This document shows positions 1 to 64,000 of a DNA stretch of 64,000 nt, one piece after another; positions within the stretch are counted from its first letter, which is position 1, and each line of letters starts with the position of its first letter. This stretch comes from Escherichia coli (GTDB lineage: Bacteria > Pseudomonadota > Gammaproteobacteria > Enterobacterales > Enterobacteriaceae). The notes under the pieces were generated by a model. It was given only the letters and a program-made list of their open reading frames with translations, was not told where the DNA came from and ran no database searches. Location of the stretch: the NCBI RefSeq assembly GCF_050920415.1, contig NZ_CP169309.1; one strand, given 5' to 3'. The position numbers and the translations under genes are program-made.

Positions 1-564
1 CAGACGGCGATGTCTATCCATGTAATGCAGGGTGAGCGTGAGCTGGTGCAGGACTGCCGCTCGCTGGCACGTTTTGCGCTGCGTGGTATTCCGGCGCTAC
101 CGGCTGGCGGCGCGCATATTCGCGTAACGTTTCAGGTCGATGCTGATGGTCTTTTGAGCGTGACGGCGATGGAGAAATCCACCGGCGTTGAGGCGTCTAT
201 TCAGGTTAAACCGTCTTATGGTCTGACCGACAGTGAAATCGCCTCGATGATCAAAGACTCAATGAGCTATGCCGAGCAGGACGTAAAAGCCCGTATGCTG
301 GCTGAACAAAAAGTAGAAGCGGCGCGTGTGCTGGAAAGTTTGCACGGCGCGCTGGCTGCTGATGCCGCGCTGTTAAGCGCCGCAGAACGTCAGGTCATTG
401 ACGATGCTGCCGCTCACCTGAGTGAAGTGGCGCAGGGCGATGATGTTGACGCCATCGAACAAGCGATTAAAAACGTAGACAAACAAACCCAGGATTTCGC
501 CGCTCGCCGCATGGACCAGTCGGTTCGTCGTGCGCTGAAGGGCCATTCCGTGGACGAGGTTTAA
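1..564 (+). CDS. hscA: Fe-S cluster chaperone HscA, C-terminal part (5' end lies before the window)
   Basis: In-frame ORF running from window start to stop at 564; translation matches the HscA C-terminal helical lid region; followed by fdx and iscX as in the isc operon. Confidence 0.85.
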
Positions 565-565
565 T

Positions 566-901
566 ATGCCAAAGATTGTTATTTTGCCTCATCAGGATCT
601 CTGTCCTGATGGCGCTGTTCTGGAAGCGAATAGCGGTGAAACCATTCTCGACGTTGCGCTGCGTAACGGCATCGAGATTGAACACGCCTGTGAAAAATCC
701 TGTGCTTGCACCACCTGCCACTGCATCGTTCGTGAAGGTTTTGATTCGCTGCCGGAAAGCTCAGAGCAGGAAGACGACATGCTGGACAAAGCCTGGGGGC
801 TGGAGCCGGAAAGCCGTTTAAGCTGCCAGGCGCGCGTTACCGACGAAGATTTAGTGGTCGAAATCCCGCGTTACACTATCAACCATGCGCGTGAGCATTA
901 A
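566..901 (+). CDS. fdx: [2Fe-2S] ferredoxin of the isc operon
   Basis: 111 aa, cysteine motifs [12 protein letters not shown], positioned between hscA and iscX. Confidence 0.9.
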
Positions 902-912
902 CAGAGGTTAGT

Positions 913-1113
913 ATGGGACTTAAGTGGACCGATAGCCGCGAAATTGGCGAAGCACTGTACGATGCATATCCCGATCTTGATCCGAAAACGGTTCGATTCA
1001 CCGATATGCATCAGTGGATTTGCGATCTGGAAGATTTCGACGACGACCCGCAGGCGTCCAACGAGAAAATCCTCGAAGCGATTTTATTAGTCTGGCTGGA
1101 CGAAGCCGAGTGA
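913..1113 (+). CDS. iscX: Fe-S assembly protein IscX (YfhJ)
   Basis: 66 aa acidic protein immediately after fdx; conserved isc operon synteny. Confidence 0.85.
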
Positions 1114-1290
1114 TTTCCGCGTCATGCTTCACGCCGCAGATGCGTTGGCTGCGCTCGTTCACCCCAGTCACATAGTTATCTATGCTCCTGGGGCTTCACT
1201 CACTTGCCGCCTTCCTGCAACGCGAATCATTTAGCGGAAAAATCCTGGGGCTGCCAACTGGCGGCCCTTTTACAAATAAGGATAACTAAA

Positions 1291-2574
1291 ATGACAGAAG
1301 CGATGAAGATTACCCTCTCGACCCAACCTGCCGACGCGCGCTGGGGAGAAAAAGCGACTTACAGCATTAATAATGATGGTATTACCCTGCATTTGAACGG
1401 GGCAGACGATCTGGGGCTGATCCAGCGTGCGGCGCGCAAGATTGACGGTCTGGGCATCAAGCATGTTCAGCTAAGCGGTGATGGCTGGGATGCGGATCGT
1501 TGCTGGGCATTCTGGCAAGGTTACAAAGCCCCGAAAGGCACGCGTAAAGTGGAGTGGCCGGATCTGAACGATGCCCAGCGTCAGGAATTGGATAACCGCC
1601 TGATGATCATCGACTGGGTGCGTGACACCATCAACGCACCGGCAGAAGAACTGGGGCCATCGCAACTGGCACAGCGTGCTGTTGATCTGATCAGCAACGT
1701 CGCAGGCGATCGTGTGACTTACCGGATCACCAAAGGTGAAGATCTTCGTGATCAAGGTTATATGGGGCTGCACACTGTCGGGCGTGGTTCAGAACGTTCC
1801 CCGGTATTGCTGGCGCTGGATTATAACCCAACTGGCGATAAAGAAGCGCCGGTGTACGCGTGCCTGGTAGGTAAAGGCATCACCTTTGATTCCGGCGGCT
1901 ACAGCATCAAACAGACCGCGTTTATGGACTCAATGAAGTCTGACATGGGCGGTGCGGCAACGGTTACCGGGGCGCTGGCATTTGCCATTACGCGCGGTCT
2001 GAACAAGCGCGTGAAGCTGTTCCTCTGCTGTGCGGATAACCTGATTAGCGGCAACGCGTTCAAACTGGGGGATATCATTACCTATCGCAACGGTAAAAAA
2101 GTCGAAGTCATGAACACCGATGCGGAAGGGCGTCTGGTTCTGGCAGATGGACTGATTGACGCCAGTGCGCAGAAACCGGAACTGATTATCGATGCCGCGA
2201 CACTCACCGGTGCGGCGAAAACCGCGCTGGGTAATGATTATCACGCGCTGTTCAGTTTTGACGATGCGCTGGCCGGTCGCCTACTGGAGAGTGCCGCCCA
2301 GGAGAACGAACCGTTCTGGCGTCTGCCGCTGGCGGAGTTCCACCGTAGCCAGCTGCCATCTAACTTTGCGGAACTGAACAATACCGGAAGTGCGGCGTAT
2401 CCGGCGGGTGCAAGTACGGCGGCGGGCTTCCTGTCGCACTTTGTTGAGAACTATAAACAAGGTTGGCTGCATATCGACTGTTCGGCGACTTACCGTAAAG
2501 CACCAGTTGAACAGTGGTCTGCGGGTGCGACCGGGCTGGGTGTGCGCACGATTGCTAATCTGTTAACGGCGTAA
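1291..2574 (+). CDS. pepB: Peptidase B (M17 leucyl aminopeptidase family)
   Basis: ORF 1204-2574; likely ATG at 1291 (MTEAMKITL...) gives 427 aa; M17 motifs NTDAEGRL and catalytic domain. Confidence 0.9.
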
Positions 2575-2582
2575 ACTAATAT

Positions 2583-2681
<99 letters not shown>

Positions 2682-2716
2682 CTTGTGCCCCGAACGTTGA
2701 ATGAATTGTGGTTCTT

Positions 2717-3493
2717 ATGTCCGAAACAAAAAACGAACTTGAAGACCTGCTGGAAAAAGCAGCAACTGAACCGGCGCACCGTCCGGCCTTTTTCCGTACT
2801 CTACTGGGATCCACCGTCTGGGTGCCTGGTACGGCGGCGCAGGGCGAGGCTGTGGTTGAAGATAGCGCGCTTGATTTACAGCACTGGGAAAAAGAAGACG
2901 GCACCAGCGTCATTCCTTTTTTCACCTCGTTAGAAGCACTTCAACAGGCGGTTGAAGACGAACAGGCATTTGTCGTAATGCCCGTTCGCACATTGTTTGA
3001 GATGACCCTTGGCGAAACGCTCTTCCTTAATGCCAAACTGCCAACCGGTAAAGAATTTATGCCGCGTGAAATCAGTTTGCTGATTGGTGAAGAAGGGAAT
3101 CCGCTGAGCAGTCAGGAAGTACTGGAAGGCGGTGAATCGCTGATATTATCGGAGGTTGCAGAGCCGCCAGCGCAAATGATTGATTCACTTACCACCTTAT
3201 TTAAAACCATTAAGCCGGTGAAGCGTGCTTTTATTTGTTCAATTAAAGAGAACGAAGAGGCACAGCCTAATTTACTTATTGGCATTGAAGCCGATGGTGA
3301 TATCGAAGAAATTATTCAGGCGGCGGGAAGTGTAGCGACCGATACATTACCTGGCGATGAACCCATCGATATTTGTCAGGTGAAAAAAGGGGAAAAAGGA
3401 ATTAGCCACTTTATTACCGAACATATTGCGCCATTCTATGAACGTCGCTGGGGGGGATTCCTGCGTGATTTTAAACAGAATCGAATAATTTAA
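2717..3493 (+). CDS. sseB: Enhanced serine sensitivity protein SseB
   Basis: ORF 2708-3493; ATG at 2717 gives 258 aa; conserved neighbour of pepB and sseA. Confidence 0.85.
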   Translation: MSETKNELEDLLEKAATEPAHRPAFFRTLLGSTVWVPGTAAQGEAVVEDSALDLQHWEKEDGTSVIPFFTSLEALQQAVEDEQAFVVMPVRTLFEMTLGETLFLNAKLPTGKEFMPREISLLIGEEGNPLSSQEVLEGGESLILSEVAEPPAQMIDSLTTLFKTIKPVKRAFICSIKENEEAQPNLLIGIEADGDIEEIIQAAGSVATDTLPGDEPIDICQVKKGEKGISHFITEHIAPFYERRWGGFLRDFKQNRII

Positions 3494-3494
3494 A

Positions 3495-3948
3495 ATATGC
3501 CGCCCCAAAGGGCGGCATTCGGGCTTACTTGCTGTTCTGAAGGTTGTTAACCATCAGTAAATTGTTGCCGGAGGGACTCCGGTTATTATTTACCTCGGTT
3601 AACAGCGCACCAGAAACAATAAGTACGATACAGAAGTACCGTATCTTCATTGTGCGGTCCATGCGAAGACCGCATCACGACAGCACCACTGGCGATATTG
3701 CCGCGATAGCAAGCGCTGTGGGGTGCCTGCATTTACGGTCATGGAACATCCTTTCCTAAAGCCAGCGCCCGTTTGCGAGACGGCGAAAAGGGCCGTCACG
3801 AATAATACCCTCATATTTGAATAATTACTCTATTTATTATCTTGACTTAGCCAGGCATAAAAGAGAGTATTTCAACACTGTGGGGTGCCTGCGTTGCTCC
3901 GGCAACACAAGTCAACCTGCTGGAAAGGCCGCGAACCAGACCAGCAAT
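3495..3948. ncRNA. ryfA: Intergenic region expected to carry the RyfA small RNA (boundaries and strand not resolved)
   Basis: Recollection that ryfA lies between sseB and sseA in E. coli K-12; region has hairpins (3499-3516, 3651-3675), a 15-nt direct repeat ctgtggggtgcctgc at 3715 and 3878, and is flanked by a bidirectional terminator. Confidence 0.3.
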
Positions 3949-3976
3949 AAAAAACCGCCAAATTCGGCGGTTTTTT
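3949..3976. terminator. Bidirectional rho-independent terminator (aaaaaaccgccaaattcggcggtttttt)
   Basis: GC stem with A-tract upstream and T-tract downstream, just past the sseA stop. Confidence 0.65.
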
Positions 3977-3992
3977 ATTGCCTGTAAAAAGC

Positions 3993-4838
3993 TTATTTCT
4001 CTGGCTCAACCGGTAAATCGGCCCGTGCGCCCCATTCACTCCATGCGCCGTCGTACAGTTTCACGTTTGGCACATCCAGCGTCGCGAGTGCTAACAAAAC
4101 CACGGCTGCCGTTACACCAGAACCGCAACTGACGATAATTGGTTTGTCGTAGCTGACACCGCGACCAAAAAATATCGCATCCAGTTCATCGGTCGTTTTT
4201 AGTTCGCCTTCACGTACCAGTTCTGTCCACGGAACGTTCAACGCGCCGGGAATGTGCCCGCGACGTAAACCTGGGCGAGGTTCATCAACTTCTGCATTAA
4301 AACGTGCAGCCGGGCGGGCATCAATAATTTGCGCCGTATTTTCATGGCTTGCCAATAACACATCGGTTACTTTCACCACAGCCTCAGGATTAAACGCAGC
4401 GTTAAACTCACCTTCTCGCAGCGCTACTGCACCTTCTTCTAATAACAGATCATCACGCTGCCAACCTGCAAGTCCACCACCCAGAATCGACACTTTCTCT
4501 ACACCAAAGGTGCGCAGCATCCACCATGCGCGTGGGGCTGAGAAAAGATTACCTTCGTCATAGACAATCAGGTGCTTATCCTGGTTAACGCCTAACTCAC
4601 GCATTGCAACGGCGAACGTTTCCGGGCGCGGCAGCATGTGCGGAAGCGGGGAATTGTGATCAGAAAGCGCTTCGATATCGAAAAACACTGCGCCGGGAAT
4701 ATGTCCATTCAGATACTCCTGGGCAACGTTACGATCTTCCTGTCCAGGCGGTGCCATGCGGGCATCGATAATCTGAATTTCCGGGTCATCAATATGTTCG
4801 GCGAGCCAGTCGGCTCCTACAAACCATGTCGTGGACAT
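3993..4838 (-). CDS. sseA: 3-mercaptopyruvate sulfurtransferase (tandem rhodanese domains)
   Basis: ORF 3993-4850; start at MSTTWFVGADWL (4838) gives 281 aa; active-site CGSGVTA motif. Confidence 0.9.
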   Translation of the reverse strand: MSTTWFVGADWLAEHIDDPEIQIIDARMAPPGQEDRNVAQEYLNGHIPGAVFFDIEALSDHNSPLPHMLPRPETFAVAMRELGVNQDKHLIVYDEGNLFSAPRAWWMLRTFGVEKVSILGGGLAGWQRDDLLLEEGAVALREGEFNAAFNPEAVVKVTDVLLASHENTAQIIDARPAARFNAEVDEPRPGLRRGHIPGALNVPWTELVREGELKTTDELDAIFFGRGVSYDKPIIVSCGSGVTAAVVLLALATLDVPNVKLYDGAWSEWGARADLPVEPEK

Positions 4839-5043
4839 AGGCATCTCCATTTTTGCCGGGTTAGGCTAAATTGTCGGATGTTTAGTGAAAAGCGACAAGC
4901 AAAAGAGGCTAATTTGGCTGTCTGAGCCACAATTCTCACTAAAATTCGGATTCCATGGGCACGATACTGAATTACATAACGTAAATTCTCACGCATAATA
5001 ATTATTCGACGTTGCTAACGGGCCATTGTGGCAGGGATGAAAA

Positions 5044-8000
5044 ATGAAAAAGTTACGCGTAGCCGCCTGCATGCTAATGCTGGCGCTGGCAGGGTGCGAC
5101 AACAACGATAACGCGCCAACAGCGGTGAAAAAAGATGCACCTTCTGAAGTTACTAAAGCGGCATCTTCAAAAAACGCGAGTTCAGCAAAACTCTCTGCAC
5201 CGGAGAGACAAAAACTGGCACAACAGAGTGCCGGTAAGGCGCTGACATTGCTGGATCTCTCTGAAGTCCAACTCGATGGCGCAGCCACGCTGGTGCTGAC
5301 CTTCTCTATCCCTCTCGACCCGGATCAGGATTTCTCGCGCGTTATTCACGTCGTCGATAAAAAAAGCGGCAAAGTGGATGGGGCCTGGGAGCTGTCAGAT
5401 AATCTTAAAGAGCTGCGTTTATGCCACCTCGAGCCGAAACGTGATTTGATCGTTACTATTGGCAAGGAGGTCAAGGCACTCAACAACGCAACCTTCAGTA
5501 AAGATTACGAAAAAACTATAACTACCCGCGATATCCAGCCCAGCGTCGGTTTTGCCAGCCGTGGTTCGCTGCTGCCTGGAAAAGTCATTGAAGGGCTGCC
5601 GGTAATGGCGCTCAATGTTAACAATGTCGATGTTAACTTCTTCCGTGTTAAGCCAGAATCTCTGCCAGCATTTATTAGCCAATGGGAATACCGAAATTCG
5701 CTGGCGAACTGGCAGTCAGACAAACTGCTGCAAATGGCGGATCTGGTTTATACCGGACGTTTTGATCTCAATCCTGCGCGTAACACCCGTGAAAAATTAT
5801 TGCTGCCGCTGGGTGATATCAAACCGCTTCAGCAGGCGGGTGTGTATCTGGCTGTGATGAATCAGGCTGGACGTTACGATTACAGTAATCCCGCGACGCT
5901 GTTTACATTAAGTGATATCGGCGTATCGGCCCACCGTTATCACAATCGTCTGGATATCTTTACCCAAAGCCTGGAAAACGGCGCGGCCCAGCAAGGAGTT
6001 GAAGTCTCATTATTAAATGAGAAAGGGCAGACTCTGACTCAGGCAACCAGTGATGCCCAGGGGCATGTGCAGCTGGAAAATGATAAAAACGCGGCATTAC
6101 TGTTGGCGCGTAAAGACGGTCAGACAACGCTACTCGATTTAAAACTTCCGGCGCTGGACTTAGCAGAATTTAACATTGCTGGCGCGCCAGGCTATAACAA
6201 ACAGTTTTTCATGTTTGGCCCGCGCGATCTTTATCGCCCGGGTGAAACAGTCATCCTTAATGGTTTATTGCGTGATGCAGACGGTAAAGCGTTGCCCGAT
6301 CAACCCATCAAGCTGGACGTAATTAAACCCGACGGGCAGGTACTCAGGAGCGTCGTTAGTCAGCCGGCGAATGGCCTCTATCACTTTACCTGGCCACTCG
6401 ATAGTAATGCGGCCACCGGCATGTGGCATATCCGAGCCAACACGGGCGATAACCAGTATCGGATGTGGGATTTCCACGTCGAAGATTTTATGCCAGAGCG
6501 CATGGCGCTGAATCTGAACGGTGAGAAAACCCCGCTAACGCCGAAAGATGAAGTGAAATTCTCCGTGGTGGGTTACTACCTGTACGGGGCGCCTGCTAAT
6601 GGTAATACTTTGCAAGGGCAACTTTTCCTGCGCCCACTGCGTGAAGCTGTGTCAGCCTTACCTGGTTTCGAATTCGGCGATATAGCTGCTGAAAACCTTT
6701 CGCGCACGCTGGATGAAGTTCAGTTGACGCTGGATGATAAAGGGCGCGGCGAAGTTTCTACAGAAAGCCAGTGGAAGGAAACGCATTCCCCATTACAGGT
6801 TATTTTCCAGGGCAGTTTGCTGGAGTCTGGCGGTCGCCCGGTGACGCGCCGTGCTGAGCAGGCTATCTGGCCTGCCGATGCATTGCCGGGGATCCGTCCG
6901 CAATTCGCCTCGAAATCGGTTTACGATTATCGCACTGACAGTACGGTAAAACAGCCCATTGTTGATGAAGGCAGTAACGCCGCTTTTGACATCGTATATA
7001 GCGATGCACAGGGCGTCAAAAAAGCTGTGTCTGGCTTACAAGTGCGCCTGATTCGCGAACGCCGCGATTACTACTGGAACTGGTCAGAAGATGAAGGCTG
7101 GCAGTCACAGTTTGATCAAAAAGATCTGATCGAAAATGAACAAACACTGGATCTTCAGGCTGATGAAACCGGTAAAGTCAGTTTCCCGGTAGAGTGGGGC
7201 GCTTATCGTCTGGAAGTCAAAGCGCCGAATGAAGCGGTCAGTAGTGTGCGTTTCTGGGCTGGCTATAGCTGGCAGGACAATAGCGACGGTAGCGGTGCTG
7301 TGCGACCAGACCGTGTCACGCTGAAACTGGATAAAGCCAGTTATCGCCCTGGTGATACCATTAAGTTGCACATTGCCGCGCCAACGGCGGGTAAAGGCTA
7401 TGCGATGGTCGAGTCCAGTGAAGGGCCGCTGTGGTGGCAGGAGATTGATGTTCCGGCACAAGGGCTGGATCTGACGATTCCGGTCGATAAAACCTGGAAT
7501 CGTCATGATCTTTATTTAAGTACACTGGTGGTACGTCCTGGCGATAAATCCCGCTCCGCGACGCCAAAACGCGCAGTTGGCGTGTTGCATTTGCCGCTTG
7601 GCGATGAAAACCGTCGTCTCGATCTGGCGCTGGAAACTCCAGCGAAAATACGCCCCAATCAGCCATTAACCGTGAAAATTAAAGCCAGCAATAAAAATGG
7701 TGAGATGCCAAAACAGGTGAATGTGCTGGTGTCTGCGGTTGATAGCGGTGTGCTGAATATTACTGATTATGTCACGCCAGATCCGTGGCAGGCATTCTTT
7801 GGTCAGAAACGCTATGGCGCAGATATTTACGATATTTACGGTCAGGTCATTGAAGGTCAGGGGCGTCTGGCAGCTCTGCGTTTTGGTGGCGATGGTGATG
7901 AACTGAAACGCGGGGGTAAACCGCCAGTAAATCACGTCAATATTGTTGCGCAACAGGCGCTACCGGTAACACTCAACGAACAGGGCGAAGGCACGGTTAC

Positions 8001-10005
8001 ATTGCCGATTGGTGATTTTAACGGTGAATTGCGCGTCATGGCACAAGCATGGACGGCAGATGATTTCGGTAGCAACGAAAGCAAAGTGGTTGTTGCCGCA
8101 CCGGTGATAGCAGAACTGAACATGCCGCGCTTTATGGCCGGCGGTGACACCTCACGTCTGACACTGGATATCACTAATCTTACCGAAAAACCGCAAAAAC
8201 TGAACGTTGCTCTGACCGCCAGTGGCTTGCTTGAACTGGTTAGCGATTCACCCGCAGCCGTTGAATTAGCGCCGGGCGTGCGAACCACGCTGTTTATCCC
8301 GGTGCGAGCATTGCCGGGTTATGGTGATGGTGAAATTCAGGCCACTATTAGCGGGTTAGCGTTACCGGGCGAAACCGCTGCCGATCAGCATAAGCAGTGG
8401 AAAATGGGTGTCCGTCCGGCATTTCCGGCACAAACCGTCAATTACGGTACGGCGTTGCAGCCTGGTGAGACATGGGCGATTCCAGCTGATGGATTGCAAA
8501 ACTTCTCGCCTGTTACGCTGGAAGGGCAATTGTTGTTGAGCGGCAAACCACCGTTGAATATTGCACGTTATATCAAAGAGTTAAAAGCGTATCCGTACGG
8601 TTGTCTGGAGCAAACCGCCAGCGGCCTGTTCCCGTCACTTTACACCAACGCAGCCCAACTGCAGGCGTTGGGAATCAAAGGCGACAGTGATGAGAAGCGC
8701 CGTGCGGCAGTCGATATCGGCATTTCTCGTTTACTGCAAATGCAACGTGATAACGGTGGCTTTGCGCTGTGGGATAAAAACGGTGATGAAGAGTACTGGC
8801 TGACGGCTTACGTGATGGATTTCCTGGTCCGCGCAGGTGAGCAGGGTTACAGCGTGCCGACAGAAGCCATTAACCGGGGGAATGAGCGTCTACTGCGCTA
8901 TTTACAAGATCCGGGCATGATGTCGATTCCGTATGCGGATAATCTCAAAGCCAGTAAATTCGCCGTACAGTCTTACGCTGCGCTGGTGCTGGCCCGTCAG
9001 CAAAAGGCACCGCTGGGTGCGCTGCGTGAAATCTGGGAGCATCGTGCCGATGCTGCGTCTGGATTACCGCTGCTGCAACTTGGCGTTGCGCTGAAAACCA
9101 TGGGCGATGCAACGCGTGGTGAAGAAGCGATTGTGCTGGCGCTGAAAACGCCGCGCAATAGTGATGAGCGGATATGGCTGGGTGATTACGGTAGTCCACT
9201 GCGCGACAACGCATTGATGCTCTCCTTGCTGGAAGAGAACAAATTGCTACCCGATGAGCAGTACCCTCTGCTGAACACACTTTCGCAGCAGGCGTTCGGT
9301 GAACGCTGGTTATCAACTCAGGAAAGTAACGCGTTGTTCCTGGCTGCCCGTACGATTCAGGATTTACCGGGCAAATGGCAGGCGCAAACGTCTTTCTCTG
9401 CTGAGCTGCTGACAGGTGAGAAAGCGCAAACCAGCAATCTGAATAGCGATCAACTTGCCACCTTACAGGTGACCAACAGTGGCGATCAGCCGTTATGGCT
9501 GCGTGTGGATGCCAGCGGTTATCCGCAATCCGCCCCTTTACCGGCGAGCAATGTGCTGCAAATCGAGCGCCATATTCTTGGCACTGACGGTAAGAGCAAA
9601 TCGCTGGATTCGTTACGTAGCGGCGATCTGGTACTGGTCTGGTTGCAGGTCAAAGCCAGTAACAGCGTGCCGGATGCTTTGGTCGTTGATTTACTGCCTG
9701 CTGGCCTGGAACTGGAAAACCAGAACCTGGCTAACGGCAGCGCCAGCCTGGAGCAAAGTGGTAGCGAAGTGCAAAACCTACTCAGTCAAATGCAACAAGC
9801 GAACATTAAGCATATTGAGTTTCGTGACGATCGCTTTGTGGCGGCGGTTGCCGTTGATGAATATCAACCAGTCACGCTGGTGTATCTGGCGCGGGCGGTA
9901 ACGCCGGGAACATACAATGTTCCGCAACCAATGGTGGAATCGATGTATGTTCCCCACTGGCGGGCGACTGGCGCGGCTGAAGATCTGTTGATTGTCAGAC
10001 CGTAA
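5044..10005 (+). CDS. yfhM: Alpha-2-macroglobulin family lipoprotein YfhM
   Basis: 1653 aa; lipoprotein signal with lipobox LALAGC; thioester-region motif CLEQ; followed directly by pbpC. Confidence 0.9.
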   Translation: MKKLRVAACMLMLALAGCDNNDNAPTAVKKDAPSEVTKAASSKNASSAKLSAPERQKLAQQSAGKALTLLDLSEVQLDGAATLVLTFSIPLDPDQDFSRVIHVVDKKSGKVDGAWELSDNLKELRLCHLEPKRDLIVTIGKEVKALNNATFSKDYEKTITTRDIQPSVGFASRGSLLPGKVIEGLPVMALNVNNVDVNFFRVKPESLPAFISQWEYRNSLANWQSDKLLQMADLVYTGRFDLNPARNTREKLLLPLGDIKPLQQAGVYLAVMNQAGRYDYSNPATLFTLSDIGVSAHRYHNRLDIFTQSLENGAAQQGVEVSLLNEKGQTLTQATSDAQGHVQLENDKNAALLLARKDGQTTLLDLKLPALDLAEFNIAGAPGYNKQFFMFGPRDLYRPGETVILNGLLRDADGKALPDQPIKLDVIKPDGQVLRSVVSQPANGLYHFTWPLDSNAATGMWHIRANTGDNQYRMWDFHVEDFMPERMALNLNGEKTPLTPKDEVKFSVVGYYLYGAPANGNTLQGQLFLRPLREAVSALPGFEFGDIAAENLSRTLDEVQLTLDDKGRGEVSTESQWKETHSPLQVIFQGSLLESGGRPVTRRAEQAIWPADALPGIRPQFASKSVYDYRTDSTVKQPIVDEGSNAAFDIVYSDAQGVKKAVSGLQVRLIRERRDYYWNWSEDEGWQSQFDQKDLIENEQTLDLQADETGKVSFPVEWGAYRLEVKAPNEAVSSVRFWAGYSWQDNSDGSGAVRPDRVTLKLDKASYRPGDTIKLHIAAPTAGKGYAMVESSEGPLWWQEIDVPAQGLDLTIPVDKTWNRHDLYLSTLVVRPGDKSRSATPKRAVGVLHLPLGDENRRLDLALETPAKIRPNQPLTVKIKASNKNGEMPKQVNVLVSAVDSGVLNITDYVTPDPWQAFFGQKRYGADIYDIYGQVIEGQGRLAALRFGGDGDELKRGGKPPVNHVNIVAQQALPVTLNEQGEGTVTLPIGDFNGELRVMAQAWTADDFGSNESKVVVAAPVIAELNMPRFMAGGDTSRLTLDITNLTEKPQKLNVALTASGLLELVSDSPAAVELAPGVRTTLFIPVRALPGYGDGEIQATISGLALPGETAADQHKQWKMGVRPAFPAQTVNYGTALQPGETWAIPADGLQNFSPVTLEGQLLLSGKPPLNIARYIKELKAYPYGCLEQTASGLFPSLYTNAAQLQALGIKGDSDEKRRAAVDIGISRLLQMQRDNGGFALWDKNGDEEYWLTAYVMDFLVRAGEQGYSVPTEAINRGNERLLRYLQDPGMMSIPYADNLKASKFAVQSYAALVLARQQKAPLGALREIWEHRADAASGLPLLQLGVALKTMGDATRGEEAIVLALKTPRNSDERIWLGDYGSPLRDNALMLSLLEENKLLPDEQYPLLNTLSQQAFGERWLSTQESNALFLAARTIQDLPGKWQAQTSFSAELLTGEKAQTSNLNSDQLATLQVTNSGDQPLWLRVDASGYPQSAPLPASNVLQIERHILGTDGKSKSLDSLRSGDLVLVWLQVKASNSVPDALVVDLLPAGLELENQNLANGSASLEQSGSEVQNLLSQMQQANIKHIEFRDDRFVAAVAVDEYQPVTLVYLARAVTPGTYNVPQPMVESMYVPHWRATGAAEDLLIVRP

Positions 10006-12318
10006 ATGCCTCGCCTGTTAACCAAACGCGGCTGCTGGATAGCGCTGGCAGCTGCGCCTTTTCTCCTTTTTTTTGCCGCGTGGGGAGCAGATAAACTCTG
10101 GCCTCTACCATTGCATGAAGTCAATCCCGCACGCGTAGTCGTGGCGCAGGATGGTACGCCACTCTGGCGTTTCGCCGATGCTGAGGGCATCTGGCGCTAT
10201 CCGGTAACCATCGAAGATGTCTCTCCGCGTTACCTTGAAGCACTGATCAATTATGAAGATCGCTGGTTCTGGAAGCATCCGGGGGTAAATCCATTCTCGG
10301 TGGCGCGCGCAGCATGGCAAGATCTCACTTCGGGACGGATTATTTCCGGCGGCAGCACACTCACCATGCAGGTTGCTCGTCTGCTTGATCCTCACCCCAA
10401 AACTTTTGGCGGCAAAATTCGCCAGCTCTGGCGCGCGTTTCAACTGGAATGGCACTTGTCTAAACGTGACATTCTGACCTTGTATCTTAATCGCGCTCCG
10501 TTTGGTGGTACGTTGCAGGGGATCGGTGCGGCAAGCTGGGCATATCTCGGAAAATCGCCTGCGAATTTAAGCTATTCCGAGGCGGCAATGTTAGCGGTGT
10601 TACCGCAAGCGCCCAGCCGACTGCGTCCGGATCGCTGGCCGGAACGTGCCGAGGCCGCACGTAATAAAGTGCTCAATCGGATGGCTGCGCAAGGTGTGTG
10701 GTCCCGTGAGCAGGTAAAAGAATCTAGTGAAGAGCCCATCTGGTTGGCACCCCGACAAATGCCGCAACTGGCACCGCTGTTTTCGCGCATGATGCTCGGT
10801 AAAAGCAAAAGCGACAAAATCGTTACTACGCTGGATGCTGGTTTACAGCGTCGTCTGGAAGAACTGGCGCAAAACTGGAAAGGACGATTGCCACCGCGCA
10901 GTTCGTTGGCAATGATCGTTGTTGATCATACTGATATGAGTGTGCGCGGCTGGGTAGGATCGGTTGATCTTAATGATGATTCCCGCTTTGGGCATGTCGA
11001 TATGGTCAATGCGATCCGATCGCCGGGGTCGGTACTCAAACCGTTTGTTTATGGTCTGGCGCTGGATGAAGGCTTGATCCACCCTGCATCGCTGTTGCAA
11101 GACGTTCCCCGGCGCACTGGTGATTATCGACCAGGCAACTTTGACAGCGGTTTTCATGGCCCGATCAGCATGAGTGAGGCGCTGGTGCGCTCGCTGAATT
11201 TACCTGCTGTGCAGGTGCTGGAAGCCTATGGACCGAAACGGTTTGCGGCAAAGTTACGCAATGTTGGATTGCCGTTATATCTGCCCAATGGCGCTGCGCC
11301 GAATCTTTCGCTCATTCTCGGCGGCGCAGGTGCAAAACTGGAGGATATGGCTGCAGCGTATACCGCATTTGCTCGCCACGGTAAGGCGGGTAAGTTGCGC
11401 TTACAGCCGGGGGACCCATTACTTGAGCGATCGTTAATGTCGCCGGGGGCCGCGTGGATTATCCGCCGTATTATGGCAGATGAAGCGCAGCCGCTTCCGG
11501 ATGGCGCTTTGCCACGCGTCGTACCACTGGCGTGGAAAACAGGAACCAGTTATGGCTATCGCGATGCATGGGCTATTGGCGTTAACGCTCGTTACGTAAT
11601 TGGGATCTGGACTGGCAGACCGGACGGTACGCCCGTTGTCGGTCAGTTTGGCTTTGCCAGCGCCGTACCGCTGTTGAATCAGGTCAATAATATCTTACTG
11701 TCGCGCAGTGCGAATCTGCCGGAAGACCCGCGTCCTGATTCTGTAAGCCGTGGCGTTATCTGCTGGCCGGGTGGGCAATCATTGCCAGAAGGTGACAGTA
11801 ATTGCCGCCGACGTCTTGCCACCTGGTTGCTCGAAGGTAGCCAGCCACCAACATTACTTTTACCGGAGCAGGAAGGAATAAGTGGGATTCGTTTCCCCAT
11901 CTGGCTTGATGAGCAAGGTAAACGTGTTGCTGCTGATTGTCCTCAGGCTCGACAAGAAATGATTAATGTCTGGCCATTACCACTTGAACCCTGGCTACCT
12001 GCTGCTGAACGACGAGTAGCGCGCTTACCTGGGGCATCAACAAATTGCCCGCCGTATGGTCGTGATGCTCAGGTACCTTTACAGTTGATTGGTGTGCGTG
12101 ATGGCGTAATTATCAAACGTCTGCCAGGAGCTACTGATGCGTCATTACCAGTACAATTAAGCGGAGGAACAGGCGAACGCTGGTGGTTTCTTAATGGTGA
12201 ACCGTTAGCTGAACGCGGGCGTAACGTGACTCTGCATTTGACAGAGAAAGGCGATTATCAATTGCTGGTAATGGACGAAATGGGGCAGGTGGCGACAGTG
12301 AGATTTGTCATGCAGTAG
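10006..12318 (+). CDS. pbpC: Penicillin-binding protein 1C (peptidoglycan glycosyltransferase)
   Basis: 770 aa; glycosyltransferase motifs (EDRWFWKH, RKG) and transpeptidase fold; ATG abuts the yfhM stop. Confidence 0.9.
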   Translation: MPRLLTKRGCWIALAAAPFLLFFAAWGADKLWPLPLHEVNPARVVVAQDGTPLWRFADAEGIWRYPVTIEDVSPRYLEALINYEDRWFWKHPGVNPFSVARAAWQDLTSGRIISGGSTLTMQVARLLDPHPKTFGGKIRQLWRAFQLEWHLSKRDILTLYLNRAPFGGTLQGIGAASWAYLGKSPANLSYSEAAMLAVLPQAPSRLRPDRWPERAEAARNKVLNRMAAQGVWSREQVKESSEEPIWLAPRQMPQLAPLFSRMMLGKSKSDKIVTTLDAGLQRRLEELAQNWKGRLPPRSSLAMIVVDHTDMSVRGWVGSVDLNDDSRFGHVDMVNAIRSPGSVLKPFVYGLALDEGLIHPASLLQDVPRRTGDYRPGNFDSGFHGPISMSEALVRSLNLPAVQVLEAYGPKRFAAKLRNVGLPLYLPNGAAPNLSLILGGAGAKLEDMAAAYTAFARHGKAGKLRLQPGDPLLERSLMSPGAAWIIRRIMADEAQPLPDGALPRVVPLAWKTGTSYGYRDAWAIGVNARYVIGIWTGRPDGTPVVGQFGFASAVPLLNQVNNILLSRSANLPEDPRPDSVSRGVICWPGGQSLPEGDSNCRRRLATWLLEGSQPPTLLLPEQEGISGIRFPIWLDEQGKRVAADCPQARQEMINVWPLPLEPWLPAAERRVARLPGASTNCPPYGRDAQVPLQLIGVRDGVIIKRLPGATDASLPVQLSGGTGERWWFLNGEPLAERGRNVTLHLTEKGDYQLLVMDEMGQVATVRFVMQ

Positions 12319-12466
12319 TCTGTTTTGCTCATATTTGTTGCTTAAACTCGTTTTATTTTAAAAAAATGTTACCTTCATCAATAGTCAACGGCCTTGTTGC
12401 TCATTATAATCCGCGCCATCTCGTACGCTGGTACAGACAACAACAGAATAATTTACAGAGGTAAAA

Positions 12467-12898
12467 ATGGCTATTGAACGTACTTTTTCCATCATCAAAC
12501 CGAACGCGGTAGCAAAAAACGTCATTGGCAATATCTTTGCGCGCTTTGAAGCTGCAGGGTTCAAAATTGTCGGCACCAAAATGCTGCACCTGACCGTTGA
12601 ACAGGCTCGTGGCTTTTATGCTGAACACGATGGAAAACCGTTCTTTGATGGTCTGGTTGAATTCATGACCTCTGGCCCGATCGTGGTTTCCGTGCTGGAA
12701 GGTGAAAACGCCGTTCAGCGTCACCGCGATCTGCTGGGCGCGACCAATCCGGCAAACGCACTGGCTGGTACTCTGCGTGCTGATTACGCTGACAGCCTGA
12801 CCGAAAACGGTACTCACGGTTCTGATTCCGTCGAATCTGCCGCTCGCGAAATCGCTTATTTCTTCGGCGAAGGTGAAGTGTGCTCGCGCACGCGTTAA
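12467..12898 (+). CDS. ndk: Nucleoside diphosphate kinase
   Basis: 143 aa; [15 protein letters not shown]... with NGTHGSDS active-site region. Confidence 0.95.
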
Positions 12899-12960
12899 TA
12901 ATTTCGTAAATGCCGCGTGCAAACGTGGCATCCATGCGCCAGAATTTGTACAATGCAGCG

Positions 12961-13000
12961 CCCCCGGACGAGCAGCCGCTCACCGGGGCGTTTCTTTTTT
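12961..13000 (+). terminator. Candidate ndk terminator (cccccgg...ccgggg stem followed by tttctttttt)
   Basis: GC-rich inverted repeat followed by a T-run downstream of ndk. Confidence 0.45.
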
Positions 13001-13047
13001 CAACCCTCCAGGGGCCATAACGTGTAATAACGAGGCCGGAATAGCAT

Positions 13048-14202
13048 ATGTCTGAACAATTAGTCACACCTGAAAATGTCACCACGAAAGATGGAAAAAT
13101 CAACCTGCTGGATCTCAACCGTCAGCAGATGCGGGAGTTTTTTAAAGATTTAGGTGAAAAACCCTTCCGCGCCGATCAGGTGATGAAGTGGATGTATCAC
13201 TATTGCTGCGACAACTTTGATGAGATGACCGACATCAACAAAGTGTTGCGCGGCAAACTAAAAGAGGTGGCGGAAATCCGCGCACCGGAAGTGGTTGAAG
13301 AACAGCGTTCATCTGACGGCACCATTAAATGGGCGATTGCCGTTGGCGATCAGCGCGTCGAAACGGTGTATATCCCGGAAGACGACCGTGCCACGCTTTG
13401 CGTTTCCTCGCAGGTGGGGTGTGCGCTGGAGTGTAAATTCTGTTCCACCGCCCAGCAGGGCTTTAACCGCAATCTGCGGGTGTCGGAAATTATCGGCCAG
13501 GTGTGGCGTGCAGCGAAAATCGTTGGCGCAGCAAAAGTCACCGGTCAGCGCCCAATCACTAACGTAGTGATGATGGGTATGGGCGAGCCGCTGCTCAACC
13601 TGAACAATGTCGTTCCGGCGATGGAAATCATGCTCGATGATTTCGGTTTTGGTCTGTCTAAACGTCGCGTTACGCTCTCTACATCAGGCGTTGTTCCGGC
13701 GCTGGATAAACTGGGCGATATGATCGACGTAGCGCTGGCAATTTCCCTGCACGCGCCGAACGACGAAATTCGTGACGAAATTGTGCCGATCAACAAAAAG
13801 TACAATATCGAAACGTTCCTTGCTGCGGTGCGCCGCTATCTGGAGAAATCTAACGCCAATCAGGGCCGAGTCACTATTGAATACGTGATGCTTGATCACG
13901 TTAACGACGGCACTGAACACGCGCACCAACTGGCGGAGCTGCTGAAAGATACGCCGTGTAAGATCAACCTGATCCCGTGGAACCCGTTCCCTGGCGCGCC
14001 GTATGGACGCAGCTCAAACAGTCGTATCGACCGTTTCTCTAAAGTGCTGATGAGCTACGGTTTTACCACTATTGTGCGTAAAACTCGTGGTGATGATATC
14101 GATGCTGCCTGTGGTCAGTTGGCGGGCGATGTTATCGACCGTACGAAACGTACCCTGCGTAAACGAATGCAGGGTGAGGCCATCGACATTAAAGCGGTCT
14201 GA
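13048..14202 (+). CDS. rlmN: Radical-SAM 23S rRNA/tRNA adenine C2 methyltransferase RlmN
   Basis: 384 aa; [11 protein letters not shown] radical-SAM cysteine motif. Confidence 0.9.
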
Positions 14203-14213
14203 TAGCCATTACG

Positions 14214-14250
14214 CCACGGTTACTTTATGTACCGTGGCGTAATCTTTTAT
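14214..14250 (+). terminator. Candidate rlmN terminator (ttacgccacggt...accgtggcgtaa hairpin then T-rich run)
   Basis: 12-bp perfect inverted repeat immediately after the rlmN stop. Confidence 0.5.
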
Positions 14251-14486
14251 GAATGAAGTATTAAGTTGCAATTGTCTGGTCAATATTAACGGTGCGTTTT
14301 TGCTGACTTTAAGGCAGTATGTAACGATGCAACAGTAAGTTAGCCTTAGTGAATGTGGGCTTTGTCACGAGCACACAGACGGTCTTATACTGTATGATAA
14401 CGGTTAACTTAACGGATGTTTCGCGGTGTGGGTGAGCATGATGGTTCACCGGCATCTCAATTCTCATTTAAACGTACCTGCAGCGA

Positions 14487-15500
14487 ATGAATACTGAAGC
14501 CACGCACGACCAAAATGAAGCACTTACTACCGGCGCTCGCCTGCGTAATGCTCGCGAACAACTAGGACTTAGTCAGCAGGCCGTTGCTGAGCGACTTTGC
14601 CTGAAGGTTTCCACGGTACGCGACATTGAAGAAGATAAGGCACCTGCCGATCTTGCTTCAACATTCCTGCGCGGATATATCCGCTCTTATGCGCGTCTGG
14701 TACATATTCCAGAAGAAGAACTGCTACCGGGGCTGGAAAAACAGGCTCCACTACGAGCTGCAAAAGTTGCGCCGATGCAGAGTTTTTCCCTCGGTAAACG
14801 CCGCAAAAAACGTGACGGCTGGCTGATGACCTTCACCTGGCTGGTGTTGTTTGTGGTTATTGGCCTGAGCGGTGCCTGGTGGTGGCGAGACCACAAAGCT
14901 CAGCAGGAAGAGATCACTACTATGGCCGATCAATCTTCTGCGGAACTGAGCAGTAATAACGAACAGGGGCAGAGTGTTCCGTTAGATACGTCGACAACCA
15001 CAGACCCGACTACCACGTCCACGCCGCCAGCGTCTGTGGATACTACCGCAACTAACACGCAAACACCTGCCATAACTTCGCCAGCACCAGCTGTTGATTC
15101 GCAACAGAATGCAGTTGTTTCACCTTCACAGGCAAATGTTGATACTGCTGCGACCCCGGCACCAACGGCAACAACAACGCCAGATGGTGCTGCGCCGCTG
15201 CCAACCGATCAGGCTGGCGTGACCACGCCGGCGGCTGATCCGAATGCGCTGGTGATGAACTTTACTGCCGATTGCTGGCTGGAAGTCACTGATGCTACCG
15301 GTAAAAAACTGTTTAGCGGTATGCAGCGTAAAGACGGTAATTTGAACTTAATCGGCCAGGCTCCGTACAAACTGAAAATTGGTGCGCCAGCCGCAGTACA
15401 GATCCAGTATCAAGGGAAACCTGTCGATCTGAGTCGTTTTATCAGAACTAACCAGGTTGCGCGTCTGACCCTAAATGCCGAACAATCACCGGCGCAGTAA
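14487..15500 (+). CDS. rodZ: Cytoskeleton protein RodZ
   Basis: 337 aa; N-terminal HTH, one transmembrane segment, Thr/Pro-rich linker. Confidence 0.9.
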
Positions 15501-15526
15501 CAGACGGGTAACGCGGGAGATTTTTC

Positions 15527-16645
15527 ATGCATAACCAGGCTCCAATTCAACGTAGAAAATCAACACGTATTTACGTTGGGAATGTGCCGATTGGCGATGG
15601 TGCCCCCATCGCCGTACAGTCCATGACCAATACGCGCACGACAGACGTCGAAGCAACGGTCAATCAAATTAAGGCGCTGGAACGTGTTGGCGCTGATATC
15701 GTCCGTGTCTCCGTACCGACGATGGACGCGGCAGAAGCGTTCAAACTCATCAAACAGCAGGTTAACGTACCGCTGGTGGCTGATATCCACTTTGACTATC
15801 GCATTGCGCTGAAAGTAGCGGAATACGGGGTCGATTGTTTGCGTATTAACCCTGGCAATATCGGTAATGAAGAGCGTATTCGCATGGTGGTTGACTGCGC
15901 GCGCGATAAAAACATTCCGATCCGTATTGGCGTTAACGCTGGATCGCTGGAAAAAGATCTGCAAGAAAAGTATGGCGAACCGACGCCGCAGGCATTGCTG
16001 GAATCTGCCATGCGCCATGTTGATCATCTTGATCGTCTGAACTTCGATCAGTTCAAAGTCAGCGTCAAAGCGTCTGATGTCTTCCTCGCTGTTGAGTCTT
16101 ATCGTCTGCTGGCAAAACAGATCGATCAACCGCTGCATCTTGGGATCACCGAAGCGGGCGGCGCACGTAGTGGGGCAGTAAAATCTGCCATTGGTTTAGG
16201 CCTGCTGCTGTCTGAAGGCATCGGCGACACGCTGCGCGTATCGCTGGCGGCCGATCCGGTCGAAGAGATCAAAGTCGGTTTCGATATTTTGAAATCGCTG
16301 CGTATCCGTTCGCGCGGGATCAACTTCATCGCCTGCCCGACCTGTTCGCGTCAGGAGTTTGACGTTATCGGTACGGTTAACGCCCTGGAGCAACGCCTGG
16401 AAGATATCATCACCCCGATGGACGTTTCGATTATCGGCTGCGTGGTGAATGGACCAGGTGAGGCGCTGGTTTCTACACTCGGCGTCACCGGCGGCAACAA
16501 GAAAAGCGGCCTCTATGAAGATGGCGTGCGCAAAGACCGTCTGGACAACAACGATATGATCGACCAGCTGGAAGCGCGCATTCGTGCGAAAGCCAGCCAA
16601 CTGGATGAAGCGCGTCGAATTGACGTTCAGCAGGTTGAAAAATAA
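15527..16645 (+). CDS. ispG: 4-hydroxy-3-methylbut-2-enyl diphosphate synthase
   Basis: 372 aa; C-terminal Cys motif CPTCSR...GCVVNGPGE. Confidence 0.9.
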
Positions 16646-16755
16646 TAACGTGATGGGAAGCGCCTCGCTTCCCGTGTATGATTGAACCCGCATGGCTCCC
16701 GAAATATTGAGGGGCGCGTTGAGGGTTCATTTTTATATTCAGAAAGAGAATAAAC

Positions 16756-18030
16756 GTGGCAAAAAACATTCAAGCCATTCGCGGCATGAACGATTACCTG
16801 CCTGGCGAAACGGCCATCTGGCAGCGCATTGAAGGCACACTGAAAAACGTGCTCGGCAGCTACGGTTACAGTGAAATCCGCTTGCCGATTGTAGAGCAGA
16901 CCCCGCTATTCAAACGTGCGATTGGTGAAGTCACCGACGTGGTTGAAAAAGAGATGTACACCTTTGAGGATCGCAATGGCGACAGCCTGACTCTGCGCCC
17001 TGAAGGGACGGCGGGCTGTGTACGCGCCGGCATCGAGCATGGTCTTCTGTACAATCAGGAACAGCGTCTATGGTATATCGGGCCGATGTTCCGTCACGAG
17101 CGTCCGCAGAAAGGGCGTTATCGTCAGTTCCACCAGTTGGGTTGCGAAGTTTTCGGTCTACAAGGTCCTGATATCGACGCTGAACTGATTATGCTCACCG
17201 CCCGCTGGTGGCGTGCGCTGGGTATCTCTGAACACGTAACTCTTGAGCTGAACTCTATCGGTTCGCTGGAAGCTCGCGCCAATTATCGCGATGCGCTGGT
17301 TGCATTCCTTGAGCAGCATAAAGAAAAGCTGGACGAAGACTGCAAACGCCGCATGTACACTAACCCGCTGCGCGTGCTGGATTCCAAAAATCCGGAAGTG
17401 CAGGCCCTTCTCAACGACGCCCCAGCATTAGGTGACTATCTTGACGAGGAATCTCGTGAGCACTTTGCTGGTCTGTGCAAACTGCTGGAGAGCGCGGGTA
17501 TCGCTTACACCGTAAACCAGCGTCTGGTGCGTGGTCTGGACTACTATAACCGTACTGTTTTTGAGTGGGTGACTAACAGCCTCGGTTCCCAGGGCACCGT
17601 GTGCGCAGGCGGTCGTTATGACGGTCTGGTGGAACAACTGGGTGGTCGTGCAACACCGGCAGTCGGTTTCGCGATGGGCCTCGAACGTCTTGTATTGTTA
17701 GTTCAGGCCGTTAATCCGGAATTTAAAGCCGATCCTGTTGTCGATATATATCTGGTGGCTTCAGGTGCTGACACACAATCTGCGGCTATGGCATTAGCAG
17801 AGCGTCTGCGTGATGAATTACCGGGCGTGAAACTGATGACCAACCACGGCGGCGGCAACTTTAAGAAGCAGTTTGCCCGTGCTGATAAATGGGGCGCCCG
17901 CGTTGCTGTGGTGCTGGGTGAGTCTGAAGTGGCTAACGGCACAGCAGTAGTGAAGGATTTGCGCTCTGGTGAGCAAACGGCAGTTGCGCAGGATAGCGTA
18001 GCCGCGCATTTGCGCACGTTACTGGGTTAA
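16756..18030 (+). CDS. hisS: Histidine--tRNA ligase
   Basis: 424 aa with GTG start ([18 protein letters not shown]); class II aaRS motifs. Confidence 0.9.
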
Positions 18031-18047
18031 GGAAGGAGAAGGACAGC

Positions 18048-18668
18048 GTGGAAATTTACGAGAACGAAAACGACCAGGTTGAAGCGGTTAAACGCTTTTT
18101 TGCTGAAAATGGCAAAGCACTGGCTGTTGGGGTGATTTTGGGCGTTGGCGCATTGATTGGCTGGCGCTACTGGAACAGCCATCAGGTTGATTCTACACGC
18201 TCCGCTTCTCTTGCCTATCAAAATGCGGTTACCGCAGTGAGCGAAGGCAAACCGGATAGCATCCCGGCGGCGGAAAAATTTGCTGCTGAAAATAAAAATA
18301 CCTATGGTGCGCTGGCTTCTTTGGAACTTGCGCAGCAATTTGTTGACAAAAATGAACTAGAGAAAGCTGCCACCCAGTTACAACAGGGATTGGCGGACAC
18401 GAGCGATGAAAATCTCAAAGCCGTGATAAATCTGCGTCTTGCCCGCGTTCAGGTACAGCTCAAGCAGGCTGATGCCGCGCTGAAAACCCTCGATACCATC
18501 AAAGGTGAAGGGTGGGCTGCCATTGTTGCCGACCTGCGTGGCGAAGCATTGCTGAGCAAAGGTGATAAGCAAGGTGCGCGTAGTGCATGGGAAGCAGGCG
18601 TGAAAAGCGATGTTACTCCGGCACTGAGCGAAATGATGCAGATGAAAATTAATAATTTGTCCATCTGA
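18048..18668 (+). CDS. yfgM: Membrane-anchored TPR-like protein YfgM
   Basis: 206 aa, GTG start, one N-terminal transmembrane segment; conserved position between hisS and bamB. Confidence 0.85.
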   Translation: MEIYENENDQVEAVKRFFAENGKALAVGVILGVGALIGWRYWNSHQVDSTRSASLAYQNAVTAVSEGKPDSIPAAEKFAAENKNTYGALASLELAQQFVDKNELEKAATQLQQGLADTSDENLKAVINLRLARVQVQLKQADAALKTLDTIKGEGWAAIVADLRGEALLSKGDKQGARSAWEAGVKSDVTPALSEMMQMKINNLSI

Positions 18669-18678
18669 GAGGGACCCG

Positions 18679-19857
18679 ATGCAATTGCGTAAATTACTGC
18701 TGCCAGGACTGCTTTCCGTTACCCTTTTAAGCGGCTGTTCGCTGTTTAACAGCGAAGAAGATGTGGTAAAGATGTCCCCATTGCCGACCGTTGAAAACCA
18801 GTTTACGCCGACCACGGCGTGGAGCACTTCCGTGGGTAGCGGCATTGGCAACTTCTATTCCAATCTTCATCCGGCACTGGCGGACAACGTTGTCTATGCA
18901 GCAGACCGCGCTGGTTTAGTAAAAGCGCTGAATGCGGATGATGGCAAAGAAATCTGGTCTGTCAGTCTGGCCGAGAAAGATGGCTGGTTCTCTAAAGAGC
19001 CTGCATTACTTTCTGGCGGCGTGACCGTGTCTGGAGGACATGTCTACATTGGTAGCGAAAAGGCGCAGGTTTACGCGCTGAATACCAGCGATGGTACTGT
19101 GGCATGGCAAACTAAAGTCGCGGGTGAAGCGCTTTCTCGCCCGGTGGTCAGCGACGGTCTGGTGTTAATCCACACCAGTAACGGTCAGTTGCAAGCCCTG
19201 AACGAAGCTGACGGCGCTGTCAAATGGACAGTTAACCTCGATATGCCTTCACTCTCTTTGCGTGGCGAGTCTGCGCCAGCAACGGCTTTTGGTGCGGCCG
19301 TCGTGGGTGGCGATAATGGTCGCGTCAGCGCAGTGCTAATGGAACAGGGCCAGATGATTTGGCAGCAGCGTATTTCCCAGGCGACCGGTTCTACCGAAAT
19401 TGACCGCCTGAGCGATGTTGACACGACTCCCGTCATTGTTAACGGCGTTGTTTTCGCGCTGGCCTATAATGGTAACCTGACGGCGCTTGATCTGCGCAGC
19501 GGTCAGATTATGTGGAAACGCGAACTGGGTTCGGTGAATGATTTCATCGTCGACGGCAACCGCATCTATCTGGTCGATCAAAATGACCGGGTGATGGCGT
19601 TGACCATTGATGGCGGCGTTACGCTGTGGACACAAAGCGATCTGCTGCATCGTCTGTTGACTTCTCCGGTGCTGTATAATGGCAACCTGGTGGTAGGTGA
19701 CAGTGAAGGTTATCTGCACTGGATCAACGTCGAAGATGGTCGTTTCGTTGCCCAGCAAAAAGTTGATAGCTCCGGTTTCCAGACTGAACCGGTTGCCGCT
19801 GACGGCAAACTGCTGATCCAGGCAAAAGACGGGACTGTGTACTCTATTACACGTTAA
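18679..19857 (+). CDS. bamB: Outer membrane protein assembly factor BamB (PQQ beta-propeller lipoprotein)
   Basis: 392 aa; lipobox LLSGCS. Confidence 0.9.
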   Translation: MQLRKLLLPGLLSVTLLSGCSLFNSEEDVVKMSPLPTVENQFTPTTAWSTSVGSGIGNFYSNLHPALADNVVYAADRAGLVKALNADDGKEIWSVSLAEKDGWFSKEPALLSGGVTVSGGHVYIGSEKAQVYALNTSDGTVAWQTKVAGEALSRPVVSDGLVLIHTSNGQLQALNEADGAVKWTVNLDMPSLSLRGESAPATAFGAAVVGGDNGRVSAVLMEQGQMIWQQRISQATGSTEIDRLSDVDTTPVIVNGVVFALAYNGNLTALDLRSGQIMWKRELGSVNDFIVDGNRIYLVDQNDRVMALTIDGGVTLWTQSDLLHRLLTSPVLYNGNLVVGDSEGYLHWINVEDGRFVAQQKVDSSGFQTEPVAADGKLLIQAKDGTVYSITR

Positions 19858-19974
19858 TCGTCTCTGTCGTTCACTTTGAAAACGGCTCCTGGACAGGGGC
19901 CGTTTTCCTGTTTTTAACAACGACACGAATATAGCGTGCGTTGTCTGATGATTTATAAAAATGAGGCTTTAAAC

Positions 19975-21447
19975 ATGGTACCTGTGGTCGCGCTTGTCGG
20001 GCGCCCTAACGTAGGAAAATCCACGTTATTTAACCGTCTAACTCGCACCCGAGATGCGCTGGTTGCGGATTTCCCGGGTCTGACTCGTGACCGTAAGTAC
20101 GGTCGTGCGGAAATTGAAGGCCGCGAGTTTATTTGTATTGATACCGGCGGGATTGACGGAACAGAAGACGGTGTAGAAACCCGCATGGCGGAACAGTCGC
20201 TGCTGGCGATTGAAGAAGCGGACGTCGTACTGTTTATGGTGGATGCGCGCGCGGGCCTGATGCCTGCGGATGAAGCGATTGCTAAACATCTGCGCTCCCG
20301 CGAAAAACCGACCTTCCTGGTGGCAAACAAAACCGATGGTCTGGATCCGGATCAGGCCGTTGTTGATTTCTATTCGCTCGGTTTAGGTGAAATCTACCCG
20401 ATCGCCGCATCTCACGGGCGTGGCGTATTAAGTCTGCTGGAGCACGTGCTGCTGCCGTGGATGGAAGATCTCGCACCACAAGAAGAAGTGGATGAAGACG
20501 CTGAGTACTGGGCGCAATTTGAAGCGGAAGAGAACGGCGAAGAAGAAGAGGAAGACGACTTTGACCCGCAAAGTCTGCCAATCAAACTGGCGATAGTGGG
20601 TCGTCCTAACGTCGGTAAGTCTACACTCACTAACCGTATCCTTGGCGAAGAACGCGTCGTAGTTTACGACATGCCGGGCACCACGCGTGACAGTATTTAC
20701 ATTCCAATGGAACGCGATGGACGTGAGTATGTACTCATCGATACTGCGGGCGTACGTAAACGCGGCAAAATCACCGATGCGGTAGAGAAATTCTCCGTAA
20801 TCAAAACATTGCAGGCGATTGAAGATGCCAACGTGGTGATGTTGGTGATTGATGCTCGCGAGGGTATTTCCGATCAGGATCTCTCCTTGCTGGGCTTTAT
20901 TCTCAATAGTGGGCGCTCACTTGTGATTGTAGTGAACAAGTGGGACGGCCTGAGCCAGGAAGTGAAAGAGCAAGTAAAAGAGACGCTGGACTTCCGTCTG
21001 GGCTTTATCGACTTCGCCCGTGTGCATTTTATCTCTGCATTACACGGCAGCGGCGTTGGTAACCTGTTTGAGTCAGTACGTGAAGCGTATGACAGTTCCA
21101 CCCGTCGTGTGGGGACATCTATGCTGACGCGTATCATGACCATGGCGGTTGAAGATCACCAGCCGCCGCTGGTTCGCGGGCGTCGTGTGAAGCTGAAATA
21201 TGCCCACGCCGGTGGTTACAATCCGCCGATTGTGGTGATTCACGGCAACCAGGTGAAAGACCTGCCTGATTCCTATAAGCGTTATCTGATGAACTACTTC
21301 CGCAAGTCTCTGGACGTGATGGGTACGCCGATTCGTATTCAGTTCAAAGAAGGGGAAAACCCATATGCGAACAAGCGTAACACCTTGACGCCGACCCAAA
21401 TGCGCAAGCGTAAGCGTTTGATGAAGCATATTAAGAAAAGTAAGTAA
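19975..21447 (+). CDS. der: Ribosome biogenesis GTPase Der (EngA), tandem GTPase domains
   Basis: ORF 19936-21447; ATG at 19975 gives 490 aa; two [10 protein letters not shown]-loops. Confidence 0.9.
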
Positions 21448-21509
21448 TCACTTATCTGGTTTCCCTTTCCAAACGGAGAGGGAAACTGAACAACAGGCGA
21501 GGAGTATTT

Positions 21510-21725
21510 ATGGAACTCAACTGCCCAACCTGCCATAACCCTCTCGAACGCAACGGTGAAACTGCCCACTGTGCAACTTGTGCCAAAGATTTCACCATTC
21601 AGGCGCTTTGTCCTGACTGCCATCAGCCATTACAGGTGTTAAAAGCTTGTGGTGCAGTAGATTATTTCTGCCAGCATGGGCACGGTTTAATATCCAAAAA
21701 GCGCGTTGAATTTATTGTTGCTTAA
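21510..21725 (+). CDS. yfgJ: Zinc-ribbon protein YfgJ
   Basis: 71 aa with CPTC...CATC...CPDC...HGH motifs; downstream of der as in K-12. Confidence 0.8.
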   Translation: MELNCPTCHNPLERNGETAHCATCAKDFTIQALCPDCHQPLQVLKACGAVDYFCQHGHGLISKKRVEFIVA

Positions 21726-21916
21726 TATTATTTAAATATATGGTGTAATCATTTGTATTCATAATATAAATGATTGCATCCTATTTTATTTGTTGAAACG
21801 CAAATGTAAGTGAGCAAAATCACTGTGTTATAAATTTAAGATTATATTTAGTTTTCCTGGCGTGCCTTTCTGAATAATCTGGAATAGAATATTAGAGCTA
21901 ATTTTAAGCATTATTA

Positions 21917-24109
21917 ATGTCACAGGGGATGTGCATGCTGCGATGGAAACGCTGTATTATGCTAACATTTATCTCTGGAGCTGCTTTTGCGGCTCCAGAG
22001 ATAAATGTTGAGCATAAAGAATCGTTACCTGATTTAGGTAGTCAGGCCGCACAACAGGAAGAACAAACCAACAAGGGTAAATCGCTAAAAGAGCGTGGTG
22101 CCGATTACGTCATTAACTCTGCCACGCAAGGGTTTGAAAACCTGACACCCGAGGCGCTGGAGTCCCAGGCCAGAAGCTATCAGCAAAGTCAAATTACCTC
22201 TACGACACAATCTTATATTGAGGATACACTCTCCCCCTACGGTAAGGTCCGAACGAATCTTTCTCTTGGTCAGGGCGGCGATCTGGATGGCAGTTCCATC
22301 GACTATTTTGTTCCCTGGTATGATAATCAAACTACTGTTTATTTCAGCCAATTTTCTGCACAACGAAAAGAAGATCGTACGATCGGGAATATTGGGCTTG
22401 GTGTAAGACATAATTTTGATAGATGGTTATTGGGTGGAAATATATTTTATGATTATGATTTTACCCGTGGGCATCGCCGTTTAGGTTTAGGCGCCGAAGC
22501 GTGGACTGATTATTTAAAATTCTCTGGCAACTATTATCACCCGCTTTCTGACTGGAAAGACTCCGAAGATTTCGATTTTTATGAGGAGCGTCCTGCGCGC
22601 GGTTGGGATATTCGCGCCGAAACCTGGCTACCCGCTTACCCGCAGATTGGCGGCAAAATCGTTTTCGAACAATATTACGGTGATGAAGTCGCGCTTTTTG
22701 GCACCGATAATCTGGAGAAAGATCCCTTCGCCGTCACGCTGGGTGTGAAATACCAGCCCGTACCACTCATTGCCGTAGGAACGGATTTCAAAGCCGGCAC
22801 TGGCGATAATACCGATCTTTCTGTTAACGCAACGCTGAACTACCAGTTTGGTGTCCCGCTCAAAGACCAGCTTGATCCTGACAAAGTGAACGCGGCTCAC
22901 TCGCTCATGGGCAGCCGCCACGACTTTGTTGAACGTAACAACTTTATTGTTCTGGAATACAAAGAGAAAGATCCGCTCGATGTCACTTTGTGGCTGAAAG
23001 CCGATGCGACGAATGAACATCCCGAGTGCGTGATTAAAGATACGCCAGAAGCAGCCATCGGGCTGGAAAAATGTAAGTGGACCATTAACGCGCTCATTAA
23101 TCATCACTACAAAATCGTTGCTGCCTCCTGGCAGGCGAAAAACAATGCTGCACGTACGCTGGTGATGCCGGTTATCAAAGAAAATACGCTTACTGAAGGT
23201 AACAACAATCACTGGAATCTGGTGCTGCCTGCCTGGCAGTACAGCTCTGATAAAGCCGACCAGGAAAAACTCAATACCTGGCGGGTACGGCTGGCGCTGG
23301 AAGATGAAAAAGGCAATCGGCAGAACTCCGGCGTGGTGGAAATCACCGTTCAGCAGGATCGTAAAATTGAGCTCATCGTTAACAACATCGCCAATGTACC
23401 GGATGAGAACAATCACAGCCACGAAGCCAGCGCGCAAGCGGATGGTGTAGATGGTGTCGTCATGGATCTCGACATTACCGATAGCTTTGGCGACAACACT
23501 GACCGTAACGGTAATGTCTTGCCGCAGGATAATCTCAGCCCGCAGCTGTTTGATGCCAACGATAAAAAAGTGACGCTGACGAATAAACCCTGCACCACTG
23601 AAGTGCCGTGCGTTTTTATCGCCAAACAAGATAAAGAAAAGGGGACCGTTACGCTCTCCAGTACGTTGCCCGGTACTTTCCGCTGGAAGGCGAAAGCCGC
23701 CCCTTATGATGACAGTAACTATGTTGACGTAACGTTCCTGGGTTCTGACATCGGCGGGCTGAATGCTTTTATCTACCGCGTTGGTGCAGCTAAGCTCGTC
23801 AATCTTATCGGCAACAAAGAACCGTTGCCTCTCAATAGCCGCTATCGCTTTGTGCTGTGGCGCGACGCTAACAAAGACGGCGTGTTCCAGCTTTCTGAGA
23901 AGCTCACTGACGACGAGATGAAACAGTATGACTATCAGTGGGAATTCACGGGGAATAGCGTAAATGGCAATACCGGTGCGCAAACCAATACCACGAACGT
24001 CGATATAGAGATTCCGGCAACCAACAAGGACGCGGCAGCAAAGTTTAGTGCCCAGGTAACCGATGGCGTGCAGGGATACGGTTTGCAGGTCAATTACAGC
24101 AAGAAATAG
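21917..24109 (+). CDS. sinH: Intimin/invasin-family inverse autotransporter (SinH-like outer-membrane adhesin)
   Basis: 730 aa; signal peptide; beta-barrel region typical of intimin/invasin (YFVPWYDNQTTVYFSQFSAQRKEDRTIGNIGLGVRHNF); preceded by AT-rich leader 21726-21916; start among ATGs at 21917/21929/21935 uncertain. Confidence 0.75.
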   Translation: MSQGMCMLRWKRCIMLTFISGAAFAAPEINVEHKESLPDLGSQAAQQEEQTNKGKSLKERGADYVINSATQGFENLTPEALESQARSYQQSQITSTTQSYIEDTLSPYGKVRTNLSLGQGGDLDGSSIDYFVPWYDNQTTVYFSQFSAQRKEDRTIGNIGLGVRHNFDRWLLGGNIFYDYDFTRGHRRLGLGAEAWTDYLKFSGNYYHPLSDWKDSEDFDFYEERPARGWDIRAETWLPAYPQIGGKIVFEQYYGDEVALFGTDNLEKDPFAVTLGVKYQPVPLIAVGTDFKAGTGDNTDLSVNATLNYQFGVPLKDQLDPDKVNAAHSLMGSRHDFVERNNFIVLEYKEKDPLDVTLWLKADATNEHPECVIKDTPEAAIGLEKCKWTINALINHHYKIVAASWQAKNNAARTLVMPVIKENTLTEGNNNHWNLVLPAWQYSSDKADQEKLNTWRVRLALEDEKGNRQNSGVVEITVQQDRKIELIVNNIANVPDENNHSHEASAQADGVDGVVMDLDITDSFGDNTDRNGNVLPQDNLSPQLFDANDKKVTLTNKPCTTEVPCVFIAKQDKEKGTVTLSSTLPGTFRWKAKAAPYDDSNYVDVTFLGSDIGGLNAFIYRVGAAKLVNLIGNKEPLPLNSRYRFVLWRDANKDGVFQLSEKLTDDEMKQYDYQWEFTGNSVNGNTGAQTNTTNVDIEIPATNKDAAAKFSAQVTDGVQGYGLQVNYSKK

Positions 24110-24164
24110 GGTCGGCGCCATGGCTGATCGGGCCACCGCTGAATATTAATCAAGGAGAGTGTTT

Positions 24165-25157
24165 ATGAAACCTGATATGAAACGTGGCCTGACAAAAGTC
24201 GCGCTCGCGTTGATGCTGGCTGGATACTGTGCCGTACCAGCCGCTATGGCGGAAGATGCCGCCTGGGTCGCCAGTGGAACGACCGCTGAATTCGAGGGGA
24301 CTATACCCTGGCTCTATCGCGAAGGGGGGAATGCCACGATTAACTCGGAAGATGCGGATCACATTAAAGTGACGTCTGATGGTAAAGGGACCCGTCCTGA
24401 AGGTAGCGAGACGGATAAACGCCTTTACTCAGGGGATACCATCACGCTGGGTTGGGATATCGGCGATACCGAAGGGGATATTGATGATGGTCCCGCAGGC
24501 ATTGATGCGAAAACGACAGCCACTATCAAATGGTACAGTTACAGCGATAATGCGGGTGGCGGTAAAACGGAGCTGACCGCAGCGGCAGGCAAGACGAGTT
24601 ATAAACTCACTGATGACGAACGTGGGCGTTATATCGGTGTTGAAATCCAGCCCATCACCCAGACCGGTAATCCTTTCCAGGGAACGTCGCTGACTCTGCT
24701 GGATATTTCAACGGCCAGCGGTGGCGGCAGCGATACGGACAATGTCGATCCCGGCCCGGTTGTGAACCAGAATCTGAAAGTTGCCATCTTCGAGAAAGGC
24801 ACCACTACCAACCTTATCGGTGGTAATACGGCCATTGCGCTTAACAAAACGTATGTGGCCAAACTGTACTCGGATGAAAACCAGAACGGTAAATACGACG
24901 CAGGTACGGATATGGACGTTACCGCTAACTATGACTTTGCATGGGTCTTTAACGGTAACAGTAAACAACTCGGTGCGGCGGGCGGTATTGCTAATGCCAG
25001 CTTCGATAACAATGACATTGTTATCCCGCAAACTAACGAAGAAGCAAGAACCAGCCTTAACGGTAGTGACCGTAATGGTAAGAGTGGTCTTGCGATCCCG
25101 GCAAACGGCGACGGCGTTCAGGGCTATACGCTGTCAATTATTTACAAACACCACTAA
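24165..25157 (+). CDS. Secreted protein, SinI-like; paralogous to the SinH C-terminal passenger region
   Basis: ORF 24159-25157; ATG at 24165 with RBS aaggagag; signal peptide; C-terminus ...GDGVQGYTLSIIYKHH parallels SinH ...DGVQGYGLQVNYSKK. Confidence 0.5.
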   Translation: MKPDMKRGLTKVALALMLAGYCAVPAAMAEDAAWVASGTTAEFEGTIPWLYREGGNATINSEDADHIKVTSDGKGTRPEGSETDKRLYSGDTITLGWDIGDTEGDIDDGPAGIDAKTTATIKWYSYSDNAGGGKTELTAAAGKTSYKLTDDERGRYIGVEIQPITQTGNPFQGTSLTLLDISTASGGGSDTDNVDPGPVVNQNLKVAIFEKGTTTNLIGGNTAIALNKTYVAKLYSDENQNGKYDAGTDMDVTANYDFAWVFNGNSKQLGAAGGIANASFDNNDIVIPQTNEEARTSLNGSDRNGKSGLAIPANGDGVQGYTLSIIYKHH

Positions 25158-25197
25158 TGCGCACAACAGCATTCCCATACGGGGATGCTGTTTTCCG

Positions 25198-25249
25198 CCT
25201 GTTTTGCTTAGCGACGCGTTAAGCAAAACAGGTTGATGTTTTGTTTATC
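25198..25249 (+). terminator. Strong hairpin (13-bp perfect arms cctgttttgctta / taagcaaaacagg) followed by T-rich tract, between sinI-like and ratA-like genes
   Basis: Inverted repeat read directly; could be a terminator or attenuator in front of ratA. Confidence 0.4.
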
Positions 25250-26209
25250 ATGCTGGAGTTTTCTACATGTCGGTATGTCTGAAACCTGGGAAAATCATTA
25301 TGCTTCTGGGCATGTTGGCAGCTTTTATGCTGTCTGACTTTGCACGGGCAGGGGCGGAATGGCAGACATATCCTGATTCTACAGGCGAGTTTAACGGAAC
25401 CGTTCCTTTTGCCGACAGCGCCAGCGTACCCGTCTATCAGGGCAGTGTTCAGCTTAATCCTGCTGAATCTCATGATGTCGGGTTTACTGCTAAACCGAAT
25501 GAATTTAGCGTTGACGATGACGCTGCTAACCTGATTGTTGCTAATCCTCAGGACAATGAAGGCGACCAGTTTTCCACACCACCTGCGCTGCGCTGGGAAA
25601 ATCAAACACCCCCTACCGTCAGCCTGATGTGGGCCGATGCCGCCACGCCCGATGTGCCCCTTAACCCACAACCCATTGCTAACCGTAGCTTTTGCGCTCA
25701 GGGGCTGGCCGGACGCTCGCTGGTGGCCTGGCCGCAGATTGATGCGCAGCAAACCCTCCCACTGCTCTACCTGCTTACCTCGACCGGGTATCCCTATGCG
25801 GGGACGGTGGCGCTGGTGGACCAGAAAGTGACCCTGAACATCGCGCCCGCGCAGGGCGATTTAATCTCGGTGAGCGCCAGTGGTTATAACGAAACGATCG
25901 CGGCGGCAAAAACCACCGTTGGCGACACCATCACGCTCACCGTCACCACTAAAGATTGTCAGGGCAACGTCGCGGGTAATATTCCGTTTATTATCAAACG
26001 TAAAGATGCTGAAAATCGCCAGGGGGCGGTGAATAATAGTGCGCCGGTGATACTGGATAGCACCGAGTTAACGACGACGGATACCGAATACCATGGCACT
26101 TCTGATGCCAACGGCACGGCCACCATCACGGTGAGCCAACCGAATGGCCCTGGCGTCAAAACGCCATTGGTGGTCAGCATCTCCGGTTTTGCGCAAACCA
26201 GCGAAACCG

Positions 26210-29200
26210 CGGTGATTTTTACGGTACTCACCAGCCCGGACGTGGCGCAGGCTACGATGTGGGGCCATATGGCGGAGACGGTAGAAGCCCACGGTTACAC
26301 CTTCAGTCGACCAAAGCTGGCGGCAGAAGTCAGCAATGAAAGCGCCACGGTCGTCGATCATAACGAAACCTGGTCCACCTTCACCTGGAGCGGCGCAGAT
26401 AGCCACTGCACCGTGCTGCCCGGCATGCGCCACTTCGGCGCGCTGGCGACCGTTATCCCCACGTCGGTGCAGACAGTCCTTGGCTGGCCGATGCAGGGGG
26501 ATTATTACTGGTCATCGCTGGCGGGCACCACCGGGCACCACCGGGCAGCACCATGCGGCGGATGTTTCAAACCGTGGTGAAATGCAAAAGCCGGATAGCA
26601 CCCCGTTTCTTGTGAGCTGCGTGGATAAACCCGCGCCTGACGTCGAACCGAAAATCGTCCTTACGCCCGAAAACTATGATGATACGGCACAGGCGATGAA
26701 AGCGAAGGTGGGTGAAGACGCCTCGATGCGTCTGACAATCACCGACAATAAAAATAACGATCAACCGCTGGCGTATTACTACTTCTCGCTGCATCTGGAT
26801 GACGGTGTTAACCGCAAAAATCAAACCGATCCTGCCTGGGAAGCCCATCCGGTGCAGATTACTGGTGGTTCGAATTTGCAACAGGTTGATGCTCACACCT
26901 ATGAAGGCATGACCGATGTCAACGGTCAGGCTTCGCTAACCCTGAGCCAGCCCGACGGCGCAGGCGTGAAAACCCATATCACGGCGAAAATGCGCAGCAA
27001 TTTTACGGCCACGGATGCCAAAGACGTGATTTTTACTGTGATCACCAGTCCGGACAGCGACAAGGCGCGGATGTGGGGCCATATGCGCGGCATTGTTGTA
27101 TCTGGCAGTCTGTTCAAACGCCCATTACTTGCGGATGAAACTGAGCATGAACTGGGATCGGTGCGGGAAAATAACGAAGACTGGGCGCTGTTCGATCAAG
27201 ACACCAGTATGCAGGCAGAATGCGGTGTGGGCCATATACCCCGGCAGAGTTCGCTGGAAGGCTTATTTACTGCCCATCCAGGCAACGCCATCGGCACGGA
27301 ATATGGCTGGCCCACCGCACAACAGAGCTACTTAAGCGCGGCGGAGCAAGCCACGCATTCATCGGTGAATTTGGCGAACGGGAGCGTCGACAGCTACTCC
27401 GGCTTTAAGCGAAATTATCTCTCCTGTTCGGGCAATGAGATGGTAGCGAACGTTGAAGTCAGCACCGATCACGATATTACTCTCGGCAGCAAAGCACAGG
27501 CCAAAGTGGGAGACACCATCGTGATGACCGTGCGTACGATTAACGCGCTCAATAATACCCCCGTTCCCTTTACAGCCTTCACCATCACTAAAGGCATGGG
27601 GTATAACCGAGCGGGGCAGGTGAGCGGGTTTGATGACCCGAGCAGCGGCGCAATCACGATGAATGGCACGCAATACGGCACATCGCAGCCCTCTATGGTC
27701 TACACGGGTACGACAGATGCACAAGGTGTAGCAACGGTCGAAATAGAGCAACCCCAAGGGGTGGGGTTAAGAACCGTGCTGAGCATTACGCCGGTCAATT
27801 CCCATCTACCAAATGCCATTAATTACAATGTTATTTTTACCACCCCAACCAGCCCGGATGTTAGTGGGGCGCAGATGTGGGGCCATATGGATGAAACGAT
27901 TACCGTTGATTCATTAACCTTTACCCGGCCTAAGCTGGCAGCAGAAATCACCAGTCCGGATGGCACATTAACGGAAAAAAACGAAGTCTGGGCGCGTGTT
28001 AGCCAGGCAAGTACGGCCATTACCAGTAAAGGCGGTTGCGGAGCCAATATGCTGCCGCGCCGCTCACAGCTCAATGCGCTCTATGACGCTAATAACGGCA
28101 ATGCGGTGCAAACCACACACGGCTGGCCGACGCAGCGTCAGCCCTACTGGAGCAGTTCCCCCGCGGATGTAACGCCGCACTATTACACCATTGCCCTGGA
28201 TAACGGCGCACAGGCTATCGGCGGCGATACGCCGGTTTACGTCAGTTGCCTGACGACGGCGAACAAACCTGCCAGCAGCATTACGTTGGATGTGGTTGAT
28301 AACGCACAGTGGGCTGCCGGAAATAACGCGGCGAAGCTGAAAAAAGGCGAAACGCTACGGGTTAAGGTAACGGTAAAAGATGCGCAGGGTAATCCGCTCA
28401 CGGATATGCCATTTAAACTCAGTCGCGGAGACGGTTATACCCGCACGGGCGAAAAACATATTGCCGGTAGTGGCGATGCGCTGGTGGCACCGGTGGTGAT
28501 TAACAGTGGGCTGGCGGATGAAACGACGTTGAACGACACCGCGGGATTTTATACTGCCATGACCAGTAGCGACGGCAGCAAAATCCTCAATATTACACGC
28601 CCGGATACTCACGGCACCAAAACGGCGCTGACGGCGACGCTTTACTCTGATGCGACGAAAAAAGACAGCCTGGATACGATCTTTACTGTGGTCACCAGCC
28701 CGGATAGTAGCAAAGCGAAAATGTGGGGCCATATGCCGGAAACCTTAACGGCGGCAGATGGTACCGTTTTTAAACGCCCATTGCTGTTAAAGGAACTGTC
28801 AAGTCAGACCGGGCGAACATCAATATTCGAAGACAATGAAAACTGGGCGCTGTTTACCCAAACCCAGGCGAACTCAACCAGTAGCGGCTGCGGCGCTAGC
28901 TATGTTCCCACTCAGGCTGGGTTGTTGTCGTTGTTTGATAATCACGCCGGCAATACCATAAAAACCGTCCAGGGCTGGCCGGTTGTAACGCGTTATTTAT
29001 CCAGCACGCCCGACAACACTGGCATGGAACAGCGTAACTACAAAGCGGTGGATCTCGGTAATGGCACCAGTGCCATGGTGTCAACGTCGACACTGGATCT
29101 ACTGACCTGTCAAACCACGCCGGTCACCACGGTGACCCAGATTCTACTGGAAGCGGCAGATCCTGCGGCTCTGGTTTATGTTGACGATACACTGAGTGTA

Positions 29201-32200
29201 GTTAAAGCCAAAAAAGGCGAAGAGTCGGTAGTGCGCGTCACCACGAAAGATGCGCAAGGTAACCCGGTTGGCAATGCGGCGTTTATTCTGAAACGTGCCA
29301 CCAGCATAAACCGGAGGTATACATCAGCGACAGCGAGTGCAGGTGCGCTGACCGTAGCCGATGCCTGGGGAAATACGCGGAGTAATTTTCAGGCAACAAC
29401 TGAAATGATCTATGGCGTGACGGGGGCTGACGGGTCGACAACCTTTACGCTGAAACAGGATAACAGTACCGGGTTAAGAACCGATCTCACGGCATCACTG
29501 GATGGCGTCAGCGGCGTTCAGGCGACCCTCCCGGTGGTCTTTACCGTGGTAACCAGCCCAGATTCTCCTAAAGCGAATTTTTGGGGGCACATGCCTGAAA
29601 CGGTAACGGCCTCTGATGGCATGACGTATAAGCGACCATTACTGTTTAAAGAACTTACCAATAACTATGCACGCTATAGCACTTTTGAGAATGGTGAAGA
29701 TTGGGCAAGATTCAGTGTGGTTCAGTCAAATAACACCGATATGGATGGATGCGGTGCAGAGTATATGCCGACACTGGATGGCCTGCAGTCTTTGTACAGT
29801 GCCAATAGTGGTAATGCGATGGGTACAGTGCAGGGATGGCCGGTAGCAACCAGTTATCTCACCAATACACCGAGTGATACGCAATTAAGTAACCGTTATT
29901 ACAATGTGGTGCAGCTGAATTCTGGCGCGGTTTCTCAAATCGTGACCACCGTGCTGGTATTACAAACCTGTCGCACAACACCTGCGGCTGTTGCCAGCCA
30001 CGTGTCTCTGGAGCCTGCGGACGCCACGCAATTCGTTAAGGTTGACGATAATCTGAGCGCCATTAAAGTGAAAAAAGGCGATGAGGTTGTTATTCGCGTC
30101 ACGACCAAAGATGCGCAAGGAAACCCGGTGGGTAATACGCCGTTTACACTGAAGCGCAGCAGTTCTTTCAATCGCCAGAATGTATTAGTGACGATGCAGA
30201 CGGTTTCGGTGACACCCGCAGCGGCCAGTACAGTTGATACCAATGCATCGGCCACCGTGTATGGCGTGACCGGGCCAGACGGAACCACCACGATAACACT
30301 CCGACAGGATGCGTCCACCGGACTTAAAACCGACTTTTATGCCCTGTTGAATGATACCGGGGTGTCGTCGAACACCTTGCCAGTGATCTTCACCGTCGTC
30401 ACCAGCCCGGATACACCGCTGGCGGCCAACTGGGGGCATATGGCGGAAACCTTTACCAGCAGCGAAGGCGTCACCTTCAAACGGCCTTTCCTCAAAGCTG
30501 AACTTTCTGGTGGTACGGCGGTTACGACTAATAATGAAGTCTGGTCGCGTCTGACAGCAACGGAGAAAATGGATGCCAGCAAGGCTGGATGTGATGAGAG
30601 TTATCAACCGCTGATGACTGACATGCAGGGGTTGTATGCGGATTACCCTAACAACCAGTTGGGCACGGTGCTCGGCTTGCCGACTTCCGCAGGGTATATG
30701 TGGGCCTACGACATGATGACGGTTTCTGGCAGCAGCTGGAGCAACCAGGCATATTCGCTCGTTAATGGTCAGATAGTTCAGGCATCGTCCAGTTATACGG
30801 CGGTAGTGATGTGCCTGGTGGAACCGCATACCGTTCCGGCGACGATAGCGATCACTTCAACAGCGCAGGATGTGGCAAAAACGGCCAGCAATGGTGGTCG
30901 ACCGAGCGCCGTGGCGAAGAAAGGTGAGACGATTCCGCTGACGGTGACCGTACGTGATAGCGCCGGGAACCCGGTGCCCTACGCCGACTTTACCCTCACG
31001 CGTGAAACGACGCTGGATCGCTCGAAAGCAACCGTTAACTCAAATGCGGACGATCTTACCGTGAAGTCATTGATACCCGTGAACAGCGACGCTGGGCTGA
31101 CGGCAAATGGGTCAAAAGTGCTCAGAACAACGGGCAGTGATGGCACAGCCACCTTTGAAGTGAGTCAGAATGCCACGACCGGTCTGGCGACACCGATAAC
31201 CGTCACGCTGGCGCGCGATACAACCAAAACCGCCACGCTGGATGTTATCTACACGGTGATAACCAGCCCGGACTCACCGAGCGCGAAATTCTGGGGGCAC
31301 ATGCCGGACACCTTTACCAGTTCGGCAGGCGTCACCTTCAGACGACCGCTGCTGAAAGCCGAAGCGACTTCAGGGTCATCGATTAGCACTAACGGCAATG
31401 GTGAAGTGTGGTCGTATATGAGCAACTTTCAAAATTTAACATCGACAGATTGTCCGCTGGAGAATCAACCGCGCAGTAATGAATTGTTGGATTTGTATAA
31501 TGATCATCCCAACGGTGCGATAAAGACTGACCTGGGGCTGCCGATATATGCAGGCAAGTGGTGGGCTTATGATATGGTCATGCCGGATTTATATACGTGG
31601 CAGTATCAAACTGTCAGCCTGAGCGCAGGAGATATCGCGAAGAGCTCGTCAACCAACGCGCTGATGCTTTGCCTGACGAAGCCGCATCCGGCAGGCGTCA
31701 GCGTAATGTTGACGTCATCCGCAATGGATAACGCCAGAACCCTCAGTAATGGCGGGCGACCCAGCGCGTCAGTGAAAAAAGGTAACCCACTGCCAATTGT
31801 GGTGACGGTCAAAGATCGTGATGGTAACCCGCTGGCGGGAGAGGCCGTGACGCTCAGGCGTGGTTCAGCGATGAGTCGTTCAGGAGCAGGAGTGAACACG
31901 ACGGCAAATGCAATTACGTTGACAGAATTGACACCTGTGTCGGCGGAGTTTTCTCTGGCCGCACACGATACGCAATGGCAAGGTTTCACCGGCAGTGATG
32001 GTACGGCCACTTTCAATGTTGAACAGCCTGAGACCATCGGCCTGGCCATTCCATTCACCGCTATACTGGCGCGAGATGTCGCAACTACCAGCGTTCTTGA
32101 TGCGATCTTTACCGTCGTCACCAGCCCGGATTCCGCAATGGCGACCTACTGGGGCCATATGCCAGATACGGTAACGGCGGAAAACGGCGTGGTCTTTGAA

Positions 32201-33000
32201 CGGCCTAAATTGTTGAAAGAGCTGCCGTCGAGCGCTGGAGTCAGTCAGGTGACGGATAACAATGAAGTGTGGCCGTTGTTTAACGCAACGCAAAGGGTAG
32301 ACGGCAACCTCAGCCCATGTGAATCGGCGCGTCGCCCATTGAGCGATGATTTATCATCGCTCTATGCGCGTTATCCGGGGAACACGCTGACGACTCAAAT
32401 CGGCTGGTCTACGAAGTATGCATGGTGGGCACTGGATAACAGGCAGGGGAATGCCCTGGTTGTCAGTCTGAGTAATGGTTTGGAGTCGTCGACGGCGAGT
32501 ACGGCGTATCAGGGATGTCTGGTCAATCCTCGCGCGACCGTCTCCAGCGTCACGCTGACATCGACCGCGATGGATGCCATTACTCAGGCGGCGAAGGTAA
32601 AAAAAGGTGAAGCCATGCCCATTGTCGTTACCGTAAAAGACAGCACCGGGAAGCCGGCACCGAATGTCGCGTTCACCTTAAAACGTGGTGATGCCGTGCC
32701 GCGTAACAGCGGGGCGACGTTGTATGGTAATGTTGCGGCGATGGATGATATGACGGTACAACCTGCCAGCGGGACGGTGGTAACGCTGGCTGACAGTGGG
32801 AATACGATTGATGGTGTGACAGGGGCGGACGGTACGGCAAGTTTTACTGTTCGTCAGGATAATACGCCAGGATATAAAACACCGTTGACGGTGACGCTGA
32901 CGGATAACGCCACAATAACGGCGACGCTGGACACAATTTTCACCGTGCCGACCAGCCCGAATGTCGCCACGGCGTATTTCTGGGGGCATATGGCGGATAC
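26210..33000 (+). repeat. Array of about nine diverged ~850-bp coding tandem modules within ratA
   Basis: Conserved DNA/protein core ttYaccgtggtcaccagcccggat...tggggccatatg recurs near 26210, 27040, 27830, 28680, 29540, 30390, 31250, 32100, 32940. Confidence 0.7.
26523..26552 (+). repeat. Three tandem copies of a 10-bp unit (gggcaccacc, gggcaccacc, gggcagcacc) at the ratA frameshift
   Basis: Read directly; removing one copy restores a continuous frame reading ...[19 protein letters not shown]... Confidence 0.8.
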
Positions 33001-33419
33001 CGCCACAGTAAGTGGCAAGACGTTACATCGCCCGCTATTGAAATCAGAGTTGCCGTCAGGGGCTACAGCGGCAGTGGCGCCAACGGTGAATAATGAAATC
33101 TGGGCGCTGGCACATGTGATCGATGCTCAAAAATGGGATGTTGCAAAGCAGTGCGGTGACTTTAGTAAAGCACCGAGCTATACCGATTTACAGTCATTAC
33201 ATAGCAGCTTTAGCGCGCTGGGATGGCCATCATCGATAAGCTTCCCCTATTTCTCTACCGATCGGGCCGGTTCGTTCTATTGTGGCATGGATGAAGGGGC
33301 GGGGACACAAAACTGCGGTATTCAGGCATCCAGTACTGCGGGGTTTGCAACCTGCTTCCAGTAGTCTTAACGGGTCTGTAAATGGGGGCCAAGATGTAAA
33401 TAAGATTCGCAATGCGTCA

Positions 33420-34817
<1,398 letters not shown>

Positions 34818-34948
34818 TTATTCAGTCGATAGTAACCCGCCCTCCGGGGATAGCAAGCATTTTTTGCAAAAAGGGGTAGATGCAATCGGTTACGCTCTGT
34901 ATAATGCCGCGGCAATATTTATTAACCACTCTGGTCGAGATATTGCCC

Positions 34949-36415
34949 ATGCTACGTATCGCTAAAGAAGCTCTGACGTTTGACGACGTTCTCCTCGTTC
35001 CTGCACATTCTACCGTTCTGCCGAATACCGCTGACCTCAGCACCCAGCTGACGAAAACTATTCGTCTGAATATCCCTATGCTCTCCGCAGCAATGGATAC
35101 CGTAACGGAAGCGCGCCTGGCTATCGCCCTGGCTCAGGAAGGCGGTATAGGCTTTATCCACAAAAACATGTCTATCGAGCGCCAGGCTGAAGAAGTTCGC
35201 CGTGTGAAAAAACACGAATCTGGCGTGGTAACCGATCCGCAGACCGTACTGCCAACCACGACGCTGCGCGAAGTGAAAGAGCTGACCGAGCGTAACGGTT
35301 TTGCAGGCTATCCGGTTGTGACCGAAGAAAACGAACTGGTCGGCATCATCACCGGTCGTGACGTGCGTTTTGTTACCGACCTGAACCAGCCGGTCAGCGT
35401 TTACATGACGCCGAAAGAGCGTCTGGTAACCGTGCGTGAAGGCGAAGCCCGTGAAGTTGTGCTGGCAAAAATGCACGAAAAACGCGTTGAAAAAGCGCTG
35501 GTGGTTGATGATGAATTCCACCTGATCGGCATGATCACTGTGAAGGACTTCCAGAAAGCGGAGCGTAAACCGAACGCCTGTAAAGACGAACAAGGCCGTC
35601 TGCGTGTAGGTGCAGCGGTTGGTGCAGGTGCGGGTAACGAAGAGCGTGTTGATGCGCTGGTTGCCGCAGGCGTTGACGTTCTGCTGATCGACTCCTCTCA
35701 CGGTCACTCTGAAGGTGTTCTGCAGCGTATCCGTGAAACTCGCGCTAAATATCCTGACCTGCAAATCATCGGCGGCAACGTGGCAACAGCAGCAGGTGCC
35801 CGCGCGCTGGCAGAAGCCGGTTGCAGTGCCGTTAAAGTGGGTATCGGCCCAGGTTCTATTTGTACTACCCGCATTGTTACTGGCGTCGGTGTACCGCAGA
35901 TCACTGCCGTTGCTGACGCAGTAGAAGCCCTGGAAGGCACCGGGATTCCGGTTATCGCTGACGGTGGTATTCGTTTCTCTGGCGATATCGCGAAAGCTAT
36001 CGCTGCTGGTGCAAGCGCGGTGATGGTAGGCTCCATGCTGGCAGGTACGGAAGAATCCCCAGGTGAAATCGAACTCTACCAGGGCCGTTCTTACAAGTCT
36101 TACCGTGGGATGGGCTCTCTGGGCGCGATGTCCAAAGGTTCTTCTGACCGTTACTTCCAGAGCGACAACGCTGCCGACAAACTGGTGCCGGAAGGTATCG
36201 AAGGTCGCGTAGCCTATAAAGGTCGCCTGAAAGAGATCATTCACCAGCAGATGGGCGGCCTGCGCTCCTGTATGGGCCTGACCGGCTGTGGTACTATCGA
36301 CGAACTGCGTACTAAAGCGGAGTTTGTACGTATCAGCGGTGCGGGCATTCAGGAAAGCCACGTTCACGACGTGACCATTACTAAAGAGTCCCCGAACTAC
36401 CGTCTGGGCTCCTGA
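34949..36415 (+). CDS. guaB: IMP dehydrogenase
   Basis: ORF 34880-36415; ATG at 34949 ([21 protein letters not shown]) gives 488 aa; CBS domains and catalytic [11 protein letters not shown] loop. Confidence 0.95.
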
Positions 36416-36483
36416 TTCTCTTCGCCCGACTTCATGTCGGGCGATTTATATTATCTGTTTCACTTGCCTCGGAATAAGCGTCA

Positions 36484-38061
36484 ATGACGGAAAACATTCA
36501 TAAGCATCGCATCCTCATTCTGGACTTCGGTTCTCAGTACACCCAACTGGTTGCGCGCCGCGTGCGTGAACTGGGTGTTTACTGCGAACTGTGGGCGTGG
36601 GATGTGACAGAAGCACAAATTCGTGACTTCAATCCAAGCGGCATTATTCTTTCCGGCGGCCCGGAAAGCACCACCGAAGAAAACAGCCCGCGTGCGCCAC
36701 AGTATGTCTTTGAAGCAGGCGTACCGGTATTCGGCGTTTGCTATGGTATGCAGACCATGGCAATGCAGTTGGGCGGTCATGTTGAAGCCTCTAACGAACG
36801 TGAATTTGGCTATGCGCAGGTTGAAGTCGTAAACGACAGCGCACTGGTTCGCGGTATCGAAGATGCGCTGACCGCAGACGGTAAACCACTTCTCGATGTC
36901 TGGATGAGCCACGGCGATAAAGTTACCGCTATCCCGTCCGACTTCATCACCGTAGCCAGCACCGAAAGCTGCCCGTTCGCCATCATGGCTAACGAAGAAA
37001 AACGCTTCTACGGCGTACAGTTCCACCCGGAAGTAACTCACACTCGCCAGGGTATGCGCATGCTGGAGCGTTTTGTGCGTGATATCTGCCAGTGTGAAGC
37101 CCTGTGGACGCCAGCGAAAATTATCGACGATGCCGTAGCCCGTATCCGCGAGCAGGTAGGCGACGATAAAGTGATCCTCGGCCTCTCTGGTGGCGTGGAT
37201 TCCTCCGTAACCGCAATGCTGCTGCACCGCGCAATCGGCAAAAACCTGACTTGCGTATTCGTCGACAACGGCCTGCTGCGTCTTAACGAAGCAGAGCAGG
37301 TTCTGGATATGTTTGGCGATCACTTCGGTCTGAACATTGTTCACGTTCCGGCAGAAGATCGCTTCTTGTCAGCGCTGGCTGGCGAAAACGATCCTGAAGC
37401 AAAACGTAAAATCATCGGTCGCGTTTTCGTCGAAGTATTCGATGAAGAAGCGCTGAAACTGGAAGATGTGAAGTGGCTGGCGCAGGGTACTATCTACCCT
37501 GATGTTATCGAATCTGCCGCGTCTGCAACCGGTAAAGCACACGTCATCAAATCTCACCACAACGTGGGCGGCCTGCCGAAAGAGATGAAGATGGGCCTGG
37601 TTGAACCGCTGAAAGAGCTGTTCAAAGACGAAGTGCGTAAGATTGGTCTGGAGCTGGGCCTGCCGTACGACATGCTCTACCGTCACCCGTTCCCGGGACC
37701 AGGCCTCGGCGTTCGTGTTCTGGGTGAAGTGAAGAAAGAGTACTGTGATCTGCTGCGCCGTGCTGACGCCATCTTTATTGAAGAACTGCGTAAAGCGGAC
37801 CTGTACGACAAAGTCAGCCAGGCGTTCACCGTCTTCCTGCCAGTACGTTCCGTTGGTGTAATGGGCGATGGCCGTAAGTATGACTGGGTTGTCTCTCTGC
37901 GTGCTGTCGAAACTATCGACTTTATGACCGCACACTGGGCGCATCTGCCGTACGATTTCCTCGGTCGCGTTTCCAACCGCATTATCAATGAAGTGAACGG
38001 TATTTCCCGCGTGGTGTATGACATCAGCGGCAAGCCGCCGGCGACTATTGAGTGGGAATGA
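36484..38061 (+). CDS. guaA: GMP synthase (glutamine-hydrolysing)
   Basis: 525 aa; GATase domain (GVCYGMQ) and PP-loop SGGVDSS. Confidence 0.95.
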
Positions 38062-38109
38062 TTAACAGCTAACTCATAGCAAATCATTCCTATTCAGATG
38101 TCAACTCAA

Positions 38110-38140
38110 CCCTCTGTTTTTGCAGAGGGTTTTTGTTTTT
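38110..38140 (+). terminator. guaA rho-independent terminator (ccctctg-tttttg-cagaggg then T-run)
   Basis: Perfect 7-bp stem followed by tttttgttttt, about 50 bp after the guaA stop. Confidence 0.7.
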
Positions 38141-38196
38141 ATGTATTCATTTCTATTCACTCTACACCATATTTTTCGGCGGTACAGGTGACGGTA

Positions 38197-38211
38197 TTAC
38201 CTTAAAGGTAT
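38197..38211. promoter_or_regulatory. Palindromic operator-like site TTACCTTAAAGGTAT upstream of integrase
   Basis: Member of the TTACCT-N3-AGGTAA family, 1 mismatch. Confidence 0.45.
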
Positions 38212-38253
38212 ACTCTCATACCGTCATGAAAATGGTTTCTATACGGGTGAATT

Positions 38254-39504
38254 GTGCTTACCGATACAAAATTAAAAAACCTCAAGCCGCAGGACAAACT
38301 GTACAAGGTCTCCGATCGTGACGGGCTGTATGTAGCTGTGCTTACGTCAGGCACGGTCTCGTTTCGCTATGACTACCGTATCAACGGTCGCCGCGAAACA
38401 CTGGTAATCGGGCAGTATGGGCGTGACGGTATCAGCCTGGCAGAAGCGCGAGAAGAACTGATTGCTGCAAAGAAGCTGCTTAAAGCAGGCCAGTCGCCGG
38501 CTGCGGCTAAACGTGACGGTATCAAAAAGATTCGTGGTGCCGAGACGTTTGCGGTACATACCGACAGTTATATGAAACACGTCATCCTGGCTGACAGTAC
38601 CCGCGCAATGAAGCAGGCGGTGATCGACCGTGACATACTTCCGGTTCTTGGCAACAAAATGATGGCTGAAATTACCACATCGATGGTTCGTGATTTGTGT
38701 GACCGGATTGTCGAACGCGGTGGTCGGGCAACAGCAGTACAGGCCAGGGAGATCATCAGCAGCGTATACCGTCACGCCAATGACCGTGGTCATGGTTTGT
38801 TTAATCCTGCGGCTGACATTAAACCTTCGTCTATCGCCATATTTAAACCACGAGAGCGAACACTGACACCAGAAGAAATTGGCCTGTTCTTCCGCACGCT
38901 GGATGCCATTGGTGCTATGGGCACTATGAAAATGGCTTTAAAGCTGGTGCTTATCACTATGGTTCGTAAAGGCGAATTCACCAATGCAACGTGGGATGAA
39001 ATAGATTTTAAAAAATGGACATGGACAATTCCTTCAGACCGCATGAAGGGAAGCCGGGCGCACGTTATTTACCTGCCTAAACAGGCACAGGATATATTGG
39101 TTGGGTTGCAGATGTGCGCTGGTGGAAGTGAATATCTGGTTCCTGGTCGTTACAATTTCCGGAAGCCATTATCTAATGCCGCGCTGAACTCTCTGATCGA
39201 CAGAACGGTGAAAATAATAAATGAAGATGGTGAGCATATTCAGGGCTTCACCGTACACGATATGCGCCGTACAGCCAGTACGTTGTTGCATGAGGCTGGT
39301 TATCCTTCAGACTGGATTGAAAAGGCTCTGGCACATGAGCAGAAAGGTGTGCGCGCCGTATATAACAAAGCGGAATACGCCAGACAGCGCGCCTACATGT
39401 TGCAGCAGTGGGCCGATATGATTGATTCCTGGATTAACGGGGAGCATACGGATCTGATTCCGTTCTCCCCGTCGAAGTTTGAGAAGTGGATGGCGGGGGA
39501 ATAA
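38254..39504 (+). CDS. int: Tyrosine integrase (P4-type, N-terminal arm-binding domain)
   Basis: 416 aa, GTG start; N-terminal DUF4102-like region and C-terminal catalytic region (HDMRRTASTLL...ALAHE...Y). Confidence 0.85.
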   Translation: MLTDTKLKNLKPQDKLYKVSDRDGLYVAVLTSGTVSFRYDYRINGRRETLVIGQYGRDGISLAEAREELIAAKKLLKAGQSPAAAKRDGIKKIRGAETFAVHTDSYMKHVILADSTRAMKQAVIDRDILPVLGNKMMAEITTSMVRDLCDRIVERGGRATAVQAREIISSVYRHANDRGHGLFNPAADIKPSSIAIFKPRERTLTPEEIGLFFRTLDAIGAMGTMKMALKLVLITMVRKGEFTNATWDEIDFKKWTWTIPSDRMKGSRAHVIYLPKQAQDILVGLQMCAGGSEYLVPGRYNFRKPLSNAALNSLIDRTVKIINEDGEHIQGFTVHDMRRTASTLLHEAGYPSDWIEKALAHEQKGVRAVYNKAEYARQRAYMLQQWADMIDSWINGEHTDLIPFSPSKFEKWMAGE

Positions 39505-39507
39505 CGT

Positions 39508-39702
39508 TTAATAGTTCTGCTGATTTTCTTCCATCTCTGCTTCTGCTGCCAGTGATTCAATTTTGTTTTCGAATATTGCTGACAGTGTTGCAAATTCAGC
39601 ATCAGTGACGGCGGGAATTGGAACAAACCTGATCCCGCTGTGTGCAAGCATGTTTGCAGTTTCAAGGCATTTTCTTAAATCTGCTGGTGATGCCCTGTTC
39701 AT
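39508..39702 (-). CDS. Small hypothetical protein (64 aa), start overlaps the methyltransferase stop (ATGA)
   Basis: Sub-frame of ORF 39508-39822 beginning MNRASPADLRK; ATGA overlap with upstream gene suggests translational coupling. Confidence 0.3.
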   Translation of the reverse strand: MNRASPADLRKCLETANMLAHSGIRFVPIPAVTDAEFATLSAIFENKIESLAAEAEMEENQQNY

Positions 39703-40349
39703 GCAGCACGCTCCCGCCCCTGGTTGTCTGTTGGTGACAGCGGAGAATTGCTGAATGCATTTGTTAATCCGCCAATATCCAACGCGTATCCAGGGTGTAG
39801 TTGCACTGCCGGGTCTTCGCACTGATTACCCCAAACATCGAAGCCATGAGACGACTGGCGGGCGAATAGTTCAATGCGAGAAACATCGCCTAACAATTGC
39901 ACAAGTTTTTCACGAACGACATCTGGTTTTCTTGAGTGCTCAAGCCGCGGTGCGGTAAATGACTGAACGATCCCTGCATTAATGCGCGGAGGTAGTTTTC
40001 CCTTTACCGCAAACAGGCAATCTTCACTATTGGCGCGAGTCATGTGTCCCATACCCATAACAAGTTTATCTGGTTGTCGACTACCACATTTTATCCACGT
40101 GAAGCCCTTCATCGTCATCAGACGGAATCCCCAGGCTTCAACAACTTTTAGTGCTTCGAGTGGTTGTGTTGGCACCCACCACATGGCCAACAGACAGTTT
40201 TCATCGGCCAAATCCCACACAGGAAGGCGGCAGATATCCAGCACACTCATAACCGGATATTTAAAACCGGCACCGCGATTACCATCTGCGGCTTTGTCCC
40301 GGTATACCCAGGGTGGATCTGCATAGATTAGTGTGTATTTCTTAGTCAT
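39699..40349 (-). CDS. MT-A70 family DNA N6-adenine methyltransferase (orphan, no cognate nuclease seen)
   Basis: ORF 39699-40361; ATG at 40349 (MTKKYTLIYADPPW); DPPW catalytic motif. Confidence 0.7.
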   Translation of the reverse strand: MTKKYTLIYADPPWVYRDKAADGNRGAGFKYPVMSVLDICRLPVWDLADENCLLAMWWVPTQPLEALKVVEAWGFRLMTMKGFTWIKCGSRQPDKLVMGMGHMTRANSEDCLFAVKGKLPPRINAGIVQSFTAPRLEHSRKPDVVREKLVQLLGDVSRIELFARQSSHGFDVWGNQCEDPAVQLHPGYALDIGGLTNAFSNSPLSPTDNQGRERAA

Positions 40350-40641
40350 AAACCACCCCACAACATCCTATGCCGCTATAGTCGCCACGGCGAAGGCCGT
40401 TACCTTTTGTGATACATTGGTCCCTGCGAACCGCGATCCTTGCACGTTCAACATCACCAGAAGCAACATCCATACACTGAAGCCAAAGGTGGGCGGCAAT
40501 GCGGAACTGCCCTTTTTTCTCTCTTTCAATCGCGCGTTTTTCGATCTCTATCGCCGCAGGAGTAACGGCGACAATCTTTGACGGACTGCGCATTGAAACC
40601 TTGTTCATGTGATATTTTTCAAGTCGGCTTAACTTTCTCAC
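40342..40641 (-). CDS. PerC-family transcriptional regulator-like protein
   Basis: 99 aa; pattern ...IEREKKGQFRIAAHLWLQCMD...ERARIAVRRDQC resembles the PerC/Pch signature as I recall it. Confidence 0.45.
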   Translation of the reverse strand: MRKLSRLEKYHMNKVSMRSPSKIVAVTPAAIEIEKRAIEREKKGQFRIAAHLWLQCMDVASGDVERARIAVRRDQCITKGNGLRRGDYSGIGCCGVVYD

Positions 40642-40750
40642 TTAATCCAACCCTCTCTGAAAATTAATGCCAGCAGATAAAGCCATGCTGAAACAGAGGC
40701 CAGGAATAAGTACCATCCTGACCATTTGCTCCAGTGCCTTAGCAGCGCAC

Positions 40751-40999
40751 TCATGCAGCGTTGCTCACGGGACGATATACACGTTGCTGAACAGGAGGTT
40801 TTTTACCCTGGAACTCTGCCGGGCTTGCTGCCTGACGTTCATCAAGCCAACGCTCAACTTCGTCACGGTTCCATGCGCAGCGTTTGTCAGTGATATACCA
40901 GCGTTTAGGAAATTCCCCTGCGCGCTCCATACGGTCGATAGTGCTCCATGACAGTGGCACCACCGCCAGGAGTTCCTTCTTACCTAATGCACCTTTCAT
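40751..40999 (-). CDS. AlpA-family phage transcriptional regulator / excisionase-like HTH protein
   Basis: 82 aa; HTH with ...LSWSTIDRMERAGEFPKR...WNRDEVERWL typical of AlpA/Xis. Confidence 0.7.
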   Translation of the reverse strand: MKGALGKKELLAVVPLSWSTIDRMERAGEFPKRWYITDKRCAWNRDEVERWLDERQAASPAEFQGKKPPVQQRVYRPVSNAA

Positions 41000-41048
41000 A
41001 AATACCTCTCTTGGTTGCAGTGCGGCGCGTGTGGCGCCGCGGTGGTGG

Positions 41049-41930
41049 TTACATAGATGTTTCGTTTAATTCTTCCCGACGAACGCTGTAAACGTCGGTG
41101 GCTTTTGCCAGCAGTTCGTCATCATCTGAAAGTTTTTGTGCAATGTATTTGTAAGCCTTATCCAGTTCGGAGACAGTGCTGTAATTCATCGCTGCGCTGG
41201 TAAAGGCCATCAGCATTTCTTCTGGATCACGGCTATCCGCTTTACGAGTTTGCTCATCAGGCTTTTTCACTGGTTTAGCGTTGATCAGACTGTTCATTCC
41301 CGCAGCAGTAGTTGTTTGCGGAGTAATGTCTCGCTCAACGCGCGGTGCCGTTTCCTGTAATTCGTCAGGGGTGTAAACACCGAGAAGCACATCAGGAGCG
41401 TGCAGGCGAGCCCATCGTTTCGTGCAAAGATAGGCAAGCTGCTGGCGCGGATCCTGTTCCCACAATGGAGAGTTACGCACTCCGGCTTGCGCCATACTGA
41501 TGGTAAGCTCACGGGGTTCTGCTTCTCCTTTAAGAACTGCTGACACAGTTACCGTCAGATTCGGTGATTTATCTGTTTTGCCGTTAACATTCGACCAGTC
41601 ACCGCTCCAGCGATAATTCAGGCGTGTCGCTAGCAGGCTGGAAGAGGATACGACCGCGTTTACCAACTGTGCTTCGTAGCCTAACGTTCCGTTTACCACA
41701 TGCGTTTTCTGCGCCACGGCGAAAGGGTTCATTCCCCACTGTGCCGCCTGCATGGTCACCGCCAGACAATCGGCAGTTTTGCCTTCAAGATGTTTCGGTA
41801 CAGTCGCTTTGCTTTGTGACATCAACTCCGCGAAACGCACCAGTTGATTCATGCCCTCCGGGCTGAAGATTGCCGCAGCAGTACCTACAGTTGCGCCTGG
41901 TTGTGATGTGATTGCGATATCATTGCTCAT
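41049..41930 (-). CDS. RecT-family single-strand annealing recombinase
   Basis: 293 aa; RecT-like core; directly downstream of and overlapping a PD-(D/E)XK exonuclease gene. Confidence 0.75.
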   Translation of the reverse strand: MSNDIAITSQPGATVGTAAAIFSPEGMNQLVRFAELMSQSKATVPKHLEGKTADCLAVTMQAAQWGMNPFAVAQKTHVVNGTLGYEAQLVNAVVSSSSLLATRLNYRWSGDWSNVNGKTDKSPNLTVTVSAVLKGEAEPRELTISMAQAGVRNSPLWEQDPRQQLAYLCTKRWARLHAPDVLLGVYTPDELQETAPRVERDITPQTTTAAGMNSLINAKPVKKPDEQTRKADSRDPEEMLMAFTSAAMNYSTVSELDKAYKYIAQKLSDDDELLAKATDVYSVRREELNETSM

Positions 41931-42748
41931 ACGTACATATCCTGTTTACGTGCCCAGTCAGGGCGTTTAATAATTTCCACGCCGCCCCATTCATCATTGA
42001 TGCGGCATTCGTGATAGGTATTCAGATCCCGGCGGAACAGAGCGTGCCCGGCATCGACATCCGGCGCATCCAGCTCGAACACGCGTACCGGATACCGACC
42101 ACAATCAATGCTTTCGCTCACGGCAAGAAAGAAAAAACCATGCGACTGACCAGTAACCCTCATTGCGCCTTCGCGGTACATTGCGTCCTGCACGTGGTAG
42201 CGGAATTCCTCGATGTGGCGTGCAAAACGATCCATATCTGCAACCTTTTTCACGTCGACGATCACGTTGTGCTCGTTCAGCCATTTGTCTGGACGAATGC
42301 GGCACAACTCACCAGTCTCTTCATCATTCCAGTACATTGATGCTTCGCAGTAACCAGGTGCTTCCAGCATCCAGCGTGCCGCCGGGTGAGCCATTGCGCT
42401 ATCACGCATCAGCTCCAGTTTCCGCCACTGCTCGGCATCAAGTACCGTAATCCCCATATCCGCTACATCACGAAGAAATGCTTCTTCGTCAGCTTTACCT
42501 TGTTTCGTCCGACGATCGAACTTCGGTGAAACAATGAAGCGTTTGTCGAATTCTCCAGGCTCCAGAAGCAGAGAGTGCAATGCGGTTCCCATATCCAGTG
42601 CAGACTTTTTCTCTTCGTCTTCTGGTGCTGCCTGAACCCATTTAAGAAGCGCCGGATTCTTGGCAACCATGTCCAGTTGCGACTTACTCACGCCGTCACC
42701 GGCGTGGTAGTCTTCGTTGCTGATGTCGAAATAAATTCCCGGTTTCAT
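41927..42748 (-). CDS. PD-(D/E)XK-type exonuclease (RecE/YqaJ-like partner of RecT)
   Basis: 273 aa; motifs D..EYH, IVDVKK consistent with PD-(D/E)XK nuclease fold; 4-bp overlap with recT. Confidence 0.65.
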   Translation of the reverse strand: MKPGIYFDISNEDYHAGDGVSKSQLDMVAKNPALLKWVQAAPEDEEKKSALDMGTALHSLLLEPGEFDKRFIVSPKFDRRTKQGKADEEAFLRDVADMGITVLDAEQWRKLELMRDSAMAHPAARWMLEAPGYCEASMYWNDEETGELCRIRPDKWLNEHNVIVDVKKVADMDRFARHIEEFRYHVQDAMYREGAMRVTGQSHGFFFLAVSESIDCGRYPVRVFELDAPDVDAGHALFRRDLNTYHECRINDEWGGVEIIKRPDWARKQDMYV

Positions 42749-43050
42749 GCCGCTTCCCTCTGCCCATCAATCCGATCCGCCAGATCCCAGCGGGCGATAA
42801 TTGCCATTGCCTCGCGACGGTAGGCATCCATAAGTTCTTCGAACTCAGGGCTGTCTTTAGCTGCCTCCAGCACTTCCTGGCGAACGCCTTTGCCTGTTAC
42901 ACCGTCAAAAGTTGAGGCCAGTTGATGAAGCCGGATGCTATCAATCAGTTCAACTTGTCGGTCATATAGCTGTTCTGACAGGCGGTAGTCCTTGTCGAAT
43001 GCCAGCATGATTTTTTGAAGATTTTTCTGCTGATTAACGTTCATACCCAC
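42745..43050 (-). CDS. Hypothetical phage protein (101 aa)
   Basis: ORF with overlapping stop/start junctions inside the leftward early operon. Confidence 0.5.
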   Translation of the reverse strand: MGMNVNQQKNLQKIMLAFDKDYRLSEQLYDRQVELIDSIRLHQLASTFDGVTGKGVRQEVLEAAKDSPEFEELMDAYRREAMAIIARWDLADRIDGQREAA

Positions 43051-43051
43051 C

Positions 43052-44086
43052 TCAATATTTGATATACGCGTCCTGCACTTTGCCGCCAGCGATAGCCAAC
43101 ATTGCTTTCTGCGCGAATTCTTCGGGAATGCCTTGGGCTATCAGATCTGCGATTACTCTGCTGTTAACGGTACGGCGATGCTCTTTATCTGCAGCTCGGC
43201 GCGATTCTTCGTCGGCGATACGCTTCTGTTCGTCAAGGCGGGCTTTTTCTGCCGCCTCTTGGCGTCGGCGTTCCTCGGCAACGGCTTCTTCTTTTTCGCG
43301 TCGTGCACGCTGCTCTGCTTCAATTCGCTGACGTTCTGCTACTTCAGCACGTGCTTTTTCTTCCGCCGCCAGGCGTTCCGCAGCCTCAATTTCAGCTTTC
43401 GCTTTTTGTTCAGCTTCGAGCCTGGCCTGTTCAGCAGCTTCCCGGCGGATATTCTCTTCTCGCTCAATGCGCGCTTTTTCCTCCGCTTCTTTGCGAAGTC
43501 GCTCCAGCTCAGCGGCTTCATGCTCGCGTTTTTGAGCTACTGCGAGTGATTCTTCCAGTTTCTGGATGGTTGAATCCTTGGCTACTCCAGCTTCTGCTGC
43601 GTACTCCTGCCAACTTTCATCAAGTGCTACTGATTTAGCCTCTTGAATTCGTTCCTGAATATCAGATGATGGCAAGTAGTTTCCGGAGAGATCGATCACG
43701 TCAGCTAGTGCTCGCAAATTTGTCAGGCGTTGTTGCAGTGCTTCAGTGCGTAATTTCTCCGCATTTTCCCACTCGGTGAGTGGGCGGCGTACTTCATCAC
43801 GAAGCCGATCGCATTCGGTTACGAAGCGTCGTAACTCTGCTTCAACTACTTTCGGCTGTTCTTTCAGGCGTTTCAGATAATCACGTCCTGGTTTTTCTAC
43901 CGCTGTTTTACTTCTTGAAACCTTCGCAGCCAGAGATGCAATGCGCTTTCTGCCTTTGTCTGTGCTAATGTCAGGCACTTCATTAACACCTTCACGGATC
44001 TGCTCGAGAAACTTTTCCAGCCCTTTTTCAACGTAAATTCTTGGTGCCATGTCTGGTGTGATTTCGATGATTGATAATTCACTCAT
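43052..44086 (-). CDS. Hypothetical coiled-coil protein with E/R/A-rich low-complexity repeat region
   Basis: 344 aa; residues ~190-300 are almost pure E/A/R/K heptad-like repeats. Confidence 0.55.
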   Translation of the reverse strand: MSELSIIEITPDMAPRIYVEKGLEKFLEQIREGVNEVPDISTDKGRKRIASLAAKVSRSKTAVEKPGRDYLKRLKEQPKVVEAELRRFVTECDRLRDEVRRPLTEWENAEKLRTEALQQRLTNLRALADVIDLSGNYLPSSDIQERIQEAKSVALDESWQEYAAEAGVAKDSTIQKLEESLAVAQKREHEAAELERLRKEAEEKARIEREENIRREAAEQARLEAEQKAKAEIEAAERLAAEEKARAEVAERQRIEAEQRARREKEEAVAEERRRQEAAEKARLDEQKRIADEESRRAADKEHRRTVNSRVIADLIAQGIPEEFAQKAMLAIAGGKVQDAYIKY

Positions 44087-44244
44087 TTGCTAACCTCCTC
44101 CCATATCTCGTTATCGTTGGCCACATCGCGAGCTTCTTTGCTGACGAAAGCCCACTTAATGCCTTCCTGTAAGGTGCGGAACTTCCAGCTCATGAATCCG
44201 CATGCAGTAACGCAGTACCAACCGTTGATGATTTTCCACTGCAT
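44083..44244 (-). CDS. Small hypothetical protein (53 aa), first gene of leftward early operon
   Basis: Not in ORF track (below 60 aa); MQWKIINGWYCVTACGFMSWKFRTLQEGIKWAFVSKEARDVANDNEIWEEVSK; stop overlaps next start. Confidence 0.3.
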   Translation of the reverse strand: MQWKIINGWYCVTACGFMSWKFRTLQEGIKWAFVSKEARDVANDNEIWEEVSK

Positions 44245-44325
44245 AACTTGTTACCTCGGTCTGTTACCGTTGAGGTAATAATTATGCGTATCTGGTTTGA
44301 TGTCAATAGATATGAGTTAAAAAAA

Positions 44326-44340
44326 TTACCCGTTAGGTAA
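44326..44340. promoter_or_regulatory. Palindromic operator-like site TTACCCGTTAGGTAA at the leftward early promoter
   Basis: TTACCT-N3-AGGTAA family, 1 mismatch; lies between the repressor terminator and the first leftward early gene. Confidence 0.45.
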
Positions 44341-44350
44341 TCGAATAGGC

Positions 44351-44377
44351 AATAAAAAAGCCGCCATAAGGCGGCTT
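44351..44377 (-). terminator. Rho-independent terminator of the repressor gene (hairpin aagccgcc-ataa-ggcggctt, T-run on minus strand)
   Basis: Read directly; U-tract present only in the minus-strand orientation. Confidence 0.6.
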
Positions 44378-44397
44378 ACTTACTGAAAAATATGATT

Positions 44398-44982
44398 TTA
44401 TTGTTTGTTTTTTTCGTTCTGGTTGATGACAAATTCAATGTAACTTTCGATCTTTGCCTTCTCTGTTTCAGGTAACAATGCGTAGCGCGAGCGGTCATAG
44501 TTGATAGTTGCAGGGTCATGCGGATGAATCAGTAGTTCATATCCGTGACGCCCGAATGCAGATGCAACATTCTCCAGGGTGGAAATGGAAACGCTGACCT
44601 CATTGTTTAACAGGCGGCTGATTGTCACCTGGGCGACGCCGGATGCGCGGTGAAGTTTTCCCTGTGTTGAAAGGTCGCGGCTTTCGCTCATCCAGCGTTC
44701 CAGGTTGTGAGCCGCCAGCTGACCAATGTCGCTTGGGCCGACAGGCTGAAAACCTTCCTGAGAAAGCGAGCGATCGATATCAAGCCAGTTACGGGGTTTA
44801 TTGGCGGCAGCTTCAATTTTTCGCGCAACCTGGTCGCCGATAACCTTCTTGCCAAGAGCCCAGCGGTTTACCAGATTTGCCTGAGTTCCAAGTTTTTCTG
44901 CCATCCGCGTCTGAACACCATTGAATTCACGGTCGATCAAGTCGTTGAGATTTTGCCTGCGGACGTCCTGGATACTTTTCAT
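44398..44982 (-). CDS. Phage CI-like repressor (HTH, Phage_CI_repr-type)
   Basis: 194 aa; N-terminal HTH (QTRMAEKLGTQANLVNRWALGKK) and second HTH-like segment; divergent from a Cro-like gene across an operator-rich spacer. Confidence 0.55.
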   Translation of the reverse strand: MKSIQDVRRQNLNDLIDREFNGVQTRMAEKLGTQANLVNRWALGKKVIGDQVARKIEAAANKPRNWLDIDRSLSQEGFQPVGPSDIGQLAAHNLERWMSESRDLSTQGKLHRASGVAQVTISRLLNNEVSVSISTLENVASAFGRHGYELLIHPHDPATINYDRSRYALLPETEKAKIESYIEFVINQNEKNKQ

Positions 44983-45037
44983 TTTCTGGAAAATCGCCTC
45001 ATATATGAATCAGTAGATGATTCAATTTAAAGCAATA

Positions 45038-45100
45038 TTACCCAACAGGTAAATGCACCTCATAGGTAACTATCCTTGATTTTTGTTACCTTATGGGTGA
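45038..45100. promoter_or_regulatory. Divergent switch region with three operator-like palindromes (45038-45052, 45055-45069, 45086-45100)
   Basis: TTACCCAACAGGTAA, GCACCTCATAGGTAA, TTACCTTATGGGTGA; arrangement reminiscent of OR1-OR3 between cI and cro. Confidence 0.5.
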
Positions 45101-45136
45101 ATATTTATTATCTGAAATAAATATCAGGCAATAGCT

Positions 45137-45367
45137 ATGAGCGATAACGGACATTTCGATTTCAAAAAGCACTGGCTTGCACTTACTCCGGATGAGCGTG
45201 AAGCCTTCGCACAGGAAGCCGGAACGACGAGTCACTATATCCAGACTCACTTAACAGGTAAGCGAAAAATGCCAGGTAAAGTATTGATGAATGGGCTTTT
45301 TAAAGCCTGTAAAACAAGACAATGGCTGCGCTCAAAAGCAGAACTGGCATACTTCTTCTACTCATGA
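45137..45367 (+). CDS. Cro-like / YdaS-type HTH regulator
   Basis: 76 aa; HTH segment FAQEAGTTSHYIQTHLTGKRKMPGKVL; divergent from the CI-like gene. Confidence 0.5.
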   Translation: MSDNGHFDFKKHWLALTPDEREAFAQEAGTTSHYIQTHLTGKRKMPGKVLMNGLFKACKTRQWLRSKAELAYFFYS

Positions 45368-45388
45368 TATCCAGCTACAACCCTCTGT

Positions 45389-45412
45389 AGACCGCCATCC
45401 GGCGGTCTTTTC
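45389..45412 (+). terminator. Hairpin agaccgcc-atcc-ggcggtct followed by tttt
   Basis: Read directly after the cro-like gene stop. Confidence 0.5.
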
Positions 45413-45422
45413 ATATCTATTC

Positions 45423-45437
45423 GTACCTTAAAGGTAA
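45423..45437. promoter_or_regulatory. Palindromic operator-like site GTACCTTAAAGGTAA
   Basis: TTACCT-N3-AGGTAA family, 1 mismatch; upstream of the 45518 gene. Confidence 0.4.
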
Positions 45438-45517
45438 TAAAAAACCAAATCTGGTTGATCTTTTTTTTGTGTCAGCACAAAATAACCGTAATCCCAATAC
45501 TAATAACAGGGCTTACC

Positions 45518-45718
45518 ATGGAAATCATTACACGTATTGATGCCGCAAAGCGCGGACTTAAACGCTACTACACCGGAAAACCATGTAAGCACGGACATGA
45601 CAGTGAACGCTGGGTTTACAACGGACACTGTGTTGAGTGCACCATGGAATCAAACCGTCGCATTAGGGCAGAGATTAAGCAGATCATGATTAATTCCTCC
45701 CCACAACATTCAAGCTGA
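45518..45718 (+). CDS. Small putative zinc-binding phage protein (66 aa)
   Basis: ATG at 45518 within ORF 45455-45718; CKHGH...CVEC motif. Confidence 0.4.
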   Translation: MEIITRIDAAKRGLKRYYTGKPCKHGHDSERWVYNGHCVECTMESNRRIRAEIKQIMINSSPQHSS

Positions 45719-45733
45719 TAGCGGAGATTAATC

Positions 45734-46549
45734 ATGAGCAGACATGCAACAGATTGGGCCTGGGAGACAGATCCAGGCAGCTCATCATTAAAGCTCATAC
45801 TGCTCTCGATGGCTGACAGAGCCGATGAATATAACCTCTGCTACCCCAGCATAGAACGCCTCGTTAAAGACACTTGCCTGAATAAAAAAACCGTGCAGGC
45901 CGGGCTTATATCGCTCATGAAAATGGGGCTTATTTCAGATACCGGAGAGAGAAAGGGAGCGACGAAAAGAGTGCGGGTTTTCTCTCTTAATATAACCAAA
46001 AACGGGAACATTAAAGGCAACCGGGAAGGGAGTAATGAACCCGAAAACGGAAATGTTACCGAAAACGGGAATATACCCAAAAACGGGATGTTGAATGATC
46101 CCAAAAACGGGATGTTGAATGATCCCAAAAACGGGATCCAGAACCAGTCATATAACCAGTCATTTAACCAAGAGAGGGGGAGCAGGACAAAAACCGGGGA
46201 TTCTGTGCCTCATGACCCCGGCGCAAACAACGCCGTGATGAATAACTTTGTTCCTCCTGGTGGGCCAGGGCAATTAGGCAAATTTGTCATGCATGAACAA
46301 TGGCAACCATCAGATGACTTTCTTCGGAAAAGCTCATTGCAGGGAATCTACCTGGACAGTCTGCCAACGGCACAGGAACTTGCAGAGTTCAGAATTTACT
46401 GGATGGCTGAGGGTAAGGCATACCATCAGGCACAGTGGGAGCAGAAGCTGGCAAGGCGGCTGCAGATTAGCAGACAGAAGCAATCAACATTACCTGATAA
46501 CAACGTTCCGCACTGGAACAGCCCTGAAGCGTGGGAGGATTTCTTGTGA
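45734..46549 (+). CDS. Replication initiator, lambda O-like (N-terminal winged-helix domain, internal repeat linker, DnaT-like C-terminus)
   Basis: 271 aa; immediately upstream of and overlapping a clear lambda P homolog; coding sequence contains iteron-like repeats. Confidence 0.65.
   Translation: MSRHATDWAWETDPGSSSLKLILLSMADRADEYNLCYPSIERLVKDTCLNKKTVQAGLISLMKMGLISDTGERKGATKRVRVFSLNITKNGNIKGNREGSNEPENGNVTENGNIPKNGMLNDPKNGMLNDPKNGIQNQSYNQSFNQERGSRTKTGDSVPHDPGANNAVMNNFVPPGGPGQLGKFVMHEQWQPSDDFLRKSSLQGIYLDSLPTAQELAEFRIYWMAEGKAYHQAQWEQKLARRLQISRQKQSTLPDNNVPHWNSPEAWEDFL
45998..46136. repeat. Iteron-like array: six copies of (c/g)aaaacggga including a perfect 24-bp tandem duplication (46078-46101 = 46102-46125); candidate origin inside the O-like gene
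   Basis: Copies at 45998, 46043, 46061, 46078, 46102, 46126, followed by aaccagtcat x2 at 46142-46165. Confidence 0.55.
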
Positions 46550-47331
46550 ACAACGTTTTTACCGCGATACAAAACCGTGACGGAGAAGCCCTTTCTCGCA
46601 TGTCAGGTTATGAGCATCAATACGTCAACAATGACAATGTGGTGAACATGTCAGCAGAGAGGCTTGTTGATGCCCTTTTCAAACAGCTGAAACAACTGTT
46701 TCCGGCGGCAGTAGTAACCAACCTGAAGACGCCAGAGCAGGAAGTTGCTGCAAAACAGCAGTGGATTGCTGCGTTTGCCGAAGGTGGGATCCGAACCCGT
46801 GAACAGGTTTCTGCTGGTATGCGCCACGCTCGCGCCAGTGAGTCTCCGTTCTGGCCGTCGCCAGGGCAATTCATCAAGTGGTGTAAAGACAGCAAGATGG
46901 TTCTTGGCGTCACCATTGACGATGTGATGGCGGAGTTTCACCGGTACAGCAAGGAAAAAAGTTTATATCCTGGTGGTCCCGAAAGATTCCCGTGGCGACA
47001 TCCGGTTATGTACTGGGTCGTATGTGATACCCGCCGTGCAATGTATCAGCGCCAGCTTAGCGAGATTGAGGTTGAGAAACACGCGCGCAGGCTGCTCGAT
47101 GATTGGGCGAAAAAGGTGGCTTCCGGACAGCAGATACCCGATCCGGTGATCAGCATACAGGCAAAGCCAGAGCCCATGAGTACGCCTCCGGACACAGGGA
47201 GAGACGTTTACCATCCACCAGGGCGAAGTTTCGGGTGTATGCCTAACGCCGCCACCCTGGGGGGAATAACACCGGCGCAGTGGCTAATGGAGGAATACAG
47301 GCGGGGAAAGGCGGCAGGATTTATCAAGTAA
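46546..47331 (+). CDS. Replication protein P (lambda P-like helicase loader)
   Basis: Matches lambda P core (QWIAAFAEGGIRTREQVSAGMRHARASESPFWPSPGQFIKWCK vs lambda QWVLAFRENGITTMEQVNAGMRVARRQNRPFLPSPGQFVAWCR); GTG at 46546 with RBS gggagga, overlapping the O-like stop. Confidence 0.8.
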   Translation: MNNVFTAIQNRDGEALSRMSGYEHQYVNNDNVVNMSAERLVDALFKQLKQLFPAAVVTNLKTPEQEVAAKQQWIAAFAEGGIRTREQVSAGMRHARASESPFWPSPGQFIKWCKDSKMVLGVTIDDVMAEFHRYSKEKSLYPGGPERFPWRHPVMYWVVCDTRRAMYQRQLSEIEVEKHARRLLDDWAKKVASGQQIPDPVISIQAKPEPMSTPPDTGRDVYHPPGRSFGCMPNAATLGGITPAQWLMEEYRRGKAAGFIK

Positions 47332-47368
47332 TACCAGCGCGATAGCGCATTTTTTTACGTCTCAATAA

Positions 47369-47445
47369 TTACCTATAAGGTAACAAAATATTCTAAACTC
47401 TATTGATTTAGTGTCTTATGTGGTTTTTAATTACCTCAGAGGTAA
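47369..47445. promoter_or_regulatory. Two perfect operator-like palindromes TTACCTATAAGGTAA (47369-47383) and TTACCTCAGAGGTAA (47431-47445) flanking a putative promoter
   Basis: Perfect matches to TTACCT-N3-AGGTAA; the second ends 3 bp before the ATG at 47449. Confidence 0.5.
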
Positions 47446-47448
47446 ATC

Positions 47449-47796
47449 ATGAGAAAACAGATACAGGCTCTTGGTCGACTCAAAACAGGCCAGATGAACA
47501 AAACAGAATCTGCGTATTGCCAGCACCTTGAGCAGCGTAAACGTGCAGGGGAAATCGCCTGGTATCGATTCGAGGGTATCAAGCTGCGGTTAGCTGACAA
47601 CACGTTCTATACGCCCGATTTCGCTGTGATGCTCGCCACCGGCGAGATGGAGCTGCACGAAGTGAAAGGGGGATTCTGGACCGATGACGCCAGAGTGAAA
47701 ACCAAAGTCGCCGCAGATCAGTATCCGTTCCGAATCATCGGGGTAACGGTTAAGCCAAAGAAAGCAGGTGGTGGCTGGAACATCGAAGAGTTCTGA
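47449..47796 (+). CDS. DUF1064-like phage protein (putative nucleic-acid-binding/nuclease-like)
   Basis: 115 aa; motifs GEIAWYRFEG...YTPDF...HEVKGG recalled for DUF1064. Confidence 0.5.
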   Translation: MRKQIQALGRLKTGQMNKTESAYCQHLEQRKRAGEIAWYRFEGIKLRLADNTFYTPDFAVMLATGEMELHEVKGGFWTDDARVKTKVAADQYPFRIIGVTVKPKKAGGGWNIEEF

Positions 47797-47857
47797 ATCG
47801 ACGATCTTTTTAGTTATCAATGTAATCAATAAGTTATGTGGATAAGCGAGGGTAAAG

Positions 47858-48697
47858 ATGGAAAGTAATATCAAAGGGTTAGTTTCCGCCGGGCATGAGA
47901 TGGCTTCGGAACTGAAAGCAGAATGTGGTGCCGTTGATATGCGCAGTGTGGCAAAGCTGATCAGCGATTTGGCAACGCAACTGGAAGTGCAACTGGTGCG
48001 TGCTAATGCGCAGGACGAAGACAACCAGAGAGCCATTGAGTCAATTAAACAGGCTGATTCGGCTGTTAAGTTGGCACACGAGAAGTTTTCGGCGCTGGCG
48101 GCGAAACGTGCAATTCCAGCAATGGAACGCCTGTTAATGTTGCCAGCTGATGATGATTTGTTAAGTGAACAGGAACTTAAAGATTACGGTGTGGATATTG
48201 ATGCGCTCAACGCCTTCAAATTTCTGGCCGGACCAGAAACCGTGCTGGCACTACTGGATGAACGGGAAAGAAACCAGCAATACATCAAACGCCGTGACCA
48301 GGAGAACGAGGATATTGCGCTAACGGTAGGGAAGCTGAGAGTTGAGCTTGAGGAAGCAAAATCAAAACTCAACGAGCAGCGTGAGTATTACGAAGGTGTT
48401 ATCTCGGATGGAAGTAAGCGCATAGCAGAACTGGAAGCGCGGGAAATAAAACCAGCCAAAGGTGAAGTTCTGGTCGTTGTATCTGGTTTTACTGGTTGCG
48501 GAAAAAGCGCCATTGCCGGGGAAATAGAAATCGCGATGAAGGCTATTGGTGTACCGGTTAAGTGGACTAATGGCGATGCAGAAAAGCGCATGACTGGCGC
48601 TGACTGGCTGACTGCGATTGAGATGTACAAACCAACTGTGCGCATCGTGGAAGTTAATGTGCCCCGCGCCGCTGGCATTCGCATCAAAGGAAAGTGA
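47858..48697 (+). CDS. Hypothetical phage protein (279 aa), coiled-coil N-terminus plus globular C-terminus; possibly Ea22-like
   Basis: ORF with good coding character; family assignment not secure. Confidence 0.5.
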   Translation: MESNIKGLVSAGHEMASELKAECGAVDMRSVAKLISDLATQLEVQLVRANAQDEDNQRAIESIKQADSAVKLAHEKFSALAAKRAIPAMERLLMLPADDDLLSEQELKDYGVDIDALNAFKFLAGPETVLALLDERERNQQYIKRRDQENEDIALTVGKLRVELEEAKSKLNEQREYYEGVISDGSKRIAELEAREIKPAKGEVLVVVSGFTGCGKSAIAGEIEIAMKAIGVPVKWTNGDAEKRMTGADWLTAIEMYKPTVRIVEVNVPRAAGIRIKGK

Positions 48698-48698
48698 T

Positions 48699-48920
48699 AT
48701 GGCTAACTCATTACTTGAAACCTGCAACAACTGGCAGATTCAGAGGGCGGAGATTTTATCTCGCAATCCAGATATGGCAATGACAATCGATAATCTGGAT
48801 ACGCTAATTGAACGTACCGTGCGTTCTGCAATTGATATAGCACGTCGAGTTGACTGGGATTTCAGAGAAGCGGAGCGGCTTGCTAAAGAGCAGGAGAAAG
48901 CAGCGGGTAAAGGAGACTGA
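48699..48920 (+). CDS. Hypothetical phage protein (73 aa)
   Basis: ATG at 48699 directly after the previous stop, within ORF 48618-48920. Confidence 0.4.
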   Translation: MANSLLETCNNWQIQRAEILSRNPDMAMTIDNLDTLIERTVRSAIDIARRVDWDFREAERLAKEQEKAAGKGD

Positions 48921-48921
48921 T

Positions 48922-49119
48922 ATGGATAAAAACACCACTGCTTACTGGAATCTGTCACTTGATACCGAATGCCCAAAATGCGGTCACAATTTCGATCTGC
49001 TTTGTGATGCTGATTTCTGGGAGTTTTCTGGAGCTAAACAGGCATGTGAAGAAATAAAAGGTTACGAAACATGCTGTCCAGAATGTAACCATGAATTTAA
49101 AACAGATTTCGTGTATTGA
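48922..49119 (+). CDS. Small zinc-ribbon protein (65 aa)
   Basis: CPKCGH...CCPECNH motif; ATG at 48922 abutting the previous stop. Confidence 0.4.
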   Translation: MDKNTTAYWNLSLDTECPKCGHNFDLLCDADFWEFSGAKQACEEIKGYETCCPECNHEFKTDFVY

Positions 49120-49129
49120 GGCATAACAA

Positions 49130-49915
49130 ATGACCACTATTACCAGAGAACAGGCACAGAAAATTATTGAAGCAGCCGATGAGGTTATTAGTGCGCTGGC
49201 CGGAACTAACGAGGATGTTCACCCTGGTAGCGATAACATGCTACGCCTGTGGGATGACCTGAATGACCGTTACGCGCCGCCGGAAGTTGTGCGTGAGCTG
49301 GCGCGTATCGTGCTGGCATCGCTGGAAGCAGAACCAGTTGCTTATATTTTCAAACATCCGGCCGGGAAATTATTCTGGGCTTTAACGGATGAAAGCAATA
49401 AAGAGCAAGCGGACGTTATTCCTGTTTATGCTGCCGCGCCTGCGTCGGTTGTGCCGGATGATGCATCAGGGTCGCTTGCTTATGCTTACAAAGAGCTTAC
49501 GCCTGAGATTATGCGCGGTCATATCGCTGTATTCGAGCGATATGGAATAGCCCCAAACGATAGCATTACCACAATTCAGGCACTGCGAATCGCGCTGGAT
49601 GGCATAGAGCGGAGCGACGCCATGCTTCATGGTGCCGAACCCGTAAGCCAAACTTACAAGTTGAACGAGCTATCTGGCAACTATCCGGCAACTCCGGATA
49701 GTTGGATAAGCTGTAGTGAGCGAATGCCGGAAAAGAACAAGAACGTGCTTATTTCGGTGAATTTCGACAGCTCTCTGGTTGAACCGCTAATATGCTCCGC
49801 ACGCTATACCGGAAGCACATTCCGGCGAGGAGAAGCAACGATTAAGCCGGGTAATGGTATTGAGCAGGCAACTCACTGGATGCCGCTACCGGAACCGCCG
49901 CAGGAGGTGAAGTAA
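49130..49915 (+). CDS. Phage protein with C-terminal DUF551-like domain
   Basis: 261 aa; C-terminal WISCSERMPE...ATHWMPLPEPP typical of DUF551. Confidence 0.5.
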   Translation: MTTITREQAQKIIEAADEVISALAGTNEDVHPGSDNMLRLWDDLNDRYAPPEVVRELARIVLASLEAEPVAYIFKHPAGKLFWALTDESNKEQADVIPVYAAAPASVVPDDASGSLAYAYKELTPEIMRGHIAVFERYGIAPNDSITTIQALRIALDGIERSDAMLHGAEPVSQTYKLNELSGNYPATPDSWISCSERMPEKNKNVLISVNFDSSLVEPLICSARYTGSTFRRGEATIKPGNGIEQATHWMPLPEPPQEVK

Positions 49916-50037
49916 TGAACAAGTGCAACGCTCTGCTTTATGCCATGGTGATTGGTTTCGGCCTGGCTGCTGGTATCCGGGTTTATATTGCCTGGGAGTC
50001 ATTAATCAATCTGGCGTGGAGTGCGATTCGTGGCTAA
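49915..50037 (+). CDS. Small hydrophobic protein (40 aa)
   Basis: MNKCNALLYAMVIGFGLAAGIRVYIAWESLINLAWSAIRG; ATG overlaps upstream stop (taATG); not in ORF track. Confidence 0.3.
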   Translation: MNKCNALLYAMVIGFGLAAGIRVYIAWESLINLAWSAIRG

Positions 50038-50368
50038 ATCCCCCGCAGAACGCAAAGCCGCGCAGCGCGCTCGGCAGTCCGCCGCCGGTGAGCGCAAAAT
50101 TGAACTGGTGCTGGATAAGCAGGAGCAGGAAATGCTGGAGCGTAACTGTGCCGCCCGTCGCCCTGGTCGTGCGCCGTATGAAATGAGCGAATACATCGCG
50201 TTACTGATCCGCCAGGATGATGCACGCGTGCGCGGGCGTATAAAATCGATCAGCAGAAAACGTTGCGGTAAGTGCGGCGAGAGAGTTCCAGTTAATTCAT
50301 GCCCGTGTAATGGTGACTCGCAATGCTGGGTGACTAAAGGCTGGCATGAAACGAAATTAATAGTGTGA
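50021..50368 (+). CDS. Hypothetical Cys-rich protein preceding terminase (start uncertain)
   Basis: 115-aa ORF with GTG start; CGKCGERVPVNSCPC motif; alternative ATG starts at 50132 or 50180. Confidence 0.35.
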   Translation: MRFVAKSPAERKAAQRARQSAAGERKIELVLDKQEQEMLERNCAARRPGRAPYEMSEYIALLIRQDDARVRGRIKSISRKRCGKCGERVPVNSCPCNGDSQCWVTKGWHETKLIV

Positions 50369-50486
50369 CATGTCACGAGTAGATTATGCATGATGAATTT
50401 GATGGATTTTGAATACTGCCGCCAACTATGGCGGCTTTATTTTGCATGGTACTATTACCACAACGGTAACTATTACCACGGTGGTT

Positions 50487-51083
50487 ATGATGCCTGCTGA
50501 ACCTAAAACCTATAAACGCAAATCAACGCAATTTAAGCCGCTCACAGCAATGCAGGAGGCTTATTGCCAGTCATACATCAAAACGCCTGAAAACCAGACT
50601 CAGGCAGCGATTAACGCAGGATTCTCCCCAAACACAGCGGCAGTTAAAGCCAGTGTCATGATGCGCGATGAACGCATTCAGAAACGGATTGCCGAGTTGA
50701 TGGAGGAGCGCAACAAACGAATGCGCGTCAGTGCTGATTACGTTCTCATGCGCCTGGTGGAGATCGACCAGATGGACGTGATCGACATCCTCAACGACGA
50801 TGGGAGCCTTAAACCAATCCGTGAGTGGCCGAAAATCTGGCGCACTACGCTTAGTGGCTTTGATCTGTCGTCGACCATCATGAACATGAACGAGGATTCG
50901 ATAGAGACAATCCTCAAAAAAATTAAATGGCCTGACAAGGTGAAGAACCTTGAGCTGATTGGTAAGCATGTTGATGTCAACGCGTTCAAAGAACGTCTGG
51001 ATGTTAATGTGAATGTGACAATTGCTGATCGCATAGCAGCAGCCAGGAAGCGACTCAAAGAACGTCAGGATGGTAATCAGTGA
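50487..51083 (+). CDS. Terminase small subunit
   Basis: ORF 50409-51083; start at MMPAEPK; position directly upstream of and overlapping terminase large subunit. Confidence 0.6.
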   Translation: MMPAEPKTYKRKSTQFKPLTAMQEAYCQSYIKTPENQTQAAINAGFSPNTAAVKASVMMRDERIQKRIAELMEERNKRMRVSADYVLMRLVEIDQMDVIDILNDDGSLKPIREWPKIWRTTLSGFDLSSTIMNMNEDSIETILKKIKWPDKVKNLELIGKHVDVNAFKERLDVNVNVTIADRIAAARKRLKERQDGNQ

Positions 51084-52555
51084 CAGATACAGCGTTATCT
51101 CCTGAAGAGCAGTTGATCGAGGATATTGCAGGGTTCACTCACGATCCGCTTGGCTATGCCCTCTATGCGTTCCCGTGGGGGGAAGAAGGGACTGAACTGG
51201 CACATGCTACCGGCCCACGTCAGTGGCAGGCTGATGCGTTCCGAGAGATACGTGATCACCTGCAGAATCCAGCGACGCGCTATCAGCCGCTTATGCTGGC
51301 ACGCGCTTCTGGTCACGGTATTGGTAAATCCGCATTCATCTCAATGCTGATCAACTGGGGCATGTCCACTTGCGAGGATTGTAAGGTCGTGGTGACCGCC
51401 AACACCGACAACCAGCTACGAACGAAGACCTGGCCGGAAATTATCAAGTGGTCGAACCTTGCTATCACGAAAGACTGGTTTACCTGTACCGCTACCGCGA
51501 TGTACAGCAATGATCCTGGGCACGACAAGCGGTGGCGAGCTGACGCAATCCCCTGGTCTGAGCACAACACTGAGGCATTCGCCGGACTACACAACGAGCG
51601 CAAACGCATCATCGTGGTATTCGATGAAGCGTCGAACATTGCGGATCTGGTGTGGGAAGTTGCTGAGGGTGCGCTTACGGACGAAGACACTGAGATTATC
51701 TGGGTGGCGTTCGGAAACCCTACACGTAACACCGGGCGTTTCCGCGAATGTTTCCGCAAATATAAACACCGCTGGAAAACTGCGCAGATTGACAGCCGGA
51801 CGGTGGAAGGCACTAACAAACAGCAGTTGCAGAAATGGGTTGATGACTACGGGGAAGACAGCGACTTCGTTAAAATCCGTGTGCGCGGCATATTCCCGGA
51901 TGCATCTGAATTGCAGTTTATCCCTACCGGACTTACTGACGAGGCAATGAAACGGGTGGTAACCGCTGCGCAGGTTGCACATGCTCCGGTGATAATCGGC
52001 GTTGACCCGGCATACTCCGGCGTTGATGACGCTGTGATATACCTGCGGCAGGGGCTGCATAGTAAGGTGCTGTGGACCGGCAACAAGACCACTGATGATC
52101 TGATTATGGCGAAGCGTATCGCTGACTTTGAAGACCAGTATCAGGCTGACGCGGTGTTCATCGACTTCGGTTACGGTACCGGGCTGAAGTCAATCGGTGA
52201 CGGTTGGGGGCGCACATGGCAACTTGTTCCGTTCGGTGGCGCGTCTACTGACCCGCAGATGCTCAACAAGCGTGGGGAGATGTTCAACTCATGCAAGACA
52301 TGGCTGAGGCTGGGCGGCATGCTGGATGACCAGGAAACAGCGGACGACCTGTCGGCGGCAGAGTACAAAGTTCGAGTGGACGGTAAAATCGTTATCGAAC
52401 CGAAGGAAGATATCAAGGAGCGGCTTGGGCGTTCGCCGGGTAAAGGCGATGCGCTACTGCTGACGTTTGCGTTCCCTGTGTCTAAGCGTCTGCGAATTCC
52501 CGGGCAGCAGAACCAGCAAGGCAAGGCCATTACAGATTACGATCCCTATGCTTAA
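51080..52555 (+). CDS. Terminase large subunit
   Basis: 491 aa; ATPase domain (Walker A-like ASGHGIGKS, Walker B VVFDEAS) and nuclease domain. Confidence 0.85.
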   Translation: MTDTALSPEEQLIEDIAGFTHDPLGYALYAFPWGEEGTELAHATGPRQWQADAFREIRDHLQNPATRYQPLMLARASGHGIGKSAFISMLINWGMSTCEDCKVVVTANTDNQLRTKTWPEIIKWSNLAITKDWFTCTATAMYSNDPGHDKRWRADAIPWSEHNTEAFAGLHNERKRIIVVFDEASNIADLVWEVAEGALTDEDTEIIWVAFGNPTRNTGRFRECFRKYKHRWKTAQIDSRTVEGTNKQQLQKWVDDYGEDSDFVKIRVRGIFPDASELQFIPTGLTDEAMKRVVTAAQVAHAPVIIGVDPAYSGVDDAVIYLRQGLHSKVLWTGNKTTDDLIMAKRIADFEDQYQADAVFIDFGYGTGLKSIGDGWGRTWQLVPFGGASTDPQMLNKRGEMFNSCKTWLRLGGMLDDQETADDLSAAEYKVRVDGKIVIEPKEDIKERLGRSPGKGDALLLTFAFPVSKRLRIPGQQNQQGKAITDYDPYA

Positions 52556-52645
52556 TCCGTTAGCGGGGATAATGACGGAGATATCCTCTGGTGAGGATAA
52601 AACAAAGCCAGCTCATCGGCTGGCTGTTTGTGACATGTCACGGTG

Positions 52646-53017
52646 TTATTGCTCGCTTAACTTCTGCTTCAGCAAGTAACCTTCAAGCATCCAGATTTTG
52701 TTTACAGCATTCTGCCGGGCAATCTTCCGACCAATTTCCGCATCAAAGTTTTCCGGGCTTGCACAGGCGCTCTCTCCGGTGACGGTGAAGCCATTGCGCA
52801 GCACCAGAACGCAGAACGTCAGCAGAGAAAGTGATTCGTGCGGCTGGTAGTTTACCTCTCCGCCAGTATGTTTCGCTTTTATGGCTACGCCAAAGATACC
52901 ATCTTCTGCTGTGAAATATGCCTCCTGAGCAATAATACTCTCGATATGGTCTGGCGTAACGCGCGGCGCGGCTAAACCTTTAGCCTGAATTTCAGATTCA
53001 ATGTCTTTGTCACTCAT
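52646..53017 (-). CDS. Hypothetical protein on opposite strand within late region (possibly Gp49/Sf6-gp66-like)
   Basis: 123 aa; antisense to surrounding late operon and adjacent to tRNA; moron-like placement. Confidence 0.5.
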   Translation of the reverse strand: MSDKDIESEIQAKGLAAPRVTPDHIESIIAQEAYFTAEDGIFGVAIKAKHTGGEVNYQPHESLSLLTFCVLVLRNGFTVTGESACASPENFDAEIGRKIARQNAVNKIWMLEGYLLKQKLSEQ

Positions 53018-53221
53018 AGTCTAATCTCACCTTAAAAAAATGCCCGGCGAACCGGGCGAACTGGAAGCAATGAGTTATGCCTTCCGTGGCTGTACTGGTT
53101 TACAGCATGAAGCCATCGCAATGGCGTCCTGCTGTAAAAAGGGCGGTGATAGTCCTTCAAGGGAAACCATCACCGCCAAGCCCCTGGAACTTCTGGCATC
53201 ACGGTCCTTAGGCGTGATTCT

Positions 53222-53298
53222 GGCGTGGCATGCAGGATTCGAACCTGCGACCGACCGCTTAGAAGGCGGTTGCTCTGTCCAACTGAGCTAATGCCACA
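53222..53298 (-). tRNA. tRNA-Arg (anticodon UCU), argU-like, prophage-encoded
   Basis: Folded by hand: acceptor GTGGCAT/ATGCCAC, D-arm GCTC..GAGC, anticodon stem ACCGC/GCGGT with loop CTTCTAA, T-arm GCAGG-TTCGAAT-CCTGC, discriminator G, CCA. Confidence 0.8.
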
Positions 53299-53619
53299 AC
53301 GCTGAGAGCACTTAGCCTGTTAAGGCGCCACACTTTGTCGCGGCTCCATAAATGCTCTCATCGTTGCACCCTCGTCTCTTCCGAGGCGTCACACCGAATC
53401 GCCGGGATGGTGAATCCCCGTGCGCGGAATAAAACCGCTCGACTTGCACATTCCGGCTACCTGGTTCGTTTGCCCGAGCAAGGGAGGGTGCCCATTAAAC
53501 GTATCCAGACCGCTATCGGCGCATGTGCCATACGCCGTACTGCTCAAAATAAAATCTCACTCCACCTGTTCAATTTAACGACAAGCCAGTCAGGTTAATA
53601 ACAGGAATGCACTCTCTGC

Positions 53620-53634
53620 TTACCTGAAAGGTAA
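53620..53634. promoter_or_regulatory. Perfect operator-like palindrome TTACCTGAAAGGTAA upstream of late structural genes
   Basis: Perfect match to TTACCT-N3-AGGTAA, about 90 bp upstream of the 53725 ORF. Confidence 0.45.
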
Positions 53635-53724
53635 TAATTCGTGCGTTAAATGTCAACTGTCTACGATAAATAAATCATATGTGGTTAAATTGGTAATAAT
53701 TTAATTGCGTACGGAGTCATTGAT

Positions 53725-53931
53725 ATGTGCATGGGTAGCTCACCATCAGTGCCTGCAACACCAGAAGTTCAGGCAGCACCACAGGAGCAGGATGCCGCCG
53801 TTGTTGATGCCCGCGACGAAGAAACACGTCGCCGTCGCGCTGCTGCTGGTCGTAGTTCTACGCTGCTTACCGGTTCTCAGGGTGACACATCAACCGCTAA
53901 TACCAGCGGTAAAACGCTGCTTGGTCAGTAA
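53725..53931 (+). CDS. Small hypothetical protein (68 aa) upstream of portal
   Basis: ATG with RBS acggag 8 nt upstream; overlapping alternative frame 53705-53944 makes call uncertain. Confidence 0.35.
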   Translation: MCMGSSPSVPATPEVQAAPQEQDAAVVDARDEETRRRRAAAGRSSTLLTGSQGDTSTANTSGKTLLGQ

Positions 53932-53945
53932 CCGGAGTCATTGAA

Positions 53946-55625
53946 ATGGCGGAAACAACTAAAGAGCGATTGAACAAACAGTTCGCACAACTTGAAAGCG
54001 AGCGTCAGTCGTTCGAGCCGCACTGGCGCGAGTTGAGTGATTACATCAACCCGCGTGGTTCCCGCTTTCTGACTTCTGAGGTCAACCGTAACGATCGACG
54101 CAATACACGCATTATTGATTCGACCGGGACTATGGCGGCGCGCACTCTCGCCAGCGGCATGATGTCAGGCATCACAAGCCCCGCGCGTCCGTGGTTTCGC
54201 CTGGCTACGCCAGATCCTGAAATGATGGATTATGGCCCTGTTAAGTTGTGGCTTGAGGCGGTGCAGAACCGCATGAACGATATGTTCAATAAGTCGAATC
54301 TCTATCAGTCGCTGCCGCAGTTATACGGAAGCCTCGGCACATACAGCACTGGTGCAATGGCGGTACTGGAGGATGACGATGACATCATTCGCACAATGCC
54401 ATTCCCGATAGGCAGTTACTACCTGGCTAACTCACCTCGTGGCAGTGTGGACACCTGTTTTCGCAAGTTCTCTATGACTGTTCGTCAGCTTGTTCAGGAG
54501 TTCGGGCTAAATAACGTCAGCGAATCCGTAAAAAGCATGTGGGAAAGCGGCACCTACGAGAAGTGGATTGAAGTGATGCATTCGGTTTACCCGAACATTG
54601 ACCGCGATACATCGAAGCTGGATAGCAAGAACAAGCCATTCAAATCGGTTTATTACGAGGTTGGCGGTGATAACGACAAGTTGTTGCGTGAGTCAGGATT
54701 CGATGAGTTTCCAATTATGGCTCCGCGCTGGGAAGTTAACGGCGAAGATGTTTATGGATCATCATGCCCGGGTATGCTGGCGCTTGGACCTGTTAAGGCA
54801 TTGCAGCTTCTCCAGAAGCGCAAGTCGCAGTTGATTGATAAAGCCACCAATCCGCCGATGATTGCTCCGACTTCCCTCAAGAATCAGCGCGCCTCCCTTC
54901 TTCCTGGCGACATCACGTATATCGATCAGATTACTGGTCAGGATGGTTTCAGGCCTGCTTATCTGGTTAACCCCAGTACAGCAGATCTGGTGGCAGACAT
55001 TCAGGACACTCGTCAAATCATTAACAGTGCCTACTTTGTCGATCTGTTCATGATGTTGCAGAACATCAATACCCGTTCGATGCCTGTTGAAGCGGTGATC
55101 GAAATGAAAGAAGAAAAACTTCTGATGTTGGGGCCGGTTCTGGAGCGTCTGAACGACGAATGTCTTAATCCTCTCATTGACCGCGCTTTCTCGATGATGG
55201 TGCGTAAAAACATGCTGCCGCCCCCGCCTGACGCGATGGAAGGTATGCCCCTGAAGGTCGAATACATTTCCGTCATGGCTCAGGCGCAGAAGTCTATCGG
55301 CCTGTCCAGTCTGGCGTCTACGGTCAACTTCATTGGTCAACTTGCGCAAGCGAAACCAGAAGCTCTCGACAAACTCAACGTTGATCAGGCAATCGATGCA
55401 TTCGCTGATATGTCCGGAGTGTCTCCAACCGTCATTGTTCCGCAGGAACAGGTTGAGCAGGCTCGCCAGCAACGGGCACAGCAACAACAGCAGCAACAAA
55501 TGATGGAGATGGGGATGGCGGCGGCACAGGGTGCCAAGACGCTAAGCGAAGCTAAAACTTCGGATCCGAGTGTTTTGTCAGCTATGGCGAATGCAGTTAG
55601 TGGTCAGGGTGGGCAATCACAATGA
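53946..55625 (+). CDS. Portal (head-to-tail connector) protein
   Basis: 559 aa; size and position after terminase; C-terminal Q-rich tail. Confidence 0.7.
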   Translation: MAETTKERLNKQFAQLESERQSFEPHWRELSDYINPRGSRFLTSEVNRNDRRNTRIIDSTGTMAARTLASGMMSGITSPARPWFRLATPDPEMMDYGPVKLWLEAVQNRMNDMFNKSNLYQSLPQLYGSLGTYSTGAMAVLEDDDDIIRTMPFPIGSYYLANSPRGSVDTCFRKFSMTVRQLVQEFGLNNVSESVKSMWESGTYEKWIEVMHSVYPNIDRDTSKLDSKNKPFKSVYYEVGGDNDKLLRESGFDEFPIMAPRWEVNGEDVYGSSCPGMLALGPVKALQLLQKRKSQLIDKATNPPMIAPTSLKNQRASLLPGDITYIDQITGQDGFRPAYLVNPSTADLVADIQDTRQIINSAYFVDLFMMLQNINTRSMPVEAVIEMKEEKLLMLGPVLERLNDECLNPLIDRAFSMMVRKNMLPPPPDAMEGMPLKVEYISVMAQAQKSIGLSSLASTVNFIGQLAQAKPEALDKLNVDQAIDAFADMSGVSPTVIVPQEQVEQARQQRAQQQQQQQMMEMGMAAAQGAKTLSEAKTSDPSVLSAMANAVSGQGGQSQ

Positions 55626-55918
55626 CAGATTACGAAGACGATCAACTGAAAGAAGAAAACGCCCGTAAGCAACGTGACATGGCACAACGTGAAATTGATG
55701 ACATTCGCTTTGTCATGAGCAGTGAACAGGGGCGTCGCGTTGTCTGGTCTGTGCTGGAGAAAGGCCGGGTGTTTTCCGCTATCTCTCCGATGGATGCTAT
55801 GGCAATGGCATTTAATGAGGGGCAACGCAATCTGGCGCTGGAACTGTTTCAGCGCGTTATGGCGCATTGCCCTGAACAGTATTTGAAGATGGCCAAAGAG
55901 GCCAGTGAACAGGAGTGA
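55622..55918 (+). CDS. Hypothetical head-assembly protein (98 aa)
   Basis: Start overlaps portal stop (ATGA). Confidence 0.45.
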   Translation: MTDYEDDQLKEENARKQRDMAQREIDDIRFVMSSEQGRRVVWSVLEKGRVFSAISPMDAMAMAFNEGQRNLALELFQRVMAHCPEQYLKMAKEASEQE

Positions 55919-55920
55919 TC

Positions 55921-56616
55921 ATGAATTTATTTGAGCGTTTGCTGTATCGCCGTCTTTGCAATGAGCAACCAGTCGATGGTGGAGCAGCTCCGGCTGCGTC
56001 AGAACCGTCAGCGCCTGCAGGTGATAACCCTGCTCCAGTTGGTGATCCATCACAATCGGAAGGTGATAAGCCACAACCTGTTGCTGATGGCGATAAACCT
56101 GCTGATGACAAAAAGCCTGAAAACGATAAGCAGGATGAAAAAAAGGACGGCGATAAACCAGAGGGTGCGCCTGAGAAGTACGAGTTTCAGGCTGCCGAAG
56201 GCGTAGAGCTGGATACAGAAGCGTTGAAGGAATTCGAGCCGGTGGCGCGAGAACTTAACCTGACCAACGAGCAAGCGCAAAAGCTGGTTGATGCTTATCC
56301 GAAGATTCTGGCAGGTGTGCAGCAGCGCCAGGCAGAAGCCTGGCAGAAAACAACCGAGCAGTGGGCTGCTGATGTAAAAGCTGACAAAGAAATCGGTGGC
56401 GACAAGTTGATTTCTAACCTTAGCGCCGCACAGCGTGCGCTTGACCAGTTCGGGACACCTGAACTCAAAGAATATCTGAACACCACCGGGCTGGGTAATC
56501 ACCCTGATCTGGTCAAAACGTTCGTGAAAATCGGAAAGGCGATGTCTGAAGATGGCATGGTCACCGGTGGTAATGAAGGCCAGCGTAGTGCGGCCGAAGT
56601 GCTCTATGGCAAATAA
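55921..56616 (+). CDS. Putative scaffolding protein (acidic, Pro/Asp/Lys-rich N-terminus)
   Basis: ATG at 55921 after RBS caggag; low-complexity acidic N-terminus and helical C-terminus; immediately precedes capsid gene. Confidence 0.5.
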   Translation: MNLFERLLYRRLCNEQPVDGGAAPAASEPSAPAGDNPAPVGDPSQSEGDKPQPVADGDKPADDKKPENDKQDEKKDGDKPEGAPEKYEFQAAEGVELDTEALKEFEPVARELNLTNEQAQKLVDAYPKILAGVQQRQAEAWQKTTEQWAADVKADKEIGGDKLISNLSAAQRALDQFGTPELKEYLNTTGLGNHPDLVKTFVKIGKAMSEDGMVTGGNEGQRSAAEVLYGK

Positions 56617-56624
56617 GAGAGGAA

Positions 56625-57617
56625 ATGACAATGGCTGTTAAAGGCTTAACTGCGCTAACGCTGGCTGACTGGGGTAAGCGCGTCGATCCAAACGGGAAAG
56701 TCGATAAGATTATCGAGCTTCTCGGTCAAACTAACCCGATCCTTCAGGATATGCCTTTTGTCGAAGGGAACCTTCCTACCGGACACCGAACCACCATTCG
56801 TTCTGGTTTACCTTCAGCTACCTGGCGTTTGCTGAACTATGGCGTACAGCCAAGCAAATCAACCACAGTGCAGGTAACCGATTCCGTTGGCATGCTGGAA
56901 ACCTATGCTGAAGTCGATAAGTCACTGGCTGATCTGAACGGCAATACCGCCGAATTCCGCCTGTCTGAAGACCGCGCATTTATTGAAGCGATGAATCAGC
57001 AGATGGCGCAGACGCTGTTTTATGGTGATTCCAGCGTTAACCCTCAGCAGTTTATGGGACTGTCCTCCCGCTATTCCAGCCTGTCTGCGGGTAATGCTCA
57101 GAACATCATTGATGCTGGTGGCACGGGTACAGATAACACCTCAATCTGGTTAGTGGTGTGGGGCGAAAACACCGTGCATGGCATCTTCCCGAAAGGGCAG
57201 AAGGCTGGCATCCAGATGGAAGATAAAGGCCAGGTGACACTGGAAGATGCTAATGGCGGCAAGTACGAAGGCTATCGCACCCATTATAAATGGGATAACG
57301 GACTTGCTCTGCGTGACTGGCGTTATGTTGTTCGCATTGCAAACATCGATGTCAGCAATCTTTCAGAACCTTCCTCTGCCGCAAATATTGCGAAGTTGAT
57401 GGTTAAAGCACTGCATCGCATTCCAAACCGTGGCATGGGCCGCCCGGTGTTCTACATGAACCGCACTGTAGGCCAGGCTCTTGATCTGCAATCTCTGGAG
57501 AAAACATCTCTGGCGATCAGCGTAAAAGAGACAGAAGGCGAGTGGTGGACTTCATTCCGTGGTGTACCAATCCGTGAAACTGATGCGCTTCTGGAAACAG
57601 AAGCCCGCGTGGTGTAA
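56625..57617 (+). CDS. Putative major capsid protein
   Basis: 330 aa; RBS agaggaa; position after scaffold. Confidence 0.6.
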   Translation: MTMAVKGLTALTLADWGKRVDPNGKVDKIIELLGQTNPILQDMPFVEGNLPTGHRTTIRSGLPSATWRLLNYGVQPSKSTTVQVTDSVGMLETYAEVDKSLADLNGNTAEFRLSEDRAFIEAMNQQMAQTLFYGDSSVNPQQFMGLSSRYSSLSAGNAQNIIDAGGTGTDNTSIWLVVWGENTVHGIFPKGQKAGIQMEDKGQVTLEDANGGKYEGYRTHYKWDNGLALRDWRYVVRIANIDVSNLSEPSSAANIAKLMVKALHRIPNRGMGRPVFYMNRTVGQALDLQSLEKTSLAISVKETEGEWWTSFRGVPIRETDALLETEARVV

Positions 57618-57668
57618 CGCCTGTTATTAACCTGTGGGTCGTAACAGACCCACTAATGGAGAAAGAAG

Positions 57669-58106
57669 ATGATCACCGACAAACTGTTGATGTTCTCCGA
57701 AGCTCAGGCGGTTACGAATACCGCGGCTTCTACTGACGTAATCGATCTCGGTCCAATTGACGGAAAACGTCGTGATATCGGCGTGGGTTACCCGCTTGAG
57801 TTTTGGGCGCTGGTTAACACAGCCGCCGCGGCAAGCGGTGATGCAACTGTAAACATCCAGTTGCAGACGAGTGAGAATAACAGCTCATGGACCACTATTT
57901 ATGATAGTGGCGCACTGGCAAAGACCGCCCTGACAGCAGGTAAACGAGTTGTTTCTGCAAAGGTGCCTGCCGGTGTTCAGCGATATCTGCGTGTTAACTA
58001 CTCCGTCGCAACTGGCCCACTAACGGCTGGCGAATTCACTGCTGGTATCAGTCTTGATGTTGATGCCAATACGCCGTATCCGATCCGCTCAAAAGTAACT
58101 GGTTAA
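57669..58106 (+). CDS. Hypothetical virion protein (145 aa)
   Basis: ORF with RBS; in structural module. Confidence 0.45.
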   Translation: MITDKLLMFSEAQAVTNTAASTDVIDLGPIDGKRRDIGVGYPLEFWALVNTAAAASGDATVNIQLQTSENNSSWTTIYDSGALAKTALTAGKRVVSAKVPAGVQRYLRVNYSVATGPLTAGEFTAGISLDVDANTPYPIRSKVTG

Positions 58107-58107
58107 G

Positions 58108-58452
58108 GTGATATCGATGTCAGGTGAGAAACCAAGATACCGCGTTATGCGCCTCTCTCATATCCATAACACTCTGTGGCCGGAGGGGGCAGAAATCGAA
58201 TACGAAGGTGAGCCTGGTAGCGCACTGGAACCTGTTAACGATGCAGCCAGACAGGCAAAAGCAAAGGTAGCAGGAAAGGTGACTATGGCAGCAACCAGCA
58301 CCAAAATCATCAACGATGTGTCAGATGATGGTGAACTGGATAAGCTCCGTGAAGAGTACGAATTGCTCTTTAACGAGGAGCCACACCATAACGCCAAAGC
58401 CGAAACGCTCCGCGAGAAGATCGCAGATAAGCGTAAAGAACTGGGCGTGTAA
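58108..58452 (+). CDS. Hypothetical virion protein (114 aa)
   Basis: ORF abutting previous stop; followed by terminator. Confidence 0.45.
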   Translation: MISMSGEKPRYRVMRLSHIHNTLWPEGAEIEYEGEPGSALEPVNDAARQAKAKVAGKVTMAATSTKIINDVSDDGELDKLREEYELLFNEEPHHNAKAETLREKIADKRKELGV

Positions 58453-58470
58453 GCCTCGCGAATCAGACAA

Positions 58471-58490
58471 GGGGCTTCGGCCCCTTTATT
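58471..58490 (+). terminator. Hairpin ggggc-ttcg-gcccc followed by tttatt
   Basis: Read directly after 58452 stop; likely attenuates transcription after the capsid genes. Confidence 0.55.
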
Positions 58491-58502
58491 GCAGGAGTGT
58501 AT

Positions 58503-58826
58503 ATGGAACTCGTAAACCTCAAAACCGGCACTGACAGCTACCAGGATGAGAGCGGAGAAACCAGAACTCGCGATGAATACCCGTGGGGGCTGTGCATCAC
58601 TCTTAATAACGACACATTGAATAAGCTGAAGGCACAACCTCAGGGCGTCGGAACAGAAGTGATGATAACTGCAAAGGCTGTTATTCGAGGCCTGTCTGCC
58701 AGAGAAACTGACGATGGTGTTAATCGCAGCGCCGATCTGCAGATCACTGATATGGCGATCGCTCCTGTTTCCAGGGATGTAGAAAAATCAGCGGCTGAAA
58801 CCCTGTACGGCAATGGGGGTGAGTAA
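58503..58826 (+). CDS. Hypothetical virion protein (107 aa)
   Basis: ATG at 58503 after RBS caggag. Confidence 0.45.
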   Translation: MELVNLKTGTDSYQDESGETRTRDEYPWGLCITLNNDTLNKLKAQPQGVGTEVMITAKAVIRGLSARETDDGVNRSADLQITDMAIAPVSRDVEKSAAETLYGNGGE

Positions 58827-59431
58827 TGGCCTCTGTAGTAGAGATCTGCAATCGTGCGCTGTCCAATATTGGCAATAGCCGCAGCATTAACAGCCTGACG
58901 GAAGCCAGTAAGGAAGCGGGGGAATGTTCGCTGCACTTTGAGGCCTGCCGTGATGCTGTGCTTTCTGATTTTGACTGGAACTTTGCTACCAAACGCGTGG
59001 CGCTTGCAGATACGAGCAATCCACCGCCTGACTGGGAATATGCGTATCAGTACCCGTCAGATTGTCTGCGCATTACTGAAATTATGCTTCCTGGTGTACG
59101 CAATCCAACAGCAGCAATGCGCGTTCAGTACGAAGTTGGTGCAGACACCGACGGAACAGGAAAGTTGATCTACACAGACCAGCCGCAGGCATGGCTCAAG
59201 TATGTCTCTCGCGTTTCAGATGTGAACATGTTTGATGCCATTTTTATGGAGGCGTTGGCCTGGCGTCTTGCGGCAGCCATTAACATGGCGCTGACTGGGA
59301 ATGCGGATCTCGGTACATTTGCTCTCAATATGTACAATCGCGTGATTCTTAGTGCTGGCTCGCATAGCCAGAATGAATCACAGGAACCACAGCCACCGGT
59401 TGACGAGTTTACCATTGCGAGGTTGTCCTGA
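58826..59431 (+). CDS. Putative tail/adaptor protein (201 aa)
   Basis: Start overlaps previous stop; position before a large tail-like protein. Confidence 0.4.
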   Translation: MASVVEICNRALSNIGNSRSINSLTEASKEAGECSLHFEACRDAVLSDFDWNFATKRVALADTSNPPPDWEYAYQYPSDCLRITEIMLPGVRNPTAAMRVQYEVGADTDGTGKLIYTDQPQAWLKYVSRVSDVNMFDAIFMEALAWRLAAAINMALTGNADLGTFALNMYNRVILSAGSHSQNESQEPQPPVDEFTIARLS

Positions 59432-61902
59432 TGGCTATCAGTTGGATCCAGCCCAGCTTTGCCGGTGGTGAGATTGGACCGTCGTTGTACGGTCGTATCG
59501 ACATGGCGAAGTACCAGGTGGCATTGCGCAAGTGCGATAACTTTATCGTGCGGCAGTATGGCGGCGTTGAGAATCGACCTGGTACGCGTTTTGTCGGTGC
59601 CGCCAAATACCCAAATCGGAAATGCCGCCTGATCCCGTTCCAGTTCTCGACGGTTCAGACCTACGCTCTGGAGTTCGGACACCAGTACATGCGCGTTATC
59701 AAAGATGGTGCGTTGGTGCTGAACAGCAGCAATGTTATTTATGAAATTGCCACGCCATATACTGAAGCCGATCTGTTCCGAATTAAATTCACGCAAAGCG
59801 CCGACGTGCTTACGCTGGTTCACCCGGCATACCCGCCGAAAGAGTTGCGCCGCTATGCGCATGATAACTGGCAACTGGTTGATGTGGTAACGAAGAACGG
59901 GCCATTTGAAGATATCAATATTGACGAGTCAGTGACGGTTTATGCCAGCGCCAGCACCGGGACAATTACGTTAACGGCAAGCGCCTCTATTTTTGGCGCG
60001 GAGCAGGTAGGCAAATTGTTCTATCTGGAACAGCCTGCAGTGGATTCTGTGCCGGTATGGGAAACCAGTAAGAGTACGTCGATTGGCGATATTCGCCGTG
60101 CAGACAGTAACTACTATCGCGCCGTTACAGCAGGCAAAACAGGCACTTTGCGCCCTTCGCATACAGAAGGCACATCATGGGATGGCTGGGGCGGATCCGG
60201 TGATGATGATACCGGCATTGAGTGGGAGTATCTGCACAGTGGTTTTGGCATTGCCCGTATCTCTGCTGCAAATGGAACTACTGCAACTGCCGAGGTGATT
60301 TCCTATATCCCTTCGCAGGTCGTTGGCGAGGATAATGCCAGCTATAAATGGGCTAAATATGCCTGGAACAGTGTTAATGGTTATCCTGGCACTGTTGTTT
60401 ATTATCAACAACGTCTTTACTTCGCCGCATCGACTGCGTTCCCTCAGACTATCTGGGCCAGCCGTACTGGGGATTATAAGGATTTTGGCAAAAGCAATCC
60501 TACGCAGGATGATGACAGAATTATCTACACCTATGCCGGGCGTCAGGTTAATGAGATCCGTCACCTGATTGATGTAGGTTCGCTGGTGGCGCTGACTTCC
60601 GGAGGTGAGTACGTCATCACCGGCGACCAGAACAAAGTGTTAACCCCATCATCATTTGCATTTAGCTCTCAGGGATCAAATGGCTCAAGCAACGTCCCAC
60701 CAATTGCTGTGGCGAATATTGCTCTGTTCGTCCAGGAGAAAGGCAGTGTTGTCCGTGATCTGGCCTACTCATTCGATGTTGACGGCTATCAGGGGAACGA
60801 CCTTACTATCCTTGCCAATCATCTTTTTCAGAAGCACAGCATTGTTGACTGGTGCTTCTCTATTGTCCCTTACTCCAGCGCCTTCTGCATTCGTGATGAC
60901 GGTAAATTACTGGTGATGACCTATTTGCGTGATCAACAGGTTTTTGCATGGGCACCACAGTCCAGTACCGGAAAATATGAAAGCACATGCAGTATCAGCG
61001 AAGGAAATGAAGATGCGGTGTATTTCGTCGTTAACCGAACCGTTAACGGGCAAACAGTGAGATACATCGAGCGGCTGTCCAGCCGTTTATTTACCAGCGA
61101 TGAAGATGCTTTCTTTGTTGATTCTGGCCTTAGCTATGATGGAAGAAATACGTCTGACAGAACGATGACCATCACTGGTGGTTCTGGTGAATGGGATTAC
61201 CGCGTGGAATATACAATCAGTATTTCTGGTGGTGCGTACTTCACCAGTAGTGATGTCGGTGCGCAACTACAATTCCCTTATACCGGAACTGATCCTGATA
61301 CTGGCGATGAAGTGTCAAAAGAATTACGTTGCGACATTATTTCTGTAACCAGCAATACCGCTGTAGTGGTTCGTGCTAACAGGAACGTCCCGCCATCCCT
61401 CAGGAATGTGGCCACCACGAACTGGCAGATGGCGCGCCGGACATTTGGAGGCCTGTCTCATCTTGAAGGCCAGACCGTAAACATTCTCTCTGATGCGAAC
61501 GTGGAACCACAGAAAGTGGTTTCCGGAGGTGCCGTCACGCTGGAATCTCCGGGGGCTGTAGTGCACATCGGCCTGCCAATAACTGCTGAATTCGAAACAC
61601 TGGATATCAACATTAACGGACAGGAAACGCTGCTGGACAAAAAACAGGTGATCCCATCCGTTACTCTGGTTGTGAATGCCAGCCGCGGCATCTGGGCGAC
61701 TACGCCCGGCGGTAAATGGTACGAATATCCACAGCGTGAATTCGAGTTCTACGATGATCCTGTTGATGATGCTACCGGAAAAGTAGAAGTGAAACTGGAC
61801 AGTAACTGGGGCAAAAACGGACGTGTAAAAATCCGTCAGCTTGATCCGTTGCCGCTGTCTGTTCTTGCCGTTATTCCTCGCCTTACTGTTGGGGGATTCT
61901 GA
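59431..61902 (+). CDS. Large structural protein, putative tail tube/nozzle protein (823 aa)
   Basis: Size and position in structural module; ATGA overlap with previous gene. Confidence 0.5.
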   Translation: MAISWIQPSFAGGEIGPSLYGRIDMAKYQVALRKCDNFIVRQYGGVENRPGTRFVGAAKYPNRKCRLIPFQFSTVQTYALEFGHQYMRVIKDGALVLNSSNVIYEIATPYTEADLFRIKFTQSADVLTLVHPAYPPKELRRYAHDNWQLVDVVTKNGPFEDINIDESVTVYASASTGTITLTASASIFGAEQVGKLFYLEQPAVDSVPVWETSKSTSIGDIRRADSNYYRAVTAGKTGTLRPSHTEGTSWDGWGGSGDDDTGIEWEYLHSGFGIARISAANGTTATAEVISYIPSQVVGEDNASYKWAKYAWNSVNGYPGTVVYYQQRLYFAASTAFPQTIWASRTGDYKDFGKSNPTQDDDRIIYTYAGRQVNEIRHLIDVGSLVALTSGGEYVITGDQNKVLTPSSFAFSSQGSNGSSNVPPIAVANIALFVQEKGSVVRDLAYSFDVDGYQGNDLTILANHLFQKHSIVDWCFSIVPYSSAFCIRDDGKLLVMTYLRDQQVFAWAPQSSTGKYESTCSISEGNEDAVYFVVNRTVNGQTVRYIERLSSRLFTSDEDAFFVDSGLSYDGRNTSDRTMTITGGSGEWDYRVEYTISISGGAYFTSSDVGAQLQFPYTGTDPDTGDEVSKELRCDIISVTSNTAVVVRANRNVPPSLRNVATTNWQMARRTFGGLSHLEGQTVNILSDANVEPQKVVSGGAVTLESPGAVVHIGLPITAEFETLDININGQETLLDKKQVIPSVTLVVNASRGIWATTPGGKWYEYPQREFEFYDDPVDDATGKVEVKLDSNWGKNGRVKIRQLDPLPLSVLAVIPRLTVGGF

Positions 61903-62366
61903 TGATTGGTGTTCAAATTATTCCCGCAACCGAAGAGCATCTTCAGATGATTTTGCCGGATGTTCGTCAGGCTGATATTGACGAACTGTATGCGGTATCG
62001 CTGATGACTACCGAAGATGCGCTGCGTGTTGGTCTGCGCACTGCGACTATGGCCTGGTCAGGGTTCGCGAACGGAGAACTGGTAACCATGTTTGGTGTAT
62101 CTCCGGCGTCAATGATCGGTGGCAATGGTACGCCCTGGCTGGTCGGGACCAGCCGTATTGAAAAATATCAGAAGACATTTCTTCGCCACTGCCACCCTGT
62201 ATTGCGGCAGATGCTGGCAGTTTATCCGCGCCTGGAAAACTACGTCGACGAGCGAAACCATGTTGCCAAAGCATGGCTCCACTGGCTTGGATTCAGGCTT
62301 GAAGAAGCCGCGCCTTATGGTGCTCTTGGTCTTAATTTCCACAGATTTCACATGGAGAGAAAATAA
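61902..62366 (+). CDS. Hypothetical virion protein (154 aa)
   Basis: ORF overlapping previous stop. Confidence 0.45.
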   Translation: MIGVQIIPATEEHLQMILPDVRQADIDELYAVSLMTTEDALRVGLRTATMAWSGFANGELVTMFGVSPASMIGGNGTPWLVGTSRIEKYQKTFLRHCHPVLRQMLAVYPRLENYVDERNHVAKAWLHWLGFRLEEAAPYGALGLNFHRFHMERK

Positions 62367-62911
62367 TGTGCGATCCGGTTATTGCTGGTGGCGCAATGCT
62401 CGCCATGAGTGGCATTCAGGCATACACCCAGTACCAACAGGGAAAGTATGCCTCGAAGGTTGCAGAAGCGAACGCAGATATAGCCACAGCTCAGGCAAAT
62501 GATGCAATAAATAGGGGTAACGCTGAAGCTGAGCAACGGCGCAGAGAGACCCGACAGCGGCTTGGTACACAGGCGGCGACAATGGGGGCGACCGGCGCCG
62601 ATTTATCTACAGGTAACGCGCTGGATATATTTGGTGACACTGCTCAGTTTGGCGCCCTTGATTCGCTGACGACGGTGAATAACGCGCAACGCGAGGCTTA
62701 CGGTTATCAGGTTCAGGCTGCTAACTATAAAGCAGAAGCCAGTTCAGCCCGTAAACAGGGGAATGTGGGAGCAGCAACAACATTGCTCACTGCGCCTCTG
62801 AAGGCATACGGTGCGTACCAGATGTTTGGTGGGACGTGGAGTCCGTTTACTCAAAGCACTCCTGCGCCAATCGGGGCAGCAGCAGGAACCAGATTACCTG
62901 GAGGATTATAA
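62366..62911 (+). CDS. Hypothetical virion protein (181 aa), Ala/Gly/Gln-rich
   Basis: ORF overlapping previous stop. Confidence 0.45.
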   Translation: MCDPVIAGGAMLAMSGIQAYTQYQQGKYASKVAEANADIATAQANDAINRGNAEAEQRRRETRQRLGTQAATMGATGADLSTGNALDIFGDTAQFGALDSLTTVNNAQREAYGYQVQAANYKAEASSARKQGNVGAATTLLTAPLKAYGAYQMFGGTWSPFTQSTPAPIGAAAGTRLPGGL

Positions 62912-64000
62912 TGCCAGTCGTACCAACAGTATCCGGACGTCAGGTTGAGAGCCGTGGAGTTCAGTCAGCAGGCTTGCAGACGTTTTCTCAGCCAGGTATT
63001 GGTGATGCTTTTGTTCGGGCAGGGGCAGAGACAATTGATGTTTTTGGTCAGGCAAAACAGCGTGCCAATATCGCTCTGGCTCAGGAGGCATCCCTTAAAC
63101 TCAGTCAGACAGGCAGCGATCTGCTGAATAACCCTGAAACAGGTTTGCTTAACCTGAAAGGGAAAAATGCTATTGGAAAAGGTCAGGAGTATACGCAGCA
63201 GTTTGATGCTCAGATCGAACAACTGGCTATGTCGCTGCCGGATGAACAGGCTCGTAATGCTTTCATGCAGCAGGCGCAGCAGCAGCGTATTCAGTTCACT
63301 ACGCAGGCCGGGCGGCACGAGATAGGGCAAATAAATGCCTACGAAGAAGGTCAGTTTCAGGCGACGCTGCTGAACAATGGTAAAAATGCCGCAGCATTGT
63401 ATGGCGACAATGCCGCATACGTATTGGCTAATAAGCAAACTTTCCAGCAAATTGAGGAGTACGGTGCTGCACATGGCTGGAGCGACGAGCAAATACAGGC
63501 CAAGAAAATCGAGTTTAAAGAGAAGGTTGCTGATGCAGCATTGTCCCAGTGGTCGGCAAACAATGCGATCTCATTTATCCAAAGTAATGGCGAGTTAAGC
63601 GATACTGCTGCTGGAGCTCGCCGTGCTGTAGCAGATAGTGACTCTTCCGAGCGTGCCCGTGGCATACGCAACAATAACCCAGGAAATCTCGAATACAGCA
63701 AAACTAATCCGTGGGTAGGCCAGACCGGTGATGATGGTCGATTTGCTAAATTCGAAACACCTGAACACGGGATTCGTGCATTAGGGCGGAACCTGATGTC
63801 GTATCAGAGGCAGGGTATTGATACCGTCAGCGAGATAATTAATCGCTGGGCACCGCCTACTGATAAAAATGACACTATGTCGTATATCAAAGCAGTGTGC
63901 GAACAACTTGGCGTTTCTGCTGATGAGCCTCTCGATGCATCTAATCCTGATACCCTGAAGGCGCTTTGTGCAGCCATTATCCATCATGAGAACGGTAGCC
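62911..64000 (+). CDS. Large virion-associated protein, N-terminal 363 aa only (continues beyond window); contains GIRNNNPGNLEY motif
   Basis: Frame-1 reading frame open from ATG 62911 (taATG overlap) to window end with no stop; not in ORF track because it is unterminated. Confidence 0.5.
   Translation, partial: MPVVPTVSGRQVESRGVQSAGLQTFSQPGIGDAFVRAGAETIDVFGQAKQRANIALAQEASLKLSQTGSDLLNNPETGLLNLKGKNAIGKGQEYTQQFDAQIEQLAMSLPDEQARNAFMQQAQQQRIQFTTQAGRHEIGQINAYEEGQFQATLLNNGKNAAALYGDNAAYVLANKQTFQQIEEYGAAHGWSDEQIQAKKIEFKEKVADAALSQWSANNAISFIQSNGELSDTAAGARRAVADSDSSERARGIRNNNPGNLEYSKTNPWVGQTGDDGRFAKFETPEHGIRALGRNLMSYQRQGIDTVSEIINRWAPPTDKNDTMSYIKAVCEQLGVSADEPLDASNPDTLKALCAAIIHHENGS

Follow-up and report, generated by a model that had tools for sequence, protein, structure and literature searches.

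The sseB–sseA spacer and its predicted transcripts

In the window, by which we mean the whole stretch of 64,000 nt of Escherichia coli DNA analysed here, sseB and sseA are convergent, as the initial annotation had described, and the features found in and around the spacer between them are collected in Table 1. An Rfam scan matched the ryfA family (RF00126) on the minus strand over the full length of the model (1–296/296; 312.6 bits against a gathering score of 80, E 1.8e-87), which confirms what had been proposed as a probable RyfA locus. Two complete E. coli genomes match the region 3400–4100 with 100% identity, and in a 100%-identical genome the RefSeq gene timP corresponds to the minus-strand coding sequence of Table 1. 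The minus-strand ryfA RNA folds with a z-score of −5.8 by comparison with shuffled sequences. Further Rfam matches within 3898–4020 (AgrB, rimP leader, IS128 and RNAI) were rejected as terminator-driven, all being below their gathering scores.

Table 1. Features of the sseB–sseA spacer, in window coordinates.
Feature	Position	Strand	Description
sseB	stops at 3493	+	convergent with sseA
timP mRNA (RNA first annotated as sRNA RyfA)	3492–3796	−	5' end predicted at 3794–3796
timP intrinsic terminator	3497–3518	−	9-pair hairpin with 7 G-C pairs and tail ATTTTAAATT; corresponds to the 3' hairpin in the Rfam model
timP CDS	3525–3650	−	41 aa, MKIRYFCIVLIVSGALLTEVNNNRSPSGNNLLMVNNLQNSK; small hydrophobic inner-membrane toxin by family
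SL4	3653–3674	−	stable hairpin hiding the timP Shine-Dalgarno just upstream of the ATG at 3650; inverted repeat I24
Site 4	3668–3673	−	GCGGUC; SL4 5' flank
SL3	3674–3707	−	loop GCCAGUG (3687–3693) is pseudoknot site 3
24-codon ORF	3675–3749	−	ATG complementary to 3747–3749
SL2	3709–3730	−	holds the TimR-binding site
TimR-binding site, repeat copy 1	3716–3733	−	within SL2 (5' arm and loop) and including the variable CACCC block; co-varies with the seed
Site 2	3735–3740	−	GACCGU, complementary to the SL4 5' flank (site 4); read from sequence; conserved in the alignment
SL1	3751–3790	−	CGCUGGC (3761–3767) is pseudoknot site 1; Rfam consensus structure and pair counts
Candidate timP −10 hexamer	3802–3807	−	TATTAT, 6–8 nt upstream of the Rfam 5' end; read from sequence
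TimR promoter	3842–3870	+	−35 TTGACT (3842–3847), 17-nt spacer, −10 GAGTAT (3865–3870)
TimR sRNA (RyfB1/STnc2070 homologue)	~3877–3981	+	~105 nt; start predicted to within ~2 nt
TimR 5' seed, repeat copy 2	3878–3895	+	pairs with timP 3716–3733
TimR terminator	3944–3981		inverted repeat I1, 19-nt arms, 95% complementary; flanked by an A-run and a T-run
sseA	stops at 3993	−	convergent with sseB

The timP transcript would be approximately 303 nt long, with TimP encoded in its 3' half behind a 146-nt 5'UTR of four stem-loops. A candidate for its −10 element is the TATTAT hexamer of Table 1, at which ATAATAC stays the same in divergent E. coli alleles although the flanks vary. At the other end, the hairpin that had been read at 3499–3516 as a minus-strand terminator was recovered at slightly wider limits by a terminator scan of that strand and is assigned to timP. 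The initial annotation had considered strand and ends unassignable from sequence; promoter-like hexamers and homology now allow us to predict a timP mRNA running from ~3794/3796 to 3492 on the minus strand and a TimR RNA running from ~3877 to 3981 on the plus strand.

The product of the timP open reading frame matched the NCBIfam profile NF040796 (toxic_TimP) with 83.1 bits (cut-off 45, E 1.1e-23; residues 1–39 on profile positions 1–39/40), and this match, together with the RefSeq gene, substantiates the earlier suspicion that a small TimP-like toxin was hidden here. Homologous timP reading frames of 38–42 aa are intact in 19/19 loci, and the N-terminal signal-like segment is conserved in all 19 (7 genera). 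In Salmonella, ryfA is the mRNA of the 38-aa membrane toxin TimP, which on over-expression is toxic and damages the membrane, and whose translation is repressed by TimR (PMC7667032).

The 15-nt direct repeat as TimR seed and timP target

The initial annotation had noted an exact 15-nt direct repeat in the spacer, for which it offered no explanation. The repeat, CTGTGGGGTGCCTGC, is present at 3716–3730 and 3878–3892; the second copy lies where it had been placed, whereas the first had been set one nucleotide off, at 3715–3729. With one mismatch it extends to 18 nt (3716–3733 versus 3878–3895). No further match turned up in the 64-kb window when up to 2 mismatches were tolerated; shuffled sequences gave a mean of 0.10 matches and in 0/100 shuffles were there two or more.

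The second copy begins 7 nt downstream of the GAGTAT hexamer. This promoter geometry was found in 16/16 loci (7 genera), with TTGAC[AT], a 17-nt spacer, NANNAT and 7–8 nt to the start of the helix, and among E. coli alleles the two hexamers are conserved but the spacer between them diverges. A sigma-70 consensus scan returned no promoter here at its threshold, the GAGTAT −10 being weak, and the promoters are accordingly predicted from positional conservation rather than from the consensus scan. Downstream, 3944–3981 folds as a 16-bp hairpin in the plus-strand TimR RNA; the consensus terminator scan missed it, with the T-run absorbed into the stem. Given the symmetry of its flanking A-run and T-run, this hairpin probably also terminates the convergent sseA transcript, in keeping with the strong bidirectional terminator that had been reported at 3949–3976. 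From the placement of promoter and terminator, TimR is predicted to be a plus-strand sRNA of ~105 nt with the repeat at its extreme 5' end, and promoter-like hexamers and homology likewise suggest that this 5' end lies at the seed. The spacer thus holds a putative sRNA gene with its own promoter and intrinsic terminator, adjacent to and divergent from timP, with a 5' end complementary to SL2 of the timP 5'UTR. TimR folds with a z-score of −4.1. The TimR stretch matched no Rfam family, and TimR is unannotated in the RefSeq records examined; a divergent ~100-nt transcript was observed in S. dysenteriae (PMC5333039), TimR has been seen on Northern blots of Salmonella, UPEC CFT073 and APEC CH138 (PMC13188913), and the divergent timP/TimR arrangement was found throughout enterobacteria (PMC7667032). 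Northern blot or RNA-seq data bearing on transcription of the two RNAs in vivo come from Salmonella, S. dysenteriae, UPEC CFT073 and APEC CH138.

The 15-nt repeat is the TimR seed and its timP target. In the timP leader, the loop of SL2 and its 5' arm are complementary to the TimR 5' end, which is why the repeat exists; with the two genes transcribed divergently, stretches that pair as RNA read as a direct repeat at the DNA level. The duplex comprises 18 bp with one G.U pair (3893/3731) and has an energy of −37.5 kcal/mol (RNAduplex); its target lies at least 66 nt upstream of the timP start codon, as in Salmonella. A second inverted repeat, I2 (3563–3582 with 3888–3907), was considered as a further pairing site and rejected, the two RNAs sharing sequence there instead of being complementary.

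Conservation of the pairing was assessed in a small set of 16 loci that covers 7 genera, includes three E. coli alleles and contains several close relatives. The 15 further loci in it, all Rfam-confirmed as ryfA, come from Escherichia, Citrobacter, Superficieibacter, Yersinia, Rahnella and Erwinia. They were retrieved by a contig search with the loose pattern GCGGTCNNNGCANNGACCGCAC, which lies in SL4 and yielded 15 Enterobacterales loci and no Salmonella among the at least 120 matches listed; comparison with Salmonella is made via the literature. TimR and target segments were put in register by conserved flanking motifs and not by complementarity, and duplex energies were calculated with RNAduplex on short motif-anchored segments. 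Across the 16 loci, 95.9% of seed–target cells pair, compared with 29–48% when the partner is slid by 1–3 columns, and both sides have changed in 10/20 pairs. Double-change cells number 54, against 16.2 ± 3.4 in shuffles, a value reached in 0/500 of them. Cognate duplexes range from −30.8 to −39.2 kcal/mol, while non-cognate combinations average −21.4.

These data bear directly on whether the repeat might be a functionless relic of local duplication or a chance match. Short repeats in two copies do often arise by chance, and tandem duplications of the timPR locus occur in K-12 and other strains; the chance expectation here, however, is 0.10 matches per window with 2 mismatches allowed, and the predicted 5' end of the unit framed by promoter and terminator falls exactly on one of the copies. 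Moreover, both copies change together with complementarity kept in at least 3 E. coli alleles and in 7 genera. We therefore give a relic or coincidence virtually no weight, a reading already refuted by the covariation. The covariation, the duplex energies and the shared TimR promoter geometry together argue that the seed–target pairing is under selection.

The timP leader and its proposed switch

The timP leader is conserved as structure: over the whole structure 96.7% of cells are paired in the 16-sequence alignment, versus 37–50% in slid controls. The 7-bp pseudoknot between SL1 and SL3 (3761–3767 with 3687–3693), published for Salmonella (PMC11228461), is paired in 100% of cells of the 16 loci, with 3/7 pairs changed on both sides. 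The inverted repeat tgcggtc...gaccgca that had been noticed at 3651–3675 proved to be SL4, its TGCGGTC and GACCGCA arms occupying 3653–3659 and 3668–3674 and forming a hairpin in the minimum-free-energy fold. SL4 pairs in 100% of the 16 loci, an invariance that says little because the loci were retrieved by the SL4 pattern. The functions of SL4 and site 4 are known from Salmonella work (PMC11228461, PMC13000454), and site 2 is homologous to Salmonella C57-C58-G59 (PMC13000454). The leader of the window therefore combines a Shine-Dalgarno-sequestering SL4, the SL1–SL3 pseudoknot and complementarity between sites 2 and 4. With these assignments, a named functional element can be attached to each of the four structural observations of the initial annotation.

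The pseudoknot and switch mechanism was established in Salmonella (PMC11228461, PMC13000454) and is extended to the window by homology. In the inactive fold of the primary timP mRNA, site 1 would be paired with site 2 and SL4 would hide the Shine-Dalgarno sequence. In the active fold, the pseudoknot between sites 1 and 3 would be combined with long-range pairing of sites 2 and 4, by which the Shine-Dalgarno would be freed; the switch would require no RNA processing. TimR would bind SL2 of the active fold and destabilise the pseudoknot, so that initiation would be blocked from a site more than 60 nt ahead of the ribosome-binding site, and on depletion of TimR the toxin would be made and insert into the inner membrane, causing leakage. 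All of the sequence elements needed by the Salmonella mechanism are, as read from the DNA, present in the window. Taken together, we hold with high confidence that the sseB–sseA spacer is the enterobacterial type I toxin–antitoxin locus timPR, including the repeat as TimR pairing site and a switch of the Salmonella type.

Production of TimP in E. coli is a step that we still infer, and it is here that a different role for the locus has to be weighed, in which E. coli RyfA acts mainly as a non-coding, trans-acting sRNA in stress resistance, fimbriae and virulence, TimR is its partner or sponge and the repeat mediates sRNA–sRNA titration. Deletion of ryfA in UPEC and APEC has strong phenotypes, which in APEC were independent of the putative peptide and were attributed to the RNA; the TimP peptide was undetected in E. 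coli, and deletion of timR in the APEC study was nearly neutral (PMC13188913). In Shigella, no translation of RyfA1 was detected (PMC5333039). Yet the 41-aa timP reading frame is intact in every locus and genus compared, with its signal-like N-terminus conserved, and its product matches a curated toxin family; SL4 with its Shine-Dalgarno, the pseudoknot and sites 2 and 4, through which translation is gated, are conserved too, which would make no sense if the RNA were purely non-coding. We regard a mainly non-coding RyfA as unlikely, while recognising that the two roles are compatible and that RyfA as a dual-function RNA is a live possibility.

Besides timP, the minus strand of the leader carries the short open reading frame that the initial annotation had given as its example of a possible small protein. 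The reading frame exists, although it has 24 codons with an ATG opposite 3747–3749 rather than 23 codons with an ATG opposite 3750–3752, and it is not the toxin: its product gave no family match in the NCBIfam profile search and is not conserved. It overlaps the TimR site and spans the hypervariable block of the leader, an overlap that a regulatory uORF coupled to timP translation might show, and it is intact with 24 codons in the E. coli A and B alleles, Superficieibacter and Rahnella, with a conserved C-terminus (...ISPVVL(S/T)). That conserved tail, however, coincides with the conserved RNA helix of SL3; only 5 codons of the frame (MFRDR) are left in E. whittamii and in the C allele, a type whose sequence most E. 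coli genomes carry, and in Yersinia, Erwinia and Citrobacter its start codon is missing. In Salmonella, mutation of the start of a nearby uORF overlapping the TimR site left timP translation unaffected (PMC11228461). A second small protein or a regulatory uORF is accordingly very improbable, and the 24-codon frame is most likely not a gene.

Alleles within E. coli and comparison with known systems

The spacer is unusually polymorphic in E. coli: ~577 of 5,425 complete genomes are at least 95% identical to the window and 4,820 are at 80–90%. Across E. coli alleles the timP RNA is nearly invariant except for one block in SL2; this target block and the 5' end of TimR are the hypervariable parts, and they switch together among three alleles. 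In allele A, that of the window and of O157:H7, seed and target share CTGTGGGGTGCCTGC; in allele B, represented by strain MMC-J-0091 (L003) and found as the timP target of K-12, they share GCTGTGAA[A/G]CACCTGC, the difference being a G.U pair; and in allele C, the type in most genomes, they share CGCTGAGACGCGCTTGC. The A seed is predicted to pair with the A target at −37.5 kcal/mol, but with the B and C targets at only −23.3 and −17.2 kcal/mol respectively. SL2 RNA at 3716–3730 reads GCAGG-CACCC-CACAG and so contains the CACCC version of a variable region for which TGTTT, CGCGT, CCCCC and CACCC were described in Shigella/Escherichia in 2017 (PMC5333039). The window is thus a CACCC (RyfA1-like, A-type) specificity allele with a matching TimR seed, and a clean natural example of seed and target co-varying within one species.

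The A-type TimR sequence was present in 579/5,426 complete E. coli genomes, many of them O157:H7 or O145, and the C-type sequence in 4,550 complete E. coli genomes. The TimR-side count (579) agrees with the number of genomes in the identity band of at least 95% (577), while a megablast search with the A-type target segment found 266 genomes, an undercount, as single-base differences in O157 break the 28-nt seed word.

The repeat may have a further consequence. With copies of 15–18 nt lying ~160 bp apart, it could be a built-in deletion substrate at which recombination or slippage removes SL1 and both promoters, silencing toxin and antitoxin together. A collapsed repeat junction at the canonical position, with the TimP reading frame intact, was found in 3/19 loci (C. 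amalonaticus, Y. aleksiciae and Y. similis). In a related vein, alleles A, B and C and at least one orphan type would be mutually orthogonal, leaving a mismatched or orphan TimR, as in K-12, free for other targets. We put these proposals forward as tentative, and consider them possible but on balance doubtful.

The identification of timPR in the window is correct but ordinary, as the system has already been described. The locus, toxin reading frame, antitoxin sRNA, pairing site, variable-region alleles and translational switch are all published and timP is annotated in RefSeq, so that as a discovery the locus is of little weight. The coordinates, strand, seed and promoter of TimR given here for this allele, as predicted from sequence, have their practical value in annotation.

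The closest counterpart is timP/TimR of Salmonella enterica (ryfA/STnc2070; Andresen et al. 2020; Eleftheraki & Holmqvist 2024; Eleftheraki et al. 2026), which has the same families and divergent layout as the window. Both have an SL1–SL4 leader with the 7-bp SL1–SL3 pseudoknot and complementarity of sites 2 and 4, and in both TimR pairs by its 5' end over 18 nt with SL2, which lies more than 60 nt ahead of the ribosome-binding site; for Salmonella a compensatory-mutation test of this pairing was reported (PMC7667032). TimP differs in length, with 41 aa in the window versus 38 in Salmonella and in-frame insertions in the poorly conserved C-terminal half, and the seed/target sequence (A-type CACCC) also differs. 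Site 2 reads GACCGU in the window and GGCCGU in the E. coli B allele, Citrobacter, Superficieibacter and three Yersinia loci; by inference, the GACCGU of the window should make the pairing of sites 2 and 4 fully Watson-Crick and weaken that of sites 1 and 2.

In S. dysenteriae, RyfA1, which Fris et al. treated as non-coding, has a divergent ~100-nt sRNA, RyfB1, with 16–17/18 nt complementary to the RyfA variable region, and the CACCC of the window is one of the four iterations described there, RyfA1-like (Fris et al. 2017, PMC5333039). RyfB1 lowers RyfA1 and not RyfA2 (PMC5333039), an allele-specific regulation that matches the predicted energy gaps between the alleles reported here. S. dysenteriae has ryfA1 and ryfA2 in tandem, whereas the window has a single copy.

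K-12 ryfA occupies the same sseB–sseA position and has an annotated timP CDS, as in the window, in a spacer that is ~87% identical to that of the window but ~320 bp longer. Its timP has a B-type (TGTTT) target and there are two TimR genes, with what is left of a second timP 5' end between them; the proximal gene has a C-type seed, which is non-cognate, and the distal gene a B-type seed, which is cognate.

Without sequence homology to either, timPR resembles zorO-orzO and tisB-istR-1 in having a divergent neighbouring antitoxin sRNA and a small hydrophobic membrane toxin, and in that the sRNA is complementary over ~18 nt to a part of the toxin 5'UTR lying far upstream of the ribosome-binding site. 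Activation of the zorO and tisB toxin mRNAs depends on 5' processing or on a ribosome standby site, whereas for timP a structural switch alone, with no cleavage, is reported to suffice. The comparison with both systems was also drawn by Fris et al. (PMC5333039).

Spacer alleles and the K-12 arrangement

Comparison of 5,425 E. coli genomes showed the sseB-sseA spacer to be much more divergent within the species than usual core DNA; with identity to the window distributed bimodally, at ≥95% in ~577 genomes and 80–90% in 4,820, and at 90–95% in only 28. This distribution fits the existence of discrete alleles rather than gradual drift. The timP/TimR locus seems to be a hotspot of duplication and recombination.

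In K-12 MG1655 (L002), the spacer is ~320 bp longer and contains two TimR genes, a layout that is also found in locus L005. The TimR gene adjoining timP carries a C-type seed that is mismatched to the B-type (TGTTT) target of K-12 timP, and the predicted interaction energy of this proximal pair is ~−24 kcal/mol versus −34 to −37 kcal/mol for cognate pairs; the cognate B-type seed is that of the distal TimR gene. What remains of a second timP 5′ end (16 nt), with its promoter region, separates the two TimR genes.

In strain MSB1_8G an additional, 'orphan' TimR-like gene is present, whose seed is of a fourth type (AGTAGACGAGATACACTTGC) and which has no matching timP; in strain P276M the 3′ part of timP is replaced, sseB is pseudogenised and a further seed variant is present.

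Coordinates of features in the window and in comparison loci (L-numbers)
Feature	Location	Details
sseB-sseA spacer	window 3480-4000	
Inverted repeat ACTCTATTT...AAAGAGAGT	window 3823-3835 and 3860-3872	brackets TimR -35 hexamer
timP RNA nt 58 (site 2)	window 3739	
REP-like palindrome, pepB-sseB spacer	window 2569-2613	
K-12 MG1655 locus	L002 301-1145	
'Orphan' TimR-like gene, MSB1_8G	L010 1800-1960	
Locus with replaced timP 3′ part, P276M	L006 500-1290	
Collapsed timP/TimR locus	L088, reverse complement of 7751-8360	
Collapsed timP/TimR locus	L124 5101-5450	
Collapsed timP/TimR locus	L079 (Y. similis), reverse complement of 4251-4860	
Ysr224 (Yersinia sRNA family)	L079 4361-4467	same strand as collapsed ryfA; RF02770, 133.9 bits

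Collapsed loci in Citrobacter and Yersinia

C. amalonaticus, Y. aleksiciae and Y. similis have a 'collapsed' layout, in which the seed/target motif occurs only once, the 3′ arm of timP stem-loop SL2 is fused straight to the TimR body, and ~160 bp with SL1 and both promoters are absent. This junction is exactly the product that would be expected of a deletion event with the two direct repeats as its endpoints. The TimP ORFs of the collapsed loci are intact (38–42 amino acids), and the full layout is kept in close relatives (L074, L014, L016 and L027).

In Y. similis, Ysr224 is located directly upstream of the collapsed ryfA, inserted so that a TimR-type terminator sequence flanks it on either side.

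Promoter region and timP leader

The inverted repeat around the TimR -35 hexamer could be an operator of the shared divergent promoter region; C and B alleles carry a perfect, tighter version of it (ACTCTCTTTTGCTTGACAAAAAGAGAGT). The palindrome in the pepB-sseB spacer gave a partial match to naRNA4/CssrE, whose 40.3 bits fall short of the gathering score (59.5).

In the window allele, site 2 of the timP leader reads GACCGU; the B allele has GGCCGU there, as do Citrobacter, Superficieibacter and three of the Yersinia loci. According to the switch model in the literature, GACCGU would make the activating 2-4 pairing entirely Watson-Crick and leave the inhibitory 1-2 pairing with one pair fewer, a shift through which timP RNA from the window allele might more often adopt the translatable fold.

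Follow-up and report, generated by a model that had tools for sequence, protein, structure and literature searches.

The DNA between yfgJ and xseA in Escherichia coli MFDS1022581 is an adhesin locus that has already been described, as ila in E. coli and as the CS54 type in Salmonella, and it lies at its usual site. In all likelihood it is a chromosomal short form of that locus which is old and has been retained here, was lost in K-12-like strains, and has had its giant adhesin gene, ratA, broken by a recent, clonal 10-bp duplication. A sequence-only reading of the window (the whole stretch of 64,000 nucleotides that was analyzed) had taken the state of ratA to be the new element; the RefSeq annotation of this strain already flags the giant gene as frameshifted, and the new detail here is instead the nature of the lesion, a 10-bp tandem duplication, together with its clonal spread. 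The ila/CS54 locus is a colonization factor and SinH is under study as a vaccine antigen against ExPEC. The features of the locus are as follows.

21510-21725, plus strand: yfgJ, the left neighbor, encoding a zinc-ribbon protein of 71 aa (RefSeq annotation)
21726-21934, plus strand: AT-rich non-coding leader upstream of sinH
21935-24109, plus strand: sinH, encoding a 724-aa intimin-like autotransporter of the inverse type (type Ve; RefSeq start 21935)
21957-22017, plus strand: stem-loop in the signal-peptide codons of sinH, with a core 21-nt inverted repeat at 21964-22009 and a 4-nt loop
24165-25157, plus strand: sinI, encoding a 330-aa member of the SinI family of autotransporter-associated proteins, which has an apparent Sec signal peptide
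25165-25233, plus strand: two tandem stem-loops in the sinI-ratA gap, hairpin 1 at 25165-25192 followed by TTTT, and hairpin 2 at 25197-25233
25267-33364, plus strand: pseudogene of a giant ratA-like adhesin (annotated by RefSeq as 'adhesion domain-containing protein, frameshifted')
26522-26541, plus strand: 10-bp tandem duplication, CGGGCACCAC twice and then CGGGCA, the frameshifting lesion
26578-26580, plus strand: premature TGA stop, which truncates the ratA product
26582-33364, plus strand: open downstream frame of the ratA-like gene, 2260 codons with no signal peptide
33420-34787, minus strand: xseA, the right neighbor (RefSeq annotation)

The open reading frames and coordinates of the sequence-only reading agree with those that we re-derived and with the RefSeq annotation. 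Its statement that yfgJ and xseA are adjacent in K-12 also proved accurate: in K-12 MG1655 the two genes are convergent and share a 4-nt overlap, leaving no intervening sequence, so that the leader, sinH, sinI and the 8.1-kb ratA-like gene (21726-33419) represent 11,694 bp, or ~11.7 kb, that is extra relative to K-12. These 11,694 bp are indeed absent from K-12; the further suggestion that they had been inserted probably has the direction wrong, for the locus has the look of an ancestral one that K-12-like strains have lost. The ratA-like gene is separated from xseA by a gap of 55 nt that holds no gene. Because similarity to K-12 is already lost or low in the stretch that begins at the der stop (21449) and takes in the 5' half of yfgJ, as well as at 33420-33487 in the 3' end of xseA, the variable segment spans ~12.0 kb and is not bounded exactly by gene ends. 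Residues 1-32 of YfgJ are 34% identical to K-12 and 72-84% identical to YfgJ of Salmonella and of island-bearing Escherichia, and the C-terminal half shares 95% identity with K-12; to judge by these identities, the N-terminal half of yfgJ belongs to an 'island-type' allele. Across the other border, the nucleotide identity of xseA with K-12 is 84-89% over 33500-34500; the last ~22 residues of its product differ.

The first gene, sinH, has a Shine-Dalgarno-like AGGGGA 8 nt ahead of its ATG (21935), and an alternative in-frame ATG upstream, at 21917, has no ribosome-binding site. Its product matches the NCBIfam equivalog NF033423 over the whole model (1-730 of 730) with 1467 bits against a cut-off of 999, carries the Pfam domain IAT_beta (PF11924; residues 69-342, E 9e-105) with ~390 residues beyond it, and is 72-79% identical to Salmonella SinH, so that its proposed homology and its assignment to the intimin/invasin family of outer-membrane proteins both stand, the surface location being predicted. 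From what is known of the family, the barrel (residues 69-342) would sit in the outer membrane, and the C-terminal Ig-like passenger would be displayed or would act in export.

Directly downstream of sinH, sinI (with an alternative GTG start at 24159) encodes a protein that matches NF040711 with 376 bits (cut-off 165). A Pfam search of SinI returned no domain, IAT_beta included, and the protein thus has no beta-barrel. Over its final ~115 residues it shares 33% identity with the C-terminus of SinH (622-721; BLASTP E 3e-11), and the family models cross-match between SinI 213-331 and SinH 623-729. The description of SinI as a small secreted paralog agrees with its family match, its apparent signal peptide and the C-terminus that it has in common with SinH, and the protein would act as a Sec-exported partner bearing the last domain of SinH. 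A candidate N-terminal export motif common to SinI and RatA, EFxGT[IV]P[WF] directly following the signal peptides, was rejected as non-significant (BLASTP E 0.12).

The giant gene is broken into a 437-aa and a 2342-aa open reading frame in different frames. For scoring against protein families, the sequence was repaired by removing one copy of the duplication, which yields a product of 2695 aa with a signal peptide, an N-terminal region of ~190 aa and nine modules, each an Ig-like BIg21 domain followed by an InvE_AD adhesion domain. The nine repeats are spaced 804-861 nt apart in the gene, with the Pfam domains BIg21 and InvE_AD alternating, and the repaired protein matches NF011844 / PRK15316 'RatA-like protein' with 5405 bits (cut-off 3870), as expected of the giant Ig-like repeat protein that had been proposed. 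Scores against Salmonella RatA (NF011843, 2039 bits) and RatB (NF011842, 2245 bits) lie below the respective cut-offs of 3700 and 4079; on this basis the giant protein is a homologue and not an equivalog of either. A structural model of one repeat (pLDDT 75.5, moderate) matched InvE of Yersinia pseudotuberculosis (PDB 5n40; Foldseek E 1.7e-12, 29% identity), and each RatA repeat is modeled, like InvE, as an Ig-like domain with a terminal adhesion domain. Unlike InvE, in which a single module is carried at the tip of an inverse autotransporter, the RatA-like protein has nine in tandem and no beta-barrel. If intact, it would be a Sec-exported chain of nine such InvE-like modules.

Shea et al. 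reportedly described the ila (intimin-like adhesin) locus sinH-sinI-ratA of UPEC/ExPEC in 2022, a study cited by PMC12928451, PMC12525524 and PMC9937491. The window resembles ila in its three genes, their order, the chromosomal site (CE10; UTI89 for sinH) and the NCBIfam families, and differs in that its allele is rare and divergent and its ratA-like gene frameshifted. In PMC12928451, the ila cluster of sinH, sinI and ratA is presented as derived from CS54, and its deletion as attenuating UPEC; SinH has been assigned to phylogroups B2, D, F and G (PMC9937491). The CS54 order in Salmonella enterica is xseA-shdA-ratB-ratA-sinI-sinH-yfgJ (Kingsley et al. 2003, as cited in PMC3739510 and PMC2658671), and CS54 genes have recurrently been pseudogenized in some lineages (PMC2658671). 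The earlier equation of the locus with CS54 is right as to the site between yfgJ and xseA and the order sinH-sinI-ratA, which are common to both. The full 25-kb CS54 of S. enterica subspecies I has shdA and ratB, both of which are absent here, and the giant protein is no RatA equivalog. A short form without shdA and ratB is known from S. bongori, subspecies II and E. coli (PMC3739510).

A more distant likeness exists to Salmonella ZirT/ZirS/ZirU, in which an inverse autotransporter is followed by barrel-less signal-peptide proteins with passenger-type Ig-like domains, an arrangement also seen here, where SinI ends in the C-terminal domain found in SinH. Only the architecture is alike, and the export of SinI and RatA via SinH is putative. 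By analogy with the published ZirT/ZirS pair, the RatA-like protein may reach the surface with the help of SinH; a ZirT-like translocator model has been discussed as a hypothesis (PMC4943183).

The locus is accessory in E. coli and not universal, as had been anticipated. Genes for SinH (at least 80% coverage) were found in 1751 of 5426 complete genomes (~32%), the rest matching nothing but paralogues (fdeC, yeeJ and air among them), and the locus is absent from ~68%. Outside E. coli, yfgJ, sinH, sinI, ratA and xseA follow one another likewise in E. whittamii, E. albertii, two further members of Escherichia, Citrobacter, three Pseudocitrobacter and two Superficieibacter. The suggested synteny comparison with K-12, ExPEC and Salmonella gave an empty site in K-12 and a common sinH-sinI-ratA order in a Salmonella contig (L033; der-yfgJ-sinH-sinI-ratA-ratB), which was located by protein search and exact-sequence look-up. 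The synteny of the sampled genomes makes the locus look ancestral in enterobacteria. The allele in the window is rare and divergent, with at least 90% identity in only 24 of the 5426 genomes; it shares 86.8% identity with the CE10-type allele and ~77% with the next group, the latter over only two thirds of its length. The depth of allele divergence equals that of the host species.

An alternative reading, in which the 11.7 kb was horizontally acquired as a pathogenicity island that entered an E. coli backbone at the yfgJ-xseA junction, would fit its absence from K-12 and from so many other genomes, the wording of a review that calls it a horizontally acquired island (PMC12525524), and the AT-rich leader, which at 24.6% GC over 21726-21916 (191 nt), as against 51.5% for the whole window, is as AT-rich as had been claimed. 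Nevertheless, position and gene order are constant in at least six genera, among which the alleles are as divergent as their hosts, and in GC content the island (52.4%) is close to its flanks (51.7-52.1%), so that the coding DNA matches the backbone and only the 191-nt leader deviates. Neither mobility genes, integrase nor insertion sequence is present in the RefSeq annotation of the locus, and searches for tRNA genes and for direct or inverted repeats at its flanks came back empty; the mobility genes, tRNA or repeat borders and deviant composition by which mobile genomic or pathogenicity islands are recognized are all missing from the locus.

Genus borders have evidently been crossed, since Pseudocitrobacter vendiensis carries a copy whose identity is 99.4-100% in most segments of 500 nt, set between flanks of only ~80% identity, which speaks for acquisition. 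In its CPO20170097 assembly, the breakpoints lie at ~10,450 and ~22,400 of locus L015. The flanks in the window are also unusually divergent from K-12 (the der 3' end, the yfgJ 5' half, xseA and guaB), which makes it clear that homologous recombination has carried the locus from lineage to lineage. Such movement, which blurs the line between 'retained' and 'acquired', appears to be allele replacement at a resident locus and no insertion, and we regard de novo insertion of an island as improbable. For typing and for vaccine coverage, it matters that alleles are 13-25% apart in DNA and exchangeable between genera, and that clones silently lose the giant RatA-like adhesin.

In ratA, alignment with four intact alleles places a single 10-nt insertion at 26522-26541; all four have one copy, and in them a CGGGCA...CGGGCA pair is already present, 10 nt apart. 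Slippage of strands between these two pre-existing repeats would have duplicated the 10 bp, shifting the ratA frame at codon 424 and leading to a stop at codon 438. The truncated product has 437 aa, of which 423 are native and 14 out of frame, and the stop at 26578-26580 leaves no intact ratA-like open reading frame. One base past it, the downstream frame starts with an ATG that corresponds to Met436 of the intact protein, with GGTGA just upstream, and this frame is called by gene callers in sister assemblies. Since the 6.8 kb beyond the frameshift is still free of further stops and frameshifts, with dN/dS against the intact alleles of ~0.2 on either side (0.18-0.21 downstream), the lesion looks recent relative to allele divergence. 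The signal peptide would be present only on the stub, any 2260-codon product being made with no export signal; with that signal confined to the 437-aa stub, RatA-dependent adhesion has presumably been lost, and sinH and sinI are intact. The stub, if made at all, would be ~45 kDa in size; strain N96 is among those with an intact allele.

An error of sequencing or assembly, with ratA really intact, might be suspected from the occurrence of the duplication in only one of the 5426 complete RefSeq genomes, the other complete-genome matches being without the lesion. A 10-bp duplication is unlike a homopolymer-type error, however, and it recurs in two loci (L029 and L030) that are 99.98-99.99% identical to the window. 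Exact matches to the 437-aa product are indexed in 84 blocks of the collection, and it occurs on 60 contigs, including that of E. coli STEC_7v, among many independent NCBI and Logan assemblies down to a 2011-era draft; we therefore reject an artefact, which is barely conceivable. The frameshift is real and clonally inherited, and marks one clonal lineage, whose sister isolates include GCA_015278885.1 and DRR168430. It is a convenient clonal marker, with little wider consequence.

Could the duplication instead be a reversible switch, with slippage among the three CGGGCA repeats restoring full-length RatA, so that the gene is 'off' rather than dead? A perfect tandem repeat can be removed by the same slippage that made it, and the uninterrupted downstream frame would be in keeping with this, yet such a frame is equally expected of a gene that died recently. 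Two repeat copies are far below those of typical contingency loci, all four intact alleles examined have a single copy, and an exact look-up among ~15 billion proteins did not find the repaired RatA-like protein, which would represent an intact revertant or ancestor, whereas the broken form is widely indexed. A switch is thus very unlikely, and a recent, inherited loss of ratA is the reading that we retain.

In the leader, which is poorly conserved between alleles, a single weak sigma-70-like site (21793-21820) is no better than chance. A scan for promoter and terminator consensus sequences showed no enrichment over shuffles, and its sole standout was the terminator-like match at the hairpins between sinI and ratA; a search of 21000-35000 against Rfam gave no match at E up to 1. 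These tandem hairpins have a minimum free energy of -50.4 kcal/mol (z = -7.0). Among 12 sequences from five genera, 96.6% of cells are paired, as against 36-47% when the pairing is slid, and in 12 of 25 pairs both partners have changed (0 of 500 shuffles). Going by these patterns, they likely comprise the terminator of a sinH-sinI transcript and a second element. Co-transcription of sinH and sinI has been described (PMC12525524), and the two genes would form one transcription unit that ends at the conserved terminator hairpin, with ratA separate after it.

The stem-loop within sinH reaches -56 kcal/mol for 121 nt (z = -8.1). In 16 sequences, 72.8% of its cells are paired compared with ~40% when slid, and its covariation score is 0.301 as against 0.209 in shuffles (0 of 500). 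We suggest only tentatively that the locus carries undescribed cis-acting RNA structures, namely this 21-28-bp stem-loop and the sinI-ratA tandem hairpins, kept across genera by compensatory substitutions; the stem-loop in sinH could be a candidate translation gate or RNase III site. Were the hairpins functional regulators, they would offer a handle on how a vaccine-candidate adhesin is switched on, and would be the sole part of the locus with new mechanistic content. In the sinH stem-loop, third codon positions pair with third codon positions.

The window matches the chromosome of E. coli MFDS1022581, a strain from animal-source food in Korea, at 100%, and the ORF listing and RefSeq annotation, from which the gene order below is taken, place a sinH-sinI-ratA-like locus between yfgJ and xseA at exactly the coordinates proposed in the sequence-only reading (21726-33419). 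The locus has been published before, as the ila cluster (PMC12928451) and as CS54 (PMC3739510), and is already annotated in the RefSeq record of the source genome, including a pseudogene flag on ratA. The earlier observation was right and its interpretation essentially so. To this the analysis adds the precise nature of the ratA lesion, its clonality and its recency; it also replaces 'insertion' by 'retained old locus with allele exchange' and yields three side leads of modest interest.

Genes of the locus and its flanks
der, ends at 21447
yfgJ, 21510-21725
non-coding stretch, 21726-21934
sinH, 21935-24109, with an earlier in-frame ATG at 21917
sinI, 24165-25157
giant 'adhesion domain-containing protein' gene (ratA-like), 25267-33364, flagged 'frameshifted' in RefSeq
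xseA, 33420-34787, on the strand opposite to sinH-sinI-ratA
guaB and guaA, after xseA

The proposed AT-rich leader is present (21726-21916, 24.6% GC), and the earlier statement on K-12 is correct: in MG1655, yfgJ and xseA run towards each other and share 4 nt. SinH, described earlier as an intimin/invasin-family protein, scores 1467 bits against the NCBIfam SinH equivalog, above its cut-off of 999, carries an inverse-autotransporter beta domain at residues 69-342, and is 72-79% identical to Salmonella SinH proteins. SinI passes its family model (376 bits; cut-off 165) and has no domain in a Pfam search; its description as a small paralogue of SinH holds for the final ~115 residues (33% identity to the SinH C-terminus, E 3e-11) and not for the remainder. 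With one copy of a 10-nt duplication removed, the giant gene codes for 2695 residues that pass NF011844, the model for 'RatA-like protein', at 5405 bits (cut-off 3870) and fall under the equivalog cut-offs of both Salmonella RatA and Salmonella RatB. This protein consists of nine units of ~270-290 residues, each with one BIg21 Ig-like domain and one InvE_AD 'adhesion domain'; a single unit, modelled with AlphaFold (pLDDT 75.5), matches InvE, an adhesin of Yersinia (PDB 5n40, E 1.7e-12). SinI and the RatA-like protein also share EF(E/N)GT(I/V)P(W/F) a few residues past the predicted signal-peptide cleavage site, a resemblance that may be due to chance (pairwise E 0.12).

Motif regions, protein level
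24249-24290, SinI
25357-25398, RatA-like protein

The locus is accessory, as had been proposed: sinH occurs in 1751 of 5426 complete genomes (32%), the others matching paralogues only, a frequency that fits the reported distribution of SinH in phylogroups B2/D/F/G (PMC9937491). The claim that it was inserted requires correction. A search for a tRNA, an integrase and bordering repeats at the locus found none, and the GC content of the island (52.4%) equals that of its flanks. The order yfgJ-sinH-sinI-ratA-xseA recurs in E. whittamii, E. albertii and two more Escherichia species, in three Pseudocitrobacter, two Superficieibacter and one Citrobacter, and in Salmonella, where one contig reads der-yfgJ-sinH-sinI-ratA-ratB. 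Because marks of mobility are missing, GC is that of the backbone and gene order is common across genera, we read the empty site of K-12 as a loss of the locus.

Nor are the borders clean. On the left, K-12 is 96-99% identical at 17.5-20 kb, 88% in the 3' end of der, and no longer similar over the 5' half of yfgJ; on the right, xseA shows 84-89% identity and guaB 91-95%, and 97% is regained only in guaA. The N-terminal half of YfgJ is 72-84% identical to the type found in Salmonella and island-bearing Escherichia, versus 34% to the K-12 type. In a derivative of EPEC E2348/69 (L008, 4274-7369), a different occupant of this chromosomal site, a tyrosine recombinase with hypothetical genes, directly follows der in the expected place of yfgJ.

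Border segments diverged from K-12
20500-21447
21449-21605
33420-36000

The allele in the window is rare (24 genomes at ≥90% identity); the common CE10-type is 86.8% identical to it, and the alignment of a third group, at ~77%, spans two thirds of its length. In the type strain of Pseudocitrobacter vendiensis, CPO20170097T (L015), the flanks share ~80% identity with the window and 90-97% with other Pseudocitrobacter, whereas ~12 kb from mid-sinH to mid-xseA (~10,450-22,400, equivalent to window ~22,450-34,400) matches the window at 97.5%. In the sinH 3' part, sinI and ratA, most 500-nt windows reach 98-100% and many 99.4-100%. On these identities, the segment looks like a recent allele replacement between genera, unless the assembly is chimeric. 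SinI has a multispecies Enterobacteriaceae listing, and ratA is intact in P. vendiensis. Short contigs from a MAG labelled Collinsella (L014) and with the label Rhizobium wenxiniae (L023, 426 nt) encode pieces of SinH with 92-98% identity to the E. coli protein, most likely through contamination or mis-binning.

The state of ratA had been put forward as the new element; a pseudogene flag was already on record, and the lesion itself can now be specified. Alignment with the intact alleles of N96, 24A16CRGN010, EC42405 and CE10 reveals a single window-specific lesion, a 10-nt insertion that creates the perfect tandem duplication CGGGCACCAC CGGGCACCAC at 26522-26541. Intact alleles already contain CGGGCA-CCAC-CGGGCA at this site, and slippage between the two 6-nt CGGGCA repeats would generate the duplication. 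The broken product has 423 native and 14 foreign residues, with a stop at 26578-26580; one base further, an ATG at 26582, corresponding to Met436 in the intact protein, starts an open frame across the 2260 codons that are left, whose product would be without a signal peptide. Apart from the source strain, none of the 5426 complete RefSeq genomes has the duplication. Even so, the 437-aa product occurs in identical form in the protein collection on 60 contigs, with E. coli STEC_7v among the named sources, and is indexed by 84 blocks of the assembly collection; two near-identical loci (L029 and L030; 99.98-99.99% identity over 13-19 kb) both have the duplication. Since the product recurs and these loci share the duplication, the lesion is real and inherited. 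The repaired protein in its exact window form is absent from the protein collection. The dN/dS against intact alleles is ~0.2 for the whole gene and downstream of the frameshift alike, and ratA was therefore under constraint until recently. In a Salmonella enterica assembly (L033, Logan SRR10822497; 13351-19551), where two abutting ORFs of 1182 and 883 aa occupy the ratA position, ratA may be interrupted too.

Two structured elements, neither region with an Rfam match, accompany these genes.

Predicted structures
21964-22009 (extended 21957-22017), sinH stem-loop, 21-nt inverted repeat with a 4-nt loop
25165-25192, hairpin 1 between sinI and ratA
25197-25233, hairpin 2 between sinI and ratA

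The sinH stem-loop lies within the signal-peptide codons, in a 121-nt stretch folding at -56 kcal/mol (z = -8.1). Across 16 homologous sequences, one of which supplied the structure, 72.8% of cells are paired versus ~40% with partners slid, and none of 500 shuffles reaches the covariation score. Third codon positions lie opposite one another in the stem, and compensatory changes between Escherichia alleles are partly synonymous, as where GGA/GCT in one allele group is GGT/GCA in another (both changes synonymous). The long stem is Escherichia-specific, with a shorter one in Pseudocitrobacter and Citrobacter; neither the main S. enterica allele nor one variant of E. coli SinH (L037) has the stem-loop.

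For the tandem hairpins the folding energy is -50 kcal/mol (z = -7.0). A set of 12 sequences covering five genera has 96.6% of cells paired versus 36-47% when slid, with both-sided changes in 12 of 25 pairs (0 of 500 shuffles). The hairpin 2 core, TTTGCTTA...TAAGCAAA, is conserved. A near-invariant T-run directly 3' of hairpin 1 suggests, most simply, a terminator of the sinH-sinI transcript, which would fit the reported co-transcription of the two genes (PMC12525524). In E. coli O145:H28 strain 16003 (L007), whose sinH is a frameshifted pseudogene (4536-6717) beside SinI and RatA-like genes annotated as intact, and in Escherichia sp. E1V33 (L013), the sinI-ratA spacer is extended to 282 and 278 nt, respectively, by ~165 nt of additional structured sequence inserted into hairpin 1.

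What the first reader, a model, noticed from the sequence alone, without database searches (positions are those of the whole stretch)
24165..25450. Shared N-terminal and C-terminal module among SinH, SinI-like and RatA-like proteins
The SinI-like C-terminus (...YDFAWVFNGNS...GDGVQGYTLSIIYKHH) parallels the SinH C-terminus (...YDYQWEFTGNS...DGVQGYGLQVNYSKK). The SinI-like mature N-terminus (EDAAWVASGTTAEFEGTIPW) parallels the RatA-like N-terminus ([21 protein letters not shown]). This suggests modular exchange or a common partner-binding domain among the three island proteins.
Basis: seen in the sequence. Interest (0 to 1): 0.45.

Follow-up and report, generated by a model that had tools for sequence, protein, structure and literature searches.

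The report
Shared address tag on SinH partners
In this E. coli adhesin island the small protein SinI is a hybrid: its tail copies the tip of the outer-membrane protein SinH, which was already known, and its first ~20 mature residues carry a conserved tag, apparently undescribed, that also opens the giant adhesins RatA and RatB and may couple these barrel-less proteins to SinH.

Summary
Both similarities are real. The window is the E. coli der–xseA "ila"/CS54-like island: sinH, sinI, then a frameshifted ratA-like gene.

- **C-terminal module.** SinI 202-330 is homologous to the last SinH domain (BLASTP 3e-11; profile-profile 3.4e-23). This was already published (Kingsley 2003; Heinz 2016) and shows up as NCBIfam cross-hits.
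- **N-terminal match.** It is weak for the window pair alone (BLASTP E 0.32; p≈0.001 only when the first 25 mature residues are compared). It is clear at family level. In 21 loci SinI and RatA, plus RatB in Salmonella, carry [WQ]..(S/T)TG.(I/F)(N/Q)GT.P just after the signal peptide (motif-only profile comparison z 16.5 against shuffles).
- **Not gene conversion.** Identical residues mostly use different codons.
- **Flexible in models.** Both AlphaFold models show the tag as an unstructured lead-in to a β-sandwich.
- **Always next to an IAT gene.** Every context examined has an inverse-autotransporter gene directly upstream. Distant triads have a third protein that is a small lectin-like protein instead of RatA.

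SinI therefore combines two modules, each shared with one neighbour; no single module is common to all three. My best reading is a system-specific docking or targeting tag, which is inferred and untested. The locus and C-module are known; I found no description of the tag.

The parts
21935..24109 (+). sinH, an intimin-like inverse autotransporter (RefSeq start; the longest ORF starts at 21917)
   Evidence: NCBIfam NF033423 scores 1467 bits against a cut-off of 999. Pfam IAT_beta covers residues 69-342, E 9e-105. RefSeq annotation. Barrel homologues 4E1T and 4E1S.
23753..24106 (+). SinH C-terminal domain (last ~118 aa), the module shared with SinI
   Evidence: hhalign SinI 202-330 against SinH 616-733, E 3.4e-23. 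BLASTP 3e-11. The NF040711 profile hits SinH 625-727, E 1.6e-22.
24165..25157 (+). sinI, a SinI-family autotransporter-associated protein (330 aa)
   Evidence: NF040711 scores 376 bits against a cut-off of 165. RefSeq annotation. No Pfam family matches. The AF2 model has pLDDT 82 and two β-sandwich domains.
24165..24251 (+). SinI Sec-type signal peptide (MKPDMKRGLTKVALALMLAGYCAVPAAMA), cleavage site inferred at AMA|ED
   Evidence: Read from the sequence. The LAGY(C) core is invariant or nearly so across the family. No signal-peptide predictor was run.
24252..24311 (+). SinI N-terminal tag EDAAWVASGTTAEFEGTIPW
   Evidence: T, G and P of the tag are invariant across 36 SinI homologues, and W34, T46 and W49 are nearly so. 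Cross-family HMM hits. The tag is coil with pLDDT 66-73 in the model.
24312..24704 (+). SinI N-domain, an Ig-like β-sandwich that looks A9-like
   Evidence: AF2 strands at 49-178 with pLDDT 80-94. Weak Pfam IG_AIR9 hit, E 0.026. An AIR9-like A9 protein is among the Foldseek hits.
24768..25154 (+). SinI C-domain, homologous to the SinH tip domain
   Evidence: AF2 pLDDT ~90.
25158..25266 (+). sinI-ratA spacer with two tandem strong hairpins
   Evidence: 17-bp perfect stem at 25197-25233. RNA fold -48 kcal/mol, z -6.9.
25267..33364 (+). ratA-like giant adhesin gene (BIg21/InvE_AD repeats), disrupted by a frameshift
   Evidence: NF011844 hits both ORF pieces, 908 and 4497 bits. RefSeq marks it 'frameshifted'. 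BIg21 starts at residue 219.
25351..25410 (+). RatA-like N-terminal tag [20 protein letters not shown], directly after the inferred signal peptide (25267-25350)
   Evidence: W32, G44 and P47 are invariant in 21 Rat N-termini. Cross-family HMM hits. pLDDT is below 50 for residues 27-41 in the model.
25411..25920 (+). RatA-like N-domain (β-sandwich, no Pfam family), only weakly similar to the SinI N-domain
   Evidence: AF2 pLDDT above 90 for most of residues 50-200. Pfam is empty before residue 219. The rest-of-domain hhalign score is z 5. Foldseek gives no cross-hit.
26512..26531 (+). 10-bp tandem duplication (CGGGCACCAC twice) that frameshifts ratA
   Evidence: Alignment to the intact gene of L002. 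Sequence read.

Best explanation
SinI is a two-module hybrid inside a conserved three-gene system: an inverse autotransporter (SinH), a SinI-like protein, and a third barrel-less protein.

Shown:
- The SinI C-domain is a paralogue of the SinH distal tip domain.
- SinI, RatA, RatB and unrelated third proteins all begin, right after a Sec signal peptide, with the same ~20-residue tag, core (S/T)-T-G-x-(I/F/L)-(N/Q)-G-T-x-P.
- Tag-bearing genes lie directly downstream of an inverse-autotransporter gene in every context examined.

Inferred:
- The tag is a system-specific docking or targeting peptide. It would be exposed at the new N-terminus after signal-peptidase cleavage and flexible on its own.
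- It would couple the proteins that lack a β-barrel to the SinH machine, for passage across the outer membrane, for tethering at the cell surface, or both.
- SinI, which has both the tag and a copy of the SinH tip, would act as an adaptor or second presentation platform.

In this strain only the first 437-residue open reading frame of RatA can still be made, because the gene is frameshifted. That fragment carries the signal peptide, tag, N-domain, first BIg21 domain and most of the first adhesion domain.
For: - Homology of the C-module.
- Tag shared by SinI and RatA in 20 loci plus Salmonella, where RatB has it too.
- Statistics.
- Protein-level selection rather than gene conversion. Identical residues use different codons (0/7 in the window) and nucleotide identity is 33-62%.
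- The tag is coil with low or moderate confidence in front of confident β-sandwiches in both models.
- Restricted distribution. Only 72 clusters among 1.84 billion representatives match. In the full-length proteins the match starts at residues ~23-42 (one at 73).
- Every genomic context looked at has an IAT_beta gene (or, on cut contigs L028 and L029, the end of a SinH-like protein) immediately upstream. This includes four chromosomal contexts other than der-xseA, where the third protein is a 360-442 aa Big_2/lectin-like protein.
- The tag and N-domain are combined with different C-terminal modules.
- Within-genome SinI/RatA tag identity is 0.44 against 0.375 between genomes. The rest of the domain shows no such excess.
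- The RatA tag type follows the SinI allele type although the RatA backbone does not.
- The literature already hypothesises that SinI and Rat-like proteins are SinH substrates by analogy with ZirT/ZirS/ZirU (PMC4943183, PMC6714894). sinH and sinI are reported to be co-transcribed (PMC12525524).
Against: - No interaction, secretion or complex-structure test was possible, so the function of the tag is inferred from conservation, position and gene neighbourhood only.
- The co-variation rests on very few independent evolutionary events. The permutation p-values overstate it.
- SinH barely differs between the two tag lineages (2 fixed differences). So the tag changes are not mirrored in SinH.
- No parallel changes appear in the two C-domains.
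- The domain behind the tag is not detectably the same fold by Foldseek.
- A 12-stranded inverse-autotransporter barrel occupied by its own linker is not an obvious channel for a 2700-residue partner; Heinz 2016 discusses this problem.
- ratA is frequently a pseudogene, as it is here, so the system works without it.
Confidence: 0.5

Rival explanations
1. Evolutionary relic. SinI arose as a chimera, for example by tandem duplication of an ancestral sinH-ratA pair followed by a deletion joining the 5' end of ratA to the 3' end of sinH. That would give the present order sinH-sinI-ratA. The shared ends would then reflect ancestry only, with no common present-day role.
For: - The gene order and the module pattern (Rat-like N end, SinH-like C end) fit such an event exactly.
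- In-frame deletion fusions between sinI and ratA exist in public data, P0106 and P0117, so the locus is prone to such rearrangements.
Against: - Origin and present function do not exclude each other.
- The tag keeps invariant residues in both families while the rest of the N-domains has drifted to ~18% identity.
- It is kept with different codons.
- It is kept in distant triads and on third proteins of other architectures.
- That pattern is sustained purifying selection on the tag itself.
Confidence: 0.13
2. The tag serves something outside the SinH system. Candidates are recognition by a periplasmic chaperone or protease, export by another pathway such as type II secretion (as for the barrel-less invasin-like adhesin InvL of Acinetobacter), or retention on LPS or the cell surface. 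SinH would be an independent adhesin.
For: - InvL shows that an invasin-like protein without a barrel can use the T2SS (PMC9245377).
- IatB, the E. coli SinH, promotes biofilm without the downstream gene (PMC6714894).
- SinH does not co-vary with the tag lineages.
Against: - Tag-bearing proteins were found only directly downstream of an inverse-autotransporter gene, in at least five unrelated chromosomal contexts.
- The family is tiny, 72 clusters in 1.84 billion. That argues for a system-specific partner rather than a general factor.
- ZirS secretion in E. coli K-12 needs only ZirT (PMC2270342).
Confidence: 0.2
3. The N-terminal resemblance is chance or composition, for example generic features of residues that follow signal peptides.
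For: The window pair alone gives BLASTP E 0.32. It is not significant when whole N-domains are compared.
Against: - Reciprocal family HMM hits land at the same position.
- Motif-only profile comparison gives z 16.5, with 0/100 shuffles reaching it.
- No other ORF of the window or of 20 loci scores above noise.
Confidence: 0.02

Closest known systems
ZirT/ZirS/ZirU of Salmonella (an inverse autotransporter with co-encoded secreted partners)
   Same: - An inverse-autotransporter gene is followed by genes for Sec-exported proteins without a barrel.
- A partner shares Ig-type sequence with the passenger of the barrel protein.
- SinH/SinI/Rat have been proposed to work this way (PMC4943183, PMC6714894, PMC2270342).
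   Different: - No secretion data exist for SinI or RatA.
- No N-terminal recognition element has been described for ZirS or ZirU in the papers I could read.
- ZirS and ZirU sequences could not be fetched, so whether they carry the tag is unknown.
- The third partner here is a giant repeat adhesin.
Two-partner secretion (type Vb): the TPS domain of TpsA recognised by the POTRA domains of TpsB
   Same: A conserved element at the extreme N-terminus of the mature exoprotein, just behind a Sec signal peptide, and encoded next to its outer-membrane transporter. This is the closest functional analogy for a targeting tag.
   Different: - The TPS domain is a ~250-residue β-helix with NPNL/NPNGI motifs, whereas the tag here is ~20 residues before an Ig-like sandwich.
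- No NPNL or NPNGI motif appears in any tag or N-domain sequence read.
- The transporter is a 12-stranded inverse-autotransporter barrel with no POTRA domains, not an Omp85 protein.
Donor-strand complementation in chaperone-usher pili (N-terminal extension inserted into the Ig fold of the next subunit)
   Same: A short conserved N-terminal extension that is unstructured on its own, in front of Ig-like domains. One component (SinI) carries both the extension and a copy of the domain found at the tip of the anchored protein.
   Different: - Nothing here shows that the SinH or SinI C-domain is an incomplete Ig fold or accepts a strand.
- There is no chaperone or usher.
- This is a resemblance only and was not tested.
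SinI family autotransporter-associated protein (NCBIfam NF040711) and the ila/CS54 island
   Same: The window proteins are ordinary members: SinI, SinH and a RatA-like protein between der and xseA.
   Different: This is a rare allele class of sinI: only 18 of 5426 complete E. coli genomes match the region at 95% identity or more. ratA is frameshifted.

Membership tests
SinI family autotransporter-associated protein (NF040711) | Full-length match to the curated profile above its cut-off | tested here: met
   376.3 bits against a cut-off of 165; residues 8-329 cover profile positions 1-299.
SinI family autotransporter-associated protein (NF040711) | Encoded directly downstream of a SinH-type inverse autotransporter | tested here: met
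   sinH ends at 24109 and sinI starts at 24165. The same arrangement holds in all related loci.
Intimin-like inverse autotransporter SinH (NF033423; type Ve) | N-terminal IAT β-barrel domain with a C-terminal passenger, and a profile score above the cut-off | tested here: met
   1467 bits against a cut-off of 999. PF11924 covers residues 69-342, E 9e-105. The barrel matches invasin 4E1T and intimin 4E1S.
RatA-like DUF823/824 (BIg21/InvE_AD) repeat adhesin (NF011844) | Full-length intact protein matching the profile | tested here: not met
   The sequence matches (908 and 4497 bits over two ORFs; cut-off 3870). The reading frame is broken by a 10-bp duplication at 26512-26531. It is a pseudogene of a family member.
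ZirTSU-like inverse-autotransporter two-partner system | Barrel protein plus co-encoded Sec-dependent proteins without a barrel that share Ig-type sequence with its passenger | tested here: met
   The SinI C-domain matches the SinH C-domain, E 3.4e-23. RatA shares nothing detectable with SinH.
ZirTSU-like inverse-autotransporter two-partner system | Partner secretion depends on the barrel protein | not testable with these tools
   This needs a secretion assay in ΔsinH. No such data were found in the papers searched.
Type Vb two-partner secretion (TpsA/TpsB) | TPS domain with NPNL/NPNGI motifs in the exoprotein, and an Omp85/POTRA transporter | tested here: not met
   No such motifs appear in SinI or the RatA N-terminus. 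The predicted folds are β-sandwiches. The transporter is IAT_beta.
Chaperone-usher-type donor-strand exchange | The N-terminal extension completes an incomplete Ig fold of a partner subunit | not tested
Bacterial lipoprotein | Lipobox [LVI][ASTVI][GAS]C at the end of the signal peptide | tested here: not met
   The conserved LAGYC has Tyr at position -1, and Cys is replaced by Thr in Budvicia.

The most novel reading that the evidence does not exclude
Plug-and-socket relay. The C-domain found on SinH and SinI would be a socket for the N-terminal tag (the plug) carried by SinI, RatA/RatB and other third proteins. SinH would dock SinI, and SinI would dock the third protein. The result would be either a surface chain SinH-SinI-RatA or a piggy-back hand-over of each next substrate during export. 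This would be a new assembly principle for type Ve secretion. It would explain at once why SinI has both modules, why the gene order is fixed, and why the last protein lacks the C-domain.
Probability: 0.15. Interest if true: 0.85.

Novelty: new variant of a known kind. Interest (0 to 1): 0.5.

Why it matters
SinH is a virulence factor and vaccine candidate in extraintestinal E. coli and a colonisation factor in Salmonella. RatA and RatB are giant adhesins with no known route to the cell surface.

Whether inverse autotransporters can export or present separate partner proteins has been an open question since ZirT/ZirS. Heinz 2016 calls it a 'Gordian knot'.

A short, invariant, position-fixed tag shared by every barrel-less partner gives a precise handle. 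One can delete it, swap it, or fuse it to a reporter, and ask whether SinH-dependent export or surface attachment follows. It also defines a compact signature for finding such partner proteins in genomes.

If the tag proves irrelevant, the finding reduces to a tidy domain-shuffling history of an already known island.

Tried and rejected
- **Recent gene conversion between sinI and ratA.** Rejected: identical residues mostly use different codons.
- **N-glycosylation sequon (NGT).** Rejected: the N is replaced by Q, S, M, E, K, V or T in many members.
- **Lipoprotein signal.** Rejected: LAGYC is not a lipobox.
- **Whole N-domain homology between SinI and RatA.** Only weakly supported. The remainder scores z 5 and E 0.0065, and collinear D.EGD / W / T.TG.P anchors exist. 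But the Foldseek searches of the two models do not find each other in the top 50. I claim only the tag.
- **Co-variation of the tag with SinH or with the two C-domains (the 'socket').** Nothing found: 2 fixed SinH differences, and no parallel C-domain changes. Within-genome excess similarity of the SinI and SinH C-domains is absent in Enterobacteriaceae, although the distant clade shows it.
- **Solved structures.** None for SinI, the SinH passenger or the tag.
- **Word-indexed protein searches with the RatA N-terminus and the combined profile.** These returned only short fragments and no new family.
- **Literature on the tag.** Nothing found. Kingsley 2003 and Prehna 2012 are not held, so I could not check whether they mention it.
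- **ZirS and ZirU sequences.** Could not be obtained.
Full report
**What the region is.** The window is Escherichia coli chromosome. The 4.9 kb around the finding is 100% identical to strain MFDS1022581 and lies between der and xseA. RefSeq annotates sinH, a SinI-family autotransporter-associated protein, and a frameshifted 'adhesion domain-containing protein'. NCBIfam confirms SinH (1467 bits), SinI (376 bits) and a RatA-like protein split over two ORFs. This is the 'ila' cluster of E. coli, related to the Salmonella CS54 island (PMC12928451, PMC12525524). sinI is 24165-25157 with a good Shine-Dalgarno sequence.

**The C-terminal similarity is real and already known.**
- SinI 217-329 aligns with SinH 628-727 at 33% identity, E 3e-11.
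- The Smith-Waterman score is 134 against 32±5.7 for shuffles.
- With family alignments from 20 loci the match is SinI 202-330 to SinH 616-733, E 3.4e-23. Nothing else in SinI matches SinH.
- The NCBIfam SinI profile already cross-hits the SinH C-terminus, and the SinH profile cross-hits SinI.
- Heinz et al. 2016 (PMC4943183) state that Kingsley et al. 2003 documented this. They compare it with ZirT/ZirS/ZirU and hypothesise that SinI and Rat-like proteins are SinH substrates. Goh et al. 2019 (PMC6714894) repeat the idea for E. coli IatB. So this half of the finding is not new.

**The N-terminal similarity is weak in the window pair.** BLASTP gives E 0.32. The first 25 mature residues score 39 against 18.7±4.2 for shuffles, with 4 of 5000 shuffles reaching it. 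The signal disappears when whole N-domains are compared.

**At family level it is clear.** I fetched 19 loci from a scan of one genome per species and a Salmonella locus.
- In every locus both SinI and the protein encoded after it carry the same motif a few residues behind the signal peptide. An example is SinI NLKSGQWQIVSDSTGTIQGTVPW and RatA ALKSGTWQEVNTSTDAINGTVPL in Citrobacter.
- Salmonella RatB has it as well.
- An HMM of SinI tags finds RatA N-termini as the next-best hits among 2461 ORFs (E to 3.6e-5). The reciprocal search reaches 1e-7. Cross-hits fall at residues ~26-56.
- Profile-profile comparison without signal peptides gives E 5e-7 to 2e-5.
- Column shuffling gives z 16.5 for the motif alone and z 12.6 for the whole N-domain. 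The N-domain without the motif gives only z 5, with the best shuffle close behind.
- Collinear anchors D.EGD, W and T.TG.P hint at a common origin for the whole N-domain. However, Foldseek searches with the two AlphaFold models do not retrieve each other. I therefore claim only the tag.
- The consensus over 52 distinct sequences is [WQ]-x3-4-(S/T)-T-G-x-(I/F/L)-(N/Q)-G-T-x-P. The G of GTxP lies at residue 32-60 of the precursor in all but one case.

**What kind of element the tag is.**
- It is maintained at protein level. Residues identical between SinI and RatA are mostly encoded by different codons (0 of 7 in the window), and nucleotide identity is 33-62%. Recent gene conversion is therefore excluded.
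- In the SinI model (pLDDT 82) the tag is coil with pLDDT 66-73, in front of two confident β-sandwiches.
- In the RatA 1-216 model (pLDDT 80.5) residues 27-41, covering the end of the signal peptide and the first half of the tag, are below 50. The domain behind is above 90.
- A conserved segment that does not fold onto its own protein is what one expects of a peptide that binds something else.
- Neither Pfam nor the PDB covers SinI, the tag or RatA 1-218.

**Distribution and gene neighbourhood.** A combined N-domain profile searched against 1.84 billion representative proteins finds only 72 clusters. In the full-length proteins the match starts at residues ~23-42, with one at 73.
- Among the hits are proteins of other architectures. 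P0244 has the tag, an A9-like domain, Big_2 and a lectin-like end. P0232 has the tag, a Rat-like N-domain, an Ig domain and a lectin-like end.
- Their genes sit in triads: inverse autotransporter (~750 aa), SinI-like protein (~295 aa), third protein. These lie in chromosomal contexts unrelated to der-xseA.
- In these distant systems the SinI-like protein again has the tag (…TESTGAINGTVPV) and a C-domain like that of its own barrel protein.
- Every context I could inspect has the barrel gene, or on cut contigs the end of a SinH-like protein, directly upstream.
- So two rules hold across the family. Every barrel-less partner starts with the tag. The first partner ends with a copy of the barrel protein's tip domain.

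**Co-variation is suggestive only.**
- SinI and RatA tags are more alike within a genome (44.0%) than between genomes (37.5%). The rest of the N-domain shows no such excess.
- The window-type lineage has …AEFEGTIPW in SinI and …GEFNGTVPF in RatA, and both lack the LKxG prefix. The common lineage has …TGTIQGTVPW and …TDAINGTVPL.
- Within Escherichia the RatA tag follows the SinI allele type: 55-68% against 41-45% identity to the window. The rest of the RatA N-domain is equally related in both groups, 62-74%.
- These patterns come from a handful of evolutionary events, so the permutation p-values overstate them.
- SinH has only 2 fixed differences between the lineages, and the two C-domains show no parallel changes. 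The data therefore do not identify the tag's partner.

**Mechanism.**
- Shown: the module homologies, the position of the tag, its selective maintenance, and the invariant linkage to an inverse-autotransporter gene.
- Inferred: the tag is a system-specific docking or targeting peptide that couples SinI, RatA/RatB and other third proteins to the SinH machine, for export or surface tethering. SinI, holding both the tag and a SinH tip domain, would act as an adaptor. I give this about 0.5.
- A sharper version is a plug-and-socket relay, in which the C-domain is the socket for the tag and the chain is SinH to SinI to RatA. It explains the module pattern and gene order neatly but is untested (about 0.15).
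- A plausible origin is a tandem duplication of sinH-ratA followed by an internal deletion. In-frame SinI::RatA deletion fusions exist in databases.
- Rivals: the tag is a relic of that origin with no shared function; it serves an unrelated pathway, such as type II secretion as for InvL (PMC9245377); or it is chance, which the controls refute.

**Novelty and verdict.** The locus, the proteins and the C-terminal homology are known. I found no description of the N-terminal tag in the searchable literature. Heinz 2016 describes the Rat N-terminal region as 'highly divergent'. Two key older papers could not be read. The tag gives a direct experimental handle on an open question in type V secretion: do inverse autotransporters handle separate partner proteins, and how are those partners recognised? 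Interest is moderate at 0.5.

Noticed in passing
window 26512-26531: The ratA-like gene is inactivated by a 10-bp tandem duplication (CGGGCACCAC twice) relative to the intact gene in L002. Only a 437-residue open reading frame remains: signal peptide, tag, N-domain, first BIg21 domain and most of the first adhesion domain, ending in out-of-frame residues.
   Followed up: yes
window 25158-25266: The sinI-ratA spacer folds into two tandem strong hairpins with 12-bp and 17-bp stems, each followed by U-rich sequence (-48 kcal/mol, z -6.9). It may be a terminator or attenuator that sets ratA expression below that of sinH-sinI.
   Followed up: partly
window 24165-25157, compared with L008, L010 and L020: SinI has two deeply split allele classes within Escherichia, at 46-49% amino-acid identity. 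The flanking SinH (85-86%) and RatA N-part (65-71%) are no more diverged than in loci that share the SinI type. Only 18 of 5426 complete E. coli genomes match this region at 95% or more. This suggests allele replacement or diversifying selection centred on sinI.
   Followed up: partly
window 24165-24251: The hydrophobic core of the SinI signal peptide (LALxLAGYC) is invariant or nearly invariant from E. coli to Leminorella. That is unusual for a signal peptide. It is not a lipobox.
   Followed up: no
P0106 and P0117 (database proteins from E. coli and Salmonella): These are natural in-frame deletion fusions. One joins SinI 1-102 to the last RatA repeat. The other joins SinI 1-187 to RatA starting exactly at its tag (…DGTAPL…). 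The locus undergoes module-joining deletions.
   Followed up: partly
L023 4742-7940 and L029 2-2991: In a distant clade the barrel protein's C-domain is 48-52% identical to its own SinI-like C-domain, but only 31-36% identical to the Enterobacteriaceae SinH C-domain. Both proteins have gained basic C-terminal tails. This suggests concerted evolution or co-evolution of the two C-domains.
   Followed up: partly
L023 3718-4365 and L024 3733-4386: An HTH_46-family regulator gene precedes the inverse-autotransporter triad in two unrelated contexts. The der-xseA island has no such gene.
   Followed up: no
L005 (contig labelled as a Collinsella sp. MAG): A 3.1-kb contig in an actinobacterial MAG carries an E. 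coli-type sinI and ratA 5' end. This is most likely binning contamination.
   Followed up: no

Follow-up and report, generated by a model that had tools for sequence, protein, structure and literature searches.

A two-hairpin RNA module at the sinI-ratA junction of Escherichia coli, Salmonella and relatives: a candidate attenuator and ratA leader element

The sinH-sinI-ratA genes, known as the CS54 island in Salmonella and as iatB in E. coli, encode adhesins with which Salmonella and extraintestinal pathogenic E. coli colonise and persist. In the window considered here, by which we mean the whole 64-kb stretch of E. coli DNA that was analysed, a perfect hairpin sits between sinI and the giant adhesin gene that follows it, and this raises the question of what such a structure does at the junction of two genes that appear to share a transcript. 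The preliminary description took this hairpin (hereafter H2) and the T-rich run behind it for a possible signal that terminates or attenuates read-through into the giant gene. At issue is the expression of the 8-kb ratA gene relative to that of its putative outer-membrane partner. The sole regulatory information found places E. coli sinH (iatB) under the control of LeuO/H-NS (PMC6714894), and full-text literature searches yielded no description of the sinI-ratA junction or of ratA transcription.

The sinI-ratA junction and its two hairpins

The gene order in the window is der, a zinc-ribbon gene, sinH, sinI, a frameshifted ratA-like giant adhesin gene and xseA, and a test kilobase of the window is 100% identical to strain MFDS1022581. 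The sinH product has an inverse-autotransporter beta-domain (E = 5e-105). The sinI gene (24159-25157, + strand, from the ORF list and the PGAP annotation of an identical record) ends in the stop codon TAA at 25155-25157 and encodes an autotransporter-associated lipoprotein of the SinI family, a family name carried by 117 homologues of the product. The ratA-like gene (25267-33364, + strand) spans 8.1 kb with eight BIg21/InvE_AD repeats; it is split into ORFs at 25267-26580 and 26336-33364 and is listed as a "frameshifted" pseudogene in the PGAP annotation of NZ_CP169399, a 100% identical record, while the gene of E. coli SE15 is intact at 8082 nt. Its start codon (ATG, 25267-25269, + strand), placed from the sequence and the PGAP start in NZ_CP169399, follows a ribosome-binding site GGAG at 25255-25258, and its N-terminus translates as a signal-peptide-like sequence, with BIg21/InvE_AD domains after it. 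The gene assignment of the preliminary description is thereby borne out, the analysis having found the inverse-autotransporter beta-domain of SinH, a SinI-family protein and a BIg21/InvE_AD giant adhesin. Between 752 and 763 of the 5426 complete E. coli genomes carry the locus, once in each and always on the chromosome.

The spacer between sinI and ratA measures 109 nt and carries no annotation. A simple consensus scan of the + strand from 22299 to 25956 found no sigma-70-like site, and from this, together with the short spacer, we infer that expression of ratA most probably requires transcripts reading through from the sinH promoter. Such a dependence fits a leaky attenuator between the two genes.

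H2 occupies 25197-25233 on the + strand, 40 nt after the sinI stop. It comprises 17 pairs, seven of them G-C, closed by the loop ACG (25214-25216) and including G.U pairs at 25197/25233 and 25211/25219. Within it, the perfect 13-nt arms CCTGTTTTGCTTA (25198-25210) and TAAGCAAAACAGG (25220-25232) stand 9 nt apart, and the T-rich run TTGATGTTTTGTTTATC (25233-25249, + strand), which is specific to the E. coli clade of the window, ends 17 nt before the ratA ATG. The inverted repeat, the run and their position between sinI and ratA thus agree in coordinates and sequence with what had been described. The structure is far from what composition alone would give: the segment 25195-25250 folds as RNA at -26.2 kcal/mol, against -10.4 +/- 2.5 in 200 dinucleotide shuffles (z = -6.4, no shuffle as good), and when the whole window was shuffled 30 times with dinucleotides preserved, the longest arms of any perfect hairpin were 11 nt and 13 nt was never reached. 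The window carries the stem variant CAGG, which makes the stem perfect, versus CGGG in B2 strains.

Immediately 5' of H2 stands another strong hairpin, H1, which the preliminary description overlooked. H1 spans 25165-25192 (+ strand), with a core stem of CAGCATTCCC (25167-25176) and GGGGATGCTG (25181-25190) around the loop ATAC; two additional A-U pairs at its base, (AA)CAGCATTCCC with GGGGATGCTG(TT), make it 10-12 bp long in the window. It is trailed by TTTTCC (UUUUCC in RNA), part of a U-tract and conserved linker TTTTCCGC (25191-25198, + strand) that is kept as T(3-5)CCGC in most loci. The linker serves both hairpins: its Us form the tail of H1, and its TTC (25193-25195) and GC (25197-25198) double as the 5' base of the H2 helix. 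The gap between H1 and H2 is only about 4 nt, and the two fold together, in 25150-25275, at -51.9 kcal/mol (z = -6.2 relative to shuffles). A possible hairpin rivalling H1, GGGGA/UUUCC at 25180-25197, was rejected as weak and with outer pairs that are not conserved.

Distribution, covariation and strand of the module

The sinI loci were gathered by the SinI protein, not by the motif. H1 followed by H2 was present at the sinI-ratA junction in 19 of 19 species-level loci, and also in Salmonella enterica, S. bongori and five further loci (the added loci being those two, Pseudocitrobacter cyperus, further Escherichia and a metagenome bin). The arrangement is kept even though SinI identity falls to 38-45% and the remaining spacer cannot be aligned. 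More broadly, a module of 75 nt has been retained from E. coli to Salmonella, and structurally as far as Leminorella, between flanking proteins that drop to 40% identity. A covariance model of the whole module (R1; H1, linker, H2 and GTTGA) scored 88.9 bits (E = 1e-19) at 25163-25237 on the + strand, the only full-length + strand match in the window, with a minus-strand echo of 29 bits. Likewise, 21 kb of the Salmonella island contain one full copy, and no H2-like element was found at the Salmonella ratA-ratB junction, including by the R1 scan.

Of the 5426 complete E. coli genomes, 763 have the module, each at a single place, and plasmid and phage collections gave no match to it; with one place per genome and no such match, we rejected the reading as a REP/BIME, mobile or otherwise dispersed repeat. 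Among metagenome contigs, the H2 core pattern had 54 matches, 43 of which lie between sinI and ratA homologues; the remaining 11 (about seven distinct sequences) have neither H1 nor the CCGC flank and are consistent with chance. A search of Rfam 15 returned nothing near a gathering score, the best being 20 bits in the window (mir-1468, gathering score 95) and 19 bits in the Salmonella junction. In two loci, insertions part H1 from H2 (L008, where the insertion contains a REP, and L017), and the UUCCGC-H2-GUUGA unit is intact in both.

Sequence change within the module preserves pairing. Across a covariation set of 31 distinct sequences, H1 was 99.4% paired, with compensatory changes at 7 of 10 pairs, and H2 was 93.9% paired, with compensatory changes at 7 of 17. 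None of 500 shuffles matched these values, and registers slid by 1-3 columns fell to 36-51% paired. In H2, G.U combinations number 73 and A.C combinations 2, an excess that identifies the selected structure as RNA of the sense strand. E. albertii has a 17-nt apical insertion together with a compensatory mid-stem, TTTACTTA/TAAGTAAA (a G-C to A-U double change), and Leminorella has the mid-stem UUUUGAAAAG/UUUUUCAAAG, in which CUUA/UAAG has been swapped for AAAA/UUUU and the helix kept. The strand bias, the insertion with kept pairing and the wholesale replacement all point to an RNA helix and argue against a DNA operator. We consider it very probable that the module is a functional cis-acting RNA.

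H2 is built in layers that differ in how they vary. Its mid-stem (25203-25227, + strand) consists of TTTGCTTA (25203-25210) and TAAGCAAA (25220-25227), an 8-bp helix that as RNA reads UUUGCUUA/UAAGCAAA; it is invariant or has one change in 30 of the 31 sequences. The halves are separated by an apical part of 8-9 nt (30/31 sequences), whose 2-3 pairs and loop are free to vary, and the four pairs below the middle covary freely. Further down, both flanks are conserved again: the 3' flank GTTGA(T) (25232-25237, + strand), present as GTTGA in 28 of 31 sequences, pairs with TTCCGC through C25195-G25235 and T25194-A25236, C25196 and T25234 being mismatched. The flank pairing, UUCCGC with GUUGAA, therefore runs U-A, U-A, C-G, C.U mismatch, G.U, C-G, and its basal pairs are U-A in 30 of 31 sequences and C-G in 30 of 31, with one compensatory change from C-G to U-A. 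With its flanks, the H2 helix comes to about 21 positions (20 pairs and one mismatch) and takes in the last Us of the H1 U-run; the same basal extension appears when the Salmonella and B2 versions are folded. The leaders 3' of H2 are A-rich in most genera.

The two hairpins also differ in the company they keep. Three distant sinI-like loci, recovered by a profile search and followed by a small Ig-like gene, have an H1-like terminator only (for example GGGGCTGCAAAGCCCCTTTTCC), and H2 is absent from these three loci, which have no giant ratA. In Leminorella, where an H2-like helix is present, the gene that follows resembles RatA (52% identity, over 1100 aa). On these loci, few as they are, H2 goes with ratA rather than with the 3' end of sinI.

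Termination signals and the role of H2

Which hairpin, then, is the terminator? In a simple consensus scan, H2 was the top terminator-like site of 16 kb, with the tail TGATGTTTTG, and H1 was not listed, because the scan needs five or more T in 8 and the H1 tail has four. The comparative data lead elsewhere. H1 has a GC-rich stem of 10-13 bp with a CCC/GGG top and a loop of 4-5 nt, begins 7-13 nt after the sinI stop, and is followed by a U3-U5 run in 26 of 29 loci. A discriminant of the d'Aubenton-Carafa type (1990), computed with modern energies and to be read as approximate, gave H1 a positive value at 23 of 29 loci. Every one of the 29 values for H2 was negative, that of the window being the best at -7.9. 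The T-rich tail after H2 is limited to the window, B2 strains and near-identical sequences, and even there, in the window, it is interrupted (UUGAUGUUUUG); what comes after H2 in Salmonella, Citrobacter, Pseudocitrobacter, Superficieibacter and other Escherichia is UUGAAAC, UUGAGGUAA or something similar. The earlier suggestion is thus partly supported: an attenuating signal between sinI and ratA has good support, but the conserved canonical terminator anatomy belongs to H1 and not to the hairpin that had been flagged. Judged by these features, H1 is likely the terminator, and its short U-run, with four T in 8, leads us to expect leaky termination. The same comparisons indicate that H2 is not a conserved terminator and that its conserved function lies at the RNA level and is tied to ratA, although H2 may add some termination in the E. 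coli lineage of the window.

These features can be assembled into a mechanism, which we advance tentatively and rate at somewhat under an even chance as a whole: H1 as a leaky attenuator, and H2 as a double-stranded element of the ratA leader, possibly a site of RNase III type. H1 with its UUUU would act as a leaky intrinsic terminator that stops most transcripts after sinI, and this attenuation would set a high ratio of sinHI to ratA, the latter having no recognisable promoter of its own. The transcripts that read through would carry H2 as part of the ratA leader, where a processing or stability site would split the fates of the sinHI and ratA messages. In the clade of the window, the newly acquired U-rich tail may in addition make H2 a weak second terminator.

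For H2 taken by itself, the most economical role is that of a double-stranded site for processing or stability, with RNase III as the model, and we hold this to be possible, albeit doubtful. The idealised RNase III substrate is 22 bp long (PMC3867540). According to PMC1540722 and PMC6212723, G-C/C-G is favoured between the two cuts and A/U is needed at positions 2 and 4 of the proximal box; PMC3867540, PMC6212723 and PMC1540722 further describe RNase III sites as enriched in intergenic regions within transcripts. H2 has a central G-C/C-G (25206-25207) between two blocks of three A/U pairs and in this agrees with the rules as they are worded in PMC1540722 and PMC6212723. Its wobble and mismatch lie about 10 positions from the centre, and on the apical side only 6-7 bp plus the loop lie beyond the putative cut site. 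The main unexplained fact is the invariance of the 8-bp mid-stem, for which the loose sequence preferences of RNase III do not account.

Several other readings of H2 deserve weighing against this one. The simplest is that H2 is itself a working intrinsic terminator, with H1 and H2 in tandem together silencing ratA, in the E. coli clade of the window at least. The window is where this reading looks best: the top-ranked site of the scan has 17 pairs, seven G-C and the tail given above, the stem is very stable at -26 kcal/mol and of the perfect CAGG variant, and the discriminant, the best of all loci, is near zero. We nevertheless consider it unlikely, since the discriminant is negative at 29 of 29 loci, the first 9 nt of the tail (UUGAUGUUU) are interrupted, and every other genus and the other Escherichia lineages lack a U-rich tail and still hold H2 under strong purifying selection. 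Further, the invariant mid-stem and conserved flanks would be left unexplained, and two strong terminators would leave ratA without visible means of expression. It is precisely these invariant parts that speak for a binding site, either for an RNA-binding factor (a platform of the Hfq or ProQ type) or for RNA polymerase (put-like processive antitermination), controlling how giant adhesin genes of 8-20 kb are expressed or transcribed to full length: one helical segment and both flanks are invariant, the conserved C.U mismatch and basal G.U suggest more than pairing, and H2 occurs only where the downstream gene is of the giant RatA type. The series of hairpin, short U-rich linker and hairpin also resembles Hfq-binding modules and the two-stem put RNAs, and the A-rich leaders noted above would suit such a site. 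Against it, the locus offers no candidate protein and no ops/RfaH site, Leminorella keeps the helix and not the sequence, regular A/U-rich helices are poor targets for sequence-specific proteins, and the covariance model, run against the HK022 immunity region (24000-32000), reached at best 17.5 bits, on an ordinary terminator-like hairpin. We regard a factor site as distinctly unlikely, and the stronger proposal, that H2 and its flanks form a dedicated riboregulator of RatA-type giant genes bound sequence-specifically by a protein, an sRNA-chaperone complex or the polymerase, as improbable. Were it true, the 8-20 kb ratA(-ratB-shdA) genes in CS54-type islands across the Enterobacteriaceae would need H2 in order to be transcribed to full length or translated under regulation.

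Two further readings concern the ends of the message and the DNA itself. H2 could be a 5'-end stabiliser, such that an RNase E cut or an unrecognised start in the linker exposes a new end, the stem-loop guarding the ratA message against 5'-end-dependent decay and H1 guarding the 3' end of sinHI. The helix does begin within the conserved UUCCGC, directly after a single-stranded U-run; the UUCCGC-H2-GUUGA unit stays intact where insertions move H1 away; and precedents exist in the ompA 5' hairpins and the processing of the pap operon. The chance of this reading seems slim, however, as no conserved promoter-like sequence lies upstream of the linker, part of the U-run falls within the base of H2 in the full-length RNA and is hence not single-stranded there, and it leaves mid-stem invariance without a cause. 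The palindrome TTTGCTTA-N9-TAAGCAAA could instead be a DNA operator for a dimeric transcription factor that regulates ratA, given that its half-sites are nearly invariant, that their spacing is 8-9 bp in 30 of 31 sequences and that TA-N9-TA matches the loose T-N11-A pattern of LysR-type sites. This we hold to be highly improbable: the excess of G.U over A.C is strand-specific, covariation runs 6-9 positions past the half-sites, the 17-nt insertion of E. albertii between the half-sites comes with compensatory and not degenerative changes, Leminorella retains pairing and not sequence, and downstream there is no conserved -10/-35 partner, with the start codon only 34-48 nt away.

A number of smaller candidates were tried and rejected. 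RfaH/ops antitermination finds no support, as no GGCGGTAGnnTG occurs on the + strand in or near the operon and four matches with one mismatch elsewhere equal the chance expectation; nut-like boxA/boxB/boxC elements were rejected as well, the candidate boxA positions covarying as stem pairs, so that no conserved single-stranded boxA exists. A sigma-70 promoter with GTTGA as its -35 element was rejected, since no lineage conserves a -10 at a distance of 16-18 bp and the start codon lies too close, and by eye no sigma-32, sigma-54 or sigma-E consensus fits. A PhoP-box look-alike in the T-run (GGTTGA-TGTTT-TGTTTA) is clade-specific and too near the start codon to serve a promoter. A tiny ORF, MLFSACFA*, running from an ATG in the 3' arm of H1 to a TAG in H2, has no usable Shine-Dalgarno sequence and lacks its start codon in L007, and its frame is lost because the U-run varies over 3-5 nt, giving three frames. 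An alternative hairpin joins the T-run to the 3' arm of H2 (25220-25230 with 25237-25247), a possible switch confined to the clade of the window, and second copies of the H2 arms sought in the operon as long-range partners proved to be just scattered 7-mers in coding sequence.

Significance and comparison with known systems

The account we favour, a leaky attenuator at H1 followed by a double-stranded element in the ratA leader, would give these adhesin loci two separately mutable handles: H1 on stoichiometry, by attenuation, and H2 on post-transcriptional uncoupling, through processing, stability or factor binding. There is also a lesson for annotation, in that an obvious perfect hairpin is not necessarily a terminator; here, comparative data moved that role to a less conspicuous neighbour.

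Set beside known RNase III substrates (T7 R1.1 and cellular ones; PMC1540722, PMC3867540 and PMC6212723), H2 is alike in its length of about two turns, at 21 versus 22 positions. It shares with them a central G-C/C-G between A/U pairs, a G.U and a mismatch, and a location that is intergenic within a transcript or in a 5' UTR. It differs in that the known substrates are degenerate in sequence, whereas H2 is invariant, and in that its apical side falls short of the idealised 11 bp.

The comparison with intrinsic terminators divides along the two hairpins. H1 resembles them in stem, loop, U-run and distance from the stop codon, and H2 does so in its strong stem and, in the window, its U-rich tail. 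H1 departs from them in the shortness of its U-run (3-5 U and then CCGC), and H2 in a tail that is interrupted and restricted to one clade and in a stem that is A/U-rich and twice the usual length.

Adhesin operons offer a functional parallel. The attenuating stem-loops after papA or fimA are single hairpins that follow the gene of the major subunit, and there, as proposed here, the relative amounts of the components of a surface-adhesion machine are tuned by a hairpin placed behind an upstream gene. The sinI-ratA module is in contrast bipartite, and the product that would be tuned down is a giant, passenger-like adhesin. The bipartite form itself recalls the put RNAs of HK022, two adjacent stem-loops that make RNA polymerase resistant to termination. 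In both systems a pair of neighbouring stem-loops, together about 70 nt long, lies upstream of a long transcription unit, in cis and on the sense transcript; they differ in that no covariance-model similarity connects them and in that H1 has the look of a terminator, not of a component of an antiterminator.

A further comparison is with the rplL-rpoB region of rplKAJL-rpoBC, in which, reportedly from work of Barry, Squires and Squires around 1980, a partial terminator is followed by a hairpin processed by RNase III. If H1 acts as proposed, the likeness extends to a partial terminator placed inside an operon after abundantly needed genes, to very large downstream genes whose leader holds a long hairpin and to a dependence on read-through. 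In rplL-rpoB, however, the elements are well separated and RNase III cleavage has been demonstrated, whereas at sinI-ratA cleavage is putative, H2 abuts and partly uses the U-tract of the presumed terminator, and the mid-stem is invariant across genera. The module, absent from Rfam and from the literature searched, is thus a candidate new cis-regulatory RNA family, one whose predicted mode of action would be a mechanistically familiar form of intercistronic control.

Insertion, possible exchange and decay around the junction

The twin-hairpin module between sinI and ratA, which comprises the upstream hairpin H1 (25165-25192), a linker and the downstream hairpin H2 (25197-25233), has been struck by three independent insertions among the compared loci. 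In Escherichia sp. E1V33 (L008), a REP/BIME-containing insertion (4560-4780) lies within H1; in Escherichia sp. MOD1-EC7003 (L017), the insertion (4880-4975) separates H1 from H2; and in E. albertii (L016), it occupies the apical loop of H2 (4945-4965). The string GCAATCTGA or CAATCTG is common to all three, and they may be what is left of a single small element.

The locus L002 (NZ_CALSBS010000019), which bears the label Pseudocitrobacter vendiensis, encodes a SinI with 100% identity to that of the window, and its junction differs from the window's only by two substitutions in the early part of ratA. Such identity is surprising across genera and points to either a recent transfer or an assembly that is mislabelled or contaminated. 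A metagenome contig (L080; ERZ772937.8677) carries a window-type H1 together with a SinI 46% identical and a RatA N-terminus 69% identical to those of the window, while at L010 and L020 the SinH N-termini are 76-80% identical and SinI just 42-45%. The three loci are mosaics, and the conserved junction seems to be the neighbourhood of their recombination breakpoints.

The ratA-like gene of the window (25267-33364) is split into two ORFs, of 437 and 2342 aa, that overlap at 26336-26580, and an identical GenBank record annotates it as a frameshifted pseudogene; in E. coli SE15, ratA is intact (8082 nt). Because the twin hairpin is still perfect in the window despite the frameshift, the decay of ratA in this strain is recent.

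Other strong hairpins in the window

No hairpin anywhere in the window is stronger than the perfect 18-bp inverted repeat at 21964-22009 (AACATTTATCTCTGGAGC ... GCTCCAGAGATAAATGTT, loop of 10), which lies inside the sinH ORF, at the signal-peptide codons. The repeat is retained in other Escherichia loci, where a compensatory change turns GGAGC/GCTCC into GGTGC/GCACC, but it is not apparent in Salmonella or Citrobacter. A role in controlling the translation of sinH or the stability of the mRNA is possible. Elsewhere, the hairpin AAAAAACCGCCaaattcGGCGGTTTTTT (3944-3981), with arms of 16 bp, resembles a bidirectional terminator, and CCATTACGCCACGGttactttatgtACCGTGGCGTAATC (14208-14243; 13-bp arms), directly 3' of a stop codon, also looks like a terminator.

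A short reading frame and a PhoP-box likeness

A tiny ORF (25184-25210; ATG CTG TTT TCC GCC TGT TTT GCT TAG, MLFSACFA*) begins in the 3' arm of H1 and ends in H2, and about half of the loci show a similar peptide (M/V-x-F-S-A-x-F-A*). We rejected it as a coding ORF, given that U-runs of three or five Us break the frame; the peptide likeness is thus a by-product of nucleotide conservation.

Further downstream, GGTTGA-TGTTT-TGTTTA (25232-25248) resembles, with one mismatch, the PhoP box (T/G)GTTTA-N5-(T/G)GTTTA. Since this stretch is restricted to the E. coli clade of the window and the start codon of ratA is just 19 nt away, its resemblance to the PhoP box is probably fortuitous.

Follow-up and report, generated by a model that had tools for sequence, protein, structure and literature searches.

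RatA and RatB belong to the CS54 island of Salmonella (Kingsley et al. 2003, as cited in PMC4943183), and Rat-like proteins have been hypothesised to be substrates secreted via a co-encoded SinH-type inverse autotransporter (Heinz et al. 2016, PMC4943183). The RatA, RatB and RatA-like systems of the CS54 island and its Escherichia coli counterpart (NF011843, NF011842 and NF011844) share with the E. coli gene examined here a common slot, which runs from der and a zinc-ribbon gene to xseA with sinH and sinI upstream, and a common architecture of repeated BIg21 (DUF823) and InvE_AD (DUF824) modules. Unlike them, this gene, located in a stretch of 64,000 nucleotides of contig NZ_CP169309.1 (the window), is broken at codon 419–420 and encodes no full protein. 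It is a pseudogene of the RatA-like family (NF011844 / PRK15316), and very probably a frameshift pseudogene of a RatA-like adhesin that arose via a 10-bp tandem duplication and is fixed in one lineage.

Host-restricted Salmonella lose adhesins of the CS54 island, as seen in the shdA, ratB and sivH pseudogenes of S. Typhi. The present case is alike in that point or frameshift mutations have cost certain lineages a large adhesin gene from one and the same family of loci, whereas the species and the lesion differ. Contingency loci, in the sense of Moxon and colleagues, include the phase-variable adhesin and LOS genes of Neisseria and Haemophilus, which carry tracts of many units. The tract described here resembles them as a coding-region tandem in a surface-protein gene in which unit number sets the frame; in contrast to them, it is far shorter, no copy variation between strains or within the lineage was seen, and the repeat is unconserved. 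The triple CTGG of lacI is reportedly a hotspot of spontaneous frameshifts, a finding ascribed to the 1978 work of Farabaugh and colleagues. The resemblance to that hotspot lies in the gain of one unit by slippage in a short, low-copy tandem, revertible in principle, whereas the unit here is 10 bp long, the precursor held two imperfect copies (9/10) and a single event was fixed in a lineage rather than recurring.

The gene order of the locus is der, a zinc-ribbon gene, sinH, a sinI-family gene, the RatA-like gene and xseA, the last on the opposite strand, and the annotation of identical and related records likewise places a sinH-sinI-ratA cluster between der and xseA. The coordinates of the individual features are collected in Table 1. 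As the RatA-like gene ends the cluster and xseA runs towards it on the opposite strand, its interruption affects no gene further down and polarity is irrelevant. The sinI-ratA intergenic region (25158–25266) contains two strong adjacent hairpins, with a 12-bp stem at about 25165–25192 and a 17-bp stem at 25197–25233 followed by a T-rich tail, and its folding is unusually stable (MFE -50.4 kcal/mol, z = -6.96), none of 200 shuffles being as stable. In appearance these hairpins look like a terminator or attenuator, which suggests that expression of ratA is perhaps not simply coupled to that of sinH and sinI. Apart from these hairpins, promoter and terminator scans across the locus gave counts not above those of shuffled sequences. 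Further downstream, a prophage begins directly after the guaA stop and occupies window positions 38064–64000 (at least to 62000); it carries a tyrosine integrase, RecT, terminase, portal, major capsid and tail genes, and is about 99.8% identical to prophages of SCU-116, MS20673 and others.

Table 1. Positions in the window of the repeat tract, the broken RatA-like gene and its upstream neighbours.
Feature	Position	Strand	Remarks
sinH, intimin-like inverse autotransporter, intact	21935..24109	+	NCBIfam NF033423, 1467 bits vs cut-off 999
sinI-family autotransporter-associated protein, intact	24165..25157	+	NF040711, 376 bits vs cut-off 165
RatA-like adhesin pseudogene, whole	25267..33364	+	8098 nt; 8088 nt / 2695 aa minus one copy
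5' ORF, 437-aa truncated product	25267..26580	+	frame 1; premature TGA 26578-26580
Tandem array of 10-bp unit CGGGCACCAC, last copy CGGGCAGCAC	26522..26552	+	Tandem Repeats Finder, 3.1 copies
Extra 10-bp copy	26523..26532 (26533-26542 equally good)	+	+1 frame shift at codon 419-420
3' remnant, 2260 aa from ATG	26582..33364	+	gene-caller start at ATG 26582; remaining BIg21-InvE_AD modules

A preliminary description made from the letters of the window had recognised a RatA-like giant adhesin split over two open reading frames, one of 25267–26580 and one in frame 2 ending at 33364, and both frames were recovered with exactly these ends. The family assignment was also correct, for the two pieces match NF011844 collinearly and the annotation and the Pfam domains agree with it. 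NF011844, 'RatA-like protein', is the best NCBIfam family, and the pieces hit consecutive parts of its profile, 1–423 and then 432 onward. Scored alone, the 437-aa piece covers profile positions 1–423 with 908 bits, the 3870-bit cut-off being that of the 2683-position profile, and residues 1–1000 of the remnant, also scored alone, cover positions 432–1428 with 2157 bits. In the source records, too, intact relatives as well as the remnant go by the name 'RatA-like protein' (NF011844 / PRK15316). Frame 2 is open over 26336–33364, that is, from a point upstream of the called start of the remnant. Removal of 26523–26532 yields an 8088-nt open reading frame of 2695 aa with zero internal stops, close to the continuous protein of about 2690 aa that had been estimated for the deletion of one copy. 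The uninterrupted frame expected of a functional RatA-like member is thus absent from the gene as it stands, which runs into a stop at 26578–26580.

The 437-aa stub starts with a segment resembling a signal peptide, continues through the N-terminal region and the first BIg21 domain into the first InvE_AD domain, of which about three quarters is retained, and closes with 17 out-of-frame residues before the TGA. On the repaired protein, Pfam places the first BIg21 at residues 219–321 and the first InvE_AD at 324–449, and the frameshift at codon 419–420 therefore falls within this first adhesion domain. Four complete BIg21 (PF05688) and InvE_AD (PF05689) modules, with a fifth begun, were assigned by Pfam within residues 1–1176 of the repaired protein; the alternation of the two domains carries on through the remnant in precomputed Pfam assignments, and nine WGHM module motifs were counted in the repaired protein.

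The break lies at a tract of three tandem copies of a 10-bp unit, GGGCACCACC twice and then GGGCAGCACC, so that the letters of 26521–26555 read g GCGGGCACCAC CGGGCACCAC CGGGCAGCAC Catg and the junction sequence of the three-copy state is CACCACCGGGCACCACCGGGCAGC. Tandem Repeats Finder reported the array with period 10, 95% matches and a score of 55, as the sole array within 25000–34000. The third copy carries one mismatch (C-to-G), and perfect 10-bp periodicity extends over 26 nt, equivalent to 2.6 perfect copies. The 64-kb window contains a single triple tandem with a period of 7–15 and at most one mismatch, where chance would give about 0.011. The tandem copies had been correctly placed at the frame switch beforehand, although their extent had been given as 34 nt, whereas the measured length is 30–31 nt with a mismatched third copy.

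The three-copy state is shared by a clonal lineage. Over its whole 8098 nt the gene matches, at 100% identity, a CDS of strain MFDS1022581 (NZ_CP169399.1), which PGAP labels "adhesion domain-containing protein", "frameshifted" and pseudogene. Over the 49 kb of MFDS1022581 matching the window, the RatA-like gene alone among 35 features carries a pseudogene flag, so errors do not abound in the assembly. The exact 437-aa product, including its 17 out-of-frame residues, was found on 60 contigs in 84 index blocks (NCBI and Logan), with accessions that span several submitters and include E. coli STEC_7v, and the exact product of the remnant was found on 16 contigs. Three copies were present in all eight related loci that were fetched from complete genomes, NCBI drafts and Logan read-assemblies, namely NZ_CP169399.1, AP025751.1, GCA_015278885.1 and GCA_002966065.1, and the Logan assemblies DRR168430, SRR19986569, SRR23760928 and SRR21604249. 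These loci are 1–3 SNPs apart from the window. The prophage after guaA is present in the window, AP025751.1 and GCA_002966065.1 and absent in MFDS1022581 and SRR19986569, so the pseudogene lineage is polymorphic for it. Since the nine lineage sequences keep three copies despite their SNP and prophage differences, the duplication predates that diversification.

Several differences among the lineage members were also observed. At window position 22182, sinH codon 83 is CAG (Gln) in the window and CTG (Leu) in all eight related loci, and this private nonsynonymous SNP indicates that the window represents an isolate separate from MFDS1022581; a second difference between the two is located at 15199, in rodZ. 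In the GCA_015278885.1 locus, where the gene start at 10316 corresponds to window position 26582, the remnant displays two extra substitutions, at window positions 28991 and 29751, both nonsynonymous, one changing Arg to Cys and the other changing Cys to Tyr in a GCGA motif. With n=2, these substitutions hint at a possible relaxation of constraint after the frameshift.

Outside this lineage the extra copy was not observed. Of 5426 complete E. coli genomes, 1733 contain the segment probed by a 96-nt query across the tract; exactly one of them matches at or above 99% identity, and none lies in the 90–99% band. The comparison of copy number among related strains, which had been recommended earlier, was carried out here: the lineage loci all have three copies, and 59 other matches, taken at even intervals from the ranking, are all 10 bases shorter than the three-copy query. 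In an alignment with six diverse alleles, a clean 10-column gap falls exactly at the extra copy. Among these six, the two-copy precursor CGGGCACCAC CGGGCAGCAC is found only in the N96-type allele, the intact N96 allele reading CTGGCGGGCACCACCGGGCAGCACCATG at the tract, and the first unit is CGGGGATGAG, CGGGGCTTAC or CGGGCACTAC in the remaining alleles. The repeat is absent from the site in four of the six, is weaker in CFSAN061771 (8/10 matches) and reaches 9/10 in the N96-type allele; being unconserved in other alleles, it is not a selected feature of the gene. Adjacent unit pairs with at most one mismatch occur at 8 positions of the repaired gene, so that the two-copy precursor looks like a chance arrangement.

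Apart from the 10-bp unit, 77 nt and 27 aa separate the window gene from the closest intact allele, N96 (WP_000109683.1). When the repaired gene was compared with N96, 53 of the 77 nucleotide differences lay within the last ~1 kb of the gene (comparison over window 31000–33364), a clustering at the 3' end that suggests a recombination tract there. A revertant was also sought among the intact relatives, and the nearest among the 40 of 467 members of the 90% cluster that were read differs by 27 aa and is not one. The predicted products of one-copy (442 aa) and four-copy (452 aa) alleles had no exact match in a collection of 15 billion proteins, nor had the repaired 2695-aa protein in the window and GCA_015278885.1 backgrounds, where such exact-sequence look-ups would miss a revertant with any additional amino-acid change. 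A variable-gap scan of metagenome contigs allowing one to four copies returned three matches, all of two-copy length.

These observations bear on how the third copy should be read. Repeats are classic sites of assembly error and the three-copy state is found in a single RefSeq complete genome, which might suggest that the strain truly has two copies and that the third is a sequencing or assembly artefact, as the preliminary description had allowed; this option is refuted by the identical three-copy sequence in at least eight independent records, which come from different projects, and it is further opposed by the truncated product on 60 contigs including STEC_7v and by the clean insertion of a 10-bp unit, atypical of homopolymer-type errors, so that an artefact is left with almost no probability at all. 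The suggestion of a slipped-strand switch, with the adhesin off at three copies and on at two at a useful frequency, starts from a genuine tandem repeat within a surface-adhesin gene where one unit alters the frame, and the 2.6 perfect copies formed by the duplication would somewhat favour slippage. However, it did not find support, as no other copy number was encountered in the lineage, in the genomes sampled, in the metagenomes or in the exact-protein look-ups: the survey of 1733 genomes, by identity bands and 59 sampled spans, revealed no copy-number polymorphism outside the one lineage; the window and the eight related loci are three-copy in nine of nine cases; one-copy, four-copy and reverted products are missing from the protein collection; and the metagenome matches are uniformly of two-copy length. 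Known contingency tracts have many units whereas this one has two to three, and several attributes of a contingency locus are lacking here, since in place of a long tract of many identical units there are 3.1 copies now and two imperfect copies in the precursor, unit number was seen to vary neither between strains, one of 1733 genomes apart, nor among the nine lineage sequences, and the tract is not conserved across alleles. Phase variation of this kind is accordingly very unlikely, and a search of the literature on E. coli sinH and ratA turned up only the treatment by Heinz et al. 2016 of Rat-like proteins as candidate SinH substrates, and nothing on phase variation of ratA. With its 26 perfect nucleotides the tract could, mechanistically, now and then lose exactly one unit and so return to the intact frame, and a newborn on/off switch of low frequency, seen here just as it arises and giving the lineage back an intact RatA-like adhesin from time to time, may be imagined with a probability that is slight indeed.

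It could also be supposed that the gene is still functional, either by programmed +1 frameshifting within the overlap of 26523–26580 or as a two-piece protein with a partly active secreted stub. The stub retains one BIg21 domain, and the arrangement TGA A ATG at 26578–26584, with 1 nt from stop to ATG and GGTG just upstream, makes translational re-initiation conceivable; a re-initiated product, on the other hand, would be without a signal peptide. Against retained function, the stop lacks a prfB-like shifty context, as UGG precedes it and GGU, the codon in the +1 frame, would presumably be unable to re-pair with tRNA-Trp, and the remnant of one lineage member has two nonsynonymous changes (n=2), including the loss of the Cys of the GCGA motif. 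The absence of the frameshift from the other 1732 genomes likewise indicates that this is not an evolved recoding site. A programmed +1 ribosomal frameshift of the prfB type was therefore rejected, given the context UGG UGA A where no re-pairing would be expected and the restriction to one lineage, and retained function in any of these forms is considered highly improbable. The reading of an inactivating duplication, by which the gene is a pseudogene, is the one that stands, with the reservation that 'recent', as it had been called, applies only in part, because the duplication is fixed in a lineage that has since diverged by SNPs and a prophage.

Decay of the same gene was also observed independently in other E. 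coli, with lesions that correspond to the window region 25267–27330. A product ending at residue 373 (stop at codon 374) was found on 83 contigs of other lineages; a frameshift right after residue 373 was seen in another lineage; a frameshift near residue 330 was present on 5 contigs; and a variant with a 688-aa in-frame internal deletion, which joins an early module to the last, was likewise present on 5 contigs. Different lesions in different lineages indicate recurrent ordinary gene loss and not a dedicated switch, and the lineage described here probably undergoes no biologically meaningful switching at this tract.

The frameshift pseudogene very probably originated from an ancestor allele in which two 10-bp direct repeats, imperfect copies of each other, happened to lie side by side as CGGGCACCAC CGGGCAGCAC, with ..A-G-T-T-G-Q-H.. 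as their translation, and in which a single replication-slippage event would have duplicated one 10-bp unit. The ten added bases shift translation to the +1 frame at codon 419–420, in the first InvE_AD of a protein with about nine modules, and translation ends 17 codons on, at the TGA of 26578–26580. The product left is a 437-aa N-terminal stub bearing the export signal, and the 6.8-kb 3' remnant, if re-initiated at the ATG at 26582, would have no signal peptide and would be unable to reach the surface, so that surface display of the adhesin has probably been lost. The mutation is passed on vertically and has stayed stable through later SNPs and the difference in the neighbouring prophage.

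The feature itself is ordinary, being already annotated by RefSeq/PGAP as frameshifted, and it involves no new mechanism. It identifies one E. coli clone, recovered from animal-source food, a strain named STEC_7v and other samples, in which sinH and sinI are retained but no functional RatA-like adhesin is left. The RatA-like lesion may serve as a lineage marker or aid in the reading of colonisation phenotypes, and it adds an example of the recurrent decay of this giant-adhesin gene across E. coli.
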